From a virus, in the IMG/VR virus record IMGVR_UViG_3300033802_000183: 44,948 nt of DNA; one strand, 5' to 3'. The position numbers were made by a program, and so were the translations under genes. Shown here in pieces: positions 1 through 44,948 of the stretch. The notes under the pieces were generated by a model. It ran no database searches. It had not been told where the DNA came from and saw only the letters and a program-made list of their open reading frames with translations. Within the stretch, counting starts at the first letter, position 1; the number at the start of each line of letters is the position of its first letter.

Positions 1-127
1 CGCACCGCCCATTCCTCGCCAACATTCGGTGCAAATTGGGAACGTTTTTCCGTTCTCCTCCACCATGCCTACAGCGTCGTTAATGTTGCACAGATCGCAC
101 AACATCAGGCATCACATCCCACATTTC
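1..127. repeat. Terminal direct repeat, copy 1 (assembly overlap of a circular contig)
   Basis: Bases 1-127 (cgcaccgcccattcctcgcc...cacatttc) read identically at 44822-44948. Confidence 0.95.
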
Positions 128-139
128 ACAATTTCCCAC

Positions 140-394
140 CTAATCAAACAATTCGTCCCAATCTTCATCCGGATTTTTGGCCTCTTGCTCCAGTTTTTTG
201 TCGCATTCAAAATGCATCCGATCTTCGCTAGCCGAAAAAACACCTTCGTATGAACCGCAAATTTTCCAGTGCGCGTATATTTCACCCGGCATAATTAATT
301 CACCGCATTCATCACACAAATGTCTTTTTCTTGCCTTACGCTCCTGCTTCGTCCAATTTCCGAACCCCAAGAGCGACCCCTCCTCACATCTCAC
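140..394 (-). CDS. Hypothetical small Cys-rich (Zn-ribbon-like) protein
   Basis: 84-aa ORF with CDEC...H..C...C spacing. It sits in the tightly packed minus-strand early operon. Confidence 0.6.
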   Translation of the reverse strand: MRCEEGSLLGFGNWTKQERKARKRHLCDECGELIMPGEIYAHWKICGSYEGVFSASEDRMHFECDKKLEQEAKNPDEDWDELFD

Positions 395-653
395 ATTTCC
401 GGCAGTCGTTGCCGTAGACCTGGGATTCGTCTAACTGCTTCAAAACCGCTTCTCTCACTTCAACCGCTGAAAACATGACGTAAATCGTACCGTCTCCAAA
501 GTCATTGACGATATCTCCGACTGGCCCGCCTTTCCAGAGCCGCCGGGTATCCGTTTTGCCCCAACGCCCGGGAATGCGGAAACCAACTTGCGCTGTTTCG
601 CCTGCAAGTTCAATCTGCCGATCGCAGTGTTTGATGATCTCTTCCGGTTTCAT
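384..653 (-). CDS. Hypothetical protein
   Basis: Track ORF is 384..680. Start moved to the ATG at 653, which follows GAGGGAGGGAAAAGGG. Confidence 0.6.
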   Translation of the reverse strand: MKPEEIIKHCDRQIELAGETAQVGFRIPGRWGKTDTRRLWKGGPVGDIVNDFGDGTIYVMFSAVEVREAVLKQLDESQVYGNDCRKCEM

Positions 654-667
654 CCCTTTTCCCTCCC

Positions 668-853
668 TCACATCAACCATTGATTTTTTAAATTAATTGC
701 CTTCAATGGTCTTCCAAGTTCATCCCTCGGAGGCGGCAAGTTTCGGTATTTTTCAAGTTCTTCCGGCGTGAGGTAATATATCCTCACTTCACTATGCAGC
801 GGTCCGATCTGTTCGTTCTTTCTATTCGGAATGGAGAATCTTTGTTGTAGCAT
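668..853 (-). CDS. Hypothetical protein
   Basis: 61-aa ORF in operon context. Confidence 0.5.
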   Translation of the reverse strand: MLQQRFSIPNRKNEQIGPLHSEVRIYYLTPEELEKYRNLPPPRDELGRPLKAINLKNQWLM

Positions 854-879
854 CGTTATCCCTGCCTTAATATCAATTT

Positions 880-1128
880 TTATCCTGCTTTTACATAACG
901 CGGTTCGCCGTAGTATTCGATGATTTCTTTTACAGTCATAAGCCCTTTGTTGGTCATTGTCTGCATATCGTCAGGAATTCTTGTGACTTTGCAATGGGCG
1001 AATGAAACACGATGATCTGTTAAACTCACATGAAAGTCTTCCAGCATCTTTATGGCTTCTTCGGGACTGTGCGCTATGATCCAGTCTTTTACAGTTTCAT
1101 GATGTTCGATTTCATACATGCTTAACAT
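880..1128 (-). CDS. Hypothetical protein
   Basis: 82-aa ORF in operon context. Confidence 0.6.
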   Translation of the reverse strand: MLSMYEIEHHETVKDWIIAHSPEEAIKMLEDFHVSLTDHRVSFAHCKVTRIPDDMQTMTNKGLMTVKEIIEYYGEPRYVKAG

Positions 1129-1143
1129 CCTTTTACCACCTTT

Positions 1144-1665
1144 CTAAATTCCTGTGTGTCCAAATCCGCCGTTTCCACGCCTTGTTTCGCTCAATTCTTC
1201 CACTTCAATGAAATTTGCTTGTACTATCGGCGCTATAATTCCTTGTGCAATCCGGTCACCTTTGCGGATGATATAGGTTCCGTGTATGAGTTTCTTATCT
1301 CCAAGTTGAATAACTTCTGTTCCGTCACTATAATAAGCTGTTCCTTCTAACGGCGGTCCCCATCCATCTGCTAGATATGCACGATTTATGTTATTCACGA
1401 TCACGCCTATTTCCCCGCGATAATCTGCATCAATCGTCCCTAGTTGCACCCTTAGTTTGGTTTTCAACGTTATTCCCGATCTCGGCCTGATCTGCAATTC
1501 GTATCCCGGTGGAAGTTCTATAGCAAGTCCCGTTTTAACCAATTCTGTTGACTCCGGCGGGATGATCACATCCTCGGCGGCGATAAGATCAAATCCTGCT
1601 GCTTGTTCTGTTGCGTATATGGGTAGTGGAACGTCTTTGGTAAGGCGTTTTATTTTGATGTTCAT
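1144..1665 (-). CDS. dut: Trimeric dUTPase with an extra insertion between motifs III and IV
   Basis: Motifs AAGFDL, RPRSG, GTIDADYRGEI, GDRIAQ and RGNGGFGHTG are present. The ATG at 1665 overlaps the upstream stop (ATGA). Confidence 0.9.
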   Translation of the reverse strand: MNIKIKRLTKDVPLPIYATEQAAGFDLIAAEDVIIPPESTELVKTGLAIELPPGYELQIRPRSGITLKTKLRVQLGTIDADYRGEIGVIVNNINRAYLADGWGPPLEGTAYYSDGTEVIQLGDKKLIHGTYIIRKGDRIAQGIIAPIVQANFIEVEELSETRRGNGGFGHTGI

Positions 1666-2483
1666 ACCCCACACATCCCTTCACACTCATTGATAAATCC
1701 ATCGTCGAATAAGTCCATTTGGTTTTCTCTTAAGTCCACTTGGTCAAGTGGTACACAAGAACGGTGTAAGTAAACTTCATTTTTGAATCGTTTGAGTTTT
1801 CGGATTTCATAGTCAACCTTGACGGCTTCTTCCCATTCCTCTGGTGCTTCTCTTTTCATTTCAAGCCATAGTCTATCATCGTGGAACGGGCAGCCGATGC
1901 AGCTTGATTTTGGCGGGATGGGATAACCGTTCCGTGTAAGCCAGTTCATACAGTCCAGGCGATTCATTCCCAATTCGATCAATGGCCAGCGGTGTTCAAT
2001 CCATGACACGCGGGAAGGTTTCACGCGCATGATTTCATCAGTAGATATGCCAATCCATTCAACGACCTTTTCTTTGATTCTCTGTCGCGGCTGGTAGCCA
2101 ATCTGTTCGCGGATCGCTTTTTGAATAACCTCGATTTTGTACTCTTTCGTGCATTGGCGTTTCAGCATGGATATTGAGCCATCTTTGTTTTTAACGAAAA
2201 ATGGGAAGTTCGCAAATCTAACTTGATTTTTCGATTGGACATCCGCATCTACCGCTGTTAGAAGATCGTCGCGGATATTGCTTTTTTGCACTGTGATAAT
2301 TGGTACCCCGAATTCATAGGCTTTTGTTTTCAGCCATTCCAAATGTTTGTATACTTTTTTCGGTTCCCAACCGGTATCCGCGAATATTGCAAAGTCTGGT
2401 TTCGGTTCAATTTCTCCATGGCACGCCATCAGGAACATTGTTGTGCTTTGTACGCCTGCTCCTAAACTGATTACTTGTGTCAA
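1662..2483 (-). CDS. PAPS-reductase-family / PP-loop ATPase-like protein
   Basis: N-terminal SLGAGVQST PP-loop-like motif and C-terminal CIGCPFH, typical of the phage PAPS reductase-like clade. Confidence 0.7.
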   Translation of the reverse strand: MTQVISLGAGVQSTTMFLMACHGEIEPKPDFAIFADTGWEPKKVYKHLEWLKTKAYEFGVPIITVQKSNIRDDLLTAVDADVQSKNQVRFANFPFFVKNKDGSISMLKRQCTKEYKIEVIQKAIREQIGYQPRQRIKEKVVEWIGISTDEIMRVKPSRVSWIEHRWPLIELGMNRLDCMNWLTRNGYPIPPKSSCIGCPFHDDRLWLEMKREAPEEWEEAVKVDYEIRKLKRFKNEVYLHRSCVPLDQVDLRENQMDLFDDGFINECEGMCGV

Positions 2484-2484
2484 T

Positions 2485-2766
2485 TTATTCCCTCGCTTTC
2501 GCCTCTCCCATCAGGGCTACATACGCCGCCATATCCTCCACGCTGTCCGCGTGATAGCCTTCCCTCTGAAACGCTCTGACCGCCTTTAGTAGCGCCATGA
2601 ACAGCCAGCCTTGCGCTTCGGTGAGGTTATGCCCGGTGATCGCGTTGAAGGCTTGTACCGTAGCGCTCATCGACCGTTCGCCTTCGGGTTTATCGTACGT
2701 TTTCGCCCGTTCGCTAATGTGAAATGCTGCCTGGGCGAGAATGGTTTCTGGTGTGAATTTGCTCAT
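2485..2766 (-). CDS. Hypothetical protein (DUF6378-like by my recollection)
   Basis: 93 aa with ERAKTYDKPEGERS ... LKAVR ... DSVEDMAAY. The family assignment is from memory only. Confidence 0.55.
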   Translation of the reverse strand: MSKFTPETILAQAAFHISERAKTYDKPEGERSMSATVQAFNAITGHNLTEAQGWLFMALLKAVRAFQREGYHADSVEDMAAYVALMGEAKARE

Positions 2767-2776
2767 ATTCTCAACC

Positions 2777-3154
2777 TCACTGAAAAACTTCCAGTATTTC
2801 TTTTAATGCGTAGTATTCTGGATTGAATATTTGAAGTATTTTATCTGGCAAAGATAAAATTGTTGCTAGTACGAAAACAAGGTTTAATATACCGAAAATT
2901 GACAATGTTAAGAGAAAAATGAATTCAATATCCTTTTCACAAAGATCATTCCAGTTATTTATCGTGTATCGAGCAAACTTAAATGTTAATAACGACAACG
3001 CTAATACTCCGATAATTAAAACTATTGAAAGTACCCAACCTTCTACATACTTTTGCCTAACCAAAGTTTCAAACACATACTCACTTGCAACGCCTAAACT
3101 TTTAGCGATTTGGTCAATGTATTGCATGATTTTTTCTTGTAACTGTTCGTTCAT
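2777..3154 (-). CDS. Membrane protein, two predicted TM helices
   Basis: Start moved to the ATG at 3154 after GAAGGAGG. Hydrophobic stretches WVLSIVLIIGVLALSLL and IFLLTLSIFGILNLVFVLATIL. Confidence 0.65.
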   Translation of the reverse strand: MNEQLQEKIMQYIDQIAKSLGVASEYVFETLVRQKYVEGWVLSIVLIIGVLALSLLTFKFARYTINNWNDLCEKDIEFIFLLTLSIFGILNLVFVLATILSLPDKILQIFNPEYYALKEILEVFQ

Positions 3155-3167
3155 TTTGTGGCCTCCT

Positions 3168-3638
3168 TCAAATAACAATTATTTCATGCCTGAATAATCC
3201 TTCTTCTGCCGGTTCCAGTGGTGGCGGGAATCGATCTGGCGGCAATCGTAACAGCAATTTACCACTTTTGCTCCTTCCGGCCTTTCGGAATCCTGCCGCA
3301 TGGAAGCAGCCGCCTCTCAAATGCTCTCCAACGTAGGTTATCATCCCGTCCGGCGGCGGTTCGCCCCATAGATGTCGTGTGATTCCGAGTGCTAACACGA
3401 TCAAATGCGAGGAAAGATAATGACCTTCGTTCCGAAACATCGTGCATTCCCAAGCGTTCCAACCATCGTCACGGATTCCGCGCCATGTTACCCATAAAGC
3501 TTGTTCATCTTCTGTTAGTAAAACAAGATTTTGTCCGGGCCGTGTAAATTGCGGTGTACCGGGCTTTTGCCTTGTATAATGTCGGTCAGCTAGTCGTAAT
3601 GCTCGCCAGTCGGACTTTTGAATCGGAACCCATGTCAT
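3168..3638 (-). CDS. Hypothetical protein
   Basis: 156-aa ORF. The nested ORF 3259..3462 is treated as a shadow. Confidence 0.6.
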   Translation of the reverse strand: MTWVPIQKSDWRALRLADRHYTRQKPGTPQFTRPGQNLVLLTEDEQALWVTWRGIRDDGWNAWECTMFRNEGHYLSSHLIVLALGITRHLWGEPPPDGMITYVGEHLRGGCFHAAGFRKAGRSKSGKLLLRLPPDRFPPPLEPAEEGLFRHEIIVI

Positions 3639-3651
3639 TTACTTCCCTCCT

Positions 3652-3894
3652 TCAAAACATTGTAAGTTGTTCCGGTTCCGGCACGTACGGTTTCGACCGC
3701 TTGTCAAACTGCTCCGCAATCCATCGTCCGCAATAGTTGTCGGCGCGGAAAAAGACGATTTCGTATTTGCCGACGATATGCCGGGCGACCTCGCGAACGG
3801 GTTTTCCGTCGAGCATGTGCGTCCAGTTTCCGGGCGATTGTGCCAGGATTTCCTGCGTTAGTCGGACAGATTCGGCATAGGTGATGTGTTTCAT
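3652..3894 (-). CDS. Hypothetical protein
   Basis: 80-aa ORF whose start overlaps the next gene by 4 nt. Confidence 0.6.
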   Translation of the reverse strand: MKHITYAESVRLTQEILAQSPGNWTHMLDGKPVREVARHIVGKYEIVFFRADNYCGRWIAEQFDKRSKPYVPEPEQLTMF

Positions 3895-4082
3895 TGCACT
3901 TCCTCCACTACCAGATTTGCAAATACCTTCAGCGGAAACTCCTTCATTTCGCCATTTACATTGACAACCACGTTATTTCCTCGTATTCCCTCCACCCGAC
4001 GAATGATTGTTTTGACAGGAAGCCCACCGCTCAATCTGTATGACCGTCCGGCTTGGATTTGTTCGGGTTTAAGCCGTTTCAC
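3891..4082 (-). CDS. Hypothetical protein
   Basis: 63-aa ORF with a GTG start in a GTGA overlap with the upstream micro-ORF. Confidence 0.55.
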   Translation of the reverse strand: MKRLKPEQIQAGRSYRLSGGLPVKTIIRRVEGIRGNNVVVNVNGEMKEFPLKVFANLVVEEVQ

Positions 4083-4234
4083 TTCAATTTTTCCTCCCTC
4101 AACTTTTTGATTGCCTTCTCCACATCCTCCGGCAGTATGACATACCGCAGTTCGTCGATCGCATAGACTGTTGGAATTCCGTTTTTCACTTTCAACACCG
4201 TCAACGTTTTGCGCACTTTGTCACCGGGTTTCAT
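4079..4234 (-). CDS. Hypothetical 51-aa protein (below the track cutoff)
   Basis: Hand translation: MKPGDKVRKTLTVLKVKNGIPTVYAIDELRYVILPEDVEKAIKKLREEKLK. Its stop overlaps the next start. Confidence 0.5.
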   Translation of the reverse strand: MKPGDKVRKTLTVLKVKNGIPTVYAIDELRYVILPEDVEKAIKKLREEKLK

Positions 4235-4264
4235 GCGTTCGCCACCTCTTTCATTCCTTTCCCC

Positions 4265-4621
4265 TCACAACGGATATATCGAAACTTCAACCCGCGGATT
4301 TTTCTTGTCTACCTCAAACCGATGCATGATATTGCCGATGTTTTTCCAGCGATCATCTGGCAATACCCCAGCTTGCACTAGTCCATCGAATATAAATTTT
4401 TGGCCTGCCATGATGTTGTCTTTTTCGCGGCGTGTGTCAGGGCAATACCAAGTTATGGTGAAATCCGCTTTTTGCAAGGGCCTGATTTTCTGCTCCTTCG
4501 CGTGCCATGCCACCCGTTCTGTCTCCGTTTTCTTCATCTCGCGGTAATAGTTCCAGTGTCCTTTTGCCGCTGCGATGATTTCGTTTTCGCTCGGTAGTCT
4601 GCCTGGAATGACAAGTTTCAT
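4265..4621 (-). CDS. rusA: RusA-family Holliday junction resolvase
   Basis: EKDNIMAGQKFIFDGLVQAGVLPDD matches the RusA catalytic Asp pattern. The ATG at 4621 is in an ATGA overlap. Confidence 0.8.
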   Translation of the reverse strand: MKLVIPGRLPSENEIIAAAKGHWNYYREMKKTETERVAWHAKEQKIRPLQKADFTITWYCPDTRREKDNIMAGQKFIFDGLVQAGVLPDDRWKNIGNIMHRFEVDKKNPRVEVSIYPL

Positions 4622-4869
4622 CTCGGCATTCTCCTTCCCCATACACCGCCTTTGCGCTTCTGTATATTCCCGCGTTTCACCCGGTCTATGGCCAGTATCA
4701 CCACTTCGTCCGGATCGCGGTCAAATGCTTTGGCGATGTCCCAAATGCTGAAACCTTCGTTCCACATATGGTCAAAAGCAACTACGTCTCTTTCGTCCCA
4801 TACAAAGTCCAGATTTTCACAGGCAAGATAAATGTTTTGCCTTTGATGTTTCAGTTCCACGACGTTCAT
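4618..4869 (-). CDS. Hypothetical protein, possible HTH
   Basis: This is the C-terminal 83 aa of track ORF 4618..5145. The ATG at 4869 overlaps the stop of 4866..5135 (ATGA). Confidence 0.6.
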   Translation of the reverse strand: MNVVELKHQRQNIYLACENLDFVWDERDVVAFDHMWNEGFSIWDIAKAFDRDPDEVVILAIDRVKRGNIQKRKGGVWGRRMPR

Positions 4870-5135
4870 CTTTTTCGCCCTTTCAGCAAGTAATAAATCT
4901 TGGTGATCCGCTGCTCGGACCGAAACCATATGTGACGGATGCCGGCTGAAGGGATGTTTTTCTTCACTTCGCCGGGTTCCAGGTGGATTTCTTCCGGCCT
5001 TTCTTCCCCCGGAATGATGTTTCCCAGAATGATGATTGCTGCGTATCGACCGCGGTTTTGGAAGTTGCATTCGTACACCGGGAAATCCGTTTCCACTCGG
5101 GCAAATCCGTCTGTGACGTACCACATGCCGCGCAT
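4866..5135 (-). CDS. Hypothetical protein
   Basis: 89 aa with a TAATG overlap to the upstream gene and a GGTGA SD. Confidence 0.6.
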   Translation of the reverse strand: MRGMWYVTDGFARVETDFPVYECNFQNRGRYAAIIILGNIIPGEERPEEIHLEPGEVKKNIPSAGIRHIWFRSEQRITKIYYLLKGRKR

Positions 5136-5944
5136 TATTCTTCACCGGATAAACGATAGTTCAATTCCAATCCGCCCTGCAGCAGTACTGCATAATCCCT
5201 ACACATTTCGTATAGCCGTGAACCTATGGCCATATCGAAGGCGCAAATCCGGTCAAAGTCCCATTCAGACGAAATAAGAATTGGCAGATTGTTCAGATAA
5301 CGGTGATTGACGATTGCAAATAATTGCTCGCGTTGAAACTCTGTAGGTTTTTCCCGGCCCTTAAAAAGATCGTCGATGTAAAGCACCGGAACCGTCTGCA
5401 ACCTGTAGACTTTTTCTTCGCTCAAGTCCAGGTTAGCCTTCAAGTTGTTGAACCCTTCCACCCAGGGGAAGTACAGGACCCCGACTCCGTTTTGCATTAG
5501 GTTGTTTGCTATGGCCATGAGCAGATGAGTTTTTCCGCAACCTGGAACGCCCAACAAAGCAATGCTGTTTCTCCGTTGGTGCCGGATATTTTCAAAGTCT
5601 GCGACATATTCCTTTGCTGCTTCGTAAGCGTCTTTTACCGCCTGCGGACGGCCTTCAACATCGAAATTGTCAAACGTTTTTTTGCGAAATTCCTCTGTAA
5701 TTTGACTTGCCTTAAACAAGCGTTCAATCCGTTTTCTTTCCGCACATTCACAAAACTTCCATGCTTCCGACCCATCTTCGCGTGTAATGATAAACCCTTC
5801 TTCATCTCGGCATTTAGGGCATTGATACACTCTTTCGGTTAAGTCTTCCGACTTTTCCGCCTGTAATTGACGGATACGGTTGATCCTCTCTTGAATCGTA
5901 TCCATGATGCTGGACATTGATTGCAACATCCTCACCACCAGCAA
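5135..5944 (-). CDS. DnaC/DnaI-like helicase loader (IstB-like AAA+ ATPase)
   Basis: Walker A GVPGCGKTH, Walker B LYIDDL and an N-terminal CPKC...CEC zinc module. The start is uncertain (5944, 5929, 5917 or 5905). Confidence 0.85.
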   Translation of the reverse strand: MLVVRMLQSMSSIMDTIQERINRIRQLQAEKSEDLTERVYQCPKCRDEEGFIITREDGSEAWKFCECAERKRIERLFKASQITEEFRKKTFDNFDVEGRPQAVKDAYEAAKEYVADFENIRHQRRNSIALLGVPGCGKTHLLMAIANNLMQNGVGVLYFPWVEGFNNLKANLDLSEEKVYRLQTVPVLYIDDLFKGREKPTEFQREQLFAIVNHRYLNNLPILISSEWDFDRICAFDMAIGSRLYEMCRDYAVLLQGGLELNYRLSGEE

Positions 5945-6662
5945 CTATTTTTTTAACAGGATGGGATTTCATTATCCGTAACGTGATTTGATCCCATTTT
6001 TTCCGTAGGTTTGCAGGAGATAAAATGACAGTACTCCAAAAATCATCTTGTGAAACCCAGTCAATGACTTTGGCTACTTCATGCGCATCTCTTTTGTCAA
6101 TCTCCATGAGCTTACGCATATCATCAGCCCATTTTTGCAAATCGGGTTCTTTGAAATCCGGTTTGTTCTCTTTGATCTTCGCCAGCAAATATGATGCAGC
6201 GCGATAAGGAACACTGTCTTTGTCGTAAACTTGTTTGCGACGAGAAGAATTATTATTTTTATTTATATCTTTTCTATGTCTATTAATGGTCAAGTGTTGG
6301 TCCGCTGTTTGGTCAAGTGTTTGGTCAAGTGTTTGGTCAAGTGTTTGGTCAAGCGTTTGGTCGTCTGATTGGTCAAATGATTTGACCAATGAAATCATTT
6401 TGTATGAACCTGCTTGTTTTCTATTCCCTGGTTTGTAATCAATAAGTCCCTTTAGTTTTAATTCATTCCGTGCGTCGGCCAAGCCCTGCTTTGAGATCTT
6501 CGCCAACTGTTGAAGCGTTGAATTCGGCACTGTAAACCACTCTGACCACCCAGCCATGTTGTTTACGGACATCAATGTGTACCATAAAGCAACTCCGCTT
6601 GTGGTCAACGGGTTTAACATTAGCCAATCCCTAAACGCGTTCAACTCTCGGAAAAATTTCAT
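5814..6662 (-). CDS. Replication initiator / replisome organizer with a DnaD-like C-terminal domain
   Basis: The ATG at 6662 (MKFFRELNAF) is in an ATGA overlap. The N-terminal winged-helix-like region and the C-terminal YLLAKIKENKP...WDQI segment resemble the DnaD/DnaB_2 domain. Confidence 0.8.
   Translation of the reverse strand: MKFFRELNAFRDWLMLNPLTTSGVALWYTLMSVNNMAGWSEWFTVPNSTLQQLAKISKQGLADARNELKLKGLIDYKPGNRKQAGSYKMISLVKSFDQSDDQTLDQTLDQTLDQTLDQTADQHLTINRHRKDINKNNNSSRRKQVYDKDSVPYRAASYLLAKIKENKPDFKEPDLQKWADDMRKLMEIDKRDAHEVAKVIDWVSQDDFWSTVILSPANLRKKWDQITLRIMKSHPVKKIVAGGEDVAINVQHHGYDSREDQPYPSITGGKVGRLNRKSVSMP
6288..6389. repeat. Iteron array (8 tandem ~12-bp GGTCAAGTGTTT-type units) ending in a 21-bp perfect palindrome; candidate phage origin
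   Basis: Units start at 6288, 6299, 6311, 6323, 6335, 6347, 6359 and 6371. The palindrome TTGGTCAAATgATTTGACCAA is at 6369-6389. An AT-rich tract at 6243-6285 is adjacent. Confidence 0.7.
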
Positions 6663-6952
6663 CGGATTCTCTCTCCCATCTGTTGGAGCCATTTCCTCCC
6701 CTCTGCCGTGTTGTCCGCCCAATAGTGGCACGCAACGCAAAGGTGAAGTAAATCATTGACTGTGGTTTTCTCTAACTTCCATCTACGGGTAATATGAGCC
6801 GCATGCGCAGCCCTTTTTCCGCAACGTTCACAAAATCCCTTAGATCGCTCATAAAGCTCTTTCCGTACCTTTGGAGTGATTGCCCCGCGTTGTTTCGCCG
6901 TAGGCTTAAACCGCTTGTGTTTTGGCTTTGGTACCGGATTGAACGGGAGCAT
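6659..6952 (-). CDS. HNH-type nuclease-like protein
   Basis: CERCG...HAAHI...LCVACH pattern with a basic PKPKHKRFKP N-terminus. The start is uncertain (track gives 6985, a TTG). Confidence 0.65.
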   Translation of the reverse strand: MLPFNPVPKPKHKRFKPTAKQRGAITPKVRKELYERSKGFCERCGKRAAHAAHITRRWKLEKTTVNDLLHLCVACHYWADNTAEGRKWLQQMGERIR

Positions 6953-7343
6953 ACGGATCACCAACCATTCCATCTGCAAAATCAATCCGCAATTTCAATT
7001 TCAGCGCGTGGATTTCTTCCTTCATGGCTTCAAATGCGTTCCTCCAGCGGTGCATCTTTTCATATGCTTCTGCTTCAAGTTGCCTTAGATCAATCACGGC
7101 CAGTTCTGCATGAGCTTCTCGCGGGCTTGGCGCATTGACATATGCTTCGGCGTACTTCCGTTTCCTTTCCGCATATATGCGCTTGTATTCGCCGTCTAAG
7201 AAGCTGGAAAGCCGACCGACAAACACAAGGCATTTTGCAAGAAGTTCAATCTTTTCCATGAGCGCATGAGGTACATCATCGGGAAGCTTATCGGCTTCCC
7301 TCCGCAGTCTCATGATCTCGGCAATGTGATGGTCAATGTTCAT
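6906..7343 (-). CDS. Hypothetical coiled-coil protein
   Basis: 145-aa ORF with a GGCGGTGA SD. Confidence 0.65.
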   Translation of the reverse strand: MNIDHHIAEIMRLRREADKLPDDVPHALMEKIELLAKCLVFVGRLSSFLDGEYKRIYAERKRKYAEAYVNAPSPREAHAELAVIDLRQLEAEAYEKMHRWRNAFEAMKEEIHALKLKLRIDFADGMVGDPYAPVQSGTKAKTQAV

Positions 7344-7355
7344 GTTTTCACCGCC

Positions 7356-7745
7356 TTAGAACGGGAGGTCTTCATCTGATATATCAAGCTGTTTTCCGTC
7401 GTCCTTGAATGGATCATCACTTTTGTTTGCTTTTTCAAGGAACTTCACGCTATCCGCGACAACCTCGGTGACATAAACTTTCCGGCCTTCGTTGTTTTCG
7501 TAGTTCCGAATTTGGATTCTGCCTTCGATTGCTGCCAAGCGGCCTTTGGCAAGGTATTTTGCCGCATTCTCCCCTAATTTCCCCCATGCAACAATCGGGA
7601 TGAAGTCCGTTTCCTTCTTGCCATTTTGATTGGAGAATTGTCTTTCCACAGCTAAGGTAAATGTCGCGACTCCTGTTCCCGACTGGCTGTATCGCAGTTC
7701 TGGATCGGCGGTAAGTCTTCCGATTAAGATAACCCTATTAAGCAT
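7356..7745 (-). CDS. ssb: Single-stranded DNA-binding protein
   Basis: [21 protein letters not shown]-fold signature and a C-terminal acidic tail DEDLPF. The ATG at 7745 follows AAAGGAG. Confidence 0.92.
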
Positions 7746-7747
7746 GG

Positions 7748-8434
7748 TCACGCTCCTTTCTTTTTCTGCTCTTGCGCCTTTTTAAGCAGTTGATTGGCAA
7801 GTATTTGTTCCAATGTTTTCAAATCTTGGAGCGTAACCGTTTCTAAAGTCTTTTTCCATTTTTCATTCAGGAACGCTTCAAGACTTTCTTTTGCTTTTGT
7901 TGTGTCCTTTTCACCACTCAGTGTCTGCCATTTTGCAAGGACATGATTCAATTTTGTTTGGCGCTCAAGTTCTCTTTCTTCATCAGAAGTATCATTTTGT
8001 GCGTTTCGTTCATCGACTCCGCGATCTGCTTCTGGATCGTCCCCTGTAGGAATCATGAATGCCTTCATAAGTGCATATTTTTGCGCCCCAGTAATGGCTT
8101 TATAAGTCCCTTTATCCCCAGCGTCCTGACCTTCGCCGTAAGTTGTAAAAGATATGGTTTCTCCTGTATCTCCGTCCATAAAAGTGAATTCTACTTCGAC
8201 CGTTGCAATATACTCTGTGTTGCCCTTTCGATTTACGTGTTCTCTAATTTGATGGCTTTTTACGCTTGGAATCATAATAATATTCCGCTTTGCAAGTTCC
8301 TCGCGCACTTTTTCGTTCACGTCTGCTTCCGTTGCGTATTTATAGCGGTTAAATTCGTTATATCCGTTCTTTGGAATGTATTTGACCTGCATCATGACTT
8401 CGGCCAATTTTTTAACAAGTTGTTTATCACTCAT
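7748..8434 (-). CDS. ERF-family single-strand annealing recombinase
   Basis: [21 protein letters not shown] ... [27 protein letters not shown] matches the ERF core. Confidence 0.85.
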
Positions 8435-8910
8435 CTGTACCTAAGCCCCTTTCCTTGTCTGATCTCCACTCCGGGGACTTCTACTCCGTTCTTGATGTCT
8501 TCCATGATTAGCTTTTTTTGTAGTTTTGGCTCAAAGACGAAATACTTTTTGGGAATCAGTGTTTCATCTTCAACGTAAACAGAAGGCGGATATGTCTGTT
8601 CCCATATCGTGAAAAGTTTGCCTTTAATTCGTTCCAGTCCGGCGTTTTTGAGAAGTTCAAGCGTGCTTTCCTCAAGATATTTGATGTTTTTGTTTAGCGA
8701 TTCTTTTCTGTATTGGAGCCGTTCTATTTCATCGTCGATCGCTTTCGCGTTCGCTTTGAGGGATTTAATGACTTTGACGATGTTCTCAACCTTTTCCTCG
8801 ATCTTCCCCTCTAAACCGTTGATCATGGCTTGAAGATCAACGTTGTCAGGGTTTTCCTCGATCATGTCCAGCAAGTCCTGATACTGCTCAGTCAGATCAT
8901 ACAGCCGCAT
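8431..8910 (-). CDS. Siphovirus Gp157-like protein
   Basis: Begins MRLYDLTEQYQDLLDMIE, has a coiled coil and lies immediately upstream of ERF. Start moved to 8910 after AAAGGAAGG. Confidence 0.7.
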   Translation of the reverse strand: MRLYDLTEQYQDLLDMIEENPDNVDLQAMINGLEGKIEEKVENIVKVIKSLKANAKAIDDEIERLQYRKESLNKNIKYLEESTLELLKNAGLERIKGKLFTIWEQTYPPSVYVEDETLIPKKYFVFEPKLQKKLIMEDIKNGVEVPGVEIRQGKGLRYR

Positions 8911-9100
8911 ATTTAACCTTCCTTTCGTGCTTCTCCATAATTTTCTGAGCAAGTTCAAGCTGCTGTTCTGGAGTCAAATAAACGTCAACCCTGTTGCCGA
9001 ATTCTTCTTTAAGAGTGATGTTTTCGTCCTCGACCTCAATCTGCACGTTCTCGGCATGATCAAGGCTGAAGCTGATTCGCATAGTGCTTTGCAGCATCAT
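8897..9100 (-). CDS. Hypothetical protein
   Basis: Start moved to the ATG at 9100, which overlaps the stop of the upstream micro-ORF. Confidence 0.55.
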   Translation of the reverse strand: MMLQSTMRISFSLDHAENVQIEVEDENITLKEEFGNRVDVYLTPEQQLELAQKIMEKHERKVKYAAV

Positions 9101-9228
9101 TTCTCCAATTCCTCCTTGCAGCGGACGCATATTCTGCGCCCGCGCCAGTATTCTTCATATGTCGGGTTCATCTCTTGTCCGCAAATTTCACATTCAGTCC
9201 GGGTATAAATCATCACCTGTTCTGTCAT
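9097..9228 (-). CDS. 43-aa Zn-ribbon micro-protein (below the track cutoff)
   Basis: Hand translation: MTEQVMIYTRTECEICGQEMNPTYEEYWRGRRICVRCKEELEK. ATGA overlaps at both ends. Confidence 0.55.
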   Translation of the reverse strand: MTEQVMIYTRTECEICGQEMNPTYEEYWRGRRICVRCKEELEK

Positions 9229-9479
9229 ATCAACCCTGCCGCCTTTGCTTCTTCGCGGCATTCCGGGAACCAACATACTTTTTCTTTTCCGTCGTATGTG
9301 TATTGAAATCCCATTTCCCCCTCAATCTGCCGACCGCAGATACAACAGTTTCCGGCAATCATCACTTTCGGTTCATATTCATCCCAGGCGCGATAGACAT
9401 TTTCATACGGCCCGCGCCATGCGAAACGGTCGAGGTTAACCATTCCTTCACTTCCTTTATGGAATGTGATATAATTCAA
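9225..9479 (-). CDS. Hypothetical Cys-containing protein
   Basis: 84-aa ORF with CCICG ... C..PEC. Confidence 0.6.
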   Translation of the reverse strand: MNYITFHKGSEGMVNLDRFAWRGPYENVYRAWDEYEPKVMIAGNCCICGRQIEGEMGFQYTYDGKEKVCWFPECREEAKAAGLI

Positions 9480-9513
9480 GCGAGAATATTTCTTTTGGCC
9501 GCTTTTTAAGCGG

Positions 9514-9651
9514 TCATTTTTGTCTTTCCATCATCTTGGTAATGATTCGTTGAAACTTTTCCTCCAACCGTCTCTTCCTGTTCTTCTGCTGATAAAACTT
9601 TTGCCTTTGCTCCGGTGTCAGGTACGTACCAACGATTTTGATTTCACTCAT
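9514..9651 (-). CDS. 45-aa basic micro-protein (hand-called)
   Basis: MSEIKIVGTYLTPEQRQKFYQQKNRKRRLEEKFQRIITKMMERQK. GGGAGG SD and an 8-nt overlap with the upstream micro-ORF. Confidence 0.4.
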   Translation of the reverse strand: MSEIKIVGTYLTPEQRQKFYQQKNRKRRLEEKFQRIITKMMERQK

Positions 9652-9748
9652 ATTCCGCCGCCTCCCGTTCTGCGTCGTATAGGCAATATAGGCTTGTCAG
9701 AATTACGGCTGCGAATAATATCGCCCCAAGAAACTGCCATGCGGTCAC
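9644..9748 (-). CDS. 34-aa single-TM micro-protein (hand-called, GTG start)
   Basis: (M)TAWQFLGAILFAAVILTSLYCLYDAEREAAEYE, with a GGGAGG SD 8 nt upstream. Confidence 0.35.
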   Translation of the reverse strand: MTAWQFLGAILFAAVILTSLYCLYDAEREAAEYE

Positions 9749-9767
9749 TTCCGCTTCCTCCCTTATG

Positions 9768-10001
9768 TCATAAATCTTTAATTTCTTTTGTAGAATGATC
9801 TAATTGCAACGTTTTTTCCGGCAAATTGTATTTCGTGGATAATTCTTTCCATAATTTCCTCTCTTTTTCTTTTGCCTTGGTCATTCGATCAACCAATGCG
9901 TCCTGCAATTTAGTAATGGCTTCGATTTCATAATTAATCTTCATAAAAGCGTCAGATTCTTCCTCGGTAACTACAGCATAGACCTTTTTTACCCGATCCA
10001 T
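9768..10001 (-). CDS. Hypothetical coiled-coil protein
   Basis: 77-aa ORF. Confidence 0.6.
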   Translation of the reverse strand: MDRVKKVYAVVTEEESDAFMKINYEIEAITKLQDALVDRMTKAKEKERKLWKELSTKYNLPEKTLQLDHSTKEIKDL

Positions 10002-10100
10002 TTACTTCCGCTTCCTCCTTTCGTTGATCTCAAGAGCAATCAGCAATACCACACAAACCAATGCAATCAGCCAAAATCCCGGATATTGAATGAGAATCAT
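10002..10100 (-). CDS. 32-aa single-TM micro-protein (hand-called)
   Basis: MILIQYPGFWLIALVCVVLLIALEINERRKRK. The stop abuts the next ATG and the start overlaps the upstream stop. Confidence 0.35.
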   Translation of the reverse strand: MILIQYPGFWLIALVCVVLLIALEINERRKRK

Positions 10101-10171
10101 TTTTCCCTCCTTAGCTTGTCTATGCTCAGGGCAATGACAAGTGCCAAAGTAATGGCAACTCTGTTTTTCAC
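10097..10171 (-). CDS. 24-aa hydrophobic micro-protein (hand-called, GTG start)
   Basis: (M)KNRVAITLALVIALSIDKLRREK. GTGA overlap with the XRE gene stop and ATGA overlap with the next ORF. Confidence 0.3.
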   Translation of the reverse strand: MKNRVAITLALVIALSIDKLRREK

Positions 10172-10395
10172 TTCACCAAAGCCCCTTTCTGGTTATCATT
10201 GATCGTGAACGAAGCCACCTTTTCAACATTCGCCAATAATTCCATGATTTCAAAGTATTCATCTGCTTTAATTTGCAACCTGCCGGTTTCGATCTTGCTT
10301 ATACGTTCTTGTGAAGTATGAATTAAATCCGCAAGATTTTCTTGAGTGAGTCCTTTTCTGCGCCGAAGTCTGCGAATTCTTTGACCGGCTTTCAT
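10168..10395 (-). CDS. XRE-family HTH regulator
   Basis: IRRLRRRKGLTQENLADLIHTSQERISKIETG is a canonical HTH_3 pattern. AAAGGTGGTGA SD. Confidence 0.85.
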   Translation of the reverse strand: MKAGQRIRRLRRRKGLTQENLADLIHTSQERISKIETGRLQIKADEYFEIMELLANVEKVASFTINDNQKGALVK

Positions 10396-10571
10396 TTGAA
10401 TCTCACCACCTTTATGTCCGTTTCAGACTATTCCAATATGATCATTAAAAGATTATTAGATTTGAATTAATATAAAGATGTAATGATTCCCCTACATAAT
10501 CCCCAACCCGTCGATCAGGTACCGGATCGGCGGGAAATTTCCTCTGCTTGTCCCCCAAGGTGATCGTAAGA

Positions 10572-10727
10572 TCACCCTTCTGAAAGACGGATTTCGTAAC
10601 TTTTCAGCGCTTCCTCAATTGTTTTTGAAGCGAACCAATCCTTCAGACCTTTTGTCTCTGCTGTATTCACAACGCGCTCTCTCCAGTCGGCATCGCAAAT
10701 TTCTTGAATCCAAAAGATTGGTTTCAT
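10572..10727 (-). CDS. 51-aa hypothetical protein (hand-called)
   Basis: MKPIFWIQEICDADWRERVVNTAETKGLKDWFASKTIEEALKSYEIRLSEG. ATGA overlap with the upstream gene. Confidence 0.45.
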   Translation of the reverse strand: MKPIFWIQEICDADWRERVVNTAETKGLKDWFASKTIEEALKSYEIRLSEG

Positions 10728-10921
10728 ACTTCTTCATCCCCTTCATTGAGAATCATTTTCGGAACTTCCAAGCCGTTTTTCTCTGCCCGGATTATTGCAT
10801 TTGCGATTAATTCATGAATGAAATCCTCGATTTCTTTTGGGAAATTGAGTTGTTTTGTCATGTTCGCATCACCTCTTACAGTAGGTGTATGCGGCGCATC
10901 TCGTGGGACAACACTGGTCAT
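10724..10921 (-). CDS. Hypothetical protein
   Basis: Track ORF 10724..11068 trimmed to the ATG at 10921, which follows AAAGGAGG. Confidence 0.55.
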   Translation of the reverse strand: MTSVVPRDAPHTPTVRGDANMTKQLNFPKEIEDFIHELIANAIIRAEKNGLEVPKMILNEGDEEV

Positions 10922-11000
10922 TTGGAGCCTCCTTTCTGTAATTTCCTCCCTTTGGTAAAATGTGATTGGGTCTGTCATTTTCGATAAGGGAGGTGGTAAT

Positions 11001-11186
11001 ATGTCTTCTACGCCAAGCGCAAGGTTGGAAGTGGCTAAAGAAATAATGTTAAAAGCCATGGATATCATGCGCTATAATTTTGGTCACGACATTTCAAGCG
11101 AAAAATTCAATGAGCAATATGCAAAAGAAATCGACAAACTATTCAAATCCATCTACAAAACTGTGAAAGAAGCTGAACAACAATGA
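11001..11186 (+). CDS. 61-aa helical protein encoded antisense to the early operon
   Basis: The ATG at 11001 follows GGGAGGTGG. An extended -10 (TGgTAAAAT) lies about 40 nt upstream. Composition is helical and Lys/Glu-rich. Confidence 0.5.
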   Translation: MSSTPSARLEVAKEIMLKAMDIMRYNFGHDISSEKFNEQYAKEIDKLFKSIYKTVKEAEQQ

Positions 11187-11190
11187 AGCT

Positions 11191-11349
11191 CTAATTGTAA
11201 AGCGATCCATGAAGTTCTGCAGTTGCCTTCACAACCTCCGGCAAGACTGCAAGTTCTTCGCTGGAGGTTCCGTTTTTGCATTTGTCTTGTATCCAATCAC
11301 AAAGTTTGATTACGGTTTCCTCAACTTTTTGGCTTGTGGCTTTCTCCAT
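11191..11349 (-). CDS. 52-aa hypothetical protein downstream of the cro-like gene (hand-called)
   Basis: MEKATSQKVEETVIKLCDWIQDKCKNGTSSEELAVLPEVVKAATELHGSLYN, with an AAAGGAGGG SD. Confidence 0.5.
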   Translation of the reverse strand: MEKATSQKVEETVIKLCDWIQDKCKNGTSSEELAVLPEVVKATAELHGSLYN

Positions 11350-11363
11350 CCCAATCCCTCCTT

Positions 11364-11594
11364 TCATGCGGTTTCATCTTCATATTGGCGTTCCGTCAAC
11401 ATTTTTTGCAAAATAAAATCCACTGGCACACCTAGAGCATCAGCAATAGAAGGAAGCATATCGGCTTTTATTTTTCTGTCATTGCTCTCATATTTTGAGA
11501 GTGTAGAGGGGCTAATCCCTAATTTTTTTGCCAGAACCTTACTGGGAATGTTTTTACTTTTTCTAATATCCTTTATTGCTGTTCCGATGTTCAA
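11364..11594 (-). CDS. Cro-like XRE-family HTH regulator (first gene of the early operon)
   Basis: IKDIRKSKNIPSKVLAKKLGISPSTLSKYESN is an HTH_3 pattern. TTG start after AAAGGTGGTGA. Divergent from the CI-like gene. Confidence 0.85.
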   Translation of the reverse strand: MNIGTAIKDIRKSKNIPSKVLAKKLGISPSTLSKYESNDRKIKADMLPSIADALGVPVDFILQKMLTERQYEDETA

Positions 11595-11640
11595 TCAAAT
11601 CACCACCTTTTTATTTCCGTAACGCCAATATTTTATTTTT

Positions 11641-11669
11641 ATTATACGTTGGCGTACTGCCAATGTCAA
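11641..11669 (-). promoter_or_regulatory. Early (PR-like) sigma-A promoter, perfect TTGACA-17-TATAAT
   Basis: On the minus strand, -35 is at 11669-11664 and -10 at 11646-11641. The whole spacer is occupied by an operator palindrome. Confidence 0.8.
11649..11663. promoter_or_regulatory. Operator palindrome TTGGCGTACTGCCAA
   Basis: TTGGC-N5-GCCAA dyad. Related GCCAA half-sites occur at 11624-11628 and 11709-11713. Confidence 0.7.
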
Positions 11670-11677
11670 TAATTTTT

Positions 11678-11692
11678 TTGGCTAATTGCCAA
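11678..11692. promoter_or_regulatory. Operator palindrome TTGGCTAATTGCCAA
   Basis: Second TTGGC-N5-GCCAA dyad, 29 bp from the first and upstream of the TATAAT at 11721-11726 that serves the repressor gene. Confidence 0.65.
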
Positions 11693-11750
11693 TTTAATTT
11701 TCCGATATGCCAATTATGTATATAATAGTAAAGGTGAAAGTAGGTGAGTT

Positions 11751-12101
11751 GTGGTGAGTGAAATAAAAAAAGTGCTTGGAGAAAGATTAAAGGCGGCTAG
11801 GGAGAGAAAAAATTTAAAGCAGAACAGAGTGGCGCATTATTTGGGCATACACAATAGCACATTAGCGAAGTATGAATCTGGCGAAAGAGAGCCAGACATA
11901 GAAACAATTAATAAACTAGCTCGATTATATGAGGTTTCGGTTGATTATCTTATGGGAAGGTCTGAGAAAGAAACAAAGGTCATTGAAAAATCATACGAAT
12001 TAGATCAATTAGATAAAGAAATCGTTAATATAATAACGAAAATGCCCAAAGACGATAAAAAGCACATTGTTGAATTCATGAAGAGATTTATAAAAAAGTG
12101 A
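11751..12101 (+). CDS. CI-like XRE-family repressor
   Basis: LKAARERKNLKQNRVAHYLGIHNSTLAKYESGEREP HTH plus a C-terminal extension. GTG start. Divergent from the cro-like gene. Confidence 0.85.
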   Translation: MVSEIKKVLGERLKAARERKNLKQNRVAHYLGIHNSTLAKYESGEREPDIETINKLARLYEVSVDYLMGRSEKETKVIEKSYELDQLDKEIVNIITKMPKDDKKHIVEFMKRFIKK

Positions 12102-12457
12102 GATGGTTATCGATGGGCTTAAATCTTATACCCATTGAAGAGTACAGGAAAATTAAGAATTCTGACCAAAATGAAGCAAATGAAACTCCGTTTAACACAT
12201 CTGTTCAAACCAATTATTGGGATATTTTAAATTCAGATTATGAACGTTTGAAAGCGGACATTAACGGGGACGGGAAAATAGATTATAACGAATACCGTGA
12301 TTTCATTATCTCAACTAACGAACAAAGAGTTTATCCGAAAAGCATAGATAACGTTCACCACTATTATCATCTTGATTTTACTGTTTTATTAGCGATTGGG
12401 ATGATATGTATAACCATGCTAATTAAAACCTGGTTAAATAAAAGGGGCTCATTTTAA
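12098..12457 (+). CDS. Membrane-anchored protein with a canonical EF-hand loop, co-transcribed with the repressor
   Basis: DINGDGKIDYNE (12257-12292) fits the DxNxDGxIDxxE pattern. C-terminal TM helix FTVLLAIGMICITMLI. The start overlaps the repressor stop (GTGA); an alternative ATG is at 12113. Confidence 0.65.
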   Translation: MRWLSMGLNLIPIEEYRKIKNSDQNEANETPFNTSVQTNYWDILNSDYERLKADINGDGKIDYNEYRDFIISTNEQRVYPKSIDNVHHYYHLDFTVLLAIGMICITMLIKTWLNKRGSF

Positions 12458-12607
12458 TGATTTAGCCATAATATCAATTTTTTCGTTTAACAAGTTGACT
12501 AATTCAGGATATTTCCCAAAATTCTTAACATACAATATCAACTCTTCTAATTGTTCGATCGTCGCATTTTGGATGAAGCGCTTTATTGTTTCCTTATCAC
12601 TATCCAT
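12449..12607 (-). CDS. 52-aa hypothetical protein
   Basis: Track ORF 12449..12688 trimmed to the ATG at 12607 after GAGAGGGGG. Confidence 0.45.
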   Translation of the reverse strand: MDSDKETIKRFIQNATIEQLEELILYVKNFGKYPELVNLLNEKIDIMAKSLK

Positions 12608-12728
12608 TTGAAAACCCCCTCTCAGGATAGTGTCTCTATTATAATACGAACAAACGTTCCTATCAAGGAAATATATTCCTATATACATAATATTCGGAAT
12701 ATTTTTTATTAAAGGGAGTGTATGTTAA

Positions 12729-13724
12729 ATGAAAAAGAAAGTTTTAATCTTATCTGTTGCCCTCACTCTATTATTTTCCGGCGTTGTCGTTGCGGCGAGT
12801 ATGTACGGCGAATTTGAAGGTTATCCTATCATTCAGATCAAGAACAATGGAAAAACTATTATTCCTCAAGATGTTCCGGCAATCAGTTTTGAAGGAAGAA
12901 CGATGATTCCGATTTACATGCTGCGCGATCTTGGGTTAAATGTATCGTGGGATCAAGAAACACAAACTGTTAATGTAAGTTCTTCTACTCAAACCAGCAA
13001 TCCGGGGTACGTTTTCTCGAAAAAAGAATTTGATAAATTAATTTCAAAAGCAAGACAATATGACGCTAATTATATTCAGTACAGCTATGCAGGAGGAACA
13101 TCTACTTTTTTGGTTGCTAACTATAAAGATACATTAGATGATGATGTCGATGAAGATTTTAGAAATATAGCAGAAATATCCAAATTAACATTAGAGACGG
13201 ACGCTGGACTTATCATATTTGAAATAAATGTAAATGGCACAATTACAGAAGAAGTGTCTATTTTTAGAGAAGATATAGAAGATTATGTTAATGGTAAAAT
13301 CAATTATTCAGAATACATTCTAAAGTGGTCAATCTATCCTGCCAACAACATAGCACCTATTAATAACACTCCCAATTACAACAATTCATCTACTATGAAT
13401 ACATCATCAGGATACCCGGAACTATATTCAAATGATGGAAAAACGTATTTAGGAAAACTTACAACCAACGAATTTGACGCCGAATCTATTTTTAATGAGT
13501 ATGGTACATATGGAAGTCCTTACTCATCCAAAAGCATTTGGAATGAATACGGAAAATACGGAAGTAAATATTCTAATGAAAGTGCTTTTAATGAATATGC
13601 CACAAAGCCTCCTATTATTGTATTTGATGGAGAAATTATTGGTTATTTAACGACAAATGCTTATATTAATAGTGGCATTTCCCCCTATGAACTATATTCT
13701 TGGTTAGAAGAAAATGGGTATTAA
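12729..13724 (+). CDS. Secreted protein with a copper-amine-oxidase-N-terminal-like (stalk) domain and C-terminal NEYGxYGS repeats
   Basis: Signal peptide MKKKVLILSVALTLLFSGVVVAAS. Stalk motif FEGRTMIPIYMLRDLGLNVSWD. Repeats FNEYGTYGSPYS / WNEYGKYGSKYS / FNEYA. Confidence 0.75.
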   Translation: MKKKVLILSVALTLLFSGVVVAASMYGEFEGYPIIQIKNNGKTIIPQDVPAISFEGRTMIPIYMLRDLGLNVSWDQETQTVNVSSSTQTSNPGYVFSKKEFDKLISKARQYDANYIQYSYAGGTSTFLVANYKDTLDDDVDEDFRNIAEISKLTLETDAGLIIFEINVNGTITEEVSIFREDIEDYVNGKINYSEYILKWSIYPANNIAPINNTPNYNNSSTMNTSSGYPELYSNDGKTYLGKLTTNEFDAESIFNEYGTYGSPYSSKSIWNEYGKYGSKYSNESAFNEYATKPPIIVFDGEIIGYLTTNAYINSGISPYELYSWLEENGY

Positions 13725-13945
13725 TTATTAAAAATCGCCTTCCCATAGAGAAGACGACCATAGTGCAGCTGGCTGGCATAGAAAATCCTTAGCCCCTGTA
13801 GCTTTGCGTCCTCTCCTTTCGGAGAGTTTGCCAAAATATAGTATTTAAAGAGTGTATAAATAATAATAGGTTGATTTTACCAGAAATTCAAGGGCATATT
13901 TGCATGGGATAATTTTCATAATTTTTCGTCACCGGAGGACAAAAA

Positions 13946-15367
13946 ATGCGTGTAGCAATCTATATTCGGGTTAGTACAGATGAACAAGTTCAGCAAGGCT
14001 ACTCCATCGACGCTCAAAAAGAGCGTCTTATTGCGTTTTGCAAGTCCCAGGGATGGAATGACTATAGTCTCTACATAGACGATGGGTACACAGGCACAAA
14101 TTTAAACCGGCCTGCCATGAAAAGATTAATCCGTCATGCCGAAGAAAAAGAAATTGATTTGGTTCTCGTCTACAAACTGGACCGATTAGGACGGAAACAA
14201 AAAGATGTTCTTCATTTGCTTGAAGATGTGTTCGAGAAACACAACGTCGCCTTTAAATCCGCAACAGAGCCTTTTGACACGTCTACTCCACTTGGAAAAG
14301 CCATGATTGGGATATTAGCCGTATTTGCCCAATTGGAACGGGATATGATTGTTGAACGAACCACCACAGGACGGCGCCAAAAAGCCAGTCAAGGCATTTG
14401 GTACGGCGGCAGGATTCCTTTCGGGTATAATTGGAACCAACAAACGCAAACGCTTGAAATCGTGCCGGAAGAAGCTGCAATTGTAAAAGAAATATTCAAA
14501 CGGTATTTGCAAGGGCAGTCCAGGCTTGCGATTGCAGAATGGGCTTCCAGTCGGACAAAAGCGAGATTTTTTGATCATTGCGTAATCCGTGATATGCTCG
14601 CAAGACCCATATATATGGGAAAATTGGTGAATGCCGGAACTCTGGTTGAGGGAAAACACGAACCAATCATCGACGAAGAAACCTGGTATGCTGTTCAAAG
14701 GGAATACAGTCGGCGCAAAGACGGGTTATCACCACTAGGCGATTACTTGCTGACTGGATTATTAGAATGCGGCGTGTGCGGATCGGGGATCGTTCACGTC
14801 AAACGAATTACGCATAAGCGGAACAAAACATATCAGTACGATCTTTACGCTTGCAGAAATCAACATGTTCGGAGAAAGGATAGGAGTGATTATTGCGATT
14901 TAGGATATTTCCGCAGAGAAAAAATTGAGGAATGGGTTGTTGAGGAAATGAAATCCGTGGCACTAAAGCCTAAAAAAATCAATGAATTTATCAAACAAAA
15001 ATCCAGGCATACCGTAGATCAAAACCTTGTTTCCTCCCTCGAAACGAAACTAAAAGCCGTTGTAGAAGGCCTGGAAAATCTGTACGAAGCGATCCAAACA
15101 GGAGAGATCAAAGCATCATACGTCAGCGGTCGTATCAAAAAGTTGGAAGAAGAAAGGGAAGCTATTGAGCGGCAGTTGGAGGATTTGAAAGATGAAATGC
15201 CGAAAATTATAGAACCCAGGAATATGCTTTACCTCGTTCGCGAAGTGGCAGACGCATGGGACTTACTTACCGAAGACGAGCAAAAGATGATGATTCGCAA
15301 AGTTATTAAGAAAGTGATATTGAAAAAAGACGAAGATCCGGAAATTGTTTGGAACGTTGTTGAATAA
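13946..15367 (+). CDS. Large serine recombinase (integrase)
   Basis: MRVAIYIRVSTDEQ catalytic-Ser N-terminus, resolvase domain, recombinase domain, Cys-rich zinc ribbon (CGVCG...C) and a C-terminal coiled coil. Confidence 0.95.
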   Translation: MRVAIYIRVSTDEQVQQGYSIDAQKERLIAFCKSQGWNDYSLYIDDGYTGTNLNRPAMKRLIRHAEEKEIDLVLVYKLDRLGRKQKDVLHLLEDVFEKHNVAFKSATEPFDTSTPLGKAMIGILAVFAQLERDMIVERTTTGRRQKASQGIWYGGRIPFGYNWNQQTQTLEIVPEEAAIVKEIFKRYLQGQSRLAIAEWASSRTKARFFDHCVIRDMLARPIYMGKLVNAGTLVEGKHEPIIDEETWYAVQREYSRRKDGLSPLGDYLLTGLLECGVCGSGIVHVKRITHKRNKTYQYDLYACRNQHVRRKDRSDYCDLGYFRREKIEEWVVEEMKSVALKPKKINEFIKQKSRHTVDQNLVSSLETKLKAVVEGLENLYEAIQTGEIKASYVSGRIKKLEEEREAIERQLEDLKDEMPKIIEPRNMLYLVREVADAWDLLTEDEQKMMIRKVIKKVILKKDEDPEIVWNVVE

Positions 15368-15419
15368 TTTTTCATTTTATTGGTGGATCGCTAAGGTAAA
15401 TCACTATGAATATGAAAAC

Positions 15420-15758
15420 TTATTTGAGTTCTACCTTTATTATGTCTTTAAAATTCACCCATTCCCATTCCTCACCAAATTCAACTTTAATCCGTTTCAA
15501 CTGCTGATCCACTTTCGTCACAACGCCGGTTAGCGTCCGATCCTCAAATTCCCCGTACAGGATGAAGCTGACCGGCTGTTTTGTGCCGTAGGAATAACCG
15601 ATCCCCCGCGCGATGTCTTCCTGTTCTTGCTCATCGAGTTCAGGCCGTGGCTTTTTTCGTGTTTCTTCCTGATACTTCAATAGCTCTGCTTTATGTTCAG
15701 GCAACATGATTCGGCTTGACTCCCAAAACATATTTGAACCCGGTGTGTTTTTGTGCAT
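15420..15758 (-). CDS. YolD-like protein
   Basis: MFWESSRIMLPEH ... RPELDEQEQEDI ... GVVTKVD matches the YolD-like pattern. The ATG at 15758 lies 7 nt after GGAGGGG. Confidence 0.75.
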   Translation of the reverse strand: MHKNTPGSNMFWESSRIMLPEHKAELLKYQEETRKKPRPELDEQEQEDIARGIGYSYGTKQPVSFILYGEFEDRTLTGVVTKVDQQLKRIKVEFGEEWEWVNFKDIIKVELK

Positions 15759-15772
15759 TCGCACCCCTCCTA

Positions 15773-15786
15773 AGAACGTCTGTTCT
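15773..15786. promoter_or_regulatory. LexA (Cheo-type) SOS box AGAACGTCTGTTCT
   Basis: Perfect GAAC-N4-GTTC dyad just downstream of the yolD-like -10 element. Confidence 0.7.
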
Positions 15787-15788
15787 TA

Positions 15789-15818
15789 ATTATATGCGAA
15801 TATTTGTTCCTAAAACAA
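15789..15818 (-). promoter_or_regulatory. Promoter of the yolD-like gene (TTGTTT-18-TATAAT)
   Basis: On the minus strand, -35 is at 15818-15813 and -10 at 15794-15789. Both SOS boxes overlap it. Confidence 0.65.
15797..15810. promoter_or_regulatory. Second SOS-box-like site CGAATATTTGTTCC
   Basis: GAAT-N4-GTTC inside the promoter spacer, one mismatch from the half-site consensus. Confidence 0.6.
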
Positions 15819-15820
15819 TA

Positions 15821-15849
15821 TTTACTCGCTCAGAAGTTTGTGTTAAAAT
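15821..15849 (+). promoter_or_regulatory. Plus-strand promoter TTTACT-17-TAAAAT with extended -10 (TGt)
   Basis: -35 at 15821-15826, TG at 15841-15842, -10 at 15844-15849. It points into the ORF-free GC-rich region. Confidence 0.55.
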
Positions 15850-15855
15850 TAATAT

Positions 15856-16367
15856 GTAAAATTATTATCCGTCACGCCGTCACGCTGCGCTGTCGCGGCG
15901 GCAACGTTAGTTGTTAAGCGGTCAAGCCCTGCGCATTCGCGGAGCAAGTGACGGACTAGTACCCCAGGTTGCCGTGCGGATTGGGGTATTCCCGATCGGC
16001 GGCGTAAAATGGCCTGATGCATGACGGGTCCGGTGTGTGCCGGATAACCCGCCGTGCTTAATGGAATGCGGTGGCGGAAAAGGTGGACGCTAAGCGTAAG
16101 ATAGCAGCCTTGTGTGACCGGGTGTAGCGGTTGGTAGTCCCTGCGACTCTTCGTCGCAAACTACGAAGTGGGGAGCCTGGCAGGTACGAAATGCTATCAT
16201 GCCAGGTGCAAATCCTGGCCCGCATTCCGTACATAATAGACCCATCCCGCGCCTCTTCACAATGCGTGACAGGGCTGGCCGAAAAAAGCCCGGCGGTATC
16301 ATCCGTCGGGTTTCTGCATAAAATATATTGGGTTGTTAGTCGGTGCCCTTTGGGCCCGGCTTTTTTC
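15856..16367 (+). ncRNA. Candidate large structured non-coding RNA, family not recognised
   Basis: There is no credible ORF. G+C is 58% against 24% in the preceding 80 bp. It is bounded by a promoter and two hairpin+T-tract terminators and is dense in local helices. The strand is inferred from the promoter and terminators only. Confidence 0.45.
16289..16310. terminator. Bidirectional hairpin CCCGGCGG-tatcat-CCGTCGGG flanked by A6 and T3
   Basis: 8-bp stem with one G-U on the plus RNA. On the minus strand it is followed by CTTTTTTCGG, so it likely terminates the XRE cassette. Confidence 0.6.
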
Positions 16368-16614
16368 TTGCTCGAATAATCTTTACGCCAGGCGTTTGCA
16401 ATTCGTCGATTCTGCGGCACACTTCATACTGCCAATCGGTATCGTTTGTCATGCTGGCGAGCAAAGACAGGTTCTCCAACTTTACCCGTTTCCACACATC
16501 GTTTGCAAGCCACTCTAAACATTGACCGATTTCGTACATTTCTTTTTCGGTCAAGTCTCTTTGTTTGCTGATCGTCCAAAGCTCGGCAAGCCGTTGCTCA
16601 ACTGCGTTCACCAT
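16336..16614 (-). CDS. 92-aa hypothetical protein
   Basis: Track ORF 16336..16815 trimmed to the ATG at 16614 (MVNAVEQRLAELW...), which overlaps the upstream micro-ORF stop. Confidence 0.6.
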   Translation of the reverse strand: MVNAVEQRLAELWTISKQRDLTEKEMYEIGQCLEWLANDVWKRVKLENLSLLASMTNDTDWQYEVCRRIDELQTPGVKIIRARKKPGPKGTD

Positions 16615-16724
16615 AGCGATACCCAACCTTTCACGGCAAATGCGCCCAGGACAAGCACGTAGACGGCAGGAAGATGTTCTTTCAGCCGCCGACGAGGCTT
16701 GCATAAGTCGATCACAACATACAT
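16608..16724 (-). CDS. 38-aa membrane micro-protein (hand-called)
   Basis: MYVVIDLCKPRRRLKEHLPAVYVLVLGAFAVKGWVSLW. Strong GAAAGGAG SD. ATGGTGA overlap with the next gene. Confidence 0.5.
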   Translation of the reverse strand: MYVVIDLCKPRRRLKEHLPAVYVLVLGAFAVKGWVSLW

Positions 16725-16799
16725 CTGTATCAACTCCTTTCGATTTTGATACAGTATATGTTCCTGAAGGTAAAATATTGCTTGTCCACTTCACATTTT

Positions 16800-16997
16800 T
16801 TATTCCAAGATCCAAATTTCGTCTATATGCATGTCCAATGCTTTTGCAATATCGGCGGCAGTCTCCAACTTTGGAATCGTGCCATTGACGATTTTGCTCA
16901 TTGCTCCGTGGGAAATGGGTTTTTTCATACGCTTCAGCAAATCCTGTTGCTTTATATTTCGTTCAGCCAGAATCACTTTAAGGCGGCTTTTGAGCAT
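16800..16997 (-). CDS. Small XRE-family HTH regulator
   Basis: LKVILAERNIKQQDLLKRMKKPISHGAMSKIVNG is an HTH_3-like pattern (65 aa). Confidence 0.8.
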   Translation of the reverse strand: MLKSRLKVILAERNIKQQDLLKRMKKPISHGAMSKIVNGTIPKLETAADIAKALDMHIDEIWILE

Positions 16998-17067
16998 AAA
17001 ATCACCCCGGACATACTTCTATCCGAGGCTTGTCGAATCCTTTGACGACAATTGCCGAAAATAAAAA

Positions 17068-17093
17068 TCCCCGCCAGCCTAAGCCAGCGGGGA
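17068..17093. terminator. Bidirectional rho-independent terminator at the end of the late/lysis operon
   Basis: TCCCCGC...GCGGGGA stem flanked by AAAATAAAAA and TATATTTTTT. Confidence 0.8.
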
Positions 17094-17101
17094 TATATTT
17101 T

Positions 17102-17347
17102 TTACTCCCTTTTCTCTATGGTATTTTTCGTTCCACTCCACAGCCCCACAGCCGCAAGGCCCATGACGATGCCTTGAAACAAAGCCGCTTTCCAATCATC
17201 CGGGCTGATATAGACAAATCCTGCGCCGATCCCTAACAGAAGCGCAATAAGCGGTTGAATCTTCGGCCCTGCGCCGAATTGTTTGGTTAACTGAACTAAA
17301 GCCATGATCACCGGGATAACGGCAATGTCGTAAACTTGGAATTCCAT
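17102..17347 (-). CDS. Holin
   Basis: 81 aa with multiple TM helices and a charged C-terminus, immediately downstream of the endolysin. Confidence 0.75.
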   Translation of the reverse strand: MEFQVYDIAVIPVIMALVQLTKQFGAGPKIQPLIALLLGIGAGFVYISPDDWKAALFQGIVMGLAAVGLWSGTKNTIEKRE

Positions 17348-17353
17348 TTTTCA

Positions 17354-17983
17354 TCATCCTTTCTTTTCTTGAATAAGTCCAAGCCTGTCCAATACGGTAA
17401 TGAACTCCGCACGGGTCAAAGCGTCGTTAGGCCGGGTTCCGTCTATAGCCTTTGCGTTTACGGCTTTTTCCCAGGATGCTTTGGCCCATGTGGGAACGTC
17501 GTCTTTTTCTTCTGTCATTGCTTCTCTCACATCCTTTTCAAACTGTGCGTGATCGAATAATGTATGATGCGGACAGTCTTTACCGTATACCACTTTATGC
17601 GGTTTCAGTTCGGTTAATCCAAGTTCTTTCATTAATCCGGAGATCACTCGGACAGCATTTTGATACGTTTCTTTATCCAGCGGTTGTCCGTATTTCACCC
17701 GGTTACAGCAGATTTCCACACCAATCCAGTTAGAGTTGTATTCTCCATTTCCATCCCCTGCGTGCCAGCCGATTTCGTCAAACGGAAGATGTTGTATCGC
17801 TTTCTTATGGTCCACAGTAACATGCCAACTCACTTCTCGGTCGGTGGTGACCAAATATCTCGCGTGCATTTCCGCATCGGCTGACGGATTCCAGTTTGCG
17901 GTGCAGTGATATAGAATGCCTTTGGGTTTCATTTTCCGTCCTGGACGGTTATGCCTTCCTAAAGGAATAGGCCATTGTTCCAT
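17354..17983 (-). CDS. N-acetylmuramoyl-L-alanine amidase (Amidase_2/PGRP type) endolysin with a C-terminal SLH-like domain
   Basis: YHCTANW ... SWHVTVD ... GWHAGDGNG ... IGVEIC zinc-amidase pattern. C-terminal WAKASWEKAVNAKAIDGTRPNDALTRAEFITVL resembles an SLH motif. Confidence 0.88.
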   Translation of the reverse strand: MEQWPIPLGRHNRPGRKMKPKGILYHCTANWNPSADAEMHARYLVTTDREVSWHVTVDHKKAIQHLPFDEIGWHAGDGNGEYNSNWIGVEICCNRVKYGQPLDKETYQNAVRVISGLMKELGLTELKPHKVVYGKDCPHHTLFDHAQFEKDVREAMTEEKDDVPTWAKASWEKAVNAKAIDGTRPNDALTRAEFITVLDRLGLIQEKKG

Positions 17984-17987
17984 ATTC

Positions 17988-18161
17988 TCACTTCCCCATA
18001 ATCAAACTTGCAAGTTGCAACAAAAAAGAACCACCCAATATTGTGACTCCCCAGCCGGCCCATTTACGGATTGATTGCACATGATCTTTTAACAACGCGC
18101 TGTCCACCTCCAGCGTGCGAATTCGTTTTTCATGATCTTGAACTTGATCTTCCAGCCTCAT
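17988..18161 (-). CDS. XhlA-like lysis accessory protein (57 aa, hand-called)
   Basis: MRLEDQVQDHEKRIRTLEVDSALLKDHVQSIRKWAGWGVTILGGSFLLQLASLIMGK: an N-terminal coiled coil plus a C-terminal TM helix, upstream of the amidase. Confidence 0.6.
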   Translation of the reverse strand: MRLEDQVQDHEKRIRTLEVDSALLKDHVQSIRKWAGWGVTILGGSFLLQLASLIMGK

Positions 18162-18195
18162 GTCTCATCCCCCTACGTTTTGCTAGAATAAAAAT

Positions 18196-18225
18196 ACTCT
18201 CTGCTTTCCCTACGTGGCAGAGAGT
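18196..18225 (-). terminator. Hairpin ACTCTCTGC/GCAGAGAGT + U-tract (minus strand)
   Basis: 9-bp perfect stem and 12-nt loop. The minus strand continues ATTTTTATTCT. Confidence 0.65.
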
Positions 18226-18228
18226 AAA

Positions 18229-18260
18229 AGGGGAAGGATTTGGCCTACTTGCCTTCCCCT
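18229..18260 (-). terminator. Hairpin AGGGGAAGG/CCTTCCCCT directly after the 1351-aa gene
   Basis: 9-bp perfect stem and 14-nt loop, with a short U-tract on the minus strand. Confidence 0.5.
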
Positions 18261-18263
18261 GAA

Positions 18264-21200
18264 TCATCTTCCCGACATTGGCACTCCGGCTTGTTCCATC
18301 AGTGTATTGATGTCCAGATAAATTTCGTTCATCCTGGCGCGAATATCACGCTGTAACTCTGCTCGTTCTGTTGCAGACAGTGATTTATCCGCACTGATTT
18401 GACGCTGAAGTTTTCCAAGATCAGAAAGAACCTTTGACGGTGCGCCTTTAGCTTGTGAAGTGACTAATTTGTACAAAACCGGATCGAACCATTCAGGCAA
18501 TGGCACTCCGGCGTTTTTGTTGTCGTTGTAAGCTCGGGTTAAGTTTTCTTTGGCGGTGTAGAAGTCGTCCGCTAATGTGTTTGTAAACACCGGGTCCGCG
18601 ATGAAGTTTCTTAAAATGGTTTCTCTCGGTCTTCCAGCTCCTACCTCAGAAGTCAAAGGCAACAATAACCTTGCCGGATCACCCCCATAAGCTCTTAACA
18701 AATAATCCACTTTCATCGGGGACATGTTTAAAATATTCCCGATTTGTATGGCAATGGCGCTGGTTCTTTCATCGTATTGATACCGCGGCGACATGTTTTG
18801 AAGTCTTTGCGGCACAATCGGCGCGCCCGTAAAGGATTGGTTCGTCATGATCGCCGCATAGGGAGCAAGGACACTCGCATTCGCCAATCCTGCAAGACTT
18901 TGTTCTACCCCGCCGCTTTGTGTAATTCCTTGTGCAGCACCGGATAAAAGTGGCGGCAAGAAAGCATTGGCCACAGCATCAGCGACGCCCTTAAAAGCGT
19001 CAGGGTCTTCGTCTTTATAGAAAGCCAGAATATCCTGCATAAACGCTCCAAAAGCGTTGTATTCAGGTGACATAGGAATCTTTACAAAGGTTCCGTCTTC
19101 GTTCTTGGCGATAAACAAATTCCGGTATCTTTCCCTTGCAGGTAGTTTTTGATAATCCGGATCGTCATGAAACATCATGTATTCAAGGAATTTCGGAACC
19201 ATGACAGCCCCGCCAACCATCGCAGTGGTTTTGATAGGATTGTTTTTAAACGCTTTGGCAAACCGGTACAATCCTTGAATCGCTGCGTTTTGGTAAGGGA
19301 TGAATTTTTCAATCATGTTGGCCTGGGAACCTCTTCGGCTCCAGTTGGCGGTGATTTCTCTTGCTTCCATTAATGCTTGTCTAATGGCTTCAGGACTCCG
19401 ATCCCCGCCTTGTCTTCTCATGGCTCCGCGAAAAGCGGCCATACGGTTGAGATTTTCCGATATATCCGCCAGTCCTTCCATCGCGCGGAACGGAAGGGTT
19501 AACGCTCTTCCTGCTGTTCGGGCGATGTTTTGCGGGGAAAGAATCGGATAGCGGTTCATCTCGCTTATACCGCGTCTTAAACGACGATCCCCGCGCAATG
19601 CCGCGGAATATTCTCCCCCAACTCTGCGGAAATCTTGGGCCAACTGGCGAAGTCTTTGCGTTCCTGGTGTGTTGGCCGGCAAACGGTCTGCAATGGTGCT
19701 AAATGTTGCATAGACCAAATCCCAAAGATGCTGTACCGGCGCTTTGGATTGAATTAAGGCTTGAACGGTATCCATCCCTATGCCTTTGATCGCAAACATG
19801 GGTGCGAGTGCTCCAGTTGCCCCTCTTTTGGTCAAATCCGACAAAAATCCGGCCATATCCAATATCAGATTGGATTGCTCCGCACCCATGCCAACAAGCG
19901 CTTTGACAGCTTCCGGGTCTTTTACTCGGATGTAAACCGGTTCGCCCCTGACCATCGCTCTTACGATGTTGTCATCGTCCAAGCGCGTGCGTTTAAAGAG
20001 TTTGTTAAAATCTTCATCCAGCATTTCCAAGAAATCTTCCGGCCCTTCTTCCAAAAGAATCTGTCGTAAGTTGGGTTGCCCTTTTTTCGGTTGAACGATT
20101 TCCGCAATGTCTTTCATGCCTTCCGGGTCTCTCAGAATATGATTGACAATCCCTTGCATTACGCGATTCCGCAAAGCTGCATTCACCCACGCACCCGTTG
20201 CTTCGATAGTTGATCTTCTCGGGTCAACGATCCTTCTTATGGAACCGGTCGGGCTGACTTCTTTGATCGGCGCTTTCTGTCCACTGAATGTTGCTCTCAC
20301 TCTTAGGCTCGTAGGACTCGCAAATTTTTCAGACGTAGAGAACTGTCTTCTCATTGGTGCATAGTTCGGATTTCGTTCACGTAACAACCGGTACAATTCC
20401 GGGGAGATTAGGCCTTCCTCCACGCCGTAAACTCTTAAAAGATTATCGTTATATTGGTCCCATTCCCTGGCGATATTGACGAAATTCGGATAACGCTGTT
20501 CATACATTTGAATCCGTTGTTGAACCTTCTCTGGCGTCATGTTCAAGCTTGGGTCGTAAACCCTTTCCCCGCGCTGCATTCTGGTTAGCGCGTGACGGAG
20601 TACGAGATAATCCGTAAATGCTTTTGATTCACCACGGCCCACTTTTCTAAAGATGTTCTGGAGTCCTTCGCCTACGACTTGCCCTTGTGGATTCACGAAC
20701 TTATCCCTAACTATGACGTTAGCGATATTGTTTGCTCTTGCTGCGTCAATGGCCTTATCGTATATTTCCCGGCTGATCCGTTTTAAAGGAGAAAGATAAT
20801 CGACAAAGTTTTGATAAACCGCTCTCGCTGTAGCCTGTGCGTTTTGTTTAAGACCTTGAATATCTTTTCTGAGCGGACTGCCAACAATCTGTTCCGATGT
20901 ATCCAGCAAGCCTTTCCTCACCCTACGAGTACTGCCAAATGGCGAAATTCCAACGCCGAAATTCCCGAATAGACGAGTAAACCAGTTTTGCCGTGTCGGC
21001 TGTGCGGATTCAACCGTTTGCGCCGTGACTGCCAATGGCGTTTCCCTTGCAGGTTGCGCAACTGTTGGTGTTTCTCTTGTTGTTTCTGCCCTCCTCACTA
21101 CAACGCGCGTTTCTGGCATAGCCACGGTTCCCGTGACTTGCGGTTCAGGCATTCTTCTTACATTTGGCCCAAGCCCAGCAATTTGCGCCATTCTGCCTCT

Positions 21201-22319
21201 CTGTAAAGCCCTGGGCGAAATCCTGCGGGAAGGATAAGCCAAATCAATCAGACGGTCCAAGCTCGGGTCTGTCGGTTCGGCCATCCGTGACCACAAGTCC
21301 TCCAACGCTTCTAATTCTCTGCCCGGCGGGAACTGCTGTCGATTCGCTTCTGCAATTAATCGTTCAAACTTCACCCGGTAAGGATTCGGGCCGGTTCTCG
21401 CGCGTGTTGGCTGAAAAGAAGGTTCAGGCAATGCTCTTGGTCCGGTTTCAGGAACATTTATCACTTCCGGCGTTTGCGCTGTGTTGACATTACCTCGCTG
21501 TCTCGGCGCTGGCAATGCCAAGACTTCTTGTTGAGATTGGGTCTGTTTTCGGTTCAGAAGTCTCTCTAAACCGCGTCTTACCCACGGAGCAGAAGCACTT
21601 ACCACTGCATCCCCGCCAGCAAATAACGCGGTCTCCAAGGCAACATTTCCCGCACGTTCAGCTAATGTTTGATCTTCGTCGCCCCTTGTATCCAAAGCAA
21701 CGTCAGCCAGCTCTTTTGCGCCGGAATAGGTTGCTCCTGCGGCCGCACCTCTCGCGGCAGTTTGAACGACTCTCGGCGCGTTTCGGGTTAAAGGCGTCGT
21801 TAAACCCCTTGTTAGCCGATAAGCCCCGGCAATCGGTACAGCTTCGCCGATAAACCTCCCGACCTTTCCTGCCGCAGATTGGGTTTCTTGTTGGGCCTGT
21901 CTTCCGCCTGGTAATAGAGCATTCGGAAGTTCCAAATATGCCGCGTTAATTGCTTGAATGGTCGCATCGGAAGTAGCCCCTACGATTCGATCTGCCAAAG
22001 AACGTGGCGTGCCTTCATACGGGCGATATTCTTCCACTTGCCTGCGCACGGACTCAGGCACTTGTGCGCGTCCGGTTCTTACATCCTCTACCGTGATTCT
22101 TTGGCTCGGCGGTGCGCCTAAACTGGTTGCGCCTGGAATCAAGGGTCTCGGCCTTGGTTCAGGTTCAGGCGTTTCAAAACTTCTTAACACATCGCTAGCC
22201 GAAAATGTTCTTAATGTTTGATATTTACTCCAATCCACGCTTGTGATGTTTTCTTTGCGGCGTTGTTCTTCGATAGGTTCTAACCCGTACTTTGACCAGT
22301 CAATAGGCATAATTTTCAC
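18264..22319 (-). CDS. Giant virion-associated protein (internal/ejection-protein-like, 1351 aa)
   Basis: This is the last structural gene before lysis. Its size is comparable to podovirus internal core proteins. It has a Pro/Arg-rich N-terminal third. No catalytic motif was recognised. Confidence 0.6.
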   Translation of the reverse strand: MKIMPIDWSKYGLEPIEEQRRKENITSVDWSKYQTLRTFSASDVLRSFETPEPEPRPRPLIPGATSLGAPPSQRITVEDVRTGRAQVPESVRRQVEEYRPYEGTPRSLADRIVGATSDATIQAINAAYLELPNALLPGGRQAQQETQSAAGKVGRFIGEAVPIAGAYRLTRGLTTPLTRNAPRVVQTAARGAAAGATYSGAKELADVALDTRGDEDQTLAERAGNVALETALFAGGDAVVSASAPWVRRGLERLLNRKQTQSQQEVLALPAPRQRGNVNTAQTPEVINVPETGPRALPEPSFQPTRARTGPNPYRVKFERLIAEANRQQFPPGRELEALEDLWSRMAEPTDPSLDRLIDLAYPSRRISPRALQRGRMAQIAGLGPNVRRMPEPQVTGTVAMPETRVVVRRAETTRETPTVAQPARETPLAVTAQTVESAQPTRQNWFTRLFGNFGVGISPFGSTRRVRKGLLDTSEQIVGSPLRKDIQGLKQNAQATARAVYQNFVDYLSPLKRISREIYDKAIDAARANNIANVIVRDKFVNPQGQVVGEGLQNIFRKVGRGESKAFTDYLVLRHALTRMQRGERVYDPSLNMTPEKVQQRIQMYEQRYPNFVNIAREWDQYNDNLLRVYGVEEGLISPELYRLLRERNPNYAPMRRQFSTSEKFASPTSLRVRATFSGQKAPIKEVSPTGSIRRIVDPRRSTIEATGAWVNAALRNRVMQGIVNHILRDPEGMKDIAEIVQPKKGQPNLRQILLEEGPEDFLEMLDEDFNKLFKRTRLDDDNIVRAMVRGEPVYIRVKDPEAVKALVGMGAEQSNLILDMAGFLSDLTKRGATGALAPMFAIKGIGMDTVQALIQSKAPVQHLWDLVYATFSTIADRLPANTPGTQRLRQLAQDFRRVGGEYSAALRGDRRLRRGISEMNRYPILSPQNIARTAGRALTLPFRAMEGLADISENLNRMAAFRGAMRRQGGDRSPEAIRQALMEAREITANWSRRGSQANMIEKFIPYQNAAIQGLYRFAKAFKNNPIKTTAMVGGAVMVPKFLEYMMFHDDPDYQKLPARERYRNLFIAKNEDGTFVKIPMSPEYNAFGAFMQDILAFYKDEDPDAFKGVADAVANAFLPPLLSGAAQGITQSGGVEQSLAGLANASVLAPYAAIMTNQSFTGAPIVPQRLQNMSPRYQYDERTSAIAIQIGNILNMSPMKVDYLLRAYGGDPARLLLPLTSEVGAGRPRETILRNFIADPVFTNTLADDFYTAKENLTRAYNDNKNAGVPLPEWFDPVLYKLVTSQAKGAPSKVLSDLGKLQRQISADKSLSATERAELQRDIRARMNEIYLDINTLMEQAGVPMSGR

Positions 22320-23629
22320 CTTCGATCTTGAAGCAGTTCATCAAGATAGTTTTGGTTGTTTAAATATAGGTCTGCAAGAAAACGATAACCGCTTGGTCCA
22401 ATATCTTTTATAATATTTTCTCGTTCTTCACGGAAAACTCTTTGAATCTCTTCAGGAGTCAATTGTTCCAATTGCGAAATATAGGCGGCGATTAGGTCAT
22501 TGGCGGTAGGTTCAGGTTCACCTTGTCTTGCAGCTACTGGATCAAATAAAGGAGTTCCCGGCGCTACTCCAGGTATCCCCGCAGGTGCGACACCTGTCAT
22601 TTCCCATTGACGATATAGATTATCTAATGCAGCTTGTCGTGCCAATCTGCCTTCCCTCGAATATTCTAGCCCGATCTGACTCTGACGCAATCTTAGTTCA
22701 TCTGCCATTGTTTTCGCTTGCAATGTCGGAGTACCGGCTGGAACACCAACAATTGCAGCTAAATCTTCAGGCACATAGCCAATCTTTTCAATTGTAGTCC
22801 AGGCATTGTCTAACAGTCTCTGTTGCTCCGCTGTCGTGGGTACTACGTTTCCGTTTTCGTCAACAATAGTTCCTGTTAACCTTGCTCTTTGTGCTTGTTC
22901 TTGCAAGCCGAACTGACGATCTGCTTGTCTGACTCCTTCTTGGAATTGACGGTATGCAAAAGCATCCTGCCAGTTTTGACGATTCATATCGCCCAACGTT
23001 CCGGCGAGACCCAAAATGGCTTGATTTTGCCGTTCTTGCGCTGCGCGTTGATCTAAATATTCCTGATACTTCTGATTAATCAATTCCGGCAACAACTGCG
23101 TATTGGCGATATTCGTGACGTTCTGTTGTTGCGCTAATGCGGCGGTTACGGCGGATTGCGAATTTCCTATGCCTCGCCTTCCCAAATTCACTAAAGCCTG
23201 GTTGGTGTTTCTTTCTGCGGATTGCTCGAGTTCTCTTAATCGGGCCTGATAACGCGGGTCTTGAGTGAGTTCTTCCACGTTATAGGTAAACGGTTGAATC
23301 GGTTGTGTAATATTCGTTCTGTACTGATTTAGTAGATCGAACTGCCCTTGACGCAAAAACTGGTCCATTTCACTACCTGCGTAGGAACCTTTATCTGTTC
23401 TCATTTTCGGCAGTGTGGAAGTTGTTGTTTGGCTTGTCGTTGGTTGAGAAGCAGGCCGATTTACGGAAACAAGTCTTGCAGTGAAATTTGGTTGATTAGG
23501 CTGGTTTTGCGGCCTTAAACTGGCCAAAATTTCATTGTATCGCTGCATATTCTTTGGGTCGGTAGGTTTAATCCCTGCCCGGGCCTTTCTCTGCAACTCT
23601 CGTTCAATTTGTTCAGGCGTCATTGCCAT
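22316..23629 (-). CDS. Virion-associated protein (437 aa, Gln-rich)
   Basis: ORF translationally coupled to the giant gene (ATGA-type overlap). Confidence 0.6.
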   Translation of the reverse strand: MAMTPEQIERELQRKARAGIKPTDPKNMQRYNEILASLRPQNQPNQPNFTARLVSVNRPASQPTTSQTTTSTLPKMRTDKGSYAGSEMDQFLRQGQFDLLNQYRTNITQPIQPFTYNVEELTQDPRYQARLRELEQSAERNTNQALVNLGRRGIGNSQSAVTAALAQQQNVTNIANTQLLPELINQKYQEYLDQRAAQERQNQAILGLAGTLGDMNRQNWQDAFAYRQFQEGVRQADRQFGLQEQAQRARLTGTIVDENGNVVPTTAEQQRLLDNAWTTIEKIGYVPEDLAAIVGVPAGTPTLQAKTMADELRLRQSQIGLEYSREGRLARQAALDNLYRQWEMTGVAPAGIPGVAPGTPLFDPVAARQGEPEPTANDLIAAYISQLEQLTPEEIQRVFREERENIIKDIGPSGYRFLADLYLNNQNYLDELLQDRR

Positions 23630-23633
23630 ACGA

Positions 23634-23825
23634 TCACCCCATTTCTTCTATGGCTTTGTAGGCTTTTCTGAGACCTTCCAGATTCGTTTTGGCTATCTCT
23701 GCCCCTTGTGTGTCTCCTGCAGCTTCACAGGCAACTAAGTCCATTTCCAGAGAATAGATTTTAACAAGGTATTCTTTCAGTCTGTTTTTCCTCAACTGCT
23801 CTTTTTCTTTTTCAGACAGTTCCAT
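23634..23825 (-). CDS. 63-aa coiled-coil protein
   Basis: Track ORF 23634..23984 trimmed to the ATG at 23825 after AAAAGGAGG. The discarded part is antisense to the toxin-like cassette. Confidence 0.6.
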   Translation of the reverse strand: MELSEKEKEQLRKNRLKEYLVKIYSLEMDLVACEAAGDTQGAEIAKTNLEGLRKAYKAIEEMG

Positions 23826-23854
23826 GACGGACCTCCTTTTAAGGCAAAATAAAA

Positions 23855-23870
23855 ACACCCCGAAGGGTGT
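23855..23870 (-). terminator. ACACCC-N4-GGGTGT hairpin + U-tract (copy 1 of 3)
   Basis: The minus strand reads ACACCC-TTCG-GGGTGT followed by TTTTTATTTT. Confidence 0.65.
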
Positions 23871-23873
23871 ATA

Positions 23874-23882
23874 TGGTATAAT
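23874..23882 (+). promoter_or_regulatory. Extended -10 promoter element TGgTATAAT
   Basis: Perfect TATAAT at 23877-23882 with TG at 23874-23875. No good -35. Confidence 0.55.
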
Positions 23883-23940
23883 ATGGTTGTACAACCGCTT
23901 GTGGTGGGTAAGGCGAACCTCCAGAAAGGAGGGGATGCCT

Positions 23941-24021
23941 ATGGACATTTCGTTCGGCGAATTAATAGCGTTCGGAATATTCATTCTGGCGCTGTTAACT
24001 TACATCGAAAAACGAAAGTAA
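23941..24021 (+). CDS. 26-aa hydrophobic peptide resembling type I / holin-like toxins
   Basis: MDISFGELIAFGIFILALLTYIEKRK. GGAGG SD 8 nt upstream. Single TM helix plus a KRK tail. Own promoter and terminator. Confidence 0.6.
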   Translation: MDISFGELIAFGIFILALLTYIEKRK

Positions 24022-24097
24022 CCCACCGCTAGTCAGGCCGTGTGGGTTACTTCGCAAGGACAAATCTTAGGAGGTTACCCGCCCAAGAGTTGTACAG

Positions 24098-24126
24098 GAG
24101 AGGTATTGGCCGTACCTCTCTGTTTT
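24098..24126 (+). terminator. Rho-independent terminator of the toxin-like cassette
   Basis: GAGAGGTA-ttggccg-TACCTCTC followed by TGTTTT. Confidence 0.7.
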
Positions 24127-24178
24127 AGTTTACGCTTGATTTACTTTTATGATACCATGAAACGTTGGATTTGTCATG

Positions 24179-24724
24179 TTATTGTTGGGACTCAAGTTGT
24201 TGTTTAAGCTGCTCCAATTCTTCCAATTGATTTTCAAGTTCGGCTTTTTCTTCATTCCAAGTATCAATGAATTGTTGTTGAGTAGAATTAGCGTTTTTAA
24301 TTAAGTAATCAACTAATTGGATACGCATTTTAACAACATTAATTTCTTCGTTAACGCTTTCTAAAGAGGGAAGTTTTTCTTCCATAGGCCCTTCACCAAC
24401 TTCTTTTTGTTCATCTTTTGGTTGCGGTTCTGTCTGCACTGTTTCAATTTCTTCCGGAATGTTTGGCTCTGATTGATTTAATTCAATCGTGCGTGTATCC
24501 GCTTTGTACGTTACATCGTAACCAAGCAAATTTCCTATTTCCCTAAGCGGGATATAGGTTGTTCCTTGATAAACCAGCGGATCGGATTGAAGTTGCTTAT
24601 ATTCTCCATTCACTATGATGTTAAATTTTGAAATGGTAGCTTCAATCGTTTCGCTTTGAGCAGCAACGATGCTGACCGAACCAATTATTAAACCTAGCAT
24701 AAGTGCTAGAATTATTTTTTTCAT
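24179..24724 (-). CDS. Secreted protein with a stalk (copper-amine-oxidase-N-like) domain and an acidic coiled-coil tail; moron inside the tail module
   Basis: Signal peptide MKKIILALMLGLIIGSVSIVAAQS. YQGTTYIPLREIGNLLGYDVTY matches the stalk motif of 12729..13724. Confidence 0.75.
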   Translation of the reverse strand: MKKIILALMLGLIIGSVSIVAAQSETIEATISKFNIIVNGEYKQLQSDPLVYQGTTYIPLREIGNLLGYDVTYKADTRTIELNQSEPNIPEEIETVQTEPQPKDEQKEVGEGPMEEKLPSLESVNEEINVVKMRIQLVDYLIKNANSTQQQFIDTWNEEKAELENQLEELEQLKQQLESQQ

Positions 24725-24752
24725 GGCATTCTTTCCTTTCGTTTTTTCTTCA

Positions 24753-24781
24753 AGAATACCATATTTTCACATTTTAGTGAA
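24753..24781 (-). promoter_or_regulatory. Candidate promoter TTCACT-17-TATTCT with TGg extension for the moron gene
   Basis: On the minus strand, -35 is at 24781-24776 and -10 at 24758-24753, with TG at 24761-24760. Confidence 0.4.
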
Positions 24782-25529
24782 CATCTACGATAAACCCGCG
24801 CCAGACAACGATTTCGTTCGCAGTTGATAAGTCTATTGTGTCTGTAAATATTGCAGGCGGTTCGTCAGCTTTATTATCCAAGGCTTGTTGTAAGGTTTCT
24901 CCATTGTCGATATTATAAAGTTTACCCCAATTTTTGATCCTGATATTTCCGTTTGGAAGTAAATTCAAATTATTATCAGGCCAGATATTTATATTTACGC
25001 CGGGCGTTGTTAACAAGTAGAAATCGCCTAACGAAGTGAGAGCAATAGCCCCTCTTTCGTTTTCAACAAACAAAAGGGCAGGATTTCCGTCGTAGTCTGC
25101 CGAAATAACAATTTGATCTGTATCGTTCCCTGCTCTTAACAAACTTCCTGAGCTTGACAATTCAATTCTTGCAGATGAATTTTCAGACTGAAGTAAAAAT
25201 CTCGTTGCCACAATATACCCACTCTCATACACCCTGAACGCAGCCAATTCACGGTTTGCATTCCCGGCCCATATGCGTAGATCATCTCCACCGGTAATTA
25301 GGGAAGATAATCCCACCACGCCGTTTGCGGATTCCAACGATGTGAGACTGACCAGATACCCCCCGATTTCCCTTGTATTTTTGGAATCCAGTTTTCCGTT
25401 AATCAGCCAGTCCAATTCATTTAAGACTTTTGCCATGATGTTGGCTAAATCATGAGTGTATTGCCTTAAAATCGCCGGGTCATTGGACGGCGGCGGCGCA
25501 GGGATTCTCGGTGCGCTCCATATGCTCAT
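24774..25529 (-). CDS. Tail fiber/needle-like protein
   Basis: 251 aa in the tail module, with an ELDWLINGKLDSKNTREIGG motif seen in Firmicutes phage tail proteins (from memory). Confidence 0.55.
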   Translation of the reverse strand: MSIWSAPRIPAPPPSNDPAILRQYTHDLANIMAKVLNELDWLINGKLDSKNTREIGGYLVSLTSLESANGVVGLSSLITGGDDLRIWAGNANRELAAFRVYESGYIVATRFLLQSENSSARIELSSSGSLLRAGNDTDQIVISADYDGNPALLFVENERGAIALTSLGDFYLLTTPGVNINIWPDNNLNLLPNGNIRIKNWGKLYNIDNGETLQQALDNKADEPPAIFTDTIDLSTANEIVVWRGFIVDVH

Positions 25530-25539
25530 AGGTTTCCTC

Positions 25540-26949
25540 CTATCTTAACGGATTATATTGTTCGTCCCAAGTCAATTCATATAGCGTCATTGGTCCGGTT
25601 CCAGCTAATTTAAACCGAATATACCGTTCAAAATCGACTTTTGCGTTAGACTGTAAATAGATCGGTGTGCTGGATACGTCGCTTGACGAACTGAGAGAAT
25701 GTACAAGCGTCCAATCGCTGTCCCCTTGCGACTGACTGCTCAAATACAAATTAAACGTCGATCCTGAGGGCAAATTCACAGTGATCCACGCGGTTAACCA
25801 ACGGATAATTTGCGCCAAAGAAGGCGCCGTCATCGGACCTGAGATCCATTCCCATGAAATTGGAGTGCCGTTATCATCGGTTCCGGTGATTTGTTGGACT
25901 TTACCCGTATTGTCACCAAAATATAAACTCCCTTGCACCAAAGCAAAGTGTAAGGGATACATATCCTTCCAGACATACCATGTGCCGCCTTCATTTTCGT
26001 TGTGTTCCGGGTCATAGACTAGTACTGTATCCGGCGCGGATGCTCCCGCGCTTGGAATGGAAATATAGATTCTTAATCCATCCGTACCGATACAAGACTG
26101 ATTCGCGGCGGATTTGTTCATGGTGTCGATATAATATTGAACTCGTTTGGAGAAATATTTATCCGGCAGCGTTCCTCCGGAATAACGGTAAATCCCCGTG
26201 GAGTCGATCATATACAGAATTCCGTTTAACGTGACCATGCTTTGATCATTCAAAGAACCAATATCAAACGTCACCGGGCGGATTTCATAATCCGAAGGCG
26301 CATAGCCGAACAATTCATGCATGGAACTGGGTTTCGTGATGACGAGTTTGGATAACCCTCCATGGATACCGTTGATTTCCTCTCCGTCCGGTGTTTCAAT
26401 GATCGCATACCATGAGTCCGTATCTTGTTCGGGAACGGAAACGGTTGTCCAGTCTGTTCCGTCGCGGTAAGCGGAGGCTTTTAGTTCATTCCCCACCGCG
26501 CACCAAAGCCGATCCGCAAACTGCGTGACGTATTTTGCACCAGCTGGAGCATCGGGAACCGTAACCACAGAAACGCCGTCATATCGTCGCATTTGATCAA
26601 CGCCGTTGGTGCCGAACAGATTGATGTCCGATAAAGCGCCTTTGAAATTGGTAAACGTCCACGGCGCAGAAGTATTTAGCCCGCTTGCTAAGGTTGTCCA
26701 TGAACTCCCGTTCCATTTTCGCCATGTTCCGTCACTGAATACCGCGTGAATCTCGGTTTCCTTCCATACGCCAATCCCTAAAACCTTTCCCCCAATTCCC
26801 CCGCCTAAATTTAAAAATCCCGGACGGGTTTTCACCGCCGGGAAATTTTCTCCGGAAAGATTCTTTAATTCTGCGGCGTACATGGTTCCTATGGAGAAGG
26901 AATCCAGTTTGTTCACGCCTTTGAAGGTGTTTAAGACTTTCAGTGGCAA
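25540..26949 (-). CDS. Tail hub/nozzle-like protein (469 aa, probably beta-rich)
   Basis: Called from its position between tailspike and fiber and a size similar to P22 gp10. The assignment is positional only. Confidence 0.5.
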   Translation of the reverse strand: MPLKVLNTFKGVNKLDSFSIGTMYAAELKNLSGENFPAVKTRPGFLNLGGGIGGKVLGIGVWKETEIHAVFSDGTWRKWNGSSWTTLASGLNTSAPWTFTNFKGALSDINLFGTNGVDQMRRYDGVSVVTVPDAPAGAKYVTQFADRLWCAVGNELKASAYRDGTDWTTVSVPEQDTDSWYAIIETPDGEEINGIHGGLSKLVITKPSSMHELFGYAPSDYEIRPVTFDIGSLNDQSMVTLNGILYMIDSTGIYRYSGGTLPDKYFSKRVQYYIDTMNKSAANQSCIGTDGLRIYISIPSAGASAPDTVLVYDPEHNENEGGTWYVWKDMYPLHFALVQGSLYFGDNTGKVQQITGTDDNGTPISWEWISGPMTAPSLAQIIRWLTAWITVNLPSGSTFNLYLSSQSQGDSDWTLVHSLSSSSDVSSTPIYLQSNAKVDFERYIRFKLAGTGPMTLYELTWDEQYNPLR

Positions 26950-26964
26950 ATGATCACCTTCTTT

Positions 26965-28332
26965 CTAATTCCCTGTCAATGTCCTCATCTCTAACCATGT
27001 TGCCGGGTCTCCTGCGACTGTACAAAGCCAACCTTGAACTACATACTTACTTCCGGCGTTTCCTAATTCCGTAGGCGCATCATTCCAAACAATATCCCCG
27101 ACTTTATACGTCCCGGTATAACCTTGTCCGGTGTTTGGCTTAACGTTGTTTGAAGCCCTCAAAAACCCATTGATGATTTCAAGCATTCTCCCACCCCGAA
27201 CATTCCGTCCGTCGATCAGGTATGACCTGTTATTTGCAGATTTCACCGTGACATTCCGTAATTCAAAAATCCCTGCGCCTGTGAAACCGTTATGTCCTTT
27301 CTCGATCACGACATTTTTTACAATGGCTCTTAAATTTACAGTATCTCTAATTTCTACAGTATTTGATGTATAAGTAGTTGCTGTATTGAACACATATAGG
27401 TCTTCAACGACAGGATCCAATCCGCTTAGGAAAAAGACATTAAATACATCTCCTAAAGGCTTACATTTTACTTTTTTAACGGTAATTCGTTCCGTGTTAT
27501 TTCCATAGAACATTTTCACTTGTAAATTTTCGTAAATGCAATCTTTGGAATTGGAAGATGCCATTTTGCACCATCCGGTGAGGTTTTGAACAATACATTC
27601 TGATGCATATTCGACATCAACTCCAAAATAAGCATTATCATCAGGCACATGAGGATTGATGATTTTCACTTTTTTACATGCGTCAGGATTTGTCGGAGAA
27701 GTGGTGACAGTAATACCCATGCGAGAATTGTTGTATGCATAGGGATTGATGATATTCACATTTTCACTGTTAACAGTATAAATTCCATCCCCTTCCCCCA
27801 TTCCATTAGGGTCGTATGTCATGCCATTGCCATGAGCGACTGGAGAATAAATGTCCGTGTTTGATTCCAAAACGATGCCGTGACCGTGATTGTCATGCGA
27901 ATTGACGCGAGCAAAACATTTGGTTCCGGTTTGCAATATGATGCCTATATCCCCTTTGGCTCCGGGAATGTTTGTTTTATTTCCGTCGATCTCTACATTT
28001 CCAAACAGAATTGAATTTTGGCCGGTTGTAATAAACGGACCTGTTCCCTCGATTCTAAAAAATTTCGCATTAAAAAAAATAACATGCACATTATCAGGAA
28101 ATGCAATTTGAGTCGCCGCATAAACACCCGGCGGAAAGGCGATAGGCCGACCATTAGCTGAATTAATTGCGTTTGCTATTGCTGCTGTATCGTCGGTTCC
28201 TGTTCCGGTTGAAGGATCGTAGTCGCCTTTTGCGCCGAATTCTTTGACGTTATAAATAATCCCTGACCATATTTTTTTGTTCCCTAGTTCACTGATTTGT
28301 TGATATATTTGCTCCGTTACTTTTGTGACCAC
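26965..28332 (-). CDS. Tailspike/depolymerase with a pectate-lyase-like right-handed beta-helix
   Basis: YNVKEFGAKGDYDPSTGTGTDDTAAIANAI is the classic Pectate_lyase_3 N-terminal signature. Confidence 0.8.
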   Translation of the reverse strand: MVTKVTEQIYQQISELGNKKIWSGIIYNVKEFGAKGDYDPSTGTGTDDTAAIANAINSANGRPIAFPPGVYAATQIAFPDNVHVIFFNAKFFRIEGTGPFITTGQNSILFGNVEIDGNKTNIPGAKGDIGIILQTGTKCFARVNSHDNHGHGIVLESNTDIYSPVAHGNGMTYDPNGMGEGDGIYTVNSENVNIINPYAYNNSRMGITVTTSPTNPDACKKVKIINPHVPDDNAYFGVDVEYASECIVQNLTGWCKMASSNSKDCIYENLQVKMFYGNNTERITVKKVKCKPLGDVFNVFFLSGLDPVVEDLYVFNTATTYTSNTVEIRDTVNLRAIVKNVVIEKGHNGFTGAGIFELRNVTVKSANNRSYLIDGRNVRGGRMLEIINGFLRASNNVKPNTGQGYTGTYKVGDIVWNDAPTELGNAGSKYVVQGWLCTVAGDPATWLEMRTLTGN

Positions 28333-28333
28333 A

Positions 28334-28903
28334 TTACCACCCCGATTCGGACATGATGGTTTTGACTTCCGGCGTGAAAGGATAGACTAAAGCGAGTTCT
28401 TCTTCCAACTGCTCATAATCCATTCTGAACTGCGCAGCCAAATCGAATTTTTGAACCGTTTCAGCTAAATGTTTGGCAAGTCCATAAACAAAAATGTCGT
28501 GATAATCCCCGTCTAAAGAAGGCGTTTGGCCAACACTGGTAAGGGATTCAGGGGATTCATACGCGTAAACGGTTAACGTTCCATCCGCTTTGGCTGCCGG
28601 ATAAATGCCTAGCAGAGTATCAAAAAAGAAATGATACCGGCTGGCGTCTGTCGTGGTTCCGATCAGTTTTTTGTTTGGATAAGACTCTCCATCCACCAAT
28701 ACGTCAAAGATTTTTGACGGAATAATACCCACGTCAATAAAAGACTGCCCTTCTAAAATCTCATAGTTGAACGCCGTGGGAATCTTATATTTCCTGTAAA
28801 GTCTCTTTTGAATGTTGTCGATAATCTTAATTTGCACTGTCACGTCTTCGTTGTTGGGGACTTTCAACTTTGCCCGATCGATAATCTCTTGTACCGTATA
28901 CAT
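28334..28903 (-). CDS. Head-tail adaptor/connector-like protein
   Basis: 189 aa. Called from its position after the capsid cluster. Confidence 0.5.
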   Translation of the reverse strand: MYTVQEIIDRAKLKVPNNEDVTVQIKIIDNIQKRLYRKYKIPTAFNYEILEGQSFIDVGIIPSKIFDVLVDGESYPNKKLIGTTTDASRYHFFFDTLLGIYPAAKADGTLTVYAYESPESLTSVGQTPSLDGDYHDIFVYGLAKHLAETVQKFDLAAQFRMDYEQLEEELALVYPFTPEVKTIMSESGW

Positions 28904-28911
28904 ACGATCAC

Positions 28912-29145
28912 CTAATACAGCGCCACAATGTTTGTAGCCGTGGTTCCGGTGGCATAGACTCTTTTGACGGACAGTTCATGGAAACCCACTCCGATCGAAG
29001 AAAACGTTACAGTGGAACCGTCAGCCATATCTACCTTCAAATCCCCGGACGTGCCGATGTATAAAGCTTTGGTTTCTCTTATCGTCCCTGTATCGCTGGG
29101 TGTGACGTTGAAGGCCCCTCTGAAAGACTCCTGAACGACTCTCAT
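28912..29145 (-). CDS. Hypothetical structural protein
   Basis: 77-aa ORF with an ATGA overlap to the upstream micro-ORF. Confidence 0.55.
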   Translation of the reverse strand: MRVVQESFRGAFNVTPSDTGTIRETKALYIGTSGDLKVDMADGSTVTFSSIGVGFHELSVKRVYATGTTATNIVALY

Positions 29146-29318
29146 TGCATTTCCTCCTTCTTGCGGCGTTTTCGTTTTATGTCAACAGTTTCCTGATTGT
29201 TTTCGCTCGTTAATTTTCTAAGTAACTGATTTTGTTCGATCAATAACTCTCGGATGTCGTAAAGCAACTTTCTGTCAGGTGTGTTTAAACTTCCCTTAAT
29301 TTGATTCTCCGTAAACAT
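29142..29318 (-). CDS. 58-aa hypothetical protein (hand-called)
   Basis: MFTENQIKGSLNTPDRKLLYDIRELLIEQNQLLRKLTSENNQETVDIKRKRRKKEEMQ, with a GGAGGGAA SD. Confidence 0.5.
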   Translation of the reverse strand: MFTENQIKGSLNTPDRKLLYDIRELLIEQNQLLRKLTSENNQETVDIKRKRRKKEEMQ

Positions 29319-29341
29319 AGGTTCCCTCCTTATGTAGAGAA

Positions 29342-29362
29342 AGGGAGCCGTTAAGACTCCCT
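29342..29362 (-). terminator. Hairpin AGGGAG-N9-CTCCCT after the capsid cluster
   Basis: 6-bp stem. The minus strand continues TTTCTCT and the plus strand continues TTTTT. Confidence 0.4.
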
Positions 29363-29369
29363 TTTTGCG

Positions 29370-29687
29370 TTAAGATAATACTTTGACTTTCCAATCTCCG
29401 CTCGCCAAGTCGATTGCCCCGGCTGTGGGATTGTACAAGACTACGGTTACGGTATCAGCTGCAGTCACGCTGGCGGACATTACTAATCCTTGCAAATCAT
29501 ACGGGGGAGCTACCAAACAGTAGTCCCCCAATACTGCACCTTCTACGGTGATGGTAAAAGTGATAGAAGCTCCTGCCCCCACAGAAGCAGGATCAACGGT
29601 TGCGGTTGCGTTTAAAACTTTTGCAAATAAAGTTTCAGCCTGACTGTCCCGGCCTAATCCGATGGCATCAAAATTGGTTTGTCCCAT
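29370..29687 (-). CDS. Hypothetical capsid-associated protein (105 aa, beta-rich)
   Basis: Directly downstream of the major capsid gene. Confidence 0.55.
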   Translation of the reverse strand: MGQTNFDAIGLGRDSQAETLFAKVLNATATVDPASVGAGASITFTITVEGAVLGDYCLVAPPYDLQGLVMSASVTAADTVTVVLYNPTAGAIDLASGDWKVKVLS

Positions 29688-29698
29688 GTTATCCCTCC

Positions 29699-30718
29699 TT
29701 AGATGGACAACACAGTGCCTAAACCAGGATCGACTTTACAAATGGCTCGCCAGTTGTTGGGTGCGGCTCCGTAACGGGCACGGCCTTTAAACACGTTGTT
29801 GTCGGTGTTTTCGTCGATGTAAGACTTCACCGTGAGCGGAACCCGTTCCAGCCACACCAACCCGGCGTAATATTCGTTAAATTTGGAGTCCATCAGATAC
29901 CATGTGTCCGTTCCGGGAGTGATTCCAGGAGTGTTTTGCAGATACGGGCTCATGATGACGTTCCAGCGGCCATATTGGATGTTAAACGAATGGTTTGCAG
30001 TTCCCGGCGCACCGTCTTCGGCCCCGATAGCGTCAAAGACTAGTTTCTTGATCCGTGCGTTCGACGGAATAATGATGGTATCCGGCATGATGTTCAAGAT
30101 ATTCCCATCATCGTCCGTGAATTTCTGCATGGCTTCTTCCACGCGGCACAGTGCGTCATAAGAAAATTCATTGCCGAAGTAGTTCGACTGCACTCCGGTA
30201 TTTCCGGTTTTGGACGGATGGTCTGTTGCAAAAAGAGGTTTTCCGTCTGCAGCCGAAATGTCGAACACACGGTTGTTTTTGCCAAATGTCATCGTTGTAG
30301 AAGAGCCGTTGTTTAAGATCGCGGCAGCGAGTTTTTCCCGTCCGCGGTTATACGAGAGCGTAAATTGCCCGGCTCTCTGCTTCACTTTCCCCATTTTGGC
30401 GTCTTCGATCATCGTCAAAGTGACTTCAAACGAGTTTTTCCACTCTTCCGGTTCAATAACTTTGCTGTATCCTTCCTGGAACGAGTTCCGGGGATACGCT
30501 CCGCCTTCGCCCACAGCTTCAAAGTCTCCCAAGGACGTTTCATAGCTGTATTTTTCTGCGAAATTATTGGTTTCGTCTTTGTAGAACACGTTGTCAATGA
30601 TCGAATATTGTTGGAACGCTTCAATTTGCTGTTCGATGAACAGTTTAATCGGTTCTTGAGACTTGCCGAATACGCTGTCGTTTAATCCCGATGCTTTGTT
30701 AAACACTATTCCTGCCAT
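29699..30718 (-). CDS. Major capsid protein
   Basis: 339 aa, downstream of the scaffold gene, with typical size and position. The family was not resolved. Confidence 0.75.
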   Translation of the reverse strand: MAGIVFNKASGLNDSVFGKSQEPIKLFIEQQIEAFQQYSIIDNVFYKDETNNFAEKYSYETSLGDFEAVGEGGAYPRNSFQEGYSKVIEPEEWKNSFEVTLTMIEDAKMGKVKQRAGQFTLSYNRGREKLAAAILNNGSSTTMTFGKNNRVFDISAADGKPLFATDHPSKTGNTGVQSNYFGNEFSYDALCRVEEAMQKFTDDDGNILNIMPDTIIIPSNARIKKLVFDAIGAEDGAPGTANHSFNIQYGRWNVIMSPYLQNTPGITPGTDTWYLMDSKFNEYYAGLVWLERVPLTVKSYIDENTDNNVFKGRARYGAAPNNWRAICKVDPGLGTVLSI

Positions 30719-30730
30719 GCTCTCAACTCC

Positions 30731-31123
30731 TTATCGTTTGAAATATCCTCTGACGGTTGAAGGATTGGCCCCGTCGGTTTGGGAAATTAAAAAGACTCCG
30801 TTGGTCGTTGTCGTGGTGACCTGGAGTCCGTCGGTGTGAATCGTGACTTTTGTACCTACACCAGTGTTTGCGATCTGCCCGGTGCAGGGCACTTCCCATT
30901 CTCTTTCATCGTCAAGCCGCACAACCGGAATCCTGACGTTGGTCCCGGCTGCGGCTGATGCCATTGCAATAAATTCCGGATCGTCGGTTCCCGAAGCCAA
31001 AGTCAGGCGACCGTTGACCATTTTCAGCGTTTCGCCCAACGTCACGGCTTCGGAATCCGTCATATAGAGATATTCAAACGGGTCACTGGCCCCGTCCAAA
31101 CTTTTCACAGGTAAAAATGCCAT
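30731..31123 (-). CDS. Head decoration/cement-like protein (DUF2190-like, tentative)
   Basis: 130 aa, between the scaffold and capsid genes. Confidence 0.45.
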   Translation of the reverse strand: MAFLPVKSLDGASDPFEYLYMTDSEAVTLGETLKMVNGRLTLASGTDDPEFIAMASAAAGTNVRIPVVRLDDEREWEVPCTGQIANTGVGTKVTIHTDGLQVTTTTTNGVFLISQTDGANPSTVRGYFKR

Positions 31124-31135
31124 TCTTCAAACCTC

Positions 31136-31999
31136 CTATTTTCCTAAAGATTTTTTGTAATGTTTGATAAAGTCTTCATCTTTCATCTGGCCGGTTCGGT
31201 ATTCTTTGGCGAACATTCTGCGATATTCCGCCAAGACTTCCGCAGGCATCTGAAAATTATCCACGTCACCGCTGCCCTCAGTGCTTTGAATGTGCGATTT
31301 TCCGTTCACACTGTTCAAAGCCGCTTGTCGGGCGGCGGCCAAAGATTTTTGGCGGATTTCATCCGCGTGAGTGACCAAATAGGCATCCGCAATGGTGTAC
31401 CCGTGCATGATTTTTTGGTGCATTTGTTCGTATTTTGGCAAAGCAAAGAGATCATCCCACGTCTTCACATTGGCGTCGGGAAAGGCTTGTTGGAACTCTT
31501 GAAACTGCCGTTCCAACATCATCTGCCTTTCTGCTTGCCTTGCGGCGATGACAGTAGGATGATTTTCCAATTCTTCTTTGACGATTTTCTTCATCTCATC
31601 ATAGTCGATGCCTTTTTCCTCGTATTCCCTGCGTTTTTGTTCTTCCCTCAGTGCTTGTTGGTACTCTTCCCATGTGTTGATGCCCATATGGCCGTAGGTT
31701 TGTCTGACCCAATCGTCAATTTCTTTCATTTTGCGCTCTGCGGCTTCTTTTTGCCTTCTGAGTTCCGCAAAAGCGCGGTTCATTTCCGGGGATTGTTTCG
31801 GCTGATCGACGACCTCAGCCCCGCTCTCCGAAGCGGCGTTTGCGTCTACGGGTTCCCCGTCGGTATTTTCAACTTCGTTGTTCACTTCAATTTCTTCTTG
31901 GGGCGCAGCGACCTCCCCAGTTCCTGCGTCAACAGTCTGCTCTTGCCCTTCTTCTGCGAACAATTGCAGATTCAGGGGAAATCTATACTTTGGTTTCAT
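31136..31999 (-). CDS. Scaffolding protein (DUF4355-like)
   Basis: N-terminal PLNLQLFAEE motif, then acidic and highly helical sequence, upstream of the capsid gene. Confidence 0.75.
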   Translation of the reverse strand: MKPKYRFPLNLQLFAEEGQEQTVDAGTGEVAAPQEEIEVNNEVENTDGEPVDANAASESGAEVVDQPKQSPEMNRAFAELRRQKEAAERKMKEIDDWVRQTYGHMGINTWEEYQQALREEQKRREYEEKGIDYDEMKKIVKEELENHPTVIAARQAERQMMLERQFQEFQQAFPDANVKTWDDLFALPKYEQMHQKIMHGYTIADAYLVTHADEIRQKSLAAARQAALNSVNGKSHIQSTEGSGDVDNFQMPAEVLAEYRRMFAKEYRTGQMKDEDFIKHYKKSLGK

Positions 32000-32054
32000 T
32001 ACAATCCTCCTTTTCGCGTATACGTCCGCCGACGAATTCTCGTCTTTCCGAGTG

Positions 32055-32180
32055 TCATTTGCTTCCTCTTGCCCGCAAATCTCCGCCTTTGGCCGCTTGC
32101 GGCTTTTTCACGTTGCCCGCAGGCGGTTGCGGTGCCTTCACCATTGCTGAAGATGCGTTGGTGCGCTTGTAATTGGCCAT
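32055..32180 (-). CDS. 41-aa basic micro-protein (hand-called)
   Basis: MANYKRTNASSAMVKAPQPPAGNVKKPQAAKGGDLRARGSK, with an AAAGGTGGTGA SD. Confidence 0.4.
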   Translation of the reverse strand: MANYKRTNASSAMVKAPQPPAGNVKKPQAAKGGDLRARGSK

Positions 32181-32216
32181 GTTCTCACCACCTTTCAATG
32201 GACTGAAAATAGAAAA

Positions 32217-32232
32217 ACACCCGTTTGGGTGT
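32217..32232 (-). terminator. ACACCC-N4-GGGTGT hairpin + U-tract (copy 2 of 3)
   Basis: The minus strand reads ACACCC-AAAC-GGGTGT followed by TTTTTCTATTTT. Confidence 0.6.
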
Positions 32233-32363
32233 TACTTTTTCTTGGATTTTCCAGCTTTGTTCAAGGCTATCGCAACAGCTTGTTTTTGCGGATAGCCTTC
32301 ATTTCTCAATTTTCGGATATTTTGACTAATCGTCTTTTGTGATTTCCCTTTTTTGAGCGGCAT
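32232..32363 (-). CDS. 43-aa basic protein (DUF6496-like by recollection)
   Basis: [43 protein letters not shown]. The ATG at 32363 follows AGGAGGAG. Confidence 0.55.
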
Positions 32364-32376
32364 ATGACTCCTCCTA

Positions 32377-32568
32377 TTAAAATACTCGCGGACCGGCGCA
32401 ATACCACAGTCCATTTTGCGAACGAAACATAATCGGGCGTCCACACTCGCAACAAGTGACTTCATCCGATGTTTTCAGACCTTCCTCGCTCACGTATTGC
32501 TTCGTTCCACAGCATTCATAAACCGTGAAAAACGTGACCAGGTTCCTTTCGGTAAGTTTGACCTTCAT
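32377..32568 (-). CDS. Small Cys-rich (Zn-ribbon-like) protein
   Basis: 63 aa with CC...CCEC...C, coupled to the portal gene stop. Confidence 0.55.
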
Positions 32569-34523
32569 CCGCCCACACTCCGCATGATTTCCGCCTGAGC
32601 TTCCGGCGGGAGTTGGTTAAACATGTCTTGTGTTTGCGGGTCTAATTGGCTGAATTGCTGGTTGAACGTTGGTTTTGGTTGTTGCATCTGTTGCGTCTGC
32701 TGCTGTAACATAGCCTGTTGCCTTTGTTCCTCTAACTGTTTCCGAATCTGCTTGGCTTGCGGGAAATTGATCGACTCCATGATCATCCAGAACTGCGGCA
32801 GATCGATCGCACCGGCGGACAGCATTTCTTTCGCTTGGTTGAAGATGAAAATCTTGTCTTTTGGCAAGCCTTGTCCGCTGTCTGCGCTAAAAATAAAGTC
32901 GGTGTTGTAATAGAGTTCTCCTGTTGCGTCGCGAACAAGGAATTTGTATTTGTCGAACACCTGAAACATGTCGTTTCCGTCCGCATCTTTCGCAACATAC
33001 GGACGAACTTCGTCATAAAAGGCAAGTTTGAACTCAAACATGATTTCAAACAGTTCTTTGTACGCGGCGAATTTGTTTGCGATAACAGATTGAAGCCTGC
33101 CAGAAGCCTGGGCGACTTGAATTTGCTTCGCTATGCCGCTTTTTGCTGTGGGATCTTCTTTCCCCTGATAAGCGTCGGTAATGCCTAACATGGATTGAGC
33201 GACTTCGTATTGTTGCTCGATGAAAGCCAAATCCTTCGTTATATCCGCATAAAGGTCTTTCACGTCAAAAATATTTTTCTGTGCTGCGTTCATGCGGATG
33301 ATCTGGTAAGTTTGGTCAGTGATGTCCACGTTCAAATCATCCGGCACGGTGATGATGGAACCGCCTTTGACTAGCTTTTCTTCCATCTTCGTGACGACTT
33401 TTTTGATGCTGTCTTGTTGATCACGGATGATGTCAATGTCCGATTGGCCTTCAAACGCAAAGTTTTTCGGCACGTTCTTTCGTATCACGAACGGATACCG
33501 CGTCGGGCAGAAGTATGGCACTTTTTTGCCTGCTGGCAAAATCTCATTCTCTCCCGTCAACGGGTCTATGGATCCGATTTTCACTGGCTCAAGCAAGGTT
33601 TCTTCTTTTTCGATGGTTGTTTTGAAACGTTTGGAACCGCACACGGCGCAATAATCAAGCGTTTTGTCTCGCACTTCGCCGCATTCCGCACATCTTTCCA
33701 AACGTCTGTAGAAGAATTTCGGCAAGTCCTCTACGACATGATCATTTACCCATGAAAATTTTCCAATGTCCCCGTCTTCGTCCCGGTACCAGCGCGTAAT
33801 CAGCGTGACTTTTTCGCTTAGTTCGTTGGTTCTGCCGTGGATGGTGTCATACAGGCTTGTAACCTCCGGGTACTGTTCTTCCTCGTTTGACACGTCAATA
33901 CCGAATTTCTGCTTCACATACTCTTTTGTGACGGACGTGAGGATGAAGAAATAGTCCATTTTTTGCAGCTTGTACACGCCCGGTTGCGGAATCAACTGTT
34001 TCGGATGACGGCAAATCAGTTCAATTTCCCCGCGATATAGACGGTGTTTATAATTCGGATTCCAGGCGACTTCGATGATCGAAAATCCTTGTATGGCGGT
34101 GATTCTTTCGTTATAGTCGTTGATTTCTTCAATGCCAAGTTCGGGCAAATCGCTTGCAATGCTGTCCTCAATCATGTTGGCTTGTTCCGTGAATTCTGGT
34201 CTTTTGCTTCTGACAGACGGCTGCGGAATGGTTGTATCAACTTTGGTTTCGATAAACTCAAAGCAGATGTTGTAGACGTTGTTTGCGTATTTGGACGGCA
34301 ACTGCTTCTGATTTACATTTGGATCTACAGCCCGCGTACCAAGGTATAGATATTCGCGCTGATCCATGATGTCCAGGTTGTACTGTGCTTTGGCCTGCTC
34401 CAGTTGTTTTTTGTAACGGTGCAGTTTGTCCATCTGCTCTACGTCTTTTTCTGCTTTTTTCACTTGGTCCGCCACGTTTTTCACCGCCTGTCTCATGATT
34501 TTGAAAGGTTTGGTTAGGTCCAA
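32565..34523 (-). CDS. Portal protein with an inserted CxxC-N13-CxxC zinc ribbon
   Basis: 652 aa, downstream of TerL with typical size and a Gln-rich C-terminal tail. CAECGEVRDKTLDYCAVCG is at 33639-33692. Confidence 0.8.
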   Translation of the reverse strand: MDLTKPFKIMRQAVKNVADQVKKAEKDVEQMDKLHRYKKQLEQAKAQYNLDIMDQREYLYLGTRAVDPNVNQKQLPSKYANNVYNICFEFIETKVDTTIPQPSVRSKRPEFTEQANMIEDSIASDLPELGIEEINDYNERITAIQGFSIIEVAWNPNYKHRLYRGEIELICRHPKQLIPQPGVYKLQKMDYFFILTSVTKEYVKQKFGIDVSNEEEQYPEVTSLYDTIHGRTNELSEKVTLITRWYRDEDGDIGKFSWVNDHVVEDLPKFFYRRLERCAECGEVRDKTLDYCAVCGSKRFKTTIEKEETLLEPVKIGSIDPLTGENEILPAGKKVPYFCPTRYPFVIRKNVPKNFAFEGQSDIDIIRDQQDSIKKVVTKMEEKLVKGGSIITVPDDLNVDITDQTYQIIRMNAAQKNIFDVKDLYADITKDLAFIEQQYEVAQSMLGITDAYQGKEDPTAKSGIAKQIQVAQASGRLQSVIANKFAAYKELFEIMFEFKLAFYDEVRPYVAKDADGNDMFQVFDKYKFLVRDATGELYYNTDFIFSADSGQGLPKDKIFIFNQAKEMLSAGAIDLPQFWMIMESINFPQAKQIRKQLEEQRQQAMLQQQTQQMQQPKPTFNQQFSQLDPQTQDMFNQLPPEAQAEIMRSVGG

Positions 34524-34527
34524 TGCG

Positions 34528-34893
34528 TCACCTTCTTTCTACAAAAAGGCGCATGACCACGCCGTAAAACTTGTTTTTCGGGTGCTTGCGCCAATCTTCC
34601 GGCGCCATGTGGTAAAGTTGATTAGACCTTATAATAGGCTCAGGTTTAAGGGGAACGTAAATTTTTTGCCCTTTGTATTGTTCCAAAACTCTTTTTAGCC
34701 CTTCAATTTGCTTCCGGATCGCTATTTTCGGGTTGTATTCAGTTAGAAAGCCTTCTCCTTCTTTTATTCGTTCGCCGTTGATTAGAACGATATTTTCATA
34801 CCGCCAATAATCAGCGTTAGGATAATAGGGCAAGTCTTTCACCAACGGCGCGATATATCGGTTGATCCACTTTTTCACTAACCGTTTTTTCAT
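34528..34893 (-). CDS. Hypothetical protein between terminase and portal
   Basis: Start moved to the ATG at 34893 (MKKRLVKKW). Confidence 0.6.
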   Translation of the reverse strand: MKKRLVKKWINRYIAPLVKDLPYYPNADYWRYENIVLINGERIKEGEGFLTEYNPKIAIRKQIEGLKRVLEQYKGQKIYVPLKPEPIIRSNQLYHMAPEDWRKHPKNKFYGVVMRLFVERR

Positions 34894-34895
34894 AA

Positions 34896-36407
34896 TCAAA
34901 CCCCTTTCACCAGTCCCCATTTTTTGAGCAAATACGGCCTTAATTCAGCCGGCGCGTTCCAATAGTCTTCTTGGTAGTCTTCCGGCAGTTTCGACAAATC
35001 AAAACTCTGTTCAGCTTTCACGGTCATGCTCTGCTGATCCCGGATGAAATACGTGATCGCCAGCCCCATAATCAAATCGTCATGCGCTCCCTCTTGAGCT
35101 TCCGGCTTGCCGTTTTCGTTTTTCACGAAAGTAAGCATTTCTTCTAGCGTCTTGATATCGTTAATCAAGTGGACCGATTCCTTCACAATCGCAACCAAAT
35201 TCGATATGATGAGCGGACGCGTGATTTTCCCCGTTTGGAAACCGAAGCTTTGCCGCAACTTGTGCGTGTAGCTGTCCTGGACTTCGCGCACATAAAGCTT
35301 CGGGTAGCCCCATTCTTCCAGCTTCCGCGTGGGATACGTGGAAAAATTGGTTTCCAAGCCGATCAGAGCGGTGTTGTAATAGACACCCAAACAATAGATT
35401 TGCTTTGCATAGTCGATTTCGTCATATTGCTGATGTAACACAGCAACTTGTTTTCCTGTCGTGTTGTCGATGACATGTCCCGAAAACCAATCGGATCCCT
35501 CACCAGCTGTATCGCCGCCTAACACGTATGGGTAACACTCTTTCACGTCCTCAAACAGCGTAATTGCCCCGTTATCGTCTTCTACAAAGCGGATAGTACC
35601 CTCTATCGGCTTGCCGCCTTCTGTCTCTTCAAACGAAAAATAGCCCCGTTTCAGAGGCTGTTTGTCACGTAGATATGCAATTCGGTTTGATACGATTTCC
35701 GCCGGGAATATGGTTTTTCCAAGCACACCCCATTCGCCTAAGGCGTAGACCTGGTAAAAATATGGGTCCGTGTCTTTGAATCCTTCAAGTACCTTTTTTT
35801 GTTCGTCATCAAGGAACCTATTGTCCTTGTACGTGCTGTGCATCGTTGTGGCGTTTTCTTTCTGTTGATCGAAGAATTCTTTTTTCAGCCAGTGGTTTAT
35901 ATCGACCGGGTTAAATGTGATGATCATTTGTTTGTAGTTGGCTGATTTCCCGCGCAAACGAATATCAAGCTGTCTAAAGTCTTCCGGCGTGATTTCGCTG
36001 GCTTCTTCAATCCATATGCCTGTCACGCCAGAAATGGATTTCAGCTTTTCCACATCATCCAACCCGGCGAACAATATTTCGTTTCCGTTTGCGCACTTGA
36101 TATGAAGATCGCCCTTGTGTATTTTGAAAAGTTGCCCTAATCCCCAGCGATGAATGACGTTGCTTAGCTCTGCATATACCGATTCCCGCAGCGTTTTTGC
36201 GACTTTCCGGAGCACCAGAAAACGATGCCCTTTTTCGCTCAGCATCCGCAAAATGATCTTTTGCGCGGCGAAAACGGATTTCCCCGAACCACCGCCCCCG
36301 ACAAGCACCAAATAGCGGTCTTGGTTCCAGTAGAGCGGGTAAAATTTTTCATTCGTCAGTTTCGGCAGTTCGGTCAGGTCAACCTTCACCGTCGGCATCT
36401 GTATCAC
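34896..36407 (-). CDS. terL: Terminase large subunit (PBSX/Terminase_3-like)
   Basis: Walker A LVGGGGSGKS. C-terminal nuclease acidic residues GGDTAGEGSDW ... HDD. Confidence 0.92.
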   Translation of the reverse strand: MIQMPTVKVDLTELPKLTNEKFYPLYWNQDRYLVLVGGGGSGKSVFAAQKIILRMLSEKGHRFLVLRKVAKTLRESVYAELSNVIHRWGLGQLFKIHKGDLHIKCANGNEILFAGLDDVEKLKSISGVTGIWIEEASEITPEDFRQLDIRLRGKSANYKQMIITFNPVDINHWLKKEFFDQQKENATTMHSTYKDNRFLDDEQKKVLEGFKDTDPYFYQVYALGEWGVLGKTIFPAEIVSNRIAYLRDKQPLKRGYFSFEETEGGKPIEGTIRFVEDDNGAITLFEDVKECYPYVLGGDTAGEGSDWFSGHVIDNTTGKQVAVLHQQYDEIDYAKQIYCLGVYYNTALIGLETNFSTYPTRKLEEWGYPKLYVREVQDSYTHKLRQSFGFQTGKITRPLIISNLVAIVKESVHLINDIKTLEEMLTFVKNENGKPEAQEGAHDDLIMGLAITYFIRDQQSMTVKAEQSFDLSKLPEDYQEDYWNAPAELRPYLLKKWGLVKGV

Positions 36408-36834
36408 CCTGCGGCAGTTTCACGACGATTTCAAGCCCGCCGTCAAGTTCAATATCCCGCTTATCCCGCCACACAGCGGGCCTTCTATTCTTCAACCAAA
36501 ATATCTGCGCCGTTACATCCGGCAAAACTTCCTTTGTCACGCGCTTTGTGACAACCATGTTTCCGTCTTTGTCGCGTTCCCGCGTGATTTCCTCATATGT
36601 GTAACCCATTGCACGCTTCAGCAGCGCGTTTTCGACTTCTATATCTATGTCATCTTTTCCCCTTTTAAGGGCCTCTGTGAACTCTGAATACTTGTTTTTG
36701 TATTCATACAGCGTAGCAACGCCGATCCCCAAATTATGCGCGATTTGCTCATCCGTCAGGCCGTCTCTGGCCCAAGCTTCGACTTTATTCAGTTTGGGTT
36801 TGACGTGACTTTCGTACTTGCTGGGCCTGGCCAT
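36379..36834 (-). CDS. terS: Terminase small subunit (HTH type)
   Basis: MARPSKYESHVKP ... GLTDEQIAHNLGIGVATLYEYKNKY. The ATG at 36834 follows AAAGGAG. Confidence 0.85.
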   Translation of the reverse strand: MARPSKYESHVKPKLNKVEAWARDGLTDEQIAHNLGIGVATLYEYKNKYSEFTEALKRGKDDIDIEVENALLKRAMGYTYEEITRERDKDGNMVVTKRVTKEVLPDVTAQIFWLKNRRPAVWRDKRDIELDGGLEIVVKLPQGDTDADGEG

Positions 36835-36874
36835 ACTTTTCACTCCTTTCCTACAAACAATACTTAAAGAAAAA

Positions 36875-36890
36875 ACACCCTTTCGGGTGT
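36875..36890 (-). terminator. ACACCC-N4-GGGTGT hairpin + U-tract (copy 3 of 3), just upstream of terS
   Basis: The minus strand reads ACACCC-GAAA-GGGTGT followed by TTTTTTCTTT. Confidence 0.6.
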
Positions 36891-36908
36891 GCCGTGCCAG
36901 ATTACGTA

Positions 36909-37154
36909 TCAAACATATTTCGTTTTTGTATTTTTGAAAAATATAAAAAGCATTTCTTCTGTCTTTAGATCATCTTTGCCACGTATTAAAAAATTATGAT
37001 GTGAGTATTCACCGCTAAAATAAACATCGTCTCGTCTTATCTCTACTTTTCCTTTGCCTGCGGTTAAAATCGCCATCAAGTTAGCAATATCATTTCTTTC
37101 TTGTTGTAGGATGCAATTCCCACCGTCTTCGGCATCACAAAAATTAACCCACAT
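36909..37154 (-). CDS. Hypothetical protein (first late-operon ORF)
   Basis: 81 aa with an AAAGGGAGG SD. Confidence 0.6.
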   Translation of the reverse strand: MWVNFCDAEDGGNCILQQERNDIANLMAILTAGKGKVEIRRDDVYFSGEYSHHNFLIRGKDDLKTEEMLFIFFKNTKTKYV

Positions 37155-37374
37155 TTTTTATCGCCTCCCTTTGTCCAATTTCGACACAAGGAAGGGATTT
37201 CCTGCGCACACTAAAAAAATTAAAAGACTGTACTTCTACCCCGCGCAGTCCTCGCGGCTATTTCCCCCCTTCTCGCATTTTGCCCACAAGATTGAGAAGC
37301 TGGAGTTAATGCTTTCAATTTATATAGGTTTTTTTGTATGACATTTGCACGACATATGATAAAAGTTCACAATT

Positions 37375-37395
37375 TGTTCGTATTATGTTCGTATT
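37375..37395. repeat. Tandem direct repeat TGTTCGTATT x2 abutting the -35 of the island promoter
   Basis: Copies at 37375-37384 and 37386-37395. Candidate operator. Confidence 0.5.
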
Positions 37396-37422
37396 GACAT
37401 TGTATTATTTGCGTGTTATGAT
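37394..37422 (+). promoter_or_regulatory. Strong sigma-A promoter TTGACA-17-TATGAT driving the plus-strand island
   Basis: -35 at 37394-37399 and -10 at 37417-37422. Confidence 0.75.
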
Positions 37423-37453
37423 AAAGTCAAACAAAAGGAAAGGGATGGTAAAG

Positions 37454-37906
37454 ATGAAAAAATGGTTTGTCGATCAAGTATTTGTCCGGGAAGGGCAGGT
37501 GTATGATCGAGGGTACTACATCCGCGAAGATGGCGTCATCGAATGGACGGAGCCGATCAGAAACGGCGAAACGCACGAATTCCCGATCAGCGAATGTACT
37601 CATCGAGACGGAAACCCGATCATGATTGAAGACGGGGAACTGCTTGGAGTGTTGCAATCAGTTCACATCCAAGTGCAAAACTCCGGTTTCTACGGTGAAG
37701 GAATTGACGGAACCTGGGCTGAAATGATGGTAGAAGTTGGCACCCACGTAGAAGGTTGGAATACTTACGACGTAGAACGCACGGAGTGGCATTATCCGTA
37801 TCGCCACTACTGGGGTACACTGGATGATGAAAACGGAAAACCGATCTACAATTTTTACGCTATAGTCTCTGAAAATGACGCAGACATTGAAATTGAAAAG
37901 AAATGA
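37454..37906 (+). CDS. Island protein 1, hypothetical (150 aa)
   Basis: Track ORF 37334..37906 trimmed to the ATG at 37454 (an alternative is 37445) after AAAGGAAAGGG. Confidence 0.65.
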   Translation: MKKWFVDQVFVREGQVYDRGYYIREDGVIEWTEPIRNGETHEFPISECTHRDGNPIMIEDGELLGVLQSVHIQVQNSGFYGEGIDGTWAEMMVEVGTHVEGWNTYDVERTEWHYPYRHYWGTLDDENGKPIYNFYAIVSENDADIEIEKK

Positions 37907-37997
37907 AGCCCGTCGGTCTGGACCACCGGCGAGCTTCGGGGCAGAGAATTGGAAGCCCTCTGCCCCTCCATTATAACATATTTTGGAGGGATAAAAC

Positions 37998-38351
37998 ATG
38001 AATATCATCGAAAAGAAAGTATTGCATGAAGGTTATGGAGCTGACGGAAAATCTGTAATCTTGGCCGAATTAGCAAACACATTCGCTATTTATTACTACA
38101 TTCACGCCGAAGACCGTTATTTTCTCATCGACACAGCGGATTCAAATTATGAGGCAAAGGAAATGTTTGACCGTGAAATCAAACGTCATGAAATCCAAGA
38201 ATCGATCTTACGGGTAGCCCAAAAACGGGTTGAACGCGGAGCGACACAAGAACATGTTCGAACTTTCCAAGAAAAACTACTCCAAAAATGGTTTGATTCA
38301 GACATCAGGCAGTTTATCGAACACCTTGATCGGATGGTGTTCGAGGAATGA
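37998..38351 (+). CDS. Island protein 2, hypothetical (117 aa)
   Basis: GGAGGG SD; good ORF. Confidence 0.65.
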   Translation: MNIIEKKVLHEGYGADGKSVILAELANTFAIYYYIHAEDRYFLIDTADSNYEAKEMFDREIKRHEIQESILRVAQKRVERGATQEHVRTFQEKLLQKWFDSDIRQFIEHLDRMVFEE

Positions 38352-38581
38352 TAAGCAACACCATAAAGATCAACCTAACGGACGGCAACGAAATTATTAC
38401 CCGCATCAACGGAACGCCTGATGATATTTTCCGGCACTACCAGAACAACAACGTTGACACCTTTAGCAGCGGACATCCGCAAGTCAAGCGCATTGAATTT
38501 GTCGAATCGCCCTTGCTGGAAAAACATAGTTCATATGTATATCTGTTCATCGATTGGAATGGGAACGGACTTTTGCAATAA
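38348..38581 (+). CDS. Island protein 3, hypothetical (77 aa)
   Basis: ATGA overlap with protein 2. Confidence 0.6.
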   Translation: MISNTIKINLTDGNEIITRINGTPDDIFRHYQNNNVDTFSSGHPQVKRIEFVESPLLEKHSSYVYLFIDWNGNGLLQ

Positions 38582-38673
38582 TCCGCCTGACGATGGCTGG
38601 TTGGCTGCCAGCCGAAACCGGGCTTGTCCCGGTCGCGGGAAGCCGCAATAAAATCTTTGAGGAGGGATTCTAT

Positions 38674-39099
38674 TTGGCAACGAAATCCGTATCAGTAAAT
38701 TTACAACCAGAAATCCTTGACGCTTTGGCCGAACGCGGCCAGCGTGCACCAACAATCAACCGGGACTTGGAGCGTCTCTATTCTCTCTACGACCGCGCTT
38801 TGCGTCGTGTCGATCTAACCATCGACGAAGCGTGCTTGATTGTTGACGCGCTCAACGGAACATTGCACGATGTTTTATCCGGCACACGCTTCTGGTTCGG
38901 CGTCCAGGATGCTATCGAATTAGACGGCCTGGACGAAAAATGGAACGTTGACGGAAAAGCGCTTATTGAAAAACTTTCCGCGCTGGATGATTTGACCGCT
39001 ATGGCGATTGTAGACGCGGCAGAAAGGTTCTGGTTTGTTGAAAAGTACCGGGAAATGGACATCCGCGAGGCTATCGCGGATGTGTTTAAAATCAAGTAA
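38674..39099 (+). CDS. Island protein 4, acidic, possible N-terminal ribbon-helix-helix (141 aa)
   Basis: The TTG at 38674 lies 8 nt after GAGGAGGG. KSVSVNLQPEILDALAERG looks like a strand-helix RHH start. The track start at 38554 was rejected. Confidence 0.55.
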   Translation: MATKSVSVNLQPEILDALAERGQRAPTINRDLERLYSLYDRALRRVDLTIDEACLIVDALNGTLHDVLSGTRFWFGVQDAIELDGLDEKWNVDGKALIEKLSALDDLTAMAIVDAAERFWFVEKYREMDIREAIADVFKIK

Positions 39100-39115
39100 G
39101 AAAGGAATGGTACCC

Positions 39116-39703
39116 ATGGAAAAGAAAAATCAAGTTTGGCTGAATCGTTTTCGCGCAGGAGATTATTCTCGGGTGTTGTATGCAGAAAGCAACCAGGCTT
39201 ATTTCGATCTGGTTGTCTTGGAAAAAATGGCCGATGGAATACCAGACTACAGCGCAATACCAGCTCCGGTACTTCACGAGATCATTTATGAAAGTGATCT
39301 GTACAACGTATCAGGAGACCAACTGCGCAATGACATCCAGGAATTTTTGGCTGACTTCGATCTGATTTCCCGCGATCAATATGATGATCTGCGTCTCGTT
39401 AGAGACGTAATGATCGCAGACAAGGATCTTTCCGACTTCTCATTTGAGGATCGGAGAATCCTAAAAGAAGTTAAAGAGTTTGGCCTGATTCTGGATGAAG
39501 TACAAAATCAGGATGGTGAAATGATTGTCACTGAGGAAATATTCTATGACGAAGGTTTGTTTTACCATCGTACTCTCGCTTGCCACGGTTCGTCTTGGCT
39601 TGGCCTAGGGACTTGCCAGTGTGTGAACCATGACTGGTACGACGATTTGCCAGTTCCTGCCAAGAAAGTGCTGGAATTGGCGAAATCAAATGTGCCAGCC
39701 TAA
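39116..39703 (+). CDS. Island protein 5, acidic hypothetical (195 aa)
   Basis: The ATG at 39116 lies 9 nt after AAAGGA. Confidence 0.6.
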   Translation: MEKKNQVWLNRFRAGDYSRVLYAESNQAYFDLVVLEKMADGIPDYSAIPAPVLHEIIYESDLYNVSGDQLRNDIQEFLADFDLISRDQYDDLRLVRDVMIADKDLSDFSFEDRRILKEVKEFGLILDEVQNQDGEMIVTEEIFYDEGLFYHRTLACHGSSWLGLGTCQCVNHDWYDDLPVPAKKVLELAKSNVPA

Positions 39704-39722
39704 TATTGGACAAAACATTTAC

Positions 39723-39744
39723 CCGCCTAAACAGGCGGTTTTTT
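39723..39744 (+). terminator. Rho-independent terminator CCGCCT-aaac-AGGCGG + T6
   Basis: 6-bp GC-rich stem with a tetraloop and TTTTTT. It is followed by an extended -10 (TGtTAGAAT, 39744-39752). Confidence 0.8.
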
Positions 39745-39771
39745 GTTAGAATGTAAACGGGAGGGTTTGCG

Positions 39772-40599
39772 ATGGACGTTGAAAAACAAGAACAAAAACT
39801 TTGGGACGACATGCGCGAGAATTGGGAGTACATCGACAAAGTTTACGCTACCTACGACGAGTACAACCAATTCAAACGCGTCACATTGTCCGAAGAACAG
39901 ATAAAAGATCCACTGGAAGCCTTCTTCCGCCCAGAAAAACGCATGTTCATGGAAGATGTTTGCTTCGTCGTCGTGCGAAATGATGAGCCGTATCGAATTA
40001 TCTTTTTGAATTATAAGCGGAATGATCTTTCTTTTCTCACCGTCTTCGACAAAGACGGGGATTTGGTTGGGAAGATGATCATCCGCGTTAATGAAGATGA
40101 CGTAAGCGCATCCTTGGACAAAAAGAATCCGATCGGTTCAAAATATCTCAAGCGCGAAGCTGAGAAATATTTTTATTATGTTCAGCCAGGTTTGAGTCCG
40201 CAGCAGATGATGAAAGAGATTGAACAGAAAGCCATCGCAAAAATCGCAGGCGAGCTAAGCGACGTGATTCAATTTATTCTGGCCGCCATGCATCATGTGT
40301 TACATACCGTCGAAGTCCGGACCGTTTCCAGCGAACCAATTGAATCTTCCCGGCCAAGCAGACCGAACCAAGGCCGTAGAAGTGCAACCATTGTTCCAAA
40401 GAAATTGACTCGTATTGTTTACGAGGGCCGGAAGGTTAGAAAAGCGCAAAGAAAAGAATTTACGCAACACGTCGATTCATGGAAGGTACGTGGTCATTGG
40501 CGGATTTACTCCGACGGCAAACGAACCTGGGTCAAGCCACATATAAAGGGTAGAAAATCAAAAAAATACCGCCCACGCGGGACGGAATACAAGATATAA
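39772..40599 (+). CDS. Island protein 6, hypothetical with a highly basic C-terminal domain (275 aa)
   Basis: GGGAGGG SD. The C-terminus WKVRGHWRIYSDGKRTWVKPHIKGRKSKKYRPRG suggests nucleic-acid binding. Confidence 0.65.
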   Translation: MDVEKQEQKLWDDMRENWEYIDKVYATYDEYNQFKRVTLSEEQIKDPLEAFFRPEKRMFMEDVCFVVVRNDEPYRIIFLNYKRNDLSFLTVFDKDGDLVGKMIIRVNEDDVSASLDKKNPIGSKYLKREAEKYFYYVQPGLSPQQMMKEIEQKAIAKIAGELSDVIQFILAAMHHVLHTVEVRTVSSEPIESSRPSRPNQGRRSATIVPKKLTRIVYEGRKVRKAQRKEFTQHVDSWKVRGHWRIYSDGKRTWVKPHIKGRKSKKYRPRGTEYKI

Positions 40600-41067
40600 T
40601 TATGCTGATTTCTTCACTTTCTCTCTTGCCCTCTCCACGTATCGTTGTACTGTGCCGCGAGATATTTTTAACTCCTTAGCAATTTCTGTGTAACTCATCC
40701 CGTAGCACATATGAAGCAGATAACACTGTCTTTCCCGCGTGGAGAGGGTCCACAGTATATCGACAATCCTGCGTTTTTCTTCATCCGTTAGCGTCCGTTC
40801 TTCCGGTTCAATGTCCAATGATGGAAACAATGCCGGATCCAATAGTGCGGTTCTGTGATACACATTCATTTTTTCGATTCCCCGCCGGTTACCTGGGCGC
40901 CGACCGGTTTTCATCCATTGCAGGGCGTAATTCATGTCACGTACCATTCCACCTACAATGCCGCGTTCTATATTCTCATACAAGTCTTCTTTGTTCAGAC
41001 TTTCTCTATATTTTTCCAATTCTTTTTTGGTTTCCTCGTATTCTCTGATGAGTTTATCCACCCACAT
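40600..41067 (-). CDS. Sigma-70 region-4-type regulator (candidate late-gene activator)
   Basis: LSTRERQCYLLHMCYGMSYTEIAKELKISRGTVQRYVERAREKV is a region-4 HTH. It is the last gene of the early operon. Confidence 0.8.
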   Translation of the reverse strand: MWVDKLIREYEETKKELEKYRESLNKEDLYENIERGIVGGMVRDMNYALQWMKTGRRPGNRRGIEKMNVYHRTALLDPALFPSLDIEPEERTLTDEEKRRIVDILWTLSTRERQCYLLHMCYGMSYTEIAKELKISRGTVQRYVERAREKVKKSA

Positions 41068-41135
41068 TACCCCCTCACCCCTCGTATATGGTATACTAGT
41101 GGTGAGAACACCCTTTCCCCTTTATGGGGATTTTT

Positions 41136-41318
41136 TTATCCCAGTTTTTGGCCTAACTTTAGTAACTCTTTACCGATCCTGCATTTTGCGCAAACGGCTA
41201 GATATTCTTTTGGTGGGCGCTTAAATTTGCTTTTCTCCGGGCAATCATCACACTGGTCAAGCAGTTCACAAATTTTCAGGCGGATTTGTTTCTTTTTGGT
41301 TTTCTGCATATTTATCAC
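41136..41318 (-). CDS. Small zinc-finger protein
   Basis: CDDCPEKS...CAKC, 60 aa. Confidence 0.6.
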   Translation of the reverse strand: MINMQKTKKKQIRLKICELLDQCDDCPEKSKFKRPPKEYLAVCAKCRIGKELLKLGQKLG

Positions 41319-41478
41319 CTATCCGTTTTAATAAAAATTCAATTTCTGTTAAATGCACCAAAATAATTGACAAAAGAAAAAGGAAACTAAATACGTAATC
41401 TTTTGTGAAAAGCGTAGTTATAAAAGCGATAAAACCTAAAGTTTCTATAACTAGCCTCAAGGATGATCGAAAATTCAA
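41266..41478 (-). CDS. Small membrane protein
   Basis: 70 aa with two hydrophobic helices. It overlaps the next ORF by about 50 nt, so its limits are uncertain. Confidence 0.45.
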   Translation of the reverse strand: MNFRSSLRLVIETLGFIAFITTLFTKDYVFSFLFLLSIILVHLTEIEFLLKRIGDKYAENQKETNPPENL

Positions 41479-41645
41479 TGTTCACACACTCCTTTTGTGC
41501 AGTCCATTCCATATGCGACTGATTCGTCAACAATCTTCACTGCCTGTTCCTCATTCATCCCGCAGAACGGGCATTTTTCGCCTTTTTCCACTACTTGCGG
41601 GCCGTAATTGTCTACGACTTTCGGGCAATCGTGTAACCATATCAT
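41475..41645 (-). CDS. Small Cys-containing protein
   Basis: Trimmed to the ATG at 41645 (ATGA overlap). Contains CP...CPFCG...C. Confidence 0.55.
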   Translation of the reverse strand: MIWLHDCPKVVDNYGPQVVEKGEKCPFCGMNEEQAVKIVDESVAYGMDCTKGVCEH

Positions 41646-42358
41646 TCCACCGTCACCCCGATTTCTGCTAGAATATCGCGGGCGCATTTGCCGTTGTCAA
41701 GGTTAATGGGCGCCCATTTTGCGTGAATTATATTTCCAGCATCGTCCCATTCAACGTCTCCTTCATATGTTTCCTCGTCCCCGTAAAACTGCAACCCCTC
41801 GATCAGCTTGTCGCGTTCCTCGCGCAACCGCTCGACCATTTCTCCAAGAAACACGGAACGCTCAACTTGCCTGTCGTATTGCCCTTTCCAAAAATCCCGT
41901 TCCTCCCGCAGTTTGCGGTTTTCCTCTTCACTTTCAAACAAGGCACTCCGCAATTCATGCATCATCTTTGCTCTTTCGCCGTATACGCATTGACCGCAAA
42001 ACTTTGTCTCTCGCAATCCGTCTTTCTCGATGCCGGTTTCATATATCCCTTCATTACCGCAATTTGAGCATTTAATCCTTTCTAGTTCCTCCCGTTCCCG
42101 TTCGAGTTCGGAGAGGAGGAAACGGAGCCATTCGGGAGCGTTGGCGATGAGATGGGCATCGTTCAAAGAATTGCTTACTGTATTGTCCCTAACATTAAAA
42201 TGCGGCATATCAATATTCGGCCCAAGTATCCTCGGCTTTAGATGCGATGCATGTGTTTGAATCACTTCAAACGCCCACGGCCCCGGCGTTGCCTTCTCCA
42301 ACGCTTCCCGAATCTCCGCAATCTTCTTTTCCCGATCAGGCGTTTGTTGTTCACTCAT
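41642..42358 (-). CDS. Ead/Ea22-like protein
   Basis: Trimmed to MSEQQ at 42358. It has the EKATPGPW motif typical of Ea22-like proteins, plus coiled coils and CSNCG...CGQC. Confidence 0.65.
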   Translation of the reverse strand: MSEQQTPDREKKIAEIREALEKATPGPWAFEVIQTHASHLKPRILGPNIDMPHFNVRDNTVSNSLNDAHLIANAPEWLRFLLSELEREREELERIKCSNCGNEGIYETGIEKDGLRETKFCGQCVYGERAKMMHELRSALFESEEENRKLREERDFWKGQYDRQVERSVFLGEMVERLREERDKLIEGLQFYGDEETYEGDVEWDDAGNIIHAKWAPINLDNGKCARDILAEIGVTVE

Positions 42359-42758
42359 CCGATTCACCGCCTTTGATTGATTTGATGGCTTGATTCGCCA
42401 CCGAATAACCGTAATAACCTTCTTCGCCGTAATACTTTTTGATTTTCTCCAACGCTTCCACCGCTTGGTTGAGTTTGGCCCTCTCCTTCTCACGTTCTTT
42501 AGTGATTTTCACTGCTAATTCCTGAATTTTTTCCACTTCCGCTTCCTTCTCCAACAACTCCGCCACATGCGCGTTATGTGCGACGCGTTCCCGTTCCAAC
42601 TCGTCCAGCAGGAACTCGACGTCATCGGCATAATCTTGTCCGTCAACCCACGATCTATCGGTTTTCCGTGCTTCTTCAGCCGATTTCCGTATCTCCGCAA
42701 TCTTCTTTTCCCGATCTATGCTCATACTTCCTCTCATGAAAGATGTCAACCGTATCAT
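42351..42758 (-). CDS. Coiled-coil protein sharing an N-terminal segment with the Ea22-like gene
   Basis: DREKKIAEIRK is shared with the Ea22-like protein. The same 26-nt DNA string occurs in both genes. Confidence 0.6.
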   Translation of the reverse strand: MIRLTSFMRGSMSIDREKKIAEIRKSAEEARKTDRSWVDGQDYADDVEFLLDELERERVAHNAHVAELLEKEAEVEKIQELAVKITKEREKERAKLNQAVEALEKIKKYYGEEGYYGYSVANQAIKSIKGGESDE

Positions 42759-42967
42759 GCGTTTTCCTCCTTCAATTCCGCTTCAAGCTGTTCTATCGCC
42801 TTTCGCTTGCGTTCCAGAAATTCTTCATAGTATGTTGCGCAATGCCACGGCCCAAGTCCTTTTATTTTTTCCGTCTTCGCATACTCTGCCAAATCGGATT
42901 CGTAGGCACTTTTCATCAGGCGTAGCCGGATTTCCTTGGTTTCCCTGGTTTCCCTACTCATTCTCAT
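42755..42967 (-). CDS. Hypothetical protein
   Basis: 70-aa ORF with an ATGA overlap downstream. Confidence 0.55.
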   Translation of the reverse strand: MRMSRETRETKEIRLRLMKSAYESDLAEYAKTEKIKGLGPWHCATYYEEFLERKRKAIEQLEAELKEENA

Positions 42968-43133
42968 CCCTCACATGGTCAAGCAGCATGATTCCAAGCG
43001 TTTCGGCACAGTCCAGACAAAGAAAGATACTTTCTTCGCCAATTTCAATAAGCGTGTGTGTGTTATGTTTGTTCGGGTATTTGCAAGAATCACATTTCCA
43101 ATTAGGTTGATGTGGCGTTGAAATACTTATCAT
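42954..43133 (-). CDS. Small Zn-ribbon protein
   Basis: Trimmed to the ATG at 43133 (ATGA overlap with the yopX-like stop). Contains CDSC...CLDC. Confidence 0.55.
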   Translation of the reverse strand: MISISTPHQPNWKCDSCKYPNKHNTHTLIEIGEESIFLCLDCAETLGIMLLDHVRDENE

Positions 43134-43504
43134 TCGTTCTCGTCTCCTTTCAGCAGTTCGGGGTTGTCCCATATGTTGCCGATGACCTTACCGTCAAGAA
43201 TGCTTTTGTCTATGAAATAGGCTTCTCCTGATCCATATGGGCTTGCACATAATCCGAATTTTCCGCCATCTCGTTCTTCCGTTCCGATAGGCTCAACGAG
43301 CCAAGGCGTTCCATCCACATCCAGAATATCCCCTTCATAAATCTCTTTCCCGTTCTTGTCGCGTAGTCCGGTTTCCCACATATATATCGGATTTTCTGTC
43401 TCCAGATGCTTTTCAAAGCGAAATCCAAGCATATCATCAAACTGCTCCACGCGCCCATAAAGCATTTCGTTCAGCACATCGTCCCAAACTCTGACTTTAC
43501 GCAT
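43130..43504 (-). CDS. YopX-family protein
   Basis: DKNGKEIYEGDIL ... GNIWDNPELL is the YopX signature. Confidence 0.85.
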   Translation of the reverse strand: MRKVRVWDDVLNEMLYGRVEQFDDMLGFRFEKHLETENPIYMWETGLRDKNGKEIYEGDILDVDGTPWLVEPIGTEERDGGKFGLCASPYGSGEAYFIDKSILDGKVIGNIWDNPELLKGDENE

Positions 43505-43601
43505 CGTTCCCGTCTCCTTTCGGCTTGTCATACACCTTAGCCCGATCCTGCATATACTGGGCGGCCCGTTTCAGGATCGACAATGCACTCACATTTTCCA
43601 T
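43497..43601 (-). CDS. 34-aa peptide resembling the N-terminus of 2485..2766 (possible gene remnant)
   Basis: MENVSALSILKRAAQYMQDRAKVYDKPKGDGNDA compares with ...AQAAFHISERAKTYDKPEGERS. GAGGTGG SD. Confidence 0.35.
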   Translation of the reverse strand: MENVSALSILKRAAQYMQDRAKVYDKPKGDGNDA

Positions 43602-43666
43602 GCCGTTACCACCTCAATATCCGTTTTTCTGCCGCTCAAAAGCGGCCATCTTTCGGTCAATTTTTC

Positions 43667-43933
43667 TCAATCGTCAAGATCATAAAATCTATCGACCTCT
43701 TCCTTGGTCTCTTTTCGCAGAATAAACTCTTTCGTGTGCGGTACATATGTTGCCGTAAACGATGCTGTATGACCTGATTTACCAACCCAAATCCGGATCG
43801 TATTATCTCCAGCCGGCCTATAGTCATTGATCACTTGCACCATATCCGGATTTCGCATACAAAACAGTTTATAAATATCGCCGTATGTTTTTACCTCTTC
43901 CATTCCGCCACCTTGCGGGCGACTTCGGATCAT
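43667..43933 (-). CDS. Hypothetical protein
   Basis: Trimmed to the ATG at 43933 (TAATG overlap, GGAGG SD). Confidence 0.6.
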   Translation of the reverse strand: MIRSRPQGGGMEEVKTYGDIYKLFCMRNPDMVQVINDYRPAGDNTIRIWVGKSGHTASFTATYVPHTKEFILRKETKEEVDRFYDLDD

Positions 43934-44124
43934 TATTCGTTCGCCTCCTTGTAGAAAGCTAAGAGTTCCTTTGAAGGAAAAAGAACAGAACTTCGACATT
44001 TCGGATCTTGGCAGTCATACCAAATACCACACCATTTTTGTTCAGGCGTTTGTTTTTCTAGTGGGCGCAAAATCATTTCCCCGTGAGATGGGTCATTTGG
44101 ACATGTGGGAACTTTTGTTTTCAA
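43933..44124 (-). CDS. Small Cys-containing protein
   Basis: Trimmed to the TTG at 44124 after GGGGGG. An alternative ATG is at 44076. Confidence 0.45.
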   Translation of the reverse strand: MKTKVPTCPNDPSHGEMILRPLEKQTPEQKWCGIWYDCQDPKCRSSVLFPSKELLAFYKEANE

Positions 44125-44707
44125 ATGGGATCCCCCCCTTCTCCGTCGCGTTGATGCCGGGGACTGTGATGCCGAGTAAATCCAATACATTGCAAATATC
44201 AGTCATTCGTTGCTCATACTCAATGGCAGCATCACGATATTTTGTTCGATTTCGCAATTCTTCAAGTTTGCGATAATATTCCCTCACCCGTTCCGGCGCG
44301 GATGGTTCGGTTGTGGTGGAGAGGGCTTCGTCGATTCGATCAAGTATTTTCTTCACGTCACCGTCATCTGTTTCTTTCAGATATCCGAACTCATATGCGT
44401 TCAATATTCCGGTTCTTACGAAATCCAACGCCTCCCGCAGACGCTGGATTTCGGTTTGATAATGTTCATACTTCCGCTGAAAATCCTCGTAGTTTTGCAG
44501 GAAATCTTCAAAGTTTTTCATTTGTTCGGCATCGAATGCGCCGGATTGGATTAAACCAATTGCCACCAGATGCGTATCAATTCGAACCTCACATGTTTCG
44601 TTTAGCGAATGACTACCGTCCTTAAACATCTTACGGAATTGCTTCCAGTGCTCGATTCGTTCTTTGTGCCACTCCAACACCGCTTTTTTGTTCAGGTATT
44701 CACTCAC
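44093..44707 (-). CDS. Hypothetical coiled-coil protein
   Basis: 204-aa ORF. Confidence 0.65.
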   Translation of the reverse strand: MSEYLNKKAVLEWHKERIEHWKQFRKMFKDGSHSLNETCEVRIDTHLVAIGLIQSGAFDAEQMKNFEDFLQNYEDFQRKYEHYQTEIQRLREALDFVRTGILNAYEFGYLKETDDGDVKKILDRIDEALSTTTEPSAPERVREYYRKLEELRNRTKYRDAAIEYEQRMTDICNVLDLLGITVPGINATEKGGIPFENKSSHMSK

Positions 44708-44722
44708 TCGCGTTCGCTCCTT

Positions 44723-44926
44723 TCACATCTCACGAATTTCACGTTCCAATTCAGCGCCGCACTTGTTGCAAAAGATGTTGTATTGGTCGCGGACAAACGG
44801 TTTTTCGCACACAGCACAAACCGCACCGCCCATTCCTCGCCAACATTCGGTGCAAATTGGGAACGTTTTTCCGTTCTCCTCCACCATGCCTACAGCGTCG
44901 TTAATGTTGCACAGATCGCACAACAT
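44723..44926 (-). CDS. Small double Zn-ribbon protein
   Basis: CDLC...CTEC...CAVC...CNKC. Its 5' part is duplicated at 1-105 by the assembly overlap. Confidence 0.6.
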   Translation of the reverse strand: MLCDLCNINDAVGMVEENGKTFPICTECWRGMGGAVCAVCEKPFVRDQYNIFCNKCGAELEREIREM

Positions 44927-44948
44927 CAGGCATCACATCCCACATTTC
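44822..44948. repeat. Terminal direct repeat, copy 2
   Basis: Identical to 1-127. It duplicates the 5' part of CDS 44723..44926. Confidence 0.95.

Follow-up and report, generated by a model that had tools for sequence, protein, structure and literature searches.

The window analysed here is the whole 44,948-nt stretch of the IMG/VR virus record IMGVR_UViG_3300033802_000183, in which the first 127 bases (1-127) proved by direct comparison to be the same as bases 44822-44948. Annotation of its proteins places phage genes on either side of the locus under study, including those encoding a dUTPase, a DnaC-like ATPase, an ERF recombinase and a cI-like HTH protein, as well as a terminase, a portal, a capsid and a large tail protein. 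Because of the 127-base terminal repeat and the phage genes on both sides, the window represents the entire, circularly closed genome of a temperate phage and not a prophage end in a chromosome, and the "prophage end" at which the first-pass annotation, made from the sequence alone, had placed the locus was a mistake. One flank of the locus carries a large serine recombinase gene (13946-15367, plus strand) and a YolD-like gene (15420-15764, minus strand), and the other flank a DUF7667 gene identified with Pfam (16336-16614, minus strand). Genes for an HTH protein, a holin and an amidase are found on the same side as DUF7667. Gene annotation thus bears out the cargo position that had been proposed for the locus, between the integrase and yolD genes and the lysis genes. 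The host is probably a Paenibacillus-like member of the Bacillota, since the nearest named relative of the DUF7667 protein is a Paenibacillus glucanolyticus protein with 59% identity.

Between these genes lies a 514-nt cassette (15822-16335, plus strand) that the window carries and a close relative, L021, lacks. The flanks of L021 match positions 15436-15821 (93.5%) and 16336-16724 (90.8%) of the window, and 72 unrelated nt stand in place of 15822-16335, with no match between the flanks. As L021 shows flanks of 91-93% identity without this segment, the cassette is self-contained and comes and goes as one 514-nt unit. This empty site came from the neighbour-guided comparison of YolD and DUF7667 relatives; in the relatives recovered by this approach from viral contigs and metagenomes the RNA was absent, and in distant ones the slot between DUF7667 and yolD is occupied by protein genes. 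Seven further metagenome contigs carry the locus at 100% identity and therefore add no variation. Divergent homologs were recovered in L024, L025 and L026 using the translated stop-free minus-strand frames as multiplexed degenerate DNA seeds, and pattern scans added L027, L028, L054, L143, L164, L169, L180 and L182. A 20-nt word of the T arm described below, scanned over the genome collection, gave chance matches within coding regions only, and L003, retrieved in the viral scan, was discarded as a chance match.

The abrupt change in base composition described by the first-pass annotation was reproduced exactly, with 266 G+C in the 460 nt of 15861-16320 and 19 in the 80 nt of 15781-15860. The G+C content of the whole window is 44.8%, and a sliding profile rises from approximately 34-38% to 53-61% at about 15860. 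The promoter scan located the candidate plus-strand promoter TTTACT-17-TAAAAT at 15821-15849, with its TG extension at 15841-15842, just as it had been reported. This candidate promoter sits at the left edge of the cassette, just ahead of the jump in G+C. Its -35 box begins at the left junction, so that the cassette would bring its own candidate promoter, from which transcription would be expected to start near 15856. Promoter-like sites in the region number three, against 2.6 in shuffled sequences, an absence of enrichment by which a sequence match alone proves little. Every helix listed in the earlier description is an exact reverse complement at its position, including TCCGTCAC/GTGACGGA, ACCCCA/TGGGGT, GTAGT/ACTAC, GCGAC/GTCGC, CCTGGCA/TGCCAGG and CCAGG/CCTGG, and the tandem CCGTCACG is found at 15869-15884. 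Furthermore, the whole 512 nt of the region (15856-16367) folds more stably than shuffled sequences, with z = -4.72 for the plus strand and z = -3.14 for the minus strand.

Two plus-strand terminators had been proposed at the right end. Both hairpins are present in the minimum-free-energy fold; however, the terminator scan listed neither of them, and the second lies outside the cassette. Hairpin 1 with its 3' tract spans 16286-16318 (stem 16289-16296/16303-16310) and aligns with the hairpin and U run that close the homologous arrays in L024, L026 and L027. Those arrays terminate in a clear hairpin and U run, while here the U tract is poor (UUUCUGC only), and hairpin 1 is considered a candidate for a weak terminator of the cassette itself. 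Hairpin 2 has a bulged stem followed by T6 (16339-16372; hairpin 16339-16366) and overlaps DUF7667, on the minus strand, at its final codons; L021, the relative without the cassette, has this hairpin unchanged. By this comparison it appears to be a terminator of the phage backbone, external to the cassette, and its bulged stem is probably the reason why the ungapped scan did not list it. The right end of the cassette falls just short of this hairpin, and the 72-nt filler of L021 also has an extended -10 box directed at it.

The region is non-coding. Its open reading frames show no Pfam domain, the longest of them (120 aa) has no homolog among 5.8 billion proteins, and the stop-free frames gave nothing against Pfam at E <= 1 except one stray match of 0.014. 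Homologs differ through module swaps and through indels that are not multiples of three, and conservation tracks helices rather than codons. A protein-coding gene, or a frameshifted host-derived gene fragment, could be imagined from the minus-strand stop-free frames of 103 and 91 codons, but the lack of a Pfam domain, of a homolog for the 120-aa frame and of any blastn match of the region in the phage and plasmid collections, together with the conservation of helices instead of codons, contradicts this reading, whose probability we regard as practically nil. The earlier statement that no credible reading frame exists here is reinforced by the existence of L021 without the segment, and the data support its description of the locus as encoding a structured, non-coding RNA on the plus strand behind a candidate promoter of its own.

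Comparison with known RNA families was negative. All 4227 families of Rfam 15 were scanned and nothing was found in the region at gathering scores; between 15700 and 16500, only two chance-level matches (E = 0.62 and 9.3) appeared at E <= 10, both on the terminator region. The scan included ROOL, GOLLD, OLE, raiA, HEARO and the group I and II introns, none of which matched, and the RNase P, 6S and SRP models did not match the region either. The ROOL model (RF03087) gave no match at the gathering score or at E <= 10, and 387 bits on a true ROOL used as positive control (L034, 4042-4646). DUF3800-VII (RF02967) has no match in the window. ARAGORN with default settings called no tRNA or tmRNA in the region, and the Rfam tRNA model had no match there at E <= 10. 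Relaxed ARAGORN settings returned tRNA calls with "introns" that were rejected as implausible. The first-pass annotation was right in that no named RNA family matches; nevertheless, it missed a resemblance to tRNA, as the core of the region, 16065-16226, is tRNA-like.

This core, module C, is an anticodon-less tRNA-like element on the plus strand. It shows a 7-bp acceptor stem (16065-16071/16220-16226, extended here to 16062-16231), a D arm of the tRNA-Leu type (16074-16090), a hypervariable central arm (approximately 16101-16199) and a 6-bp T stem (16201-16206/16214-16219) with the loop UGCAAAU (16207-16213). The D arm resembles that of bacterial tRNA-Leu. The acceptor helix is lengthened to 9-12 bp in the window, which does not make an ideal RNase P substrate. 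Two mutually exclusive pairings had been proposed here, CCTGGCA/TGCCAGG and CCAGG/CCTGG; both are exact, but the former is not conserved and the latter is the covarying T stem. A covariance model (R1) was built from 60 phage elements, leaving out the window and its near relatives. R1 matched 16065-16226 with 75.4 bits and E = 5.1e-16 over all its positions (1-119/119), on the plus strand only, and the second-best match in the window had E = 0.35. It also recovered the relatives and a copy in Bacillus phage phi3T with 79-88 bits, and none of about 45 genuine tRNAs of the L034 and L044 arrays matched at E <= 0.1. The family signature consists of NAUGCGG-UG-GCGGAAWAGGURGACGC in the 5' part, followed by the 6-bp T stem, the UGCAAAU loop and CCGCAUN, and the window carries it as AAUGCGGUGGCGGAAAAGGUGGACGC ... 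GCCAGG-UGCAAAU-CCUGGC-CCGCAUU. Module C is thus a member of a phage tRNA-like family.

The 25-nt acceptor and D-arm motif ATGCGGTGGCGGAAWAGGTRGACGC matches at least 120 IMG/VR stretches, and the loci fetched among the matches listed contain 108 distinct elements of 79-229 nt. Their common plan starts with a 7-bp acceptor stem and UG; then come a D stem of 3 bp closing a loop of 11 nt (GAAUAGGUAGA), in many cases a short hairpin, a variable arm that differs greatly in length and sequence, the 6-bp T stem with its UGCAAAU loop and the 3' acceptor strand, with a hypervariable centre of 25-170 nt. Across 60 sequences, 97.1% of the cells in the proposed helices are paired, against 34-54% when the partner columns are slid; both-sided changes occur in 11 of 16 pairs, and none of 500 shuffles reached the observed values. 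Tandem neighbour copies, which were not picked by the search motif, have different but self-complementary acceptors, such as AACACGG/CCGTGTG and TGGATGG/CCATCCG, and also show a compensated D-stem pair. Covariation at the level of the family thus bears out the structural reading of module C, and these changes argue strongly for its helices in the acceptor, D and T arms. All T loops read UGCAAAU or a near variant; position 73 varies, and the elements do not encode CCA. An anticodon-arm-like feature (5-bp stem and 7-nt loop with U33 and R37) was found in four of the 108 elements, under chance-like criteria, and is absent from the element in the window.

A functionless remnant, made of a degenerate tRNA-Leu gene and captured GC-rich DNA in decay, would account for a tRNA-Leu-like D arm without an anticodon arm or CCA. 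It would not be expected to keep the 25-nt motif invariant in more than 100 otherwise unrelated phage contigs, phi3T included, nor compensatory changes in the acceptor and T stems, and its T loop would be a decayed UUCRAAU rather than a constant UGCAAAU or near variant. The data contradict this reading, which we consider very improbable.

The elements are mostly solitary, 13 of 107 being located within 500 nt of a tRNA, and the association with tRNA arrays is weak. In many members of the family an open reading frame begins 20-60 nt downstream, the downstream genes being mutually unrelated with no recurring family among them; no defence genes were found as neighbours. The phi3T copy (KY030782.1, about 50190-50330) is unannotated and lies downstream of a yonN-like gene. 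No ARAGORN call overlaps any family member, and neither Rfam 15 nor the searchable literature provided a named description. An anonymous IMG/VR catalogue of 8495 candidates (PMC10690425) may include the family. These elements are a widespread family of phage tRNA look-alikes without an anticodon, not named in Rfam 15 or in the searchable literature.

Three further modules accompany the tRNA-like element on the plus strand. Module A (15868-15955) is multi-branched and closed by the helix TCCGTCAC/GTGACGGA; its homologs are found in L028, L054, L164 and L169, the remaining matches of the module A pattern scan being mostly chance occurrences in GC-rich coding DNA. In L028 the closing helix becomes CCCGCCAC/GTGGCGGG, with two compensated pairs, and the middle hairpin is replaced by a different hairpin among the homologs. 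Between modules A and B, the minimum-free-energy fold places the ACCCCA/TGGGGT hairpin and its neighbours (15961-16012), for which nhmmer found no homolog in 1.15 Mb of related loci. Module B (16019-16057) is a hairpin with the consensus GCAUGACGGGyCCGGyGwGUGCCGG..ACCCGC, 87-93% identical in L024, L025, L026 and L028; its consensus fold has 13 pairs, and two one-sided changes preserve pairing. Module D (16241-16279) consists of the helix CCAUCCC/GGGCUGG around a conserved GCGCCUCU...GCGU, with homologs in L024, L026, L027, L143, L180 and L182 and both-sided changes at two pairs. Each of these three modules is represented by three to six related sequences, so the covariation support is thin, and the pair-preserving changes are suggestive of conserved helices in A, B and D.

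The arrangement of these modules differs between phages. In L164 and L169 module A stands alone with a terminator directly after it, in L182 module D is ahead of the tRNA-like unit instead of after it as in the window, and L024 and L026 have approximately 100 extra nt between modules B and C. In L024-L028 the modules sit ahead of packaging genes, and the arrays of L026 and L028 hold further units, among them a DUF3800-VII match (60.4 and 62.6 bits), which precedes modules A, B and C. A terminal helix of its own closes each module, and no conserved long-range pairing between modules was found in the fold or in the module alignments. The locus is thus made up of a series of modules, each conserved on its own and shuffled between phages. 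A single large RNA of the ROOL or GOLLD type had been the comparison class suggested by the first-pass annotation. One integrated RNA of this kind, perhaps multimerising and acting as a single particle, would fit a single promoter and terminator and the good folding of the 512 nt (z = -4.72), and ROOL and a tRNA-like element do share a phage region in L034. Against it, Rfam gives no match at E <= 10, the modules recur alone, reordered and with other partners, and terminal helices close each module with no conserved pairing between them; the ROOL/GOLLD assignment does not hold, and we consider an integrated RNA unlikely.

The DUF3800-VII units in the related arrays also bear on a role as RNA partner or guide of a protein, in which the hypervariable arm, displayed on the conserved tRNA-like scaffold, would confer specificity, much as has been supposed for DUF3800-associated motifs and an RNase H-like DUF3800 protein. 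A layout in which a hypervariable centre of 25-170 nt is set in an invariant scaffold would suit such a guide, and DUF3800 motifs have been tied to an RNase H2-like family (PMC5737381, PMC7736814). However, no DUF3800 gene occurs among the tested proteins of the window, L026 and L028, no gene family recurs downstream of the elements, and complementarity between the RNA and other parts of the phage genome stays at chance level, with 11-13-mers only, all of which makes a guide rather unlikely.

A role in cis would assign to the segment the function of a convergent-transcription buffer, an antisense RNA to the 3' end of the DUF7667 mRNA, or an element for the processing or stability of adjacent transcripts. 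If transcription ran through to hairpin 2, some 30 nt at the end of the RNA would be antisense to the region of the DUF7667 stop codon, the extended -10 box in the filler of L021 points toward the same hairpin, and the position of many family members 20-60 nt upstream of an open reading frame could be read in the same sense. Nevertheless, none of these tasks needs ~450 nt of conserved, covarying structure, and the same modules are found in quite different contexts, such as ahead of the packaging genes of L024-L028, with unrelated genes downstream. A cis role is accordingly judged quite unlikely.

The reading that we prefer, to which we assign an even chance, is that the cassette is mobile cargo encoding a precursor of trans-acting stable RNAs, which include a tRNA mimic or decoy. 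The plus strand would be transcribed from the candidate promoter of the cassette as a single precursor of approximately 460 nt if it ends at hairpin 1, or approximately 515 nt if it ends at hairpin 2, and this RNA would form a chain of independent folded units with the tRNA mimic in the centre. The mimic would keep the class II stack of acceptor and T arm and the elbow between D loop and T loop, with the hypervariable arm replacing the anticodon and variable arms. Host RNase P and RNase Z may cut at the tRNA-like unit and release stable small RNAs. More speculatively, the tRNA-like unit could occupy in trans a host or defence factor that reads the body of tRNAs, for example a tRNA-cleaving immune nuclease or a tRNA-binding enzyme. 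A conserved partner is argued for because the nucleotides which would build the elbow are near-invariant across phages of very different hosts, whereas an element with neither an anticodon loop nor a fixed 3' end would be unlikely to serve in decoding or to have one specific aminoacyl-tRNA synthetase as its only target. Nor is it likely to be a decoy for anticodon nucleases, having no anticodon loop to offer. Phage tRNA-related genes acting on host factors have precedents: Septu cuts tRNA-Tyr, a class II tRNA, in its variable loop, and phage T6 overcomes this by raising the expression of its own tRNA (PMC13096335), and the reduced tmRNA of phage DS6A described below is a second case. Binding to a phage protein would account equally well for the extreme sequence conservation of the D arm and T loop.

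The tRNA-like family is abundant in phages (at least 120 IMG/VR stretches for a single narrow motif), has an almost invariant elbow and is absent from Rfam 15; tRNA finders are blind to it, and even the copy in the model phage phi3T has gone unannotated. Furthermore, the orphan DUF3800-VII motif gains a context as one unit of phage RNA arrays. A broader and more tentative proposal, which we hold as possible and no more, is that the cassette represents an undescribed, widespread class of phage RNA, in which class II tRNA bodies that have lost the anticodon and bear a hypervariable arm would often be joined to other small folded RNAs, DUF3800-type motifs included, in shuffling "structured-RNA operons"; the products would be programmable mimics, decoys or scaffolds in the conflict of phages with tRNA-directed immunity or tRNA-handling enzymes of the host. 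Should the elements engage a host or immune factor by way of the tRNA body, they would constitute a new RNA-based phage counter-measure or a tool for host takeover, and the phi3T copy in Bacillus subtilis makes the binding idea genetically tractable.

Mimicry of tRNA is known in tmRNA, in bacterial Y RNAs and in the tRNA-like structures of plant viruses. Compared with a class II tRNA of the bacterial tRNA-Leu type, the element shares the 7-bp acceptor, the 3-bp D stem, the large D loop with GG, the T arm stacked on the acceptor, the long arm before the T arm and the cloverleaf order. It differs in the absence of an anticodon arm with 5-bp stem and 7-nt loop, in a T stem of 6 bp, in the T loop UGCAAAU, which puts G where U55 is expected, and in the lack of a conserved position 73 or CCA; ARAGORN and the Rfam tRNA model are blind to it. 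Species 1 and 2 of phage T4 (RNA C and D), from its tRNA gene cluster, are small stable RNAs co-transcribed and processed with tRNAs. The cassette may be comparable to them, but most tRNA-like elements, unlike the T4 species, do not stand beside tRNA genes (13 of 107 within 500 nt).

As in ROOL and GOLLD, the locus is phage-borne, long, GC-rich and free of open reading frames; it differs in showing no similarity to their models and in being modular and shuffling instead of having one conserved fold. In L034 a few kb separate a ROOL from one of the tRNA-like elements. DUF3800 motifs have been described and left unexplained; the single protein family with which they are associated (PMC5737381) resembles RNase H2 (PMC7736814). 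DUF3800-VII (RF02967; Weinberg et al. 2017) is, like the modules described here, a small, complex structured RNA followed by a terminator, and it forms one unit of the homologous arrays in L026 and L028; in contrast, the window itself has no match to it and no DUF3800 gene is nearby, none having been detected among the proteins tested from the window, L026 and L028.

Mycobacteriophage DS6A has a tmRNA of which just the tRNA-like domain (TLD) is left, and a similar molecule inhibits tmRNA; the TLD-only tmRNA of DS6A is proposed to titrate SmpB (PMC4131195). The element in the window is comparable to it as an anticodon-less tRNA mimic in which a long insertion separates the D region from the T arm. 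Unlike in tmRNA, its pair 3:70 is U-A in 55 of 60 sequences instead of the G-U for alanine charging, ARAGORN and Rfam call no tmRNA, a tag reading frame with a proper end is absent, and its D arm is a true class II D arm.

The two ends of the window carry a 127-bp direct repeat with 100% identity (1-127 and 44822-44948), and a terminal repeat of this kind is the signature of a circular assembly. Because its ends repeat these 127 bp, the window represents a phage genome in its entirety, roughly 44.8 kb long, and not a prophage in a chromosome.

At the left edge of the non-coding RNA cassette (15822-16335, plus strand), the promoter-like site of the neighboring yolD-like gene, on the minus strand, has its -35 box inside the cassette (15846-15841), where it overlaps the -10 box of the RNA promoter-like site, so that both sites show a back-to-back arrangement. 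The interval that separates the yolD start from the promoter-like site of this gene holds a LexA (Cheo-box) type palindrome, GAACGTCTGTTC (15776-15787). The close relative L021, which does not have the cassette, shows in its place a 72-nt filler (392-463) with its own extended -10 box, TGATATAAT, directed toward the hairpin and T6 tract common to L021 and the window, so the filler may produce a short RNA antisense to the stop region of the DUF7667 gene, which follows the cassette. A relative of this gene (67% identical) is present in contig L022, where the next gene encodes an aminoacyl-tRNA synthetase of class Ib (Trp/Tyr type). The 465 nt of non-coding DNA ahead of the synthetase gene (L022 549-1015) may be a T-box leader or a prophage/host junction.

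In the lysogeny region of the window, a c-di-GMP-I riboswitch was found on the minus strand at 13761-13842 (13735-13890 with its flanks; 69.7 bits). A promoter-like TTGAAT-17-TATTAT precedes it, and a hairpin followed by U5 lies downstream. No minus-strand ORF follows the riboswitch; a read-through transcript would run antisense first to the gene at 12729-13724 (plus strand) and then to the cI-like HTH gene. The arrangement may represent antisense control gated by c-di-GMP.

Related contigs L028 (900-2000, minus strand) and L025 (1-600) show long arrays of structured units, among which are the DUF3800-VII motif and a tRNA-like unit that weakly matches the tRNA-Sec model. Each unit is enclosed by a helix (GGUGAUUC..CCGCCAC / GUGGCGGG..AUCAC) and followed by an ACAUA-type linker; this recurring linker could be a processing site. 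Phage contig L027 has a twister-sister ribozyme match (2892-2961, minus strand, 44.7 bits) about 2.7 kb away from its RNA array.

The tRNA-like family, to which cassette module C belongs, has a member in Bacillus phage phi3T (L149 2501-2635, equivalent to KY030782.1 ~50190-50330; minus strand, 79.8 bits). This element is unannotated, lies directly downstream of a yonN-like HU gene and partly overlaps the small annotated ORF phi3T_57. Within the variable region of the L004 member (3314-3436) there is an additional T arm, of canonical form (GTGG-TTCAATT-CCAC), which has a 9-bp helix of its own and gives a nested mini tRNA-like shape; a GGTTCGAWTCC arm is likewise embedded in several members (L034, L035, L041, L042, L050 and L057). 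In L034 (3800-9300), a tRNA array with more than 20 genes comes after a ROOL RNA (387 bits), and a member of the tRNA-like family interrupts this array at 7203-7321.

Follow-up and report, generated by a model that had tools for sequence, protein, structure and literature searches.

A small plus-strand gene located inside the virion operon of this phage, and antisense to it, is on comparative sequence evidence a real and previously unannotated member of the TxpA/BsrG ("holin-like toxin") family. Together with a convergent antisense RNA predicted over its 3' end it very probably forms a type I toxin-antitoxin module of the bsrG/SR4 type (TxpA/BsrG family, Hol_Tox), carried as a moron by a temperate podovirus-like phage with a Paenibacillaceae-type host. 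This is a known kind of system which brings no new mechanism, and its only unusual aspect is a conserved antisense insertion in the virion operon with terminators facing the late genes. The whole stretch of DNA that was analysed, 44,948 nt in length, is referred to here as the window.

The toxin ORF (23941-24021, plus strand) was read directly and runs from an ATG at 23941 to a TAA at 24019-24021. It encodes a peptide of 26 residues, MDISFGELIAFGIFILALLTYIEKRK, which reads as one transmembrane (TM) helix followed by a basic tail. The peptide was found to match the Pfam family Hol_Tox (PF16935) with 27.0 bits (E 4.2e-6) against a gathering score of 23.3 bits, the match spanning only residues 8-23, while the reference toxins BsrG and TxpA score 34.5 and 31.3 bits with the same model (the BsrG query was checked and is 100% identical to the SPbeta sequence). 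The peptide also matches phrog_9488 with an E value of 1e-6, and no match was observed among the PADLOC-DB defence-system models at E up to 1. Across homologues the ORF varies in coding fashion, with most changes at codon position 3. For 23 distinct homologous core sequences the mean pairwise differences at codon positions 1, 2 and 3 are 0.31, 0.06 and 0.55, and the ALLTY core is written with many synonymous codons.

The toxin promoter consists of an extended -10 element, TGGTATAAT (23874-23882, plus strand), which was read directly and has no recognisable -35 hexamer, the reason why our promoter scan of the window did not list it. A TGnTAnnnT box is located 43-48 nt 5' of the Shine-Dalgarno (SD) sequence in 21 of the 25 distinct window-like (family-B) cassettes; in the -10 columns of alignment A1, T12 and A13 are invariant and T9, G10, A16 and T17 are conserved to at least 90%. 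The intrinsic terminator (24097-24131, plus strand) was obtained from both the terminator scan and the minimum free energy (MFE) fold and is made of a 10-bp stem at 24097-24121 and a U-rich tail, GTTTTAGTTT. With its ends placed from the promoter and the terminator, the predicted toxin mRNA would extend from about 23889 to about 24131 on the plus strand (~243 nt). An initial annotation, made from the letters alone, had described a 26-residue plus-strand ORF with a TM helix and a basic tail, an extended -10 at 23874-23882 and a strong plus-strand terminator, and all three are present, with the consensus scan placing the terminator stem at 24097-24121. It had also taken the gene for a type I toxin of the holin-like peptides of Firmicutes and had suggested a search with profile models; the peptide passes the Hol_Tox threshold in such a search, and the reading agrees with the Pfam membership, the comparison of 22 homologues and the match to the bsrG fold.

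Folding of the predicted toxin mRNA

The predicted 243-nt mRNA folds with an MFE of -99.7 kcal/mol (z = -6.44), and none of 200 shuffled sequences was as stable. The fold contains a long helix between the two ends of the RNA, the equivalent of P1 in bsrG. Its 5' strand (23889-23910, plus strand; MFE) is composed of GUACAAC, CUUG and GGUGGGUA, and its 3' strand (24076-24095, plus strand; MFE and RNAalifold) of UACCCGCC, CAAG and GUUGUAC, so that residues 23889-23895 pair with 24089-24095, 23898-23901 with 24084-24087 and 23903-23910 with 24076-24083. RNAalifold, applied to 22 homologues, independently gives this helix together with a hairpin at the stop codon. We noticed that the identity of one pair of the long helix changes across the 22 sequences, U-A being present in eight, C-G in seven and U-G in seven. 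The terminator begins one unpaired nucleotide past the helix in the MFE fold.

The SD sequence is located in a two-part hairpin, SL1 (23911-23940, plus strand), in which the MFE fold pairs AGGCG with UGCCU and CCUCC with GGAGG. SL1 encloses the SD itself (GGAGG, 23928-23932) as well as the residues that directly precede the AUG, and the mean probability of the SD being unpaired is 0.02 in the fold model. An anti-SD stretch, (C)CUCC, was found directly 5' of the SD in the family-B homologues. A third element, the stop-codon hairpin GTAACCCAC/GTGGGTTAC (24018-24050), has a role on both strands, as an SL3-like hairpin in the toxin mRNA and, in its reverse complement, as the predicted terminator of the antitoxin. 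In the 22 sequences, 97% of its cells are paired and two of its pairs show compensatory change.

Most of the leader structure that the initial annotation had described is recovered in these folds. The CCTCC-AGAAA-GGAGG hairpin at 23918-23932, thought to hide the SD, can be read in the sequence and is part of the MFE fold, and the hairpin at 24018-24050 over the stop codon was likewise read directly and recovered by RNAalifold on the 22 homologues. The segment GGAGGTTACCCGCC (24070-24083) had been proposed to pair with the leader so that the mRNA ends meet. Both MFE and RNAalifold agree with this, and since GTACAAC also pairs with GTTGTAC the end-to-end pairing is longer than first described, joining 23889-23910 with 24076-24095. 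The palindrome GGTTGTACAACC is present at 23885-23896 as described, but its palindromy is not conserved and is incidental: conservation extends only to its right half (GTACAAC), which serves as 5' strand in the long helix and has its partner in the GTTGTAC at 24089-24095.

Conservation of the leader hairpins in related phages had been named as a further check, and the helices are supported across the 22 homologues. In the helices that were counted, 96.6% of cells are paired, compared with 27-42% when the partners are slid, and compensatory change was observed in 6 pairs against 2.6 +/- 1.0 in shuffled controls. The MAFFT alignment A1 places the SD hairpin and the terminator out of register, and these counts are therefore limited to helices in well-aligned columns. 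For each of the 22 homologues, the duplex between leader and 3' UTR has an energy in the range of -27 to -47 kcal/mol; cognate duplexes are modestly better than non-cognate ones (-34.6 vs -30.5 kcal/mol), a poor separation that is due to sequence conservation of the helix arms. Much of the support for the helices comes from sequence conservation and not from covariation.

The fold also bears on what the peptide does. It might be a small membrane modulator that aids the lysogen or the phage, for instance as a ComI-like inhibitor of competence or DNA uptake, in superinfection exclusion or in abortive infection, within an antisense-regulated module that is not an addiction system. Morons typically encode functions of benefit to the lysogen, which favours such a role. 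The best NCBIfam match of the peptide is ComI (24.8 bits, E 1.4e-5, residues 9-25), the competence inhibitor of plasmid pBS32 (NF052249), which is likewise a single-TM peptide (30 residues) of the same superfamily. YhzE-2, an antisense-paired small peptide which is non-toxic, provides a precedent (PMC2887945). We consider this unlikely since the ComI score is far under the 55-bit equivalog cutoff, so that the window peptide is not a ComI equivalog, PADLOC has no match for it, the RNA is built throughout like the mRNA of the toxic bsrG, and translational locking as heavy as that predicted here is expected of a harmful product.

The predicted antitoxin RNA and its proposed action

On the minus strand a promoter-like site is located at 24149-24177, with a -35 hexamer ATGACA (24177-24172), a 17-nt spacer and an extended -10, TGGTATCAT (24157-24149). 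The promoter scan gives it 10 of 12 matches with the TG element, and the -35 hexamer matches at five of six positions. An antisense TGnTAnnnT box was found 104-127 nt past the stop codon in 20 of 26 family-B cassettes, and an antisense extended -10 also occurs at a fixed position in families C and A.

The RNA predicted from this site would run on the minus strand from about 24142 to about 24007 (~135 nt, both ends being placed from sequence features), and would be complementary to the 3' UTR, the terminator and the stop-codon region of the toxin mRNA. Its predicted fold (-49.9 kcal/mol, z -4.5) has three stem-loops, the last of which is the terminator hairpin with a U-run. Past the stop-codon hairpin the minus strand reads UUUCGUUUUUCG, where the EKRK codons of the toxin supply the U-run. 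The terminator scan did not call this antisense terminator, owing to its 15-nt loop and the interruption of its U-run. At gathering thresholds Rfam gave no antitoxin or toxin RNA family in the region, and at E values up to 10 two noise hits only were obtained for 23700-24300. Elsewhere in the 44,948-nt window, Rfam at gathering thresholds identifies a c-di-GMP-I riboswitch.

The initial annotation had proposed that every minus-strand transcript crossing the region could act as the antitoxin. An antisense RNA is indeed expected, but it need not come from transcripts of the operon at large. Most likely the module has a convergent sRNA dedicated to this task, made from a promoter and ending at a terminator of its own that are both conserved, and read-through from the virion operon would add antisense RNA during lytic growth only.

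From these elements we infer a mode of action in the manner of known type I modules. The extended -10 promoter would give a ~243-nt plus-strand mRNA for the 26-residue single-TM peptide, and this mRNA would be locked as a rod in which the 5' end is paired just before the terminator, the SD lies in a hairpin and the stop codon in a third hairpin. The convergent promoter, ~11 nt past the toxin terminator, would give the ~135-nt antisense sRNA, whose end is the complement of the stop-codon hairpin. By analogy with SR4 and RatA, the first contact between the two RNAs would be loop to loop at the stop-codon hairpin and would be followed by pairing along the 3' UTR, presumably leading to decay initiated by RNase III. 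As the sRNA strips the 3' strand from the long helix, sequestration of the SD may perhaps be tightened. In our fold model, the SD is hardly accessible even before the antitoxin is considered, and blocking the 3' part makes little difference (0.023 vs 0.008), so that the model does not support a translational effect of the antitoxin and does not reproduce a tightening of SD sequestration like that of SR4. When the labile antitoxin is lost, for example with loss of the prophage, the peptide would be made and would be expected to damage the membrane or envelope. Release of the toxin in this way would penalise loss of the element, which is the biological role that we propose.

Location in the virion operon and sister cassettes

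The cassette sits between two minus-strand genes. Upstream in the direction of the operon is a gene of the virion module (24179-24724, minus strand) which encodes 181 aa with a Cu_amine_oxidN1 domain (Pfam, 41.6 bits). Downstream is a small gene of 63 aa (23634-23825, minus strand) with the SD AAGGAGG, for which no family match was obtained, followed by a 437-aa gene (22316-23629). The terminator scan places a second minus-strand terminator, ACACCCTTCGGGGTGT with TTTTATTTT, at 23845-23870, where it borders directly on the toxin promoter and is closely followed by the SD sequence that serves the next virion gene. An equivalent antisense-strand terminator was observed in 12 of 25 distinct family-B cassettes, chromosomal ones included.

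A promoter-like site at 24177-24149 and a terminator at 23845-23870, both on the minus strand and the latter just before the next virion SD, are also what a minus-strand cis-regulatory leader would present, an attenuator for the distal virion genes in which the plus-strand ORF is incidental. We regard this as most improbable, as the ORF has a Pfam match and coding-type conservation, the plus strand carries a promoter and a terminator of its own, both conserved, many loci carry the cassette without these virion genes, and no Rfam cis-regulatory family matches.

It is equally improbable that the peptide is the holin or antiholin of the phage's own lysis system, which its single TM helix and basic tail and the family name "holin-like" might suggest. 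The endolysin (Amidase_2, 17354-17983, minus strand) lies 6 kb from the toxin ORF and on the opposite strand, and the toxin gene is antisense to the late operon and has its own promoter and terminator. The cassette is moreover absent from the related phages L017 and L010 and is common in bacterial chromosomes and tandem arrays. Two other related phages, L009 and L020, carry it in the same intergenic site beside the same 181-aa-type flanking gene, and this shared site together with the absence elsewhere indicates a moron-like cassette. A contig that is near-identical at the 437-aa neighbour (L008) stops short of the cassette. The 437-aa neighbour gave nothing in an exact-protein lookup and no relatives in a scan of viral contigs, and the same scan with the Cu_amine_oxidN1 neighbour gave domain-level relatives only.

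A single pattern search recovered 44 metagenome and 41 genome loci, giving ~80 related cassettes which share the same layout. As the pattern fixed GGAGGNNNTGCCTATG and AARTRACCC, conservation of these bases reflects ascertainment and was excluded as evidence. In most of the loci the peptide is intact, with a length of 24-29 aa, and three subfamilies can be told apart. The genome hosts are Paenibacillaceae, Bacillaceae and Phascolarctobacterium, and the cassettes are common on bacterial chromosomes, also as tandem arrays, outside the context of this phage. Other searches recovered little: the 800-bp region had no blastn match in the phage collection, tblastn of the peptide against the phage and plasmid collections gave none either, probably owing to the low-complexity filter and the short query, and when two DNA patterns were run on viral contigs, all matches were due to chance except a single 3' remnant (L011).

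Some copies have decayed, with a premature stop in L032, frameshifts in L074 and L064 and only a 3' remnant in L011. By the same token the window copy might be an inactive relic that is no longer expressed or toxic. This is very unlikely, as all its elements are intact, namely the promoter boxes on both strands, the SD, the ORF, the helices and the terminators. The peptides of the three phage copies (window, L009 and L020) are each nearest to a different chromosomal sub-lineage, which may point to more than one capture event at a single intergenic hotspot.

The backwards placement of the bsrG/SR4-type module may itself be functional, although we hold this only tentatively and with low probability. 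In the lysogen, a constitutive antitoxin promoter and the two minus-strand terminators (the complement of the stop-codon hairpin and the one at 23845-23870) would insulate the module from the silent late genes. Upon induction, late-operon transcripts would have to pass both terminators and would flood the cell with RNA antisense to the toxin, making the module a switch tied to the phage cycle. The lysogen would then be under prophage addiction or protected by abortive infection, the phage's own lytic growth would shut the module off without further control, and the cassette terminators would act as a checkpoint, with the distal virion genes dependent on antitermination.

Genes this short are missed by gene callers, and type I modules are therefore under-counted in phage genomes. 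The present case documents a complete, unannotated module that is probably of the bsrG/SR4 type in a temperate phage of Paenibacillaceae type. One short leader/stop motif was sufficient to find ~80 sister cassettes, with the human-gut Phascolarctobacterium among the hosts, which widens the known range of the family and provides a ready data set from which toxin mRNA and antitoxin could be modelled as an RNA family.

Comparison with bsrG/SR4 and other type I systems

The closest likeness is to bsrG/SR4 of phage SPbeta. Both toxins belong to Pfam Hol_Tox and both loci have a prophage location. In the structural account of Jahn & Brantl 2013 (PMC3834814), the probed bsrG mRNA has a long 5'-3' helix, an SD in the stem of SL1 and a stop codon in a hairpin, its terminator begins one nucleotide past the long helix, and the terminator loop of SR4 contacts loop 3 of bsrG. 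The MFE fold of the window mRNA matches this plan one-to-one, and SPbeta bsrG folded by the same method was found to have the same architecture. In both mRNAs the stop codon is located in the 5' part of its hairpin, and each strand of the long helix carries a UGUACA motif at its base, the SPbeta locus reading TGTACA...TGTACAG. The predicted antitoxin would, like SR4, be convergent and cover the toxin 3' UTR. Its terminator is likewise complementary to the hairpin at the stop codon, and the U-run is supplied by Lys codons in SPbeta and by Lys/Arg codons in the window. Aligning the window with SPbeta bsrG and a Ureibacillus cassette in a three-way MAFFT alignment gave no usable nucleotide-level information, and the basis of the comparison is therefore the architecture together with short motifs that were read directly.

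Several differences were also noticed. The window peptide has 26 aa whereas BsrG has 38, and their C-terminal halves differ. The anti-SD helix has 5+5 bp in the window and 4 bp in bsrG. The antitoxin is predicted at ~135 nt with a non-overlapping 5' end of ~11 nt, compared with 183 nt and ~60 nt in SR4. About half of the window-like cassettes carry the extra antisense-strand terminator 5' of the toxin promoter, unlike bsrG/SR4, and the window cassette, known here from its sequence, lies inside a virion module and antisense to it.

In its toxin family, and in an antitoxin that would overlap the 3' end of the toxin, the module also resembles txpA/RatA, from the skin element of B. subtilis, and EF3263, a homologue in E. 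faecalis. The annotation "holin-like toxins" refers to members of the TxpA family, and EF3263 has an antisense RNA of ~110 nt over its 3' UTR (Fozo et al. 2010, PMC2887945). TxpA is longer than the window peptide (59 vs 26 aa), and RatA, besides being longer than the predicted window antitoxin, has RNase III-dependent decay as its only mode of action (PMC6562991). No RNA similarity of the txpA/RatA type was detected in the window, Rfam giving no match.

A more distant parallel is found in hok/Sok and aapA1/IsoA1, which are Gram-negative type I toxin mRNAs inhibited by fold-back. As is well established (see also PMC5416894), pairing between the 5' and 3' ends keeps the full-length toxin mRNA translationally inert, as we would expect for the window mRNA. 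These systems differ in that their toxins are unrelated, their antitoxins target the 5' region and 3' processing activates the mRNA; we claim no homology, and the likeness is in the pairing of the mRNA ends.

Layout and genome setting of the cassette

The gap between two minus-strand genes at 24179-24724 (181 aa, Cu_amine_oxidN1 domain) and 23634-23825 (63 aa) is occupied by the cassette, and all the elements that the initial annotation had placed within 23855-24126 were recovered by direct reading of the sequence. The extended -10 of the predicted toxin promoter, TGGTATAAT (23874-23882, +), is followed by GGTTGTACAACC (23885-23896), CCTCC-AGAAA-GGAGG (23918-23932), the toxin ORF of 26 codons with the product MDISFGELIAFGIFILALLTYIEKRK (23941-24021, +), a 9-bp hairpin GTAACCCAC/GTGGGTTAC (24018-24050) and GGAGGTTACCCGCC (24070-24083). 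A terminator scan located the toxin terminator at 24097-24121 (+), with a T-rich tail after it.

The genes of the window, a temperate podovirus-like phage or prophage, include a large terminase (34896-36407), a P22-like portal (32565-34523), a capsid protein (29699-30718), an SU10-type adaptor (28334-28903), a 1351-aa LPD38-domain protein in the virion module (18264-22319, -; 136.6 bits), an Amidase_2 endolysin (17354-17983) and a serine recombinase (13946-15367, +), which is adjoined by a YolD-like protein (15420-15764, -; 84.7 bits). The peptide is unlikely to be a lysis holin, since 6 kb separate it from the endolysin, which is on the other strand, and outside this phage the cassette is found mainly on chromosomes.

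In addition, a c-di-GMP-I riboswitch aptamer (Rfam RF01051, 69.7 bits, E 9.6e-12) was found at 13761-13842 (-), in the intergenic gap from a Cu_amine_oxidN1-domain gene (12729-13724, +) to the serine recombinase. The minus strand has a promoter-like TTGAAT...TGGTAAAAT upstream of the aptamer and only ORFs of at most 37 aa downstream, and a transcript from the aptamer would enter the 331-aa gene from its 3' end, in antisense. Either this riboswitch is an orphan, or an antisense transcript on the phage is under its control.

The putative toxin peptide and its relatives

Against Pfam PF16935 (Hol_Tox), the window peptide reached 27.0 bits (E 4.2e-6), where the gathering score is 23.3 bits; the search of holin-like and type I toxin families proposed in the initial annotation came out in its favour. 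It also matched the 27-residue phrog_9488 (E 1e-6), and the two best-studied type I toxins of B. subtilis, BsrG (34.5 bits; query 100% identical to the SPbeta-encoded BsrG) and TxpA (31.3 bits), are both above the Hol_Tox threshold. Judged by these matches, the peptide belongs to the TxpA/BsrG toxin family. The annotation 'holin-like toxins' denotes TxpA-family members, and EF3263 of E. faecalis is toxic with an antisense RNA of ~110 nt over its own 3' UTR (Fozo et al. 2010, PMC2887945). A non-toxic ComI-like or exclusion peptide is a possible alternative, against which the NCBIfam ComI score of 24.8 bits is far under the 55-bit cutoff and PADLOC gave no match for the peptide. Small ORFs of at least 20 aa number 91 in 6 kb and several hundred in the 45-kb window; corrected for this number, the Hol_Tox match alone is estimated to be significant at about 1e-3, and it is made secure by the comparative data on related cassettes.

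A pattern built from the leader and stop motifs shared by cassettes found 44 metagenome loci and 41 genome loci, and the 76 extracted cassettes with intact peptides (24-29 aa) form three subfamilies. Subfamily A (MKNYDFKDLMAFGVFILALLTFIFQFSK) is near-identical over many human-gut assemblies and MAGs of Phascolarctobacterium, one of the Negativicutes (L021-L061, about 20 loci; L066, L071, L077, L094); its peptide has a single terminal Lys without a basic tail and is below the Pfam cutoff at 18.4 bits. The window-like subfamily B (...LALLTY.KRK) occurs in Paenibacillus, Cohnella, Fontibacillus and Longirhabdus, and subfamily C (MD..ALSLMISFGMLVAFIMS..KK) in Virgibacillus and other Bacillaceae. 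The nearest peptide to that of the window is MHISFGEVIAFGLFILALLTYIENRK of Longirhabdus pacifica, whose scaffold NZ_QXJP01000016.1 carries four window-like cassettes, three within 2.7 kb (L088, about 4860-7610; L097, about 1585-1875). In L088 the antisense promoter of one cassette abuts the toxin promoter of the next, and the copy at 4864-5154 has a different leader without the promoter. Furthermore, a Ureibacillus sp. locus (L100, about 6720-6819, +) encodes MTVYESLMFAVAFAALIVSILSSNHKK, with its first eight residues (MTVYESLM) exactly as in BsrG, behind a leader GGAGGnnnTGCCTATG that is the same as in the window cassette. With this BsrG-like N-terminus and window-like leader, the locus links the window family directly to BsrG.

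In 23 distinct family-B sequences, a core of 14 codons showed mean pairwise differences of 0.31, 0.06 and 0.55 at codon positions 1, 2 and 3, and the invariant ALLTY was observed to use many synonymous codons. The toxin ORF is under purifying selection as a protein. This coding signature, together with the existence of cassettes without virion genes, contradicts a minus-strand attenuator in which the ORF would be incidental.

Predicted toxin mRNA and antitoxin RNA

A folding energy of -99.7 kcal/mol (z -6.4) was computed for the predicted toxin transcript (23889-24131), and none of 200 shuffles was as stable. In the predicted fold, a long helix is formed between the 5' end (23889-23910, +) and residues 24076-24095 just upstream of the terminator, which begins one unpaired nucleotide past the helix; the SD is in a two-part hairpin of GGAGG-CCUCC and UGCCU-AGGCG pairs (23911-23940, +) and the stop codon is in a further hairpin (24018-24050, +). 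This fold, known here from folding, follows the plan of the probed bsrG mRNA of SPbeta, for which the structural description in PMC3834814 gives helix P1 between 5' nucleotides 1-35 and 3' nucleotides 232-262, a 4-bp stretch of SL1 that contains the SD, an SL3 with the stop codon in its 5' part and a terminator one nucleotide away from P1. The SPbeta region folded with the same tool gave the same plan as the window, and in each of the two RNAs both strands of the long helix have a UGUACA motif at its base.

With a MAFFT alignment of 22 family-B cassettes as input, RNAalifold independently found the long-range helix and the stop hairpin; bases fixed by the search pattern were left out of the conservation evidence. 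Counted over 19 pairs from well-aligned columns, the paired fraction of cells was 96.6%, versus 27-42% with slid partners. Compensatory changes were observed in six pairs against 2.6 +/- 1.0 in shuffles (one pair being UA:8, CG:7, UG:7), and the covariation score was above all 500 shuffles. Leader:3'UTR duplexes of -27 to -47 kcal/mol formed in 22/22 homologues, where cognate pairs were only modestly better than non-cognate ones and support for the helices is partly sequence conservation.

On the minus strand, a promoter-like site (ATGACA at 24177-24172, 17 nt, TGGTATCAT at 24157-24149; 10/12 positions plus TG in the scan) directly follows the stop of the upstream virion gene. An antisense extended -10, TGnTAnnnT, was found at the equivalent position, 104-127 nt past the stop codon, in 20 of the 26 family-B cassettes, with an estimated chance expectation of about 0.1 per sequence over such an interval, and MAFFT aligns this box. 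The antisense -10 also has a fixed place in the other two families: mostly TGGTATAAT in family C, where the -35 is TGTACA, and TGCTATATT in family A, with TTGCAA. Antitoxin transcription would begin at about 24142 and cross the region opposite the toxin terminator and 3' UTR, then the complement of the stop-codon hairpin, after which the minus strand reads UUUCGUUUUUCG, a U-run from the toxin EKRK codons. The predicted antitoxin RNA of 138 nt has three stem-loops ending in the terminator (-49.9 kcal/mol, z -4.5). The same layout of stop-hairpin complement and U-run is present for SR4 at the SPbeta locus, where the SR4 terminator loop is reported to make the first contact with bsrG loop 3 (PMC3834814; PMC6562991). 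Given the conserved promoter box, the terminator and the SR4-like layout, the earlier idea that any virion-strand transcript could act as antitoxin is replaced by a predicted dedicated sRNA gene; late read-through would still add antisense RNA, only in lytic growth.

The terminator scan also found a second minus-strand terminator (23870-23855, plus a T-run), which abuts the toxin promoter upstream of the SD of the 63-aa gene. Equivalents were observed in 12 of 25 distinct family-B cassettes, chromosomal ones included, and in none of families A or C. This element may be an insulator blocking antitoxin read-through, and in the phage both minus-strand terminators would exert polarity on the distal virion genes if late transcription were not resistant to them.

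Insertion site, decay and comparison with known modules

Distant homologues of the 437-aa downstream neighbour (33-50% identity) were found on phage-like contigs. In two of these contigs, L009 and L020, the site is occupied by a homologous cassette. It fills the gap from the Cu_amine_oxidN1 gene to the 437-aa homologue, is opposite in strand to the virion genes and encodes the peptides MEPSTILIMLAFGMFILALLTYIEKRK and MKFSLSEVVMLGMFLLALLTYLKRK. Among related phages, L017 and L010 have no cassette and a junction of only about 55 bp, L018 (3324-4001) has instead an oppositely oriented 89-aa gene, and L019 (3358-4001) has small same-strand ORFs. Present in the first two contigs, absent in the next two and replaced by another gene in L018, the cassette thus shows the pattern of a moron at an insertion hotspot; the varied cargo of L018 and L019 also suggests such a hotspot.

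Decayed copies were observed as well. A premature stop follows MKFSLS in L032 (about 96-189, +), a deletion or frameshift is located near the C-terminus in L074 (about 6743, +) and L064 (about 932, +) has a frameshift, with the flanking RNA elements all kept in these three pseudogenes. The phage contig L011 (IMG/VR UViG_2648501253_000004, about 5900-6000, -) retains a 3' remnant of ...FLLALLTYIEKRK, stop codon and hairpin, without SD or start and directly after an unrelated terminator, which is evidence of module decay in phage genomes. An inactive relic is possible in principle for the window copy as well, against which all its elements are intact.

The analysis shows that the peptide belongs to the family, that the ORF is conserved as coding sequence, and that the helices and, on each strand, the promoter and terminator motifs are conserved. 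Beyond this, the characterised homologues (PMC3834814, PMC6562991) suggest that the antitoxin would pair with the toxin 3' region, beginning loop-to-loop at the stop hairpin, and that the duplex would be cut by RNase III. The peptide, if made, would harm the membrane or envelope, and loss of the prophage would be penalised. A translational effect like that of SR4 was not reproduced in a simple model, in which pairing of the SD stands at about 98% from the outset and changes little with a 3' block.

Hol_Tox membership, coding conservation and the bsrG-like predicted mRNA fold support the type I toxin reading of the initial annotation. On sequence grounds, the cassette is real, complete and unannotated, and is very probably a type I toxin-antitoxin module of the bsrG/SR4 type. 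It is modestly unusual in its conserved insertion antisense in a virion operon, its extra terminator and the breadth of its unannotated family; the kind itself is already known, with prophage-borne type I modules reported as well documented in SPbeta, skin, phiCD630-1 and an S. aureus prophage.

Follow-up and report, generated by a model that had tools for sequence, protein, structure and literature searches.

Why does a temperate phage carry six plus-strand genes (P1 to P6, positions 37454-40599) between its late-regulator gene and its terminase genes, and what could they do? The window, i.e., the whole stretch of 44,948 nucleotides that was analysed (IMG/VR virus record IMGVR_UViG_3300033802_000183), is a complete phage genome with a circular assembly from an uncultured host of the Bacillota, and its lysogeny equipment includes a serine integrase and an XRE repressor. 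A first-pass annotation had described the island as an accessory module with its own promoter, which is supported here, and had offered defence and anti-defence among its roles. We judge it an even call whether these genes form an accessory locus for counter-defence or for conflict between elements, with the build of an acr-aca operon, a reading to which a relative of AcrIE10 (P4) and a predicted self-cleaving hammerhead RNA both point.

All six open reading frames are present with the lengths first reported (150, 117, 77, 141, 195 and 275 aa), and they are real genes, since a search of 1.84 billion representatives gave protein homologues for every one of them (Table 1). P1 to P5 are all acidic, as had been noticed for P4 and P5, and the basic tail described for P6 is there as well. 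The GC content of the island (45.3% vs. 44.8% for the window) means that it is not compositionally foreign. On the minus strand it is flanked by the gene of a sigma70 region 4 protein, an 81-aa ORF, TerS and TerL, as had been said of the flanking genes; farther away, the lysogeny module, at about 11.2-15.4 kb, is a second plus-strand block. The promoter, the tandem repeat, the ATGA overlap, the terminator and the extended -10 all lie at the positions originally given. Pfam, PHROGs, NCBIfam and PADLOC gave no assignment for the six proteins, with the sole exception of the P6 C-terminus, which matches phrog_10678 (function not annotated, 1.5e-12). The earlier view that no protein is assignable to a known family is overturned for P4, a remote homologue of AcrIE10 as judged by profile and model.

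Table 1. Features of the island and its flank; E-values are those of the best homologue among the representatives searched.
Feature	Coordinates	Strand	Description	E-value
Island promoter and repeat array	37366..37422	+	~11-bp direct repeats, phased	
P1	37454-37906	+	150 aa, pI 4.48	2.8e-52
Conserved structured leader between P1 and P2	37905..37990	+	covariation	
P2	37998-38351	+	117 aa, pI 5.40	1.8e-29
P3	38348-38581	+	77 aa, pI 5.39	5.1e-16
Hammerhead-type ribozyme motif, predicted self-cleaving	38582..38644	+	open stem I; covariance model	
P4	38674-39099	+	141 aa, pI 4.61, TTG start after GAGGAGGG	4.2e-61
P5	39116-39703	+	195 aa, pI 4.40	1.5e-40
Intrinsic terminator and extended -10	39723..39752	+	stem 39723-39738, T-run; TGtTAGAAT	
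P6	39772-40599	+	275 aa, pI 9.53	8.4e-47 (N-domain)
Terminator-like hairpin and T-run	40559..40585	-	inside P6 3' end	
Sigma70 region 4 protein (sigma-like gene)	40600-41067	-	flanks island	

In related phages, too, a plus-strand island lies between TerS and the late regulator, and P4 is its sole component retained at this slot, with differing neighbours (L008/L055, L056, L057, L058 and L060). In L053 (10 kb) P4 is the only protein in common with the window, and the island of L008 at the same slot holds a RadC gene. As a conserved block, the six genes do not stand: the slot and P4 persist, and the cargo changes. Turnover of cargo around a retained regulator is how acr-aca loci look. That structural and replication genes stay in close relatives in which the cargo is swapped, and that homologues of P3 and P6 are found on conjugative elements and in small-gene arrays, argues against ordinary regulatory or early phage genes with no conflict role, with P4 as a lytic-programme transcription factor (e.g., for the neighbouring late operon) and the rest as dispensable fillers. 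The P4 family is also found well outside this phage group, usually encoded by the last gene of short variable operons, which speaks against the same reading; we consider it distinctly unlikely, even with the late regulator and the late operon as the direct neighbours of the island on either side.

Searched against the PDB, the P4 family profile (50 members) matched AcrIE10 entries only (E 9.4e-5 to 9e-4; 8ji9_D 9.4e-5, and 9m7t, 9uer and 9m71 about 8e-4). With the AF2 model of P4 (pLDDT 95.9), the top four Foldseek matches in the PDB were all AcrIE10 (probability 1.00, TM 0.69-0.72, rmsd 3.0-3.6 A), and the next one had a TM below 0.3. The profile and fold matches bear out the guess that P4 starts with a ribbon-helix-helix, which in the model is followed by a helical domain. 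It is already known that AcrIE10, a ribbon-helix-helix protein of the Aca type, represses the acr operon that encodes it, and that it also binds Cas7 (PMC13530269, PMC11317147); P4 is a candidate Aca-type autorepressor. Like AcrIE10 in the acrIE9.2-acrIE10 operon of Klebsiella conjugative plasmids (PDB 8JI9, 9M71, 9M7T), P4 has the two-part fold (N-terminal ribbon-helix-helix and small helical domain) and its gene comes last or nearly last in a short small-gene operon carried by a mobile element, and in both cases a strong promoter has closely spaced repeat sub-sites that overlap promoter elements. In contrast, sequence identity is just 17-19%, the host phylum of P4 is Bacillota and its carrier a phage and not a plasmid, the island repeats are direct with an 11-bp period whereas AcrIE10 has an inverted repeat with a 2-bp spacer, and a ribozyme stands between P4 and the genes 5' of it. 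The Cas7-contact residue of AcrIE10, E78, which is required for Cas7 binding, is not kept: it aligns to a variable column (G76 in P4), so Acr activity of P4 is not inferable. The codon that is TTG at the P4 start of the window is ATG in the near-identical contig L001.

Because XRE-HTH or HNH domains are joined to some members of the P4 family, and a co-transcribed gene lies 16 nt downstream of P4, the two could be read as a type II toxin-antitoxin or addiction pair, with a ribbon-helix-helix antitoxin (P4) and then a toxin (P5). We hold this to be highly improbable, since the gene that follows P4 changes with every relative (the window has P5, L008 has P6, L057 has an HTH protein gene, and L053 and L056 have still others), P5 homologues are found without P4, and P5 is an acidic protein with a Cys3His motif and no toxin-family match. 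The C-terminal module of P5, doubled in some homologues, carries invariant C156, C167, C169 and H172 in the motif ENQxGE...CxSSxxxGxGxCxCxxH, probably a zinc site; neither the PDB nor the family libraries gave a match.

The sites through which P4 could act lie in the promoter block. The units of the array contain TTCACA (37366), TTCGTA (37377) and TTCGTA (37388), with an exact tandem TGTTCGTATT at 37375-37384 and 37386-37395, and the array runs up to and into the -35 TTGACA (37394-37399), which is followed by a 17-nt spacer, with a TG extension (37414-37415), and the -10 TATGAT (37417-37422). This promoter (37394-37422) matches 11/12 consensus positions; the total of promoter-like matches in the region is not above chance (8 found vs. 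8.0 expected), and this one is the best of the eight and is conserved in other phages. The block CA(C/A)ATT(T/A)TGTTCGTATTATGTTCGT(A)TTGACA is identical in the two diverged phages L008 and L053, around which the remaining intergenic region and flanks are unalignable. The P4 homologue of L053 has the predicted DNA-reading strand residues of the window P4, and that of L008 has different ones, yet the same putative operator. Evidence for ordinary phage genes is also found here, as the repeats belong to a divergent control region shared with the late operon, 5' of which they lie too, and could instead serve the late activator. In addition, the motif occurs a third time, within the spacer of a further near-consensus promoter (12638-12666), which suggests a regulator with targets beyond the island, and the repeat 18-mer, present in 15 viral contigs, was found in six other phage contigs without a P4 relative in the 4-14 kb of DNA looked at. 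The different strand residues in L008 and these six contigs also count against P4 as the protein that binds the repeats. Under the counter-defence reading, the strong host sigma-A promoter would fire once the DNA is in the cell and transcribe P1 to P5, and P4 would switch it off again through the 11-bp-phased repeats beside the -35.

Directly after the P3 stop codon starts a hammerhead-type ribozyme motif, which was absent from the first-pass annotation. It consists of the core C3UGACGA9 (38587-38593), stem II (38595-38613), GAA (38614-38616), stem III (38617-38633) and a GUC triplet (38632-38634), which puts the predicted cut between C38634 and G38635. GCGGG (38635-38639) makes up the 3' strand of stem I, and the AAGCC tail may form pairs with GGC of loop II. 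The window copy scores 69 bits (E 7.6e-13) against the covariance model of a family of 140 members, phage copies, and the hammerhead fold is supported by strong covariation in their sequences (96.9% of cells paired vs. 76.8% in shuffles, 0/500; 16/17 pairs changed on both sides). Against it counts that, for the window copy alone, RNAfold does not give the hammerhead junction as the minimum free energy structure (z -1.4), with a GCGG-GAAG-CCGC hairpin competing with stem I.

Hammerhead ribozymes that flank genes in prophages have been described (Perreault et al. 2011, PMC3088659). The island family shares with them the CUGANGA / GAAA / A15.1:U16.1 / GUC core and three covarying stems, a place between small genes on one strand, often with several per phage, and pistol and twister-sister ribozymes nearby, which Rfam calls in the same set of loci. 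It differs by an additional nucleotide that separates A9 from the G10.1:C11.1 pair and by an open stem I with near-invariant CCCGC/GCGGG and the AAGCC tail; moreover, the hammerhead models of Rfam 15 make no call, even at E up to 10, and in four loci the ribozyme lies 27-40 nt 5' of a P4-family start codon. In L001 an extra gene for a 69-aa acidic protein is placed exactly between the ribozyme and P4. P1 homologues adjoin ribozymes in L161 and L008, and P2 homologues in L110 and L111 adjoin a hammerhead. In the island, the ribozyme would cut the transcript 39 nt 5' of the P4 start, which may give the cargo mRNA and the regulator mRNA separate fates.

As for the cargo, P1, P2, P3 and P5, which belong to uncharacterised families, might be small acidic inhibitors of host defences or rival elements. 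Counting against the counter-defence reading, these four have no informative homologue in family libraries or the PDB, and none of the island proteins closely matches a characterised anti-defence protein. P1 has two domains (1-68 and 68-150) that are found apart from each other in homologues, and no Pfam, PHROG, PADLOC, NCBIfam or PDB match. The P2 stop overlaps the P3 start (ATGA at 38348), and a P3 homologue in L010 lies within a long small-gene array, alongside LPD18, GmrSD_N, methyltransferase and HNH genes. The RNA element between P1 and P2, another feature absent before, was seen in 8 loci, with compensatory changes in 12/25 predicted pairs, and has two covarying hairpins and a third, invariant one that pairs CCUCC with the P2 Shine-Dalgarno GGAGG; it has no Rfam match.

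Directly after the terminator that follows P5, the extended -10 (39744-39752) serves P6, which would be made from it separately. P6 has an alpha/beta N-domain (1-180), confidently modelled but without a structural match, then a basic linker that is disordered (182-238) and finally a C-terminal module, W-x-V-R-G-H-W-R-x-Y-x-x-G-K-R-x-W-V-K-P-H-x-K-G, that is common to many phage and plasmid proteins with differing N-termini. The RGHW motif also occurs in AcrVA2/FinQ-like proteins (PF26125; PDB 7CI1), which likewise combine a variable N-terminal part with a conserved basic module and are spread over phages and conjugative plasmids, and P6 keeps the equivalent of H291, which is required for AcrVA2 activity. 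The precomputed PF26125 AcrVA2-like label is on 8/36 profile relatives of P6, and the closest homologue (54% identity) is on a Tcp-type conjugative element, where a true AcrVA2 homologue (E 9e-22 to 7ci1) lies two genes upstream, with one unannotated 68-aa ORF between them. On the other hand, H286 and R288, two of the three catalytic-region residues of AcrVA2, are W and V in P6, the hhalign probability is just 15-21%, and AcrVA2 was found neither with the P6 profile in the PDB nor with Foldseek. P6 is therefore only loosely and weakly linked to AcrVA2/FinQ; it may act like them, with a variable N-terminal domain for target recognition and a conserved basic RGHW effector tail.

P6 also bears on whether the island is a module of lysogenic conversion or exclusion, expressed by the prophage to shield the lysogen from other phages or plasmids (defence, superinfection exclusion or FinQ-like fertility inhibition) and not to aid its own infection. 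A host-type promoter and terminator in an orientation opposite to the neighbours are the classic moron layout, P6 has its own constitutive-looking extended -10, the phage is temperate, and FinQ, a homologue of AcrVA2, inhibits a rival plasmid; in Clostridium phage phiCp-A, a P6-family gene lies in the lysogeny module, flanked by the genes of the integrase and an ImmA-like protease and pointing the same way as the repressor gene. We nevertheless consider this unlikely, as a PADLOC search at E up to 1 found no defence protein among the six, no effector-type domain (nuclease, ATPase, TIR, membrane or other) was found, firm homology is limited to that between P4 and AcrIE10, an anti-defence regulator, and P6-family genes are also found in large lytic Bacillus myophages. 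Among the roles first offered, defence thus lacks a PADLOC match, and anti-defence is the best supported, by the AcrIE10 homology of P4, the AcrVA2/FinQ-like motif of P6 and the AcrVA2 homologue near its closest relative. The minus-strand hairpin inside the P6 3' end would terminate the converging early transcript from the sigma-like gene.

P4, the fourth of the six plus-strand genes of the island (P1-P6), encodes what profile and fold comparisons identify as a remote member of the AcrIE10 family. The P4 family is large, consists of proteins of 140-150 aa and accounts for most of the 1155 phmmer hits. A profile of 50 of its members matched 8ji9_D in the PDB with E 9.4e-5 (profile 33-149 against residues 17-127) and the AcrIE10 entries 9m7t, 9uer and 9m71 at about 8e-4, with no other credible PDB match, and the AcrIE10 match spans the N-terminal strand-helix-helix as well as the helical domain. 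The AF2 model of P4, built on the family alignment, reached a pLDDT of 95.9 and a pTM of 0.87; in Foldseek against the PDB its top four matches were all AcrIE10 chains (probability 1.00, TM (target) 0.69-0.72, rmsd 3.0-3.6 A), separated by a wide gap from the remaining matches, which had TM below 0.3. The N-terminal strand is unformed in the monomer model, which is expected, since the sheet of a ribbon-helix-helix (RHH) is completed in the dimer. The guess of the first-pass annotation that P4 starts with an RHH was therefore right, although the identity between AcrIE10 and P4 is only 17-19%.

AcrIE10 is a bifunctional plasmid protein, whose RHH domain, as a dimer of dimers, represses the acrIE9.2-acrIE10 promoter and whose helical domain binds Cas7 (PMC13530269, PMC11317147). 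However, the column of AcrIE10 E78, required for Cas7 binding, is variable in the P4 family (G76 in P4), and for this reason we infer the role of a regulator alone for P4, and no Acr activity. It is quite unlikely, in our estimate, that the island simply consists of ordinary regulatory genes. The nearest genomic relatives of the P4 gene lie in metagenome-assembled genomes (MAGs) of Moorellaceae, Pelotomaculum, Desulfotomaculaceae and other Bacillota, which suggests that the host is an uncultured Firmicute; the genome search behind this, with a narrower P4 alignment, matched exclusively Bacillota MAGs and did not pin down the host.

P4 is also the component retained at this slot in the closest relatives. 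In L008/L055, L056, L057, L058 and L060 (L numbers denote viral or metagenome loci compared with the window), the corresponding place, opposite TerS and ahead of the late regulator, is likewise occupied by a plus-strand island. The L008 slot holds ten genes, including RadC and homologues of the P1 C-domain (P1-C), of P4 (62% identity) and of P6 (36%), while in L057 P1-C and P4 are present and P6 is absent. The idea that the six genes co-occur as a block had to be rejected: P6 relatives stand alone in 35 of 37 viral loci, P4 relatives have other neighbours, and a P3 homologue was found within a long array of small genes alongside LPD18, GmrSD_N, methyltransferase and HNH genes. As the island families are found apart elsewhere, the six genes are not a conserved unit. 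Four other metagenome contigs hold the same phage (96-100% identity), and in L001, otherwise identical to the window at that level, an extra gene for a 69-aa acidic protein sits exactly between the ribozyme and P4, a difference which reads as the gain or loss of a single cassette.

By this comparison, the island is variable cargo surrounding a regulator that is retained, as is typical of acr-aca loci, and we give roughly an even chance to the reading that it is an acr-aca-like island for counter-defence or inter-element conflict. Prophage-expressed exclusion or defence is an unlikely reading that we nevertheless keep in mind; the suggested check for defence components gave no match in PADLOC-DB 2.0 at E up to 1 for the six proteins. 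That the island represents a toxin-antitoxin pair seems very improbable, considering our finding of differing neighbours.

Positions of the features discussed (window coordinates unless a locus is named)
Feature	Position	Strand	Remarks
Immunity switch	11641-11692		perfect consensus promoter TTGACA-17-TATAAT (-) at 11641-11669
XRE repressor	11751-12101	+	
Repressor operon	11751-12457	+	
ORF of ~52 aa	12449-12605	-	
Second motif-bearing promoter	12638-12666	-	TTGATA-17-TATAAT, TTTGTTCGTAT in spacer, same motif as island repeats
Large serine recombinase	13946-15367	+	
TerL	34896-36407	-	
TerS	36379-36912	-	
Tandem repeats	37375-37395		
Island promoter	37394-37422		TTGACA-17-TATGAT
Island, P1-P6	37454-40599	+	150, 117, 77, 141, 195 and 275 aa
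Structured leader, P1-P2	37905-37990	+	two covarying hairpins and an invariant CCUCC/GGAGG (anti-SD/SD) hairpin
Hammerhead-type ribozyme	38582-38644		between P3 and P4
Internal terminator	39723-39738		
Early-operon terminator	40559-40585	-	
Sigma-70 region 4 protein (late regulator)	40600-41067	-	end of early/middle block
Extra gene of L001	L001 142-392		replaces window 38649-38670; near-identical phage, other sample
Gene row of L005	L005 7819-10810		221-aa acidic protein, AcrVA2 homologue (309 aa), unannotated 68-aa ORF (9888-10094), P6 homologue
Rfam Pistol/Twister-sister calls	L145 4921-4994; L151 4751-4822, 7777-7854, 8141-8215; L161 5967-6041		
GC-rich leader after shared island promoter	L008 ~6005-6045; L053 ~3665-3705; L057 ~3100-3140		AAGGCCGACAGCCGACGA(C/T)AAGGGCGGCGGGC

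The anatomy described in the first-pass annotation was borne out and extended. All six plus-strand ORFs were found with their lengths, and they are real genes, since phmmer against 1.84 billion representatives returned homologues for every island protein (one exhaustive search, run once, with a single concatenation of P1-P5 and the P6 N-domain as query). The island promoter has a TG extension and 11 of 12 consensus positions, which makes it the top site in the region; the tandem TGTTCGTATT repeat next to it is exact, and the ATGA overlap of P2 and P3, the internal terminator and the extended -10 (TGtTAGAAT) are all in place. P4 and P5 are acidic, as claimed, but so are all of P1-P5 (pI 4.4-5.4), and P6 is basic (pI 9.5). 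The base composition of the island is not foreign to the window, and blastn of the whole island DNA against 50,697 phage records gave no match. The claim that no protein could be assigned fails for P4 and stands for P1, P2, P3 and P5, which are without informative relatives; scans of the six proteins with Pfam, PHROGs, NCBIfam and PADLOC gave nothing usable except phrog_10678 (unknown function) in the P6 tail.

The window is a circular assembly of a complete phage genome, since positions 1-127 are identical to 44822-44948 (exact overlap), with a unit genome of 44,821 bp. The phage is called temperate because of the large serine recombinase, the XRE repressor and the operators round a consensus promoter; its amidase and structural genes are on the minus strand. 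TTGGC-N5-GCCAA palindromes at 11649 and 11678 overlap the immunity-switch promoter; the XRE repressor probably uses them as operators, and they bear no relation to the island repeats.

The island repeats (TTCACA, TTCGTA, TTCGTA) are phased at about 11 bp, and the array extends into the -35. A stretch of 32 bases, CA(C/A)ATT(T/A)TGTTCGTATTATGTTCGT(A)TTGACA, is identical in the window, L008 and L053, whereas the rest of the divergent intergenic region is unalignable. The promoter block is under constraint. More distant P4-bearing loci have other direct repeats of 11-bp period at promoters (GGTATTGA x2 in L060, CGGTG x2 in L058). P4 is the best candidate for binding the repeats and repressing from them, as judged from sequence: it is the sole protein that L053 has in common with the window within 10 kb, and the predicted base-reading strand residues of the L053 P4 match those of the window P4. 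However, several observations speak against P4 as the binder. The L008 homologue differs in the strand residues while the repeats are unchanged, six phage contigs whose fetched DNA lacks any P4 relative carry the exact 18-mer, the block also lies upstream of the divergent late operon, and a third copy of the motif is found in the spacer of the near-consensus second promoter. The sequence GTTCGTAT occurs 4 times in the window (1.2 expected). Two other binders were considered and rejected: the main phage repressor, whose operators at the immunity switch are the palindromes, and, from sequence, a LexA (Cheo) box, because the GTTC units are direct and not inverted.

Two further features belong here. 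The second motif-bearing promoter would drive the ORF of ~52 aa, with transcription continuing antisense into the repressor operon. Furthermore, the shared island promoter is followed in L008, L053 and L057 by a conserved GC-rich leader, which the window lacks.

A conserved element immediately behind the P3 stop codon came to light when the regions preceding P4 homologues were aligned. Its layout (CCGC-CUGACGA, hairpin, GAAAC, second hairpin, GUC-GCGGG-AAGCC) reads as a hammerhead core in an open stem I arrangement. In the window, CUGACGA occupies 38587-38593 and GAA 38614-38616, A38617 pairs with U38633, and C38634 is at the predicted cleavage site, in an order that fits the three-way junction; the core is complete, but has one extra nucleotide after A9. 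A15.1:U16.1 is A-U in 121 of 123 distinct family sequences. A pattern scan found the element in 68 viral contigs, and with a covariance model from ten copies (window copy 69 bits, E 7.6e-13) 140 copies spread over 71 loci were counted, with a maximum of six in one locus and on one strand. In the 140-copy alignment 96.9% of cells were paired, compared with 76.8% after shuffling (0/500) and 28-45% with slid partners, and 16 of 17 pairs were altered on both sides, figures that have to be read knowing that the alignment was fitted to the model and that the search pattern had partly dictated stem I and the AAGCC tail. When the window copy was folded by itself, stem I lost out to a competing GCGG-GAAG-CCGC hairpin; covariation is therefore what supports the structure.

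No Rfam 15 hammerhead model matched at E<=1 in 36800-41200, at E<=10 in 38560-38690, or at gathering score in 12 related loci, and a twister, pistol or hatchet identity is likewise unsupported by Rfam. In the same loci as this hammerhead subfamily, Rfam calls Pistol and Twister-sister ribozymes, which are known company of prophage hammerheads (PMC3088659). The ribozyme lies directly upstream of a P4-family gene in the window, L053, L054 and L056; in L008 the P1-C gene is flanked by two copies, and L161 has a hammerhead (5484-5561) and a twister-sister with a P1 homologue (5493-5975) between them. In six further loci (L108, L130, L154, L162, L129 and L137) the hammerhead forms same-strand arrays of four to six copies with small ORFs in between.

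If active, the ribozyme would be predicted to cut between 38634 and 38635, with the P4 start 39 nt further downstream, and would thus part the P1-P3 mRNA from the P4-P5 mRNA. To speculate, self-cleaving ribozymes could be a working part of phage counter-defence operons as well as junctions for cassette exchange, a proposal we ourselves rate as unlikely. The hammerhead would cut the P4 regulator mRNA free of the cargo mRNA, and the burst of inhibitor and its later shut-off would thereby be set post-transcriptionally, while the ribozyme and the conserved leader elements would serve as junctions at which phages exchange single-gene cassettes. The junction idea comes from the L001 insertion and from the ribozyme-flanked P1/P2 homologues elsewhere. 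Were this proposal true, ribozyme-punctuated arrays would point to many as yet unexploited anti-defence genes, among them the P1, P2, P3 and P5 families, and prophage hammerheads would gain a function, a question dating from 2011.

The structured leader between P1 and P2 is common to 8 phage loci, in which the genes that follow it differ, and is matched by no Rfam model. Its CCUCC/GGAGG hairpin would, from its sequence, hide the P2 ribosome-binding site, and the leader might switch translation, be a site of processing or represent a further class of ribozyme. Regarding the cargo proteins, PDB sequence searches with the P1 and P5 profiles and with P2 and P3 gave nothing credible. P1 has two separable domains. 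P5 carries an invariant Cys3His motif (ENQxGE...CxSSxxxGxGxCxCxxH), for which the Pfam copy searched holds no model; the module is duplicated in longer homologues (proteins P0005, P0108 and P0140), including lysine-/glutamate-rich proteins of 406-611 aa.

Only a handful of full-length homologues of P6 were found. Its C-terminal module (W-x-V-R-G-H-W-R-x-Y-x-x-G-K-R-x-W-V-K-P-H-x-K-G) is widespread and attached to unrelated N-termini, on conjugative Bacillus cytotoxicus plasmids and Paenibacillus plasmids, and in Brevibacillus phage Sundance, Bastille-like Bacillus myophages, the lysogeny module of Clostridium phage phiCp-A and many viral contigs. A Tcp-type conjugative element (L005) encodes the closest P6 homologue (54% identity), and a true AcrVA2 homologue (E 9e-22 to 7ci1) lies two genes upstream of it, both in a row of genes that looks like a plasmid anti-defence cluster. 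This row is bounded by transfer genes and an actin-like partition gene.

In AcrVA2 and FinQ the N-terminus varies and the C-terminus is conserved, and H286, R288 and H291 of AcrVA2 are required for translation-coupled mRNA loss. Compared with the AcrVA2 C-terminus, P6 keeps R-G-H-W, including the equivalent of H291 (H242 of P6), but H286 and R288 are W and V throughout the P6 family. Membership of P6 in AcrVA2 was tested five ways (BLASTP, hhalign twice, profile and fold) and not established. BLASTP aligned the motif alone (E 0.02), hhalign gave probabilities of 15% and 21% over ~95 collinear columns, and the P6-family profile failed to pick up AcrVA2 from the PDB at E<=10; its 4o2x match was dismissed as a low-complexity lysine-rich stretch. 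The P6 HMM did not match the true AcrVA2 homologues in L005 or L048-L051, and P6 searched as a single sequence against the PDB gave nothing credible. In Foldseek against the PDB, the P6 model did not retrieve AcrVA2 (7CI1), with all TM <=0.2, although a match to so small a domain could be missed, as the pLDDT of the C-terminal module is 67-82; the confidently modelled N-domain had no structural neighbour in the PDB or BFVD. A precomputed PF26125 label is carried by 8 of 36 P6 profile relatives, and P6 itself has no precomputed Pfam match. The Pfam copy searched apparently lacks PF26125, since a true AcrVA2 homologue with that precomputed label went unmatched there. By analogy, it is plausible that P6 works like AcrVA2/FinQ, while its place as a member of that family is unproven.

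The locus combines known kinds of parts, namely an AcrIE10-type regulator, possibly an AcrVA2/FinQ-type effector, and prophage hammerheads, and we found no description of an arrangement joining them in the accessible literature. If the island does serve counter-defence, P1, P2, P3 and P5 would be four candidate inhibitor families against Bacillota defence systems, and the AcrIE10-type RHH regulator would reach from enterobacterial plasmids to phages of anaerobic Firmicutes. There would be a second large RGHW-tailed family, which may act like AcrVA2/FinQ on other targets. A widespread hammerhead subfamily, uncalled by Rfam, would moreover be tied to a defined operon position directly upstream of a regulator gene, which makes the role of prophage hammerheads directly testable.

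At the end of the island, the stop codons of P6 and the converging sigma-like gene abut at 40597-40602 with zero spacer, and the early-operon terminator falls within the P6 coding sequence. P6 itself lacks a terminator, and therefore its transcript would run antisense into the late-regulator gene.
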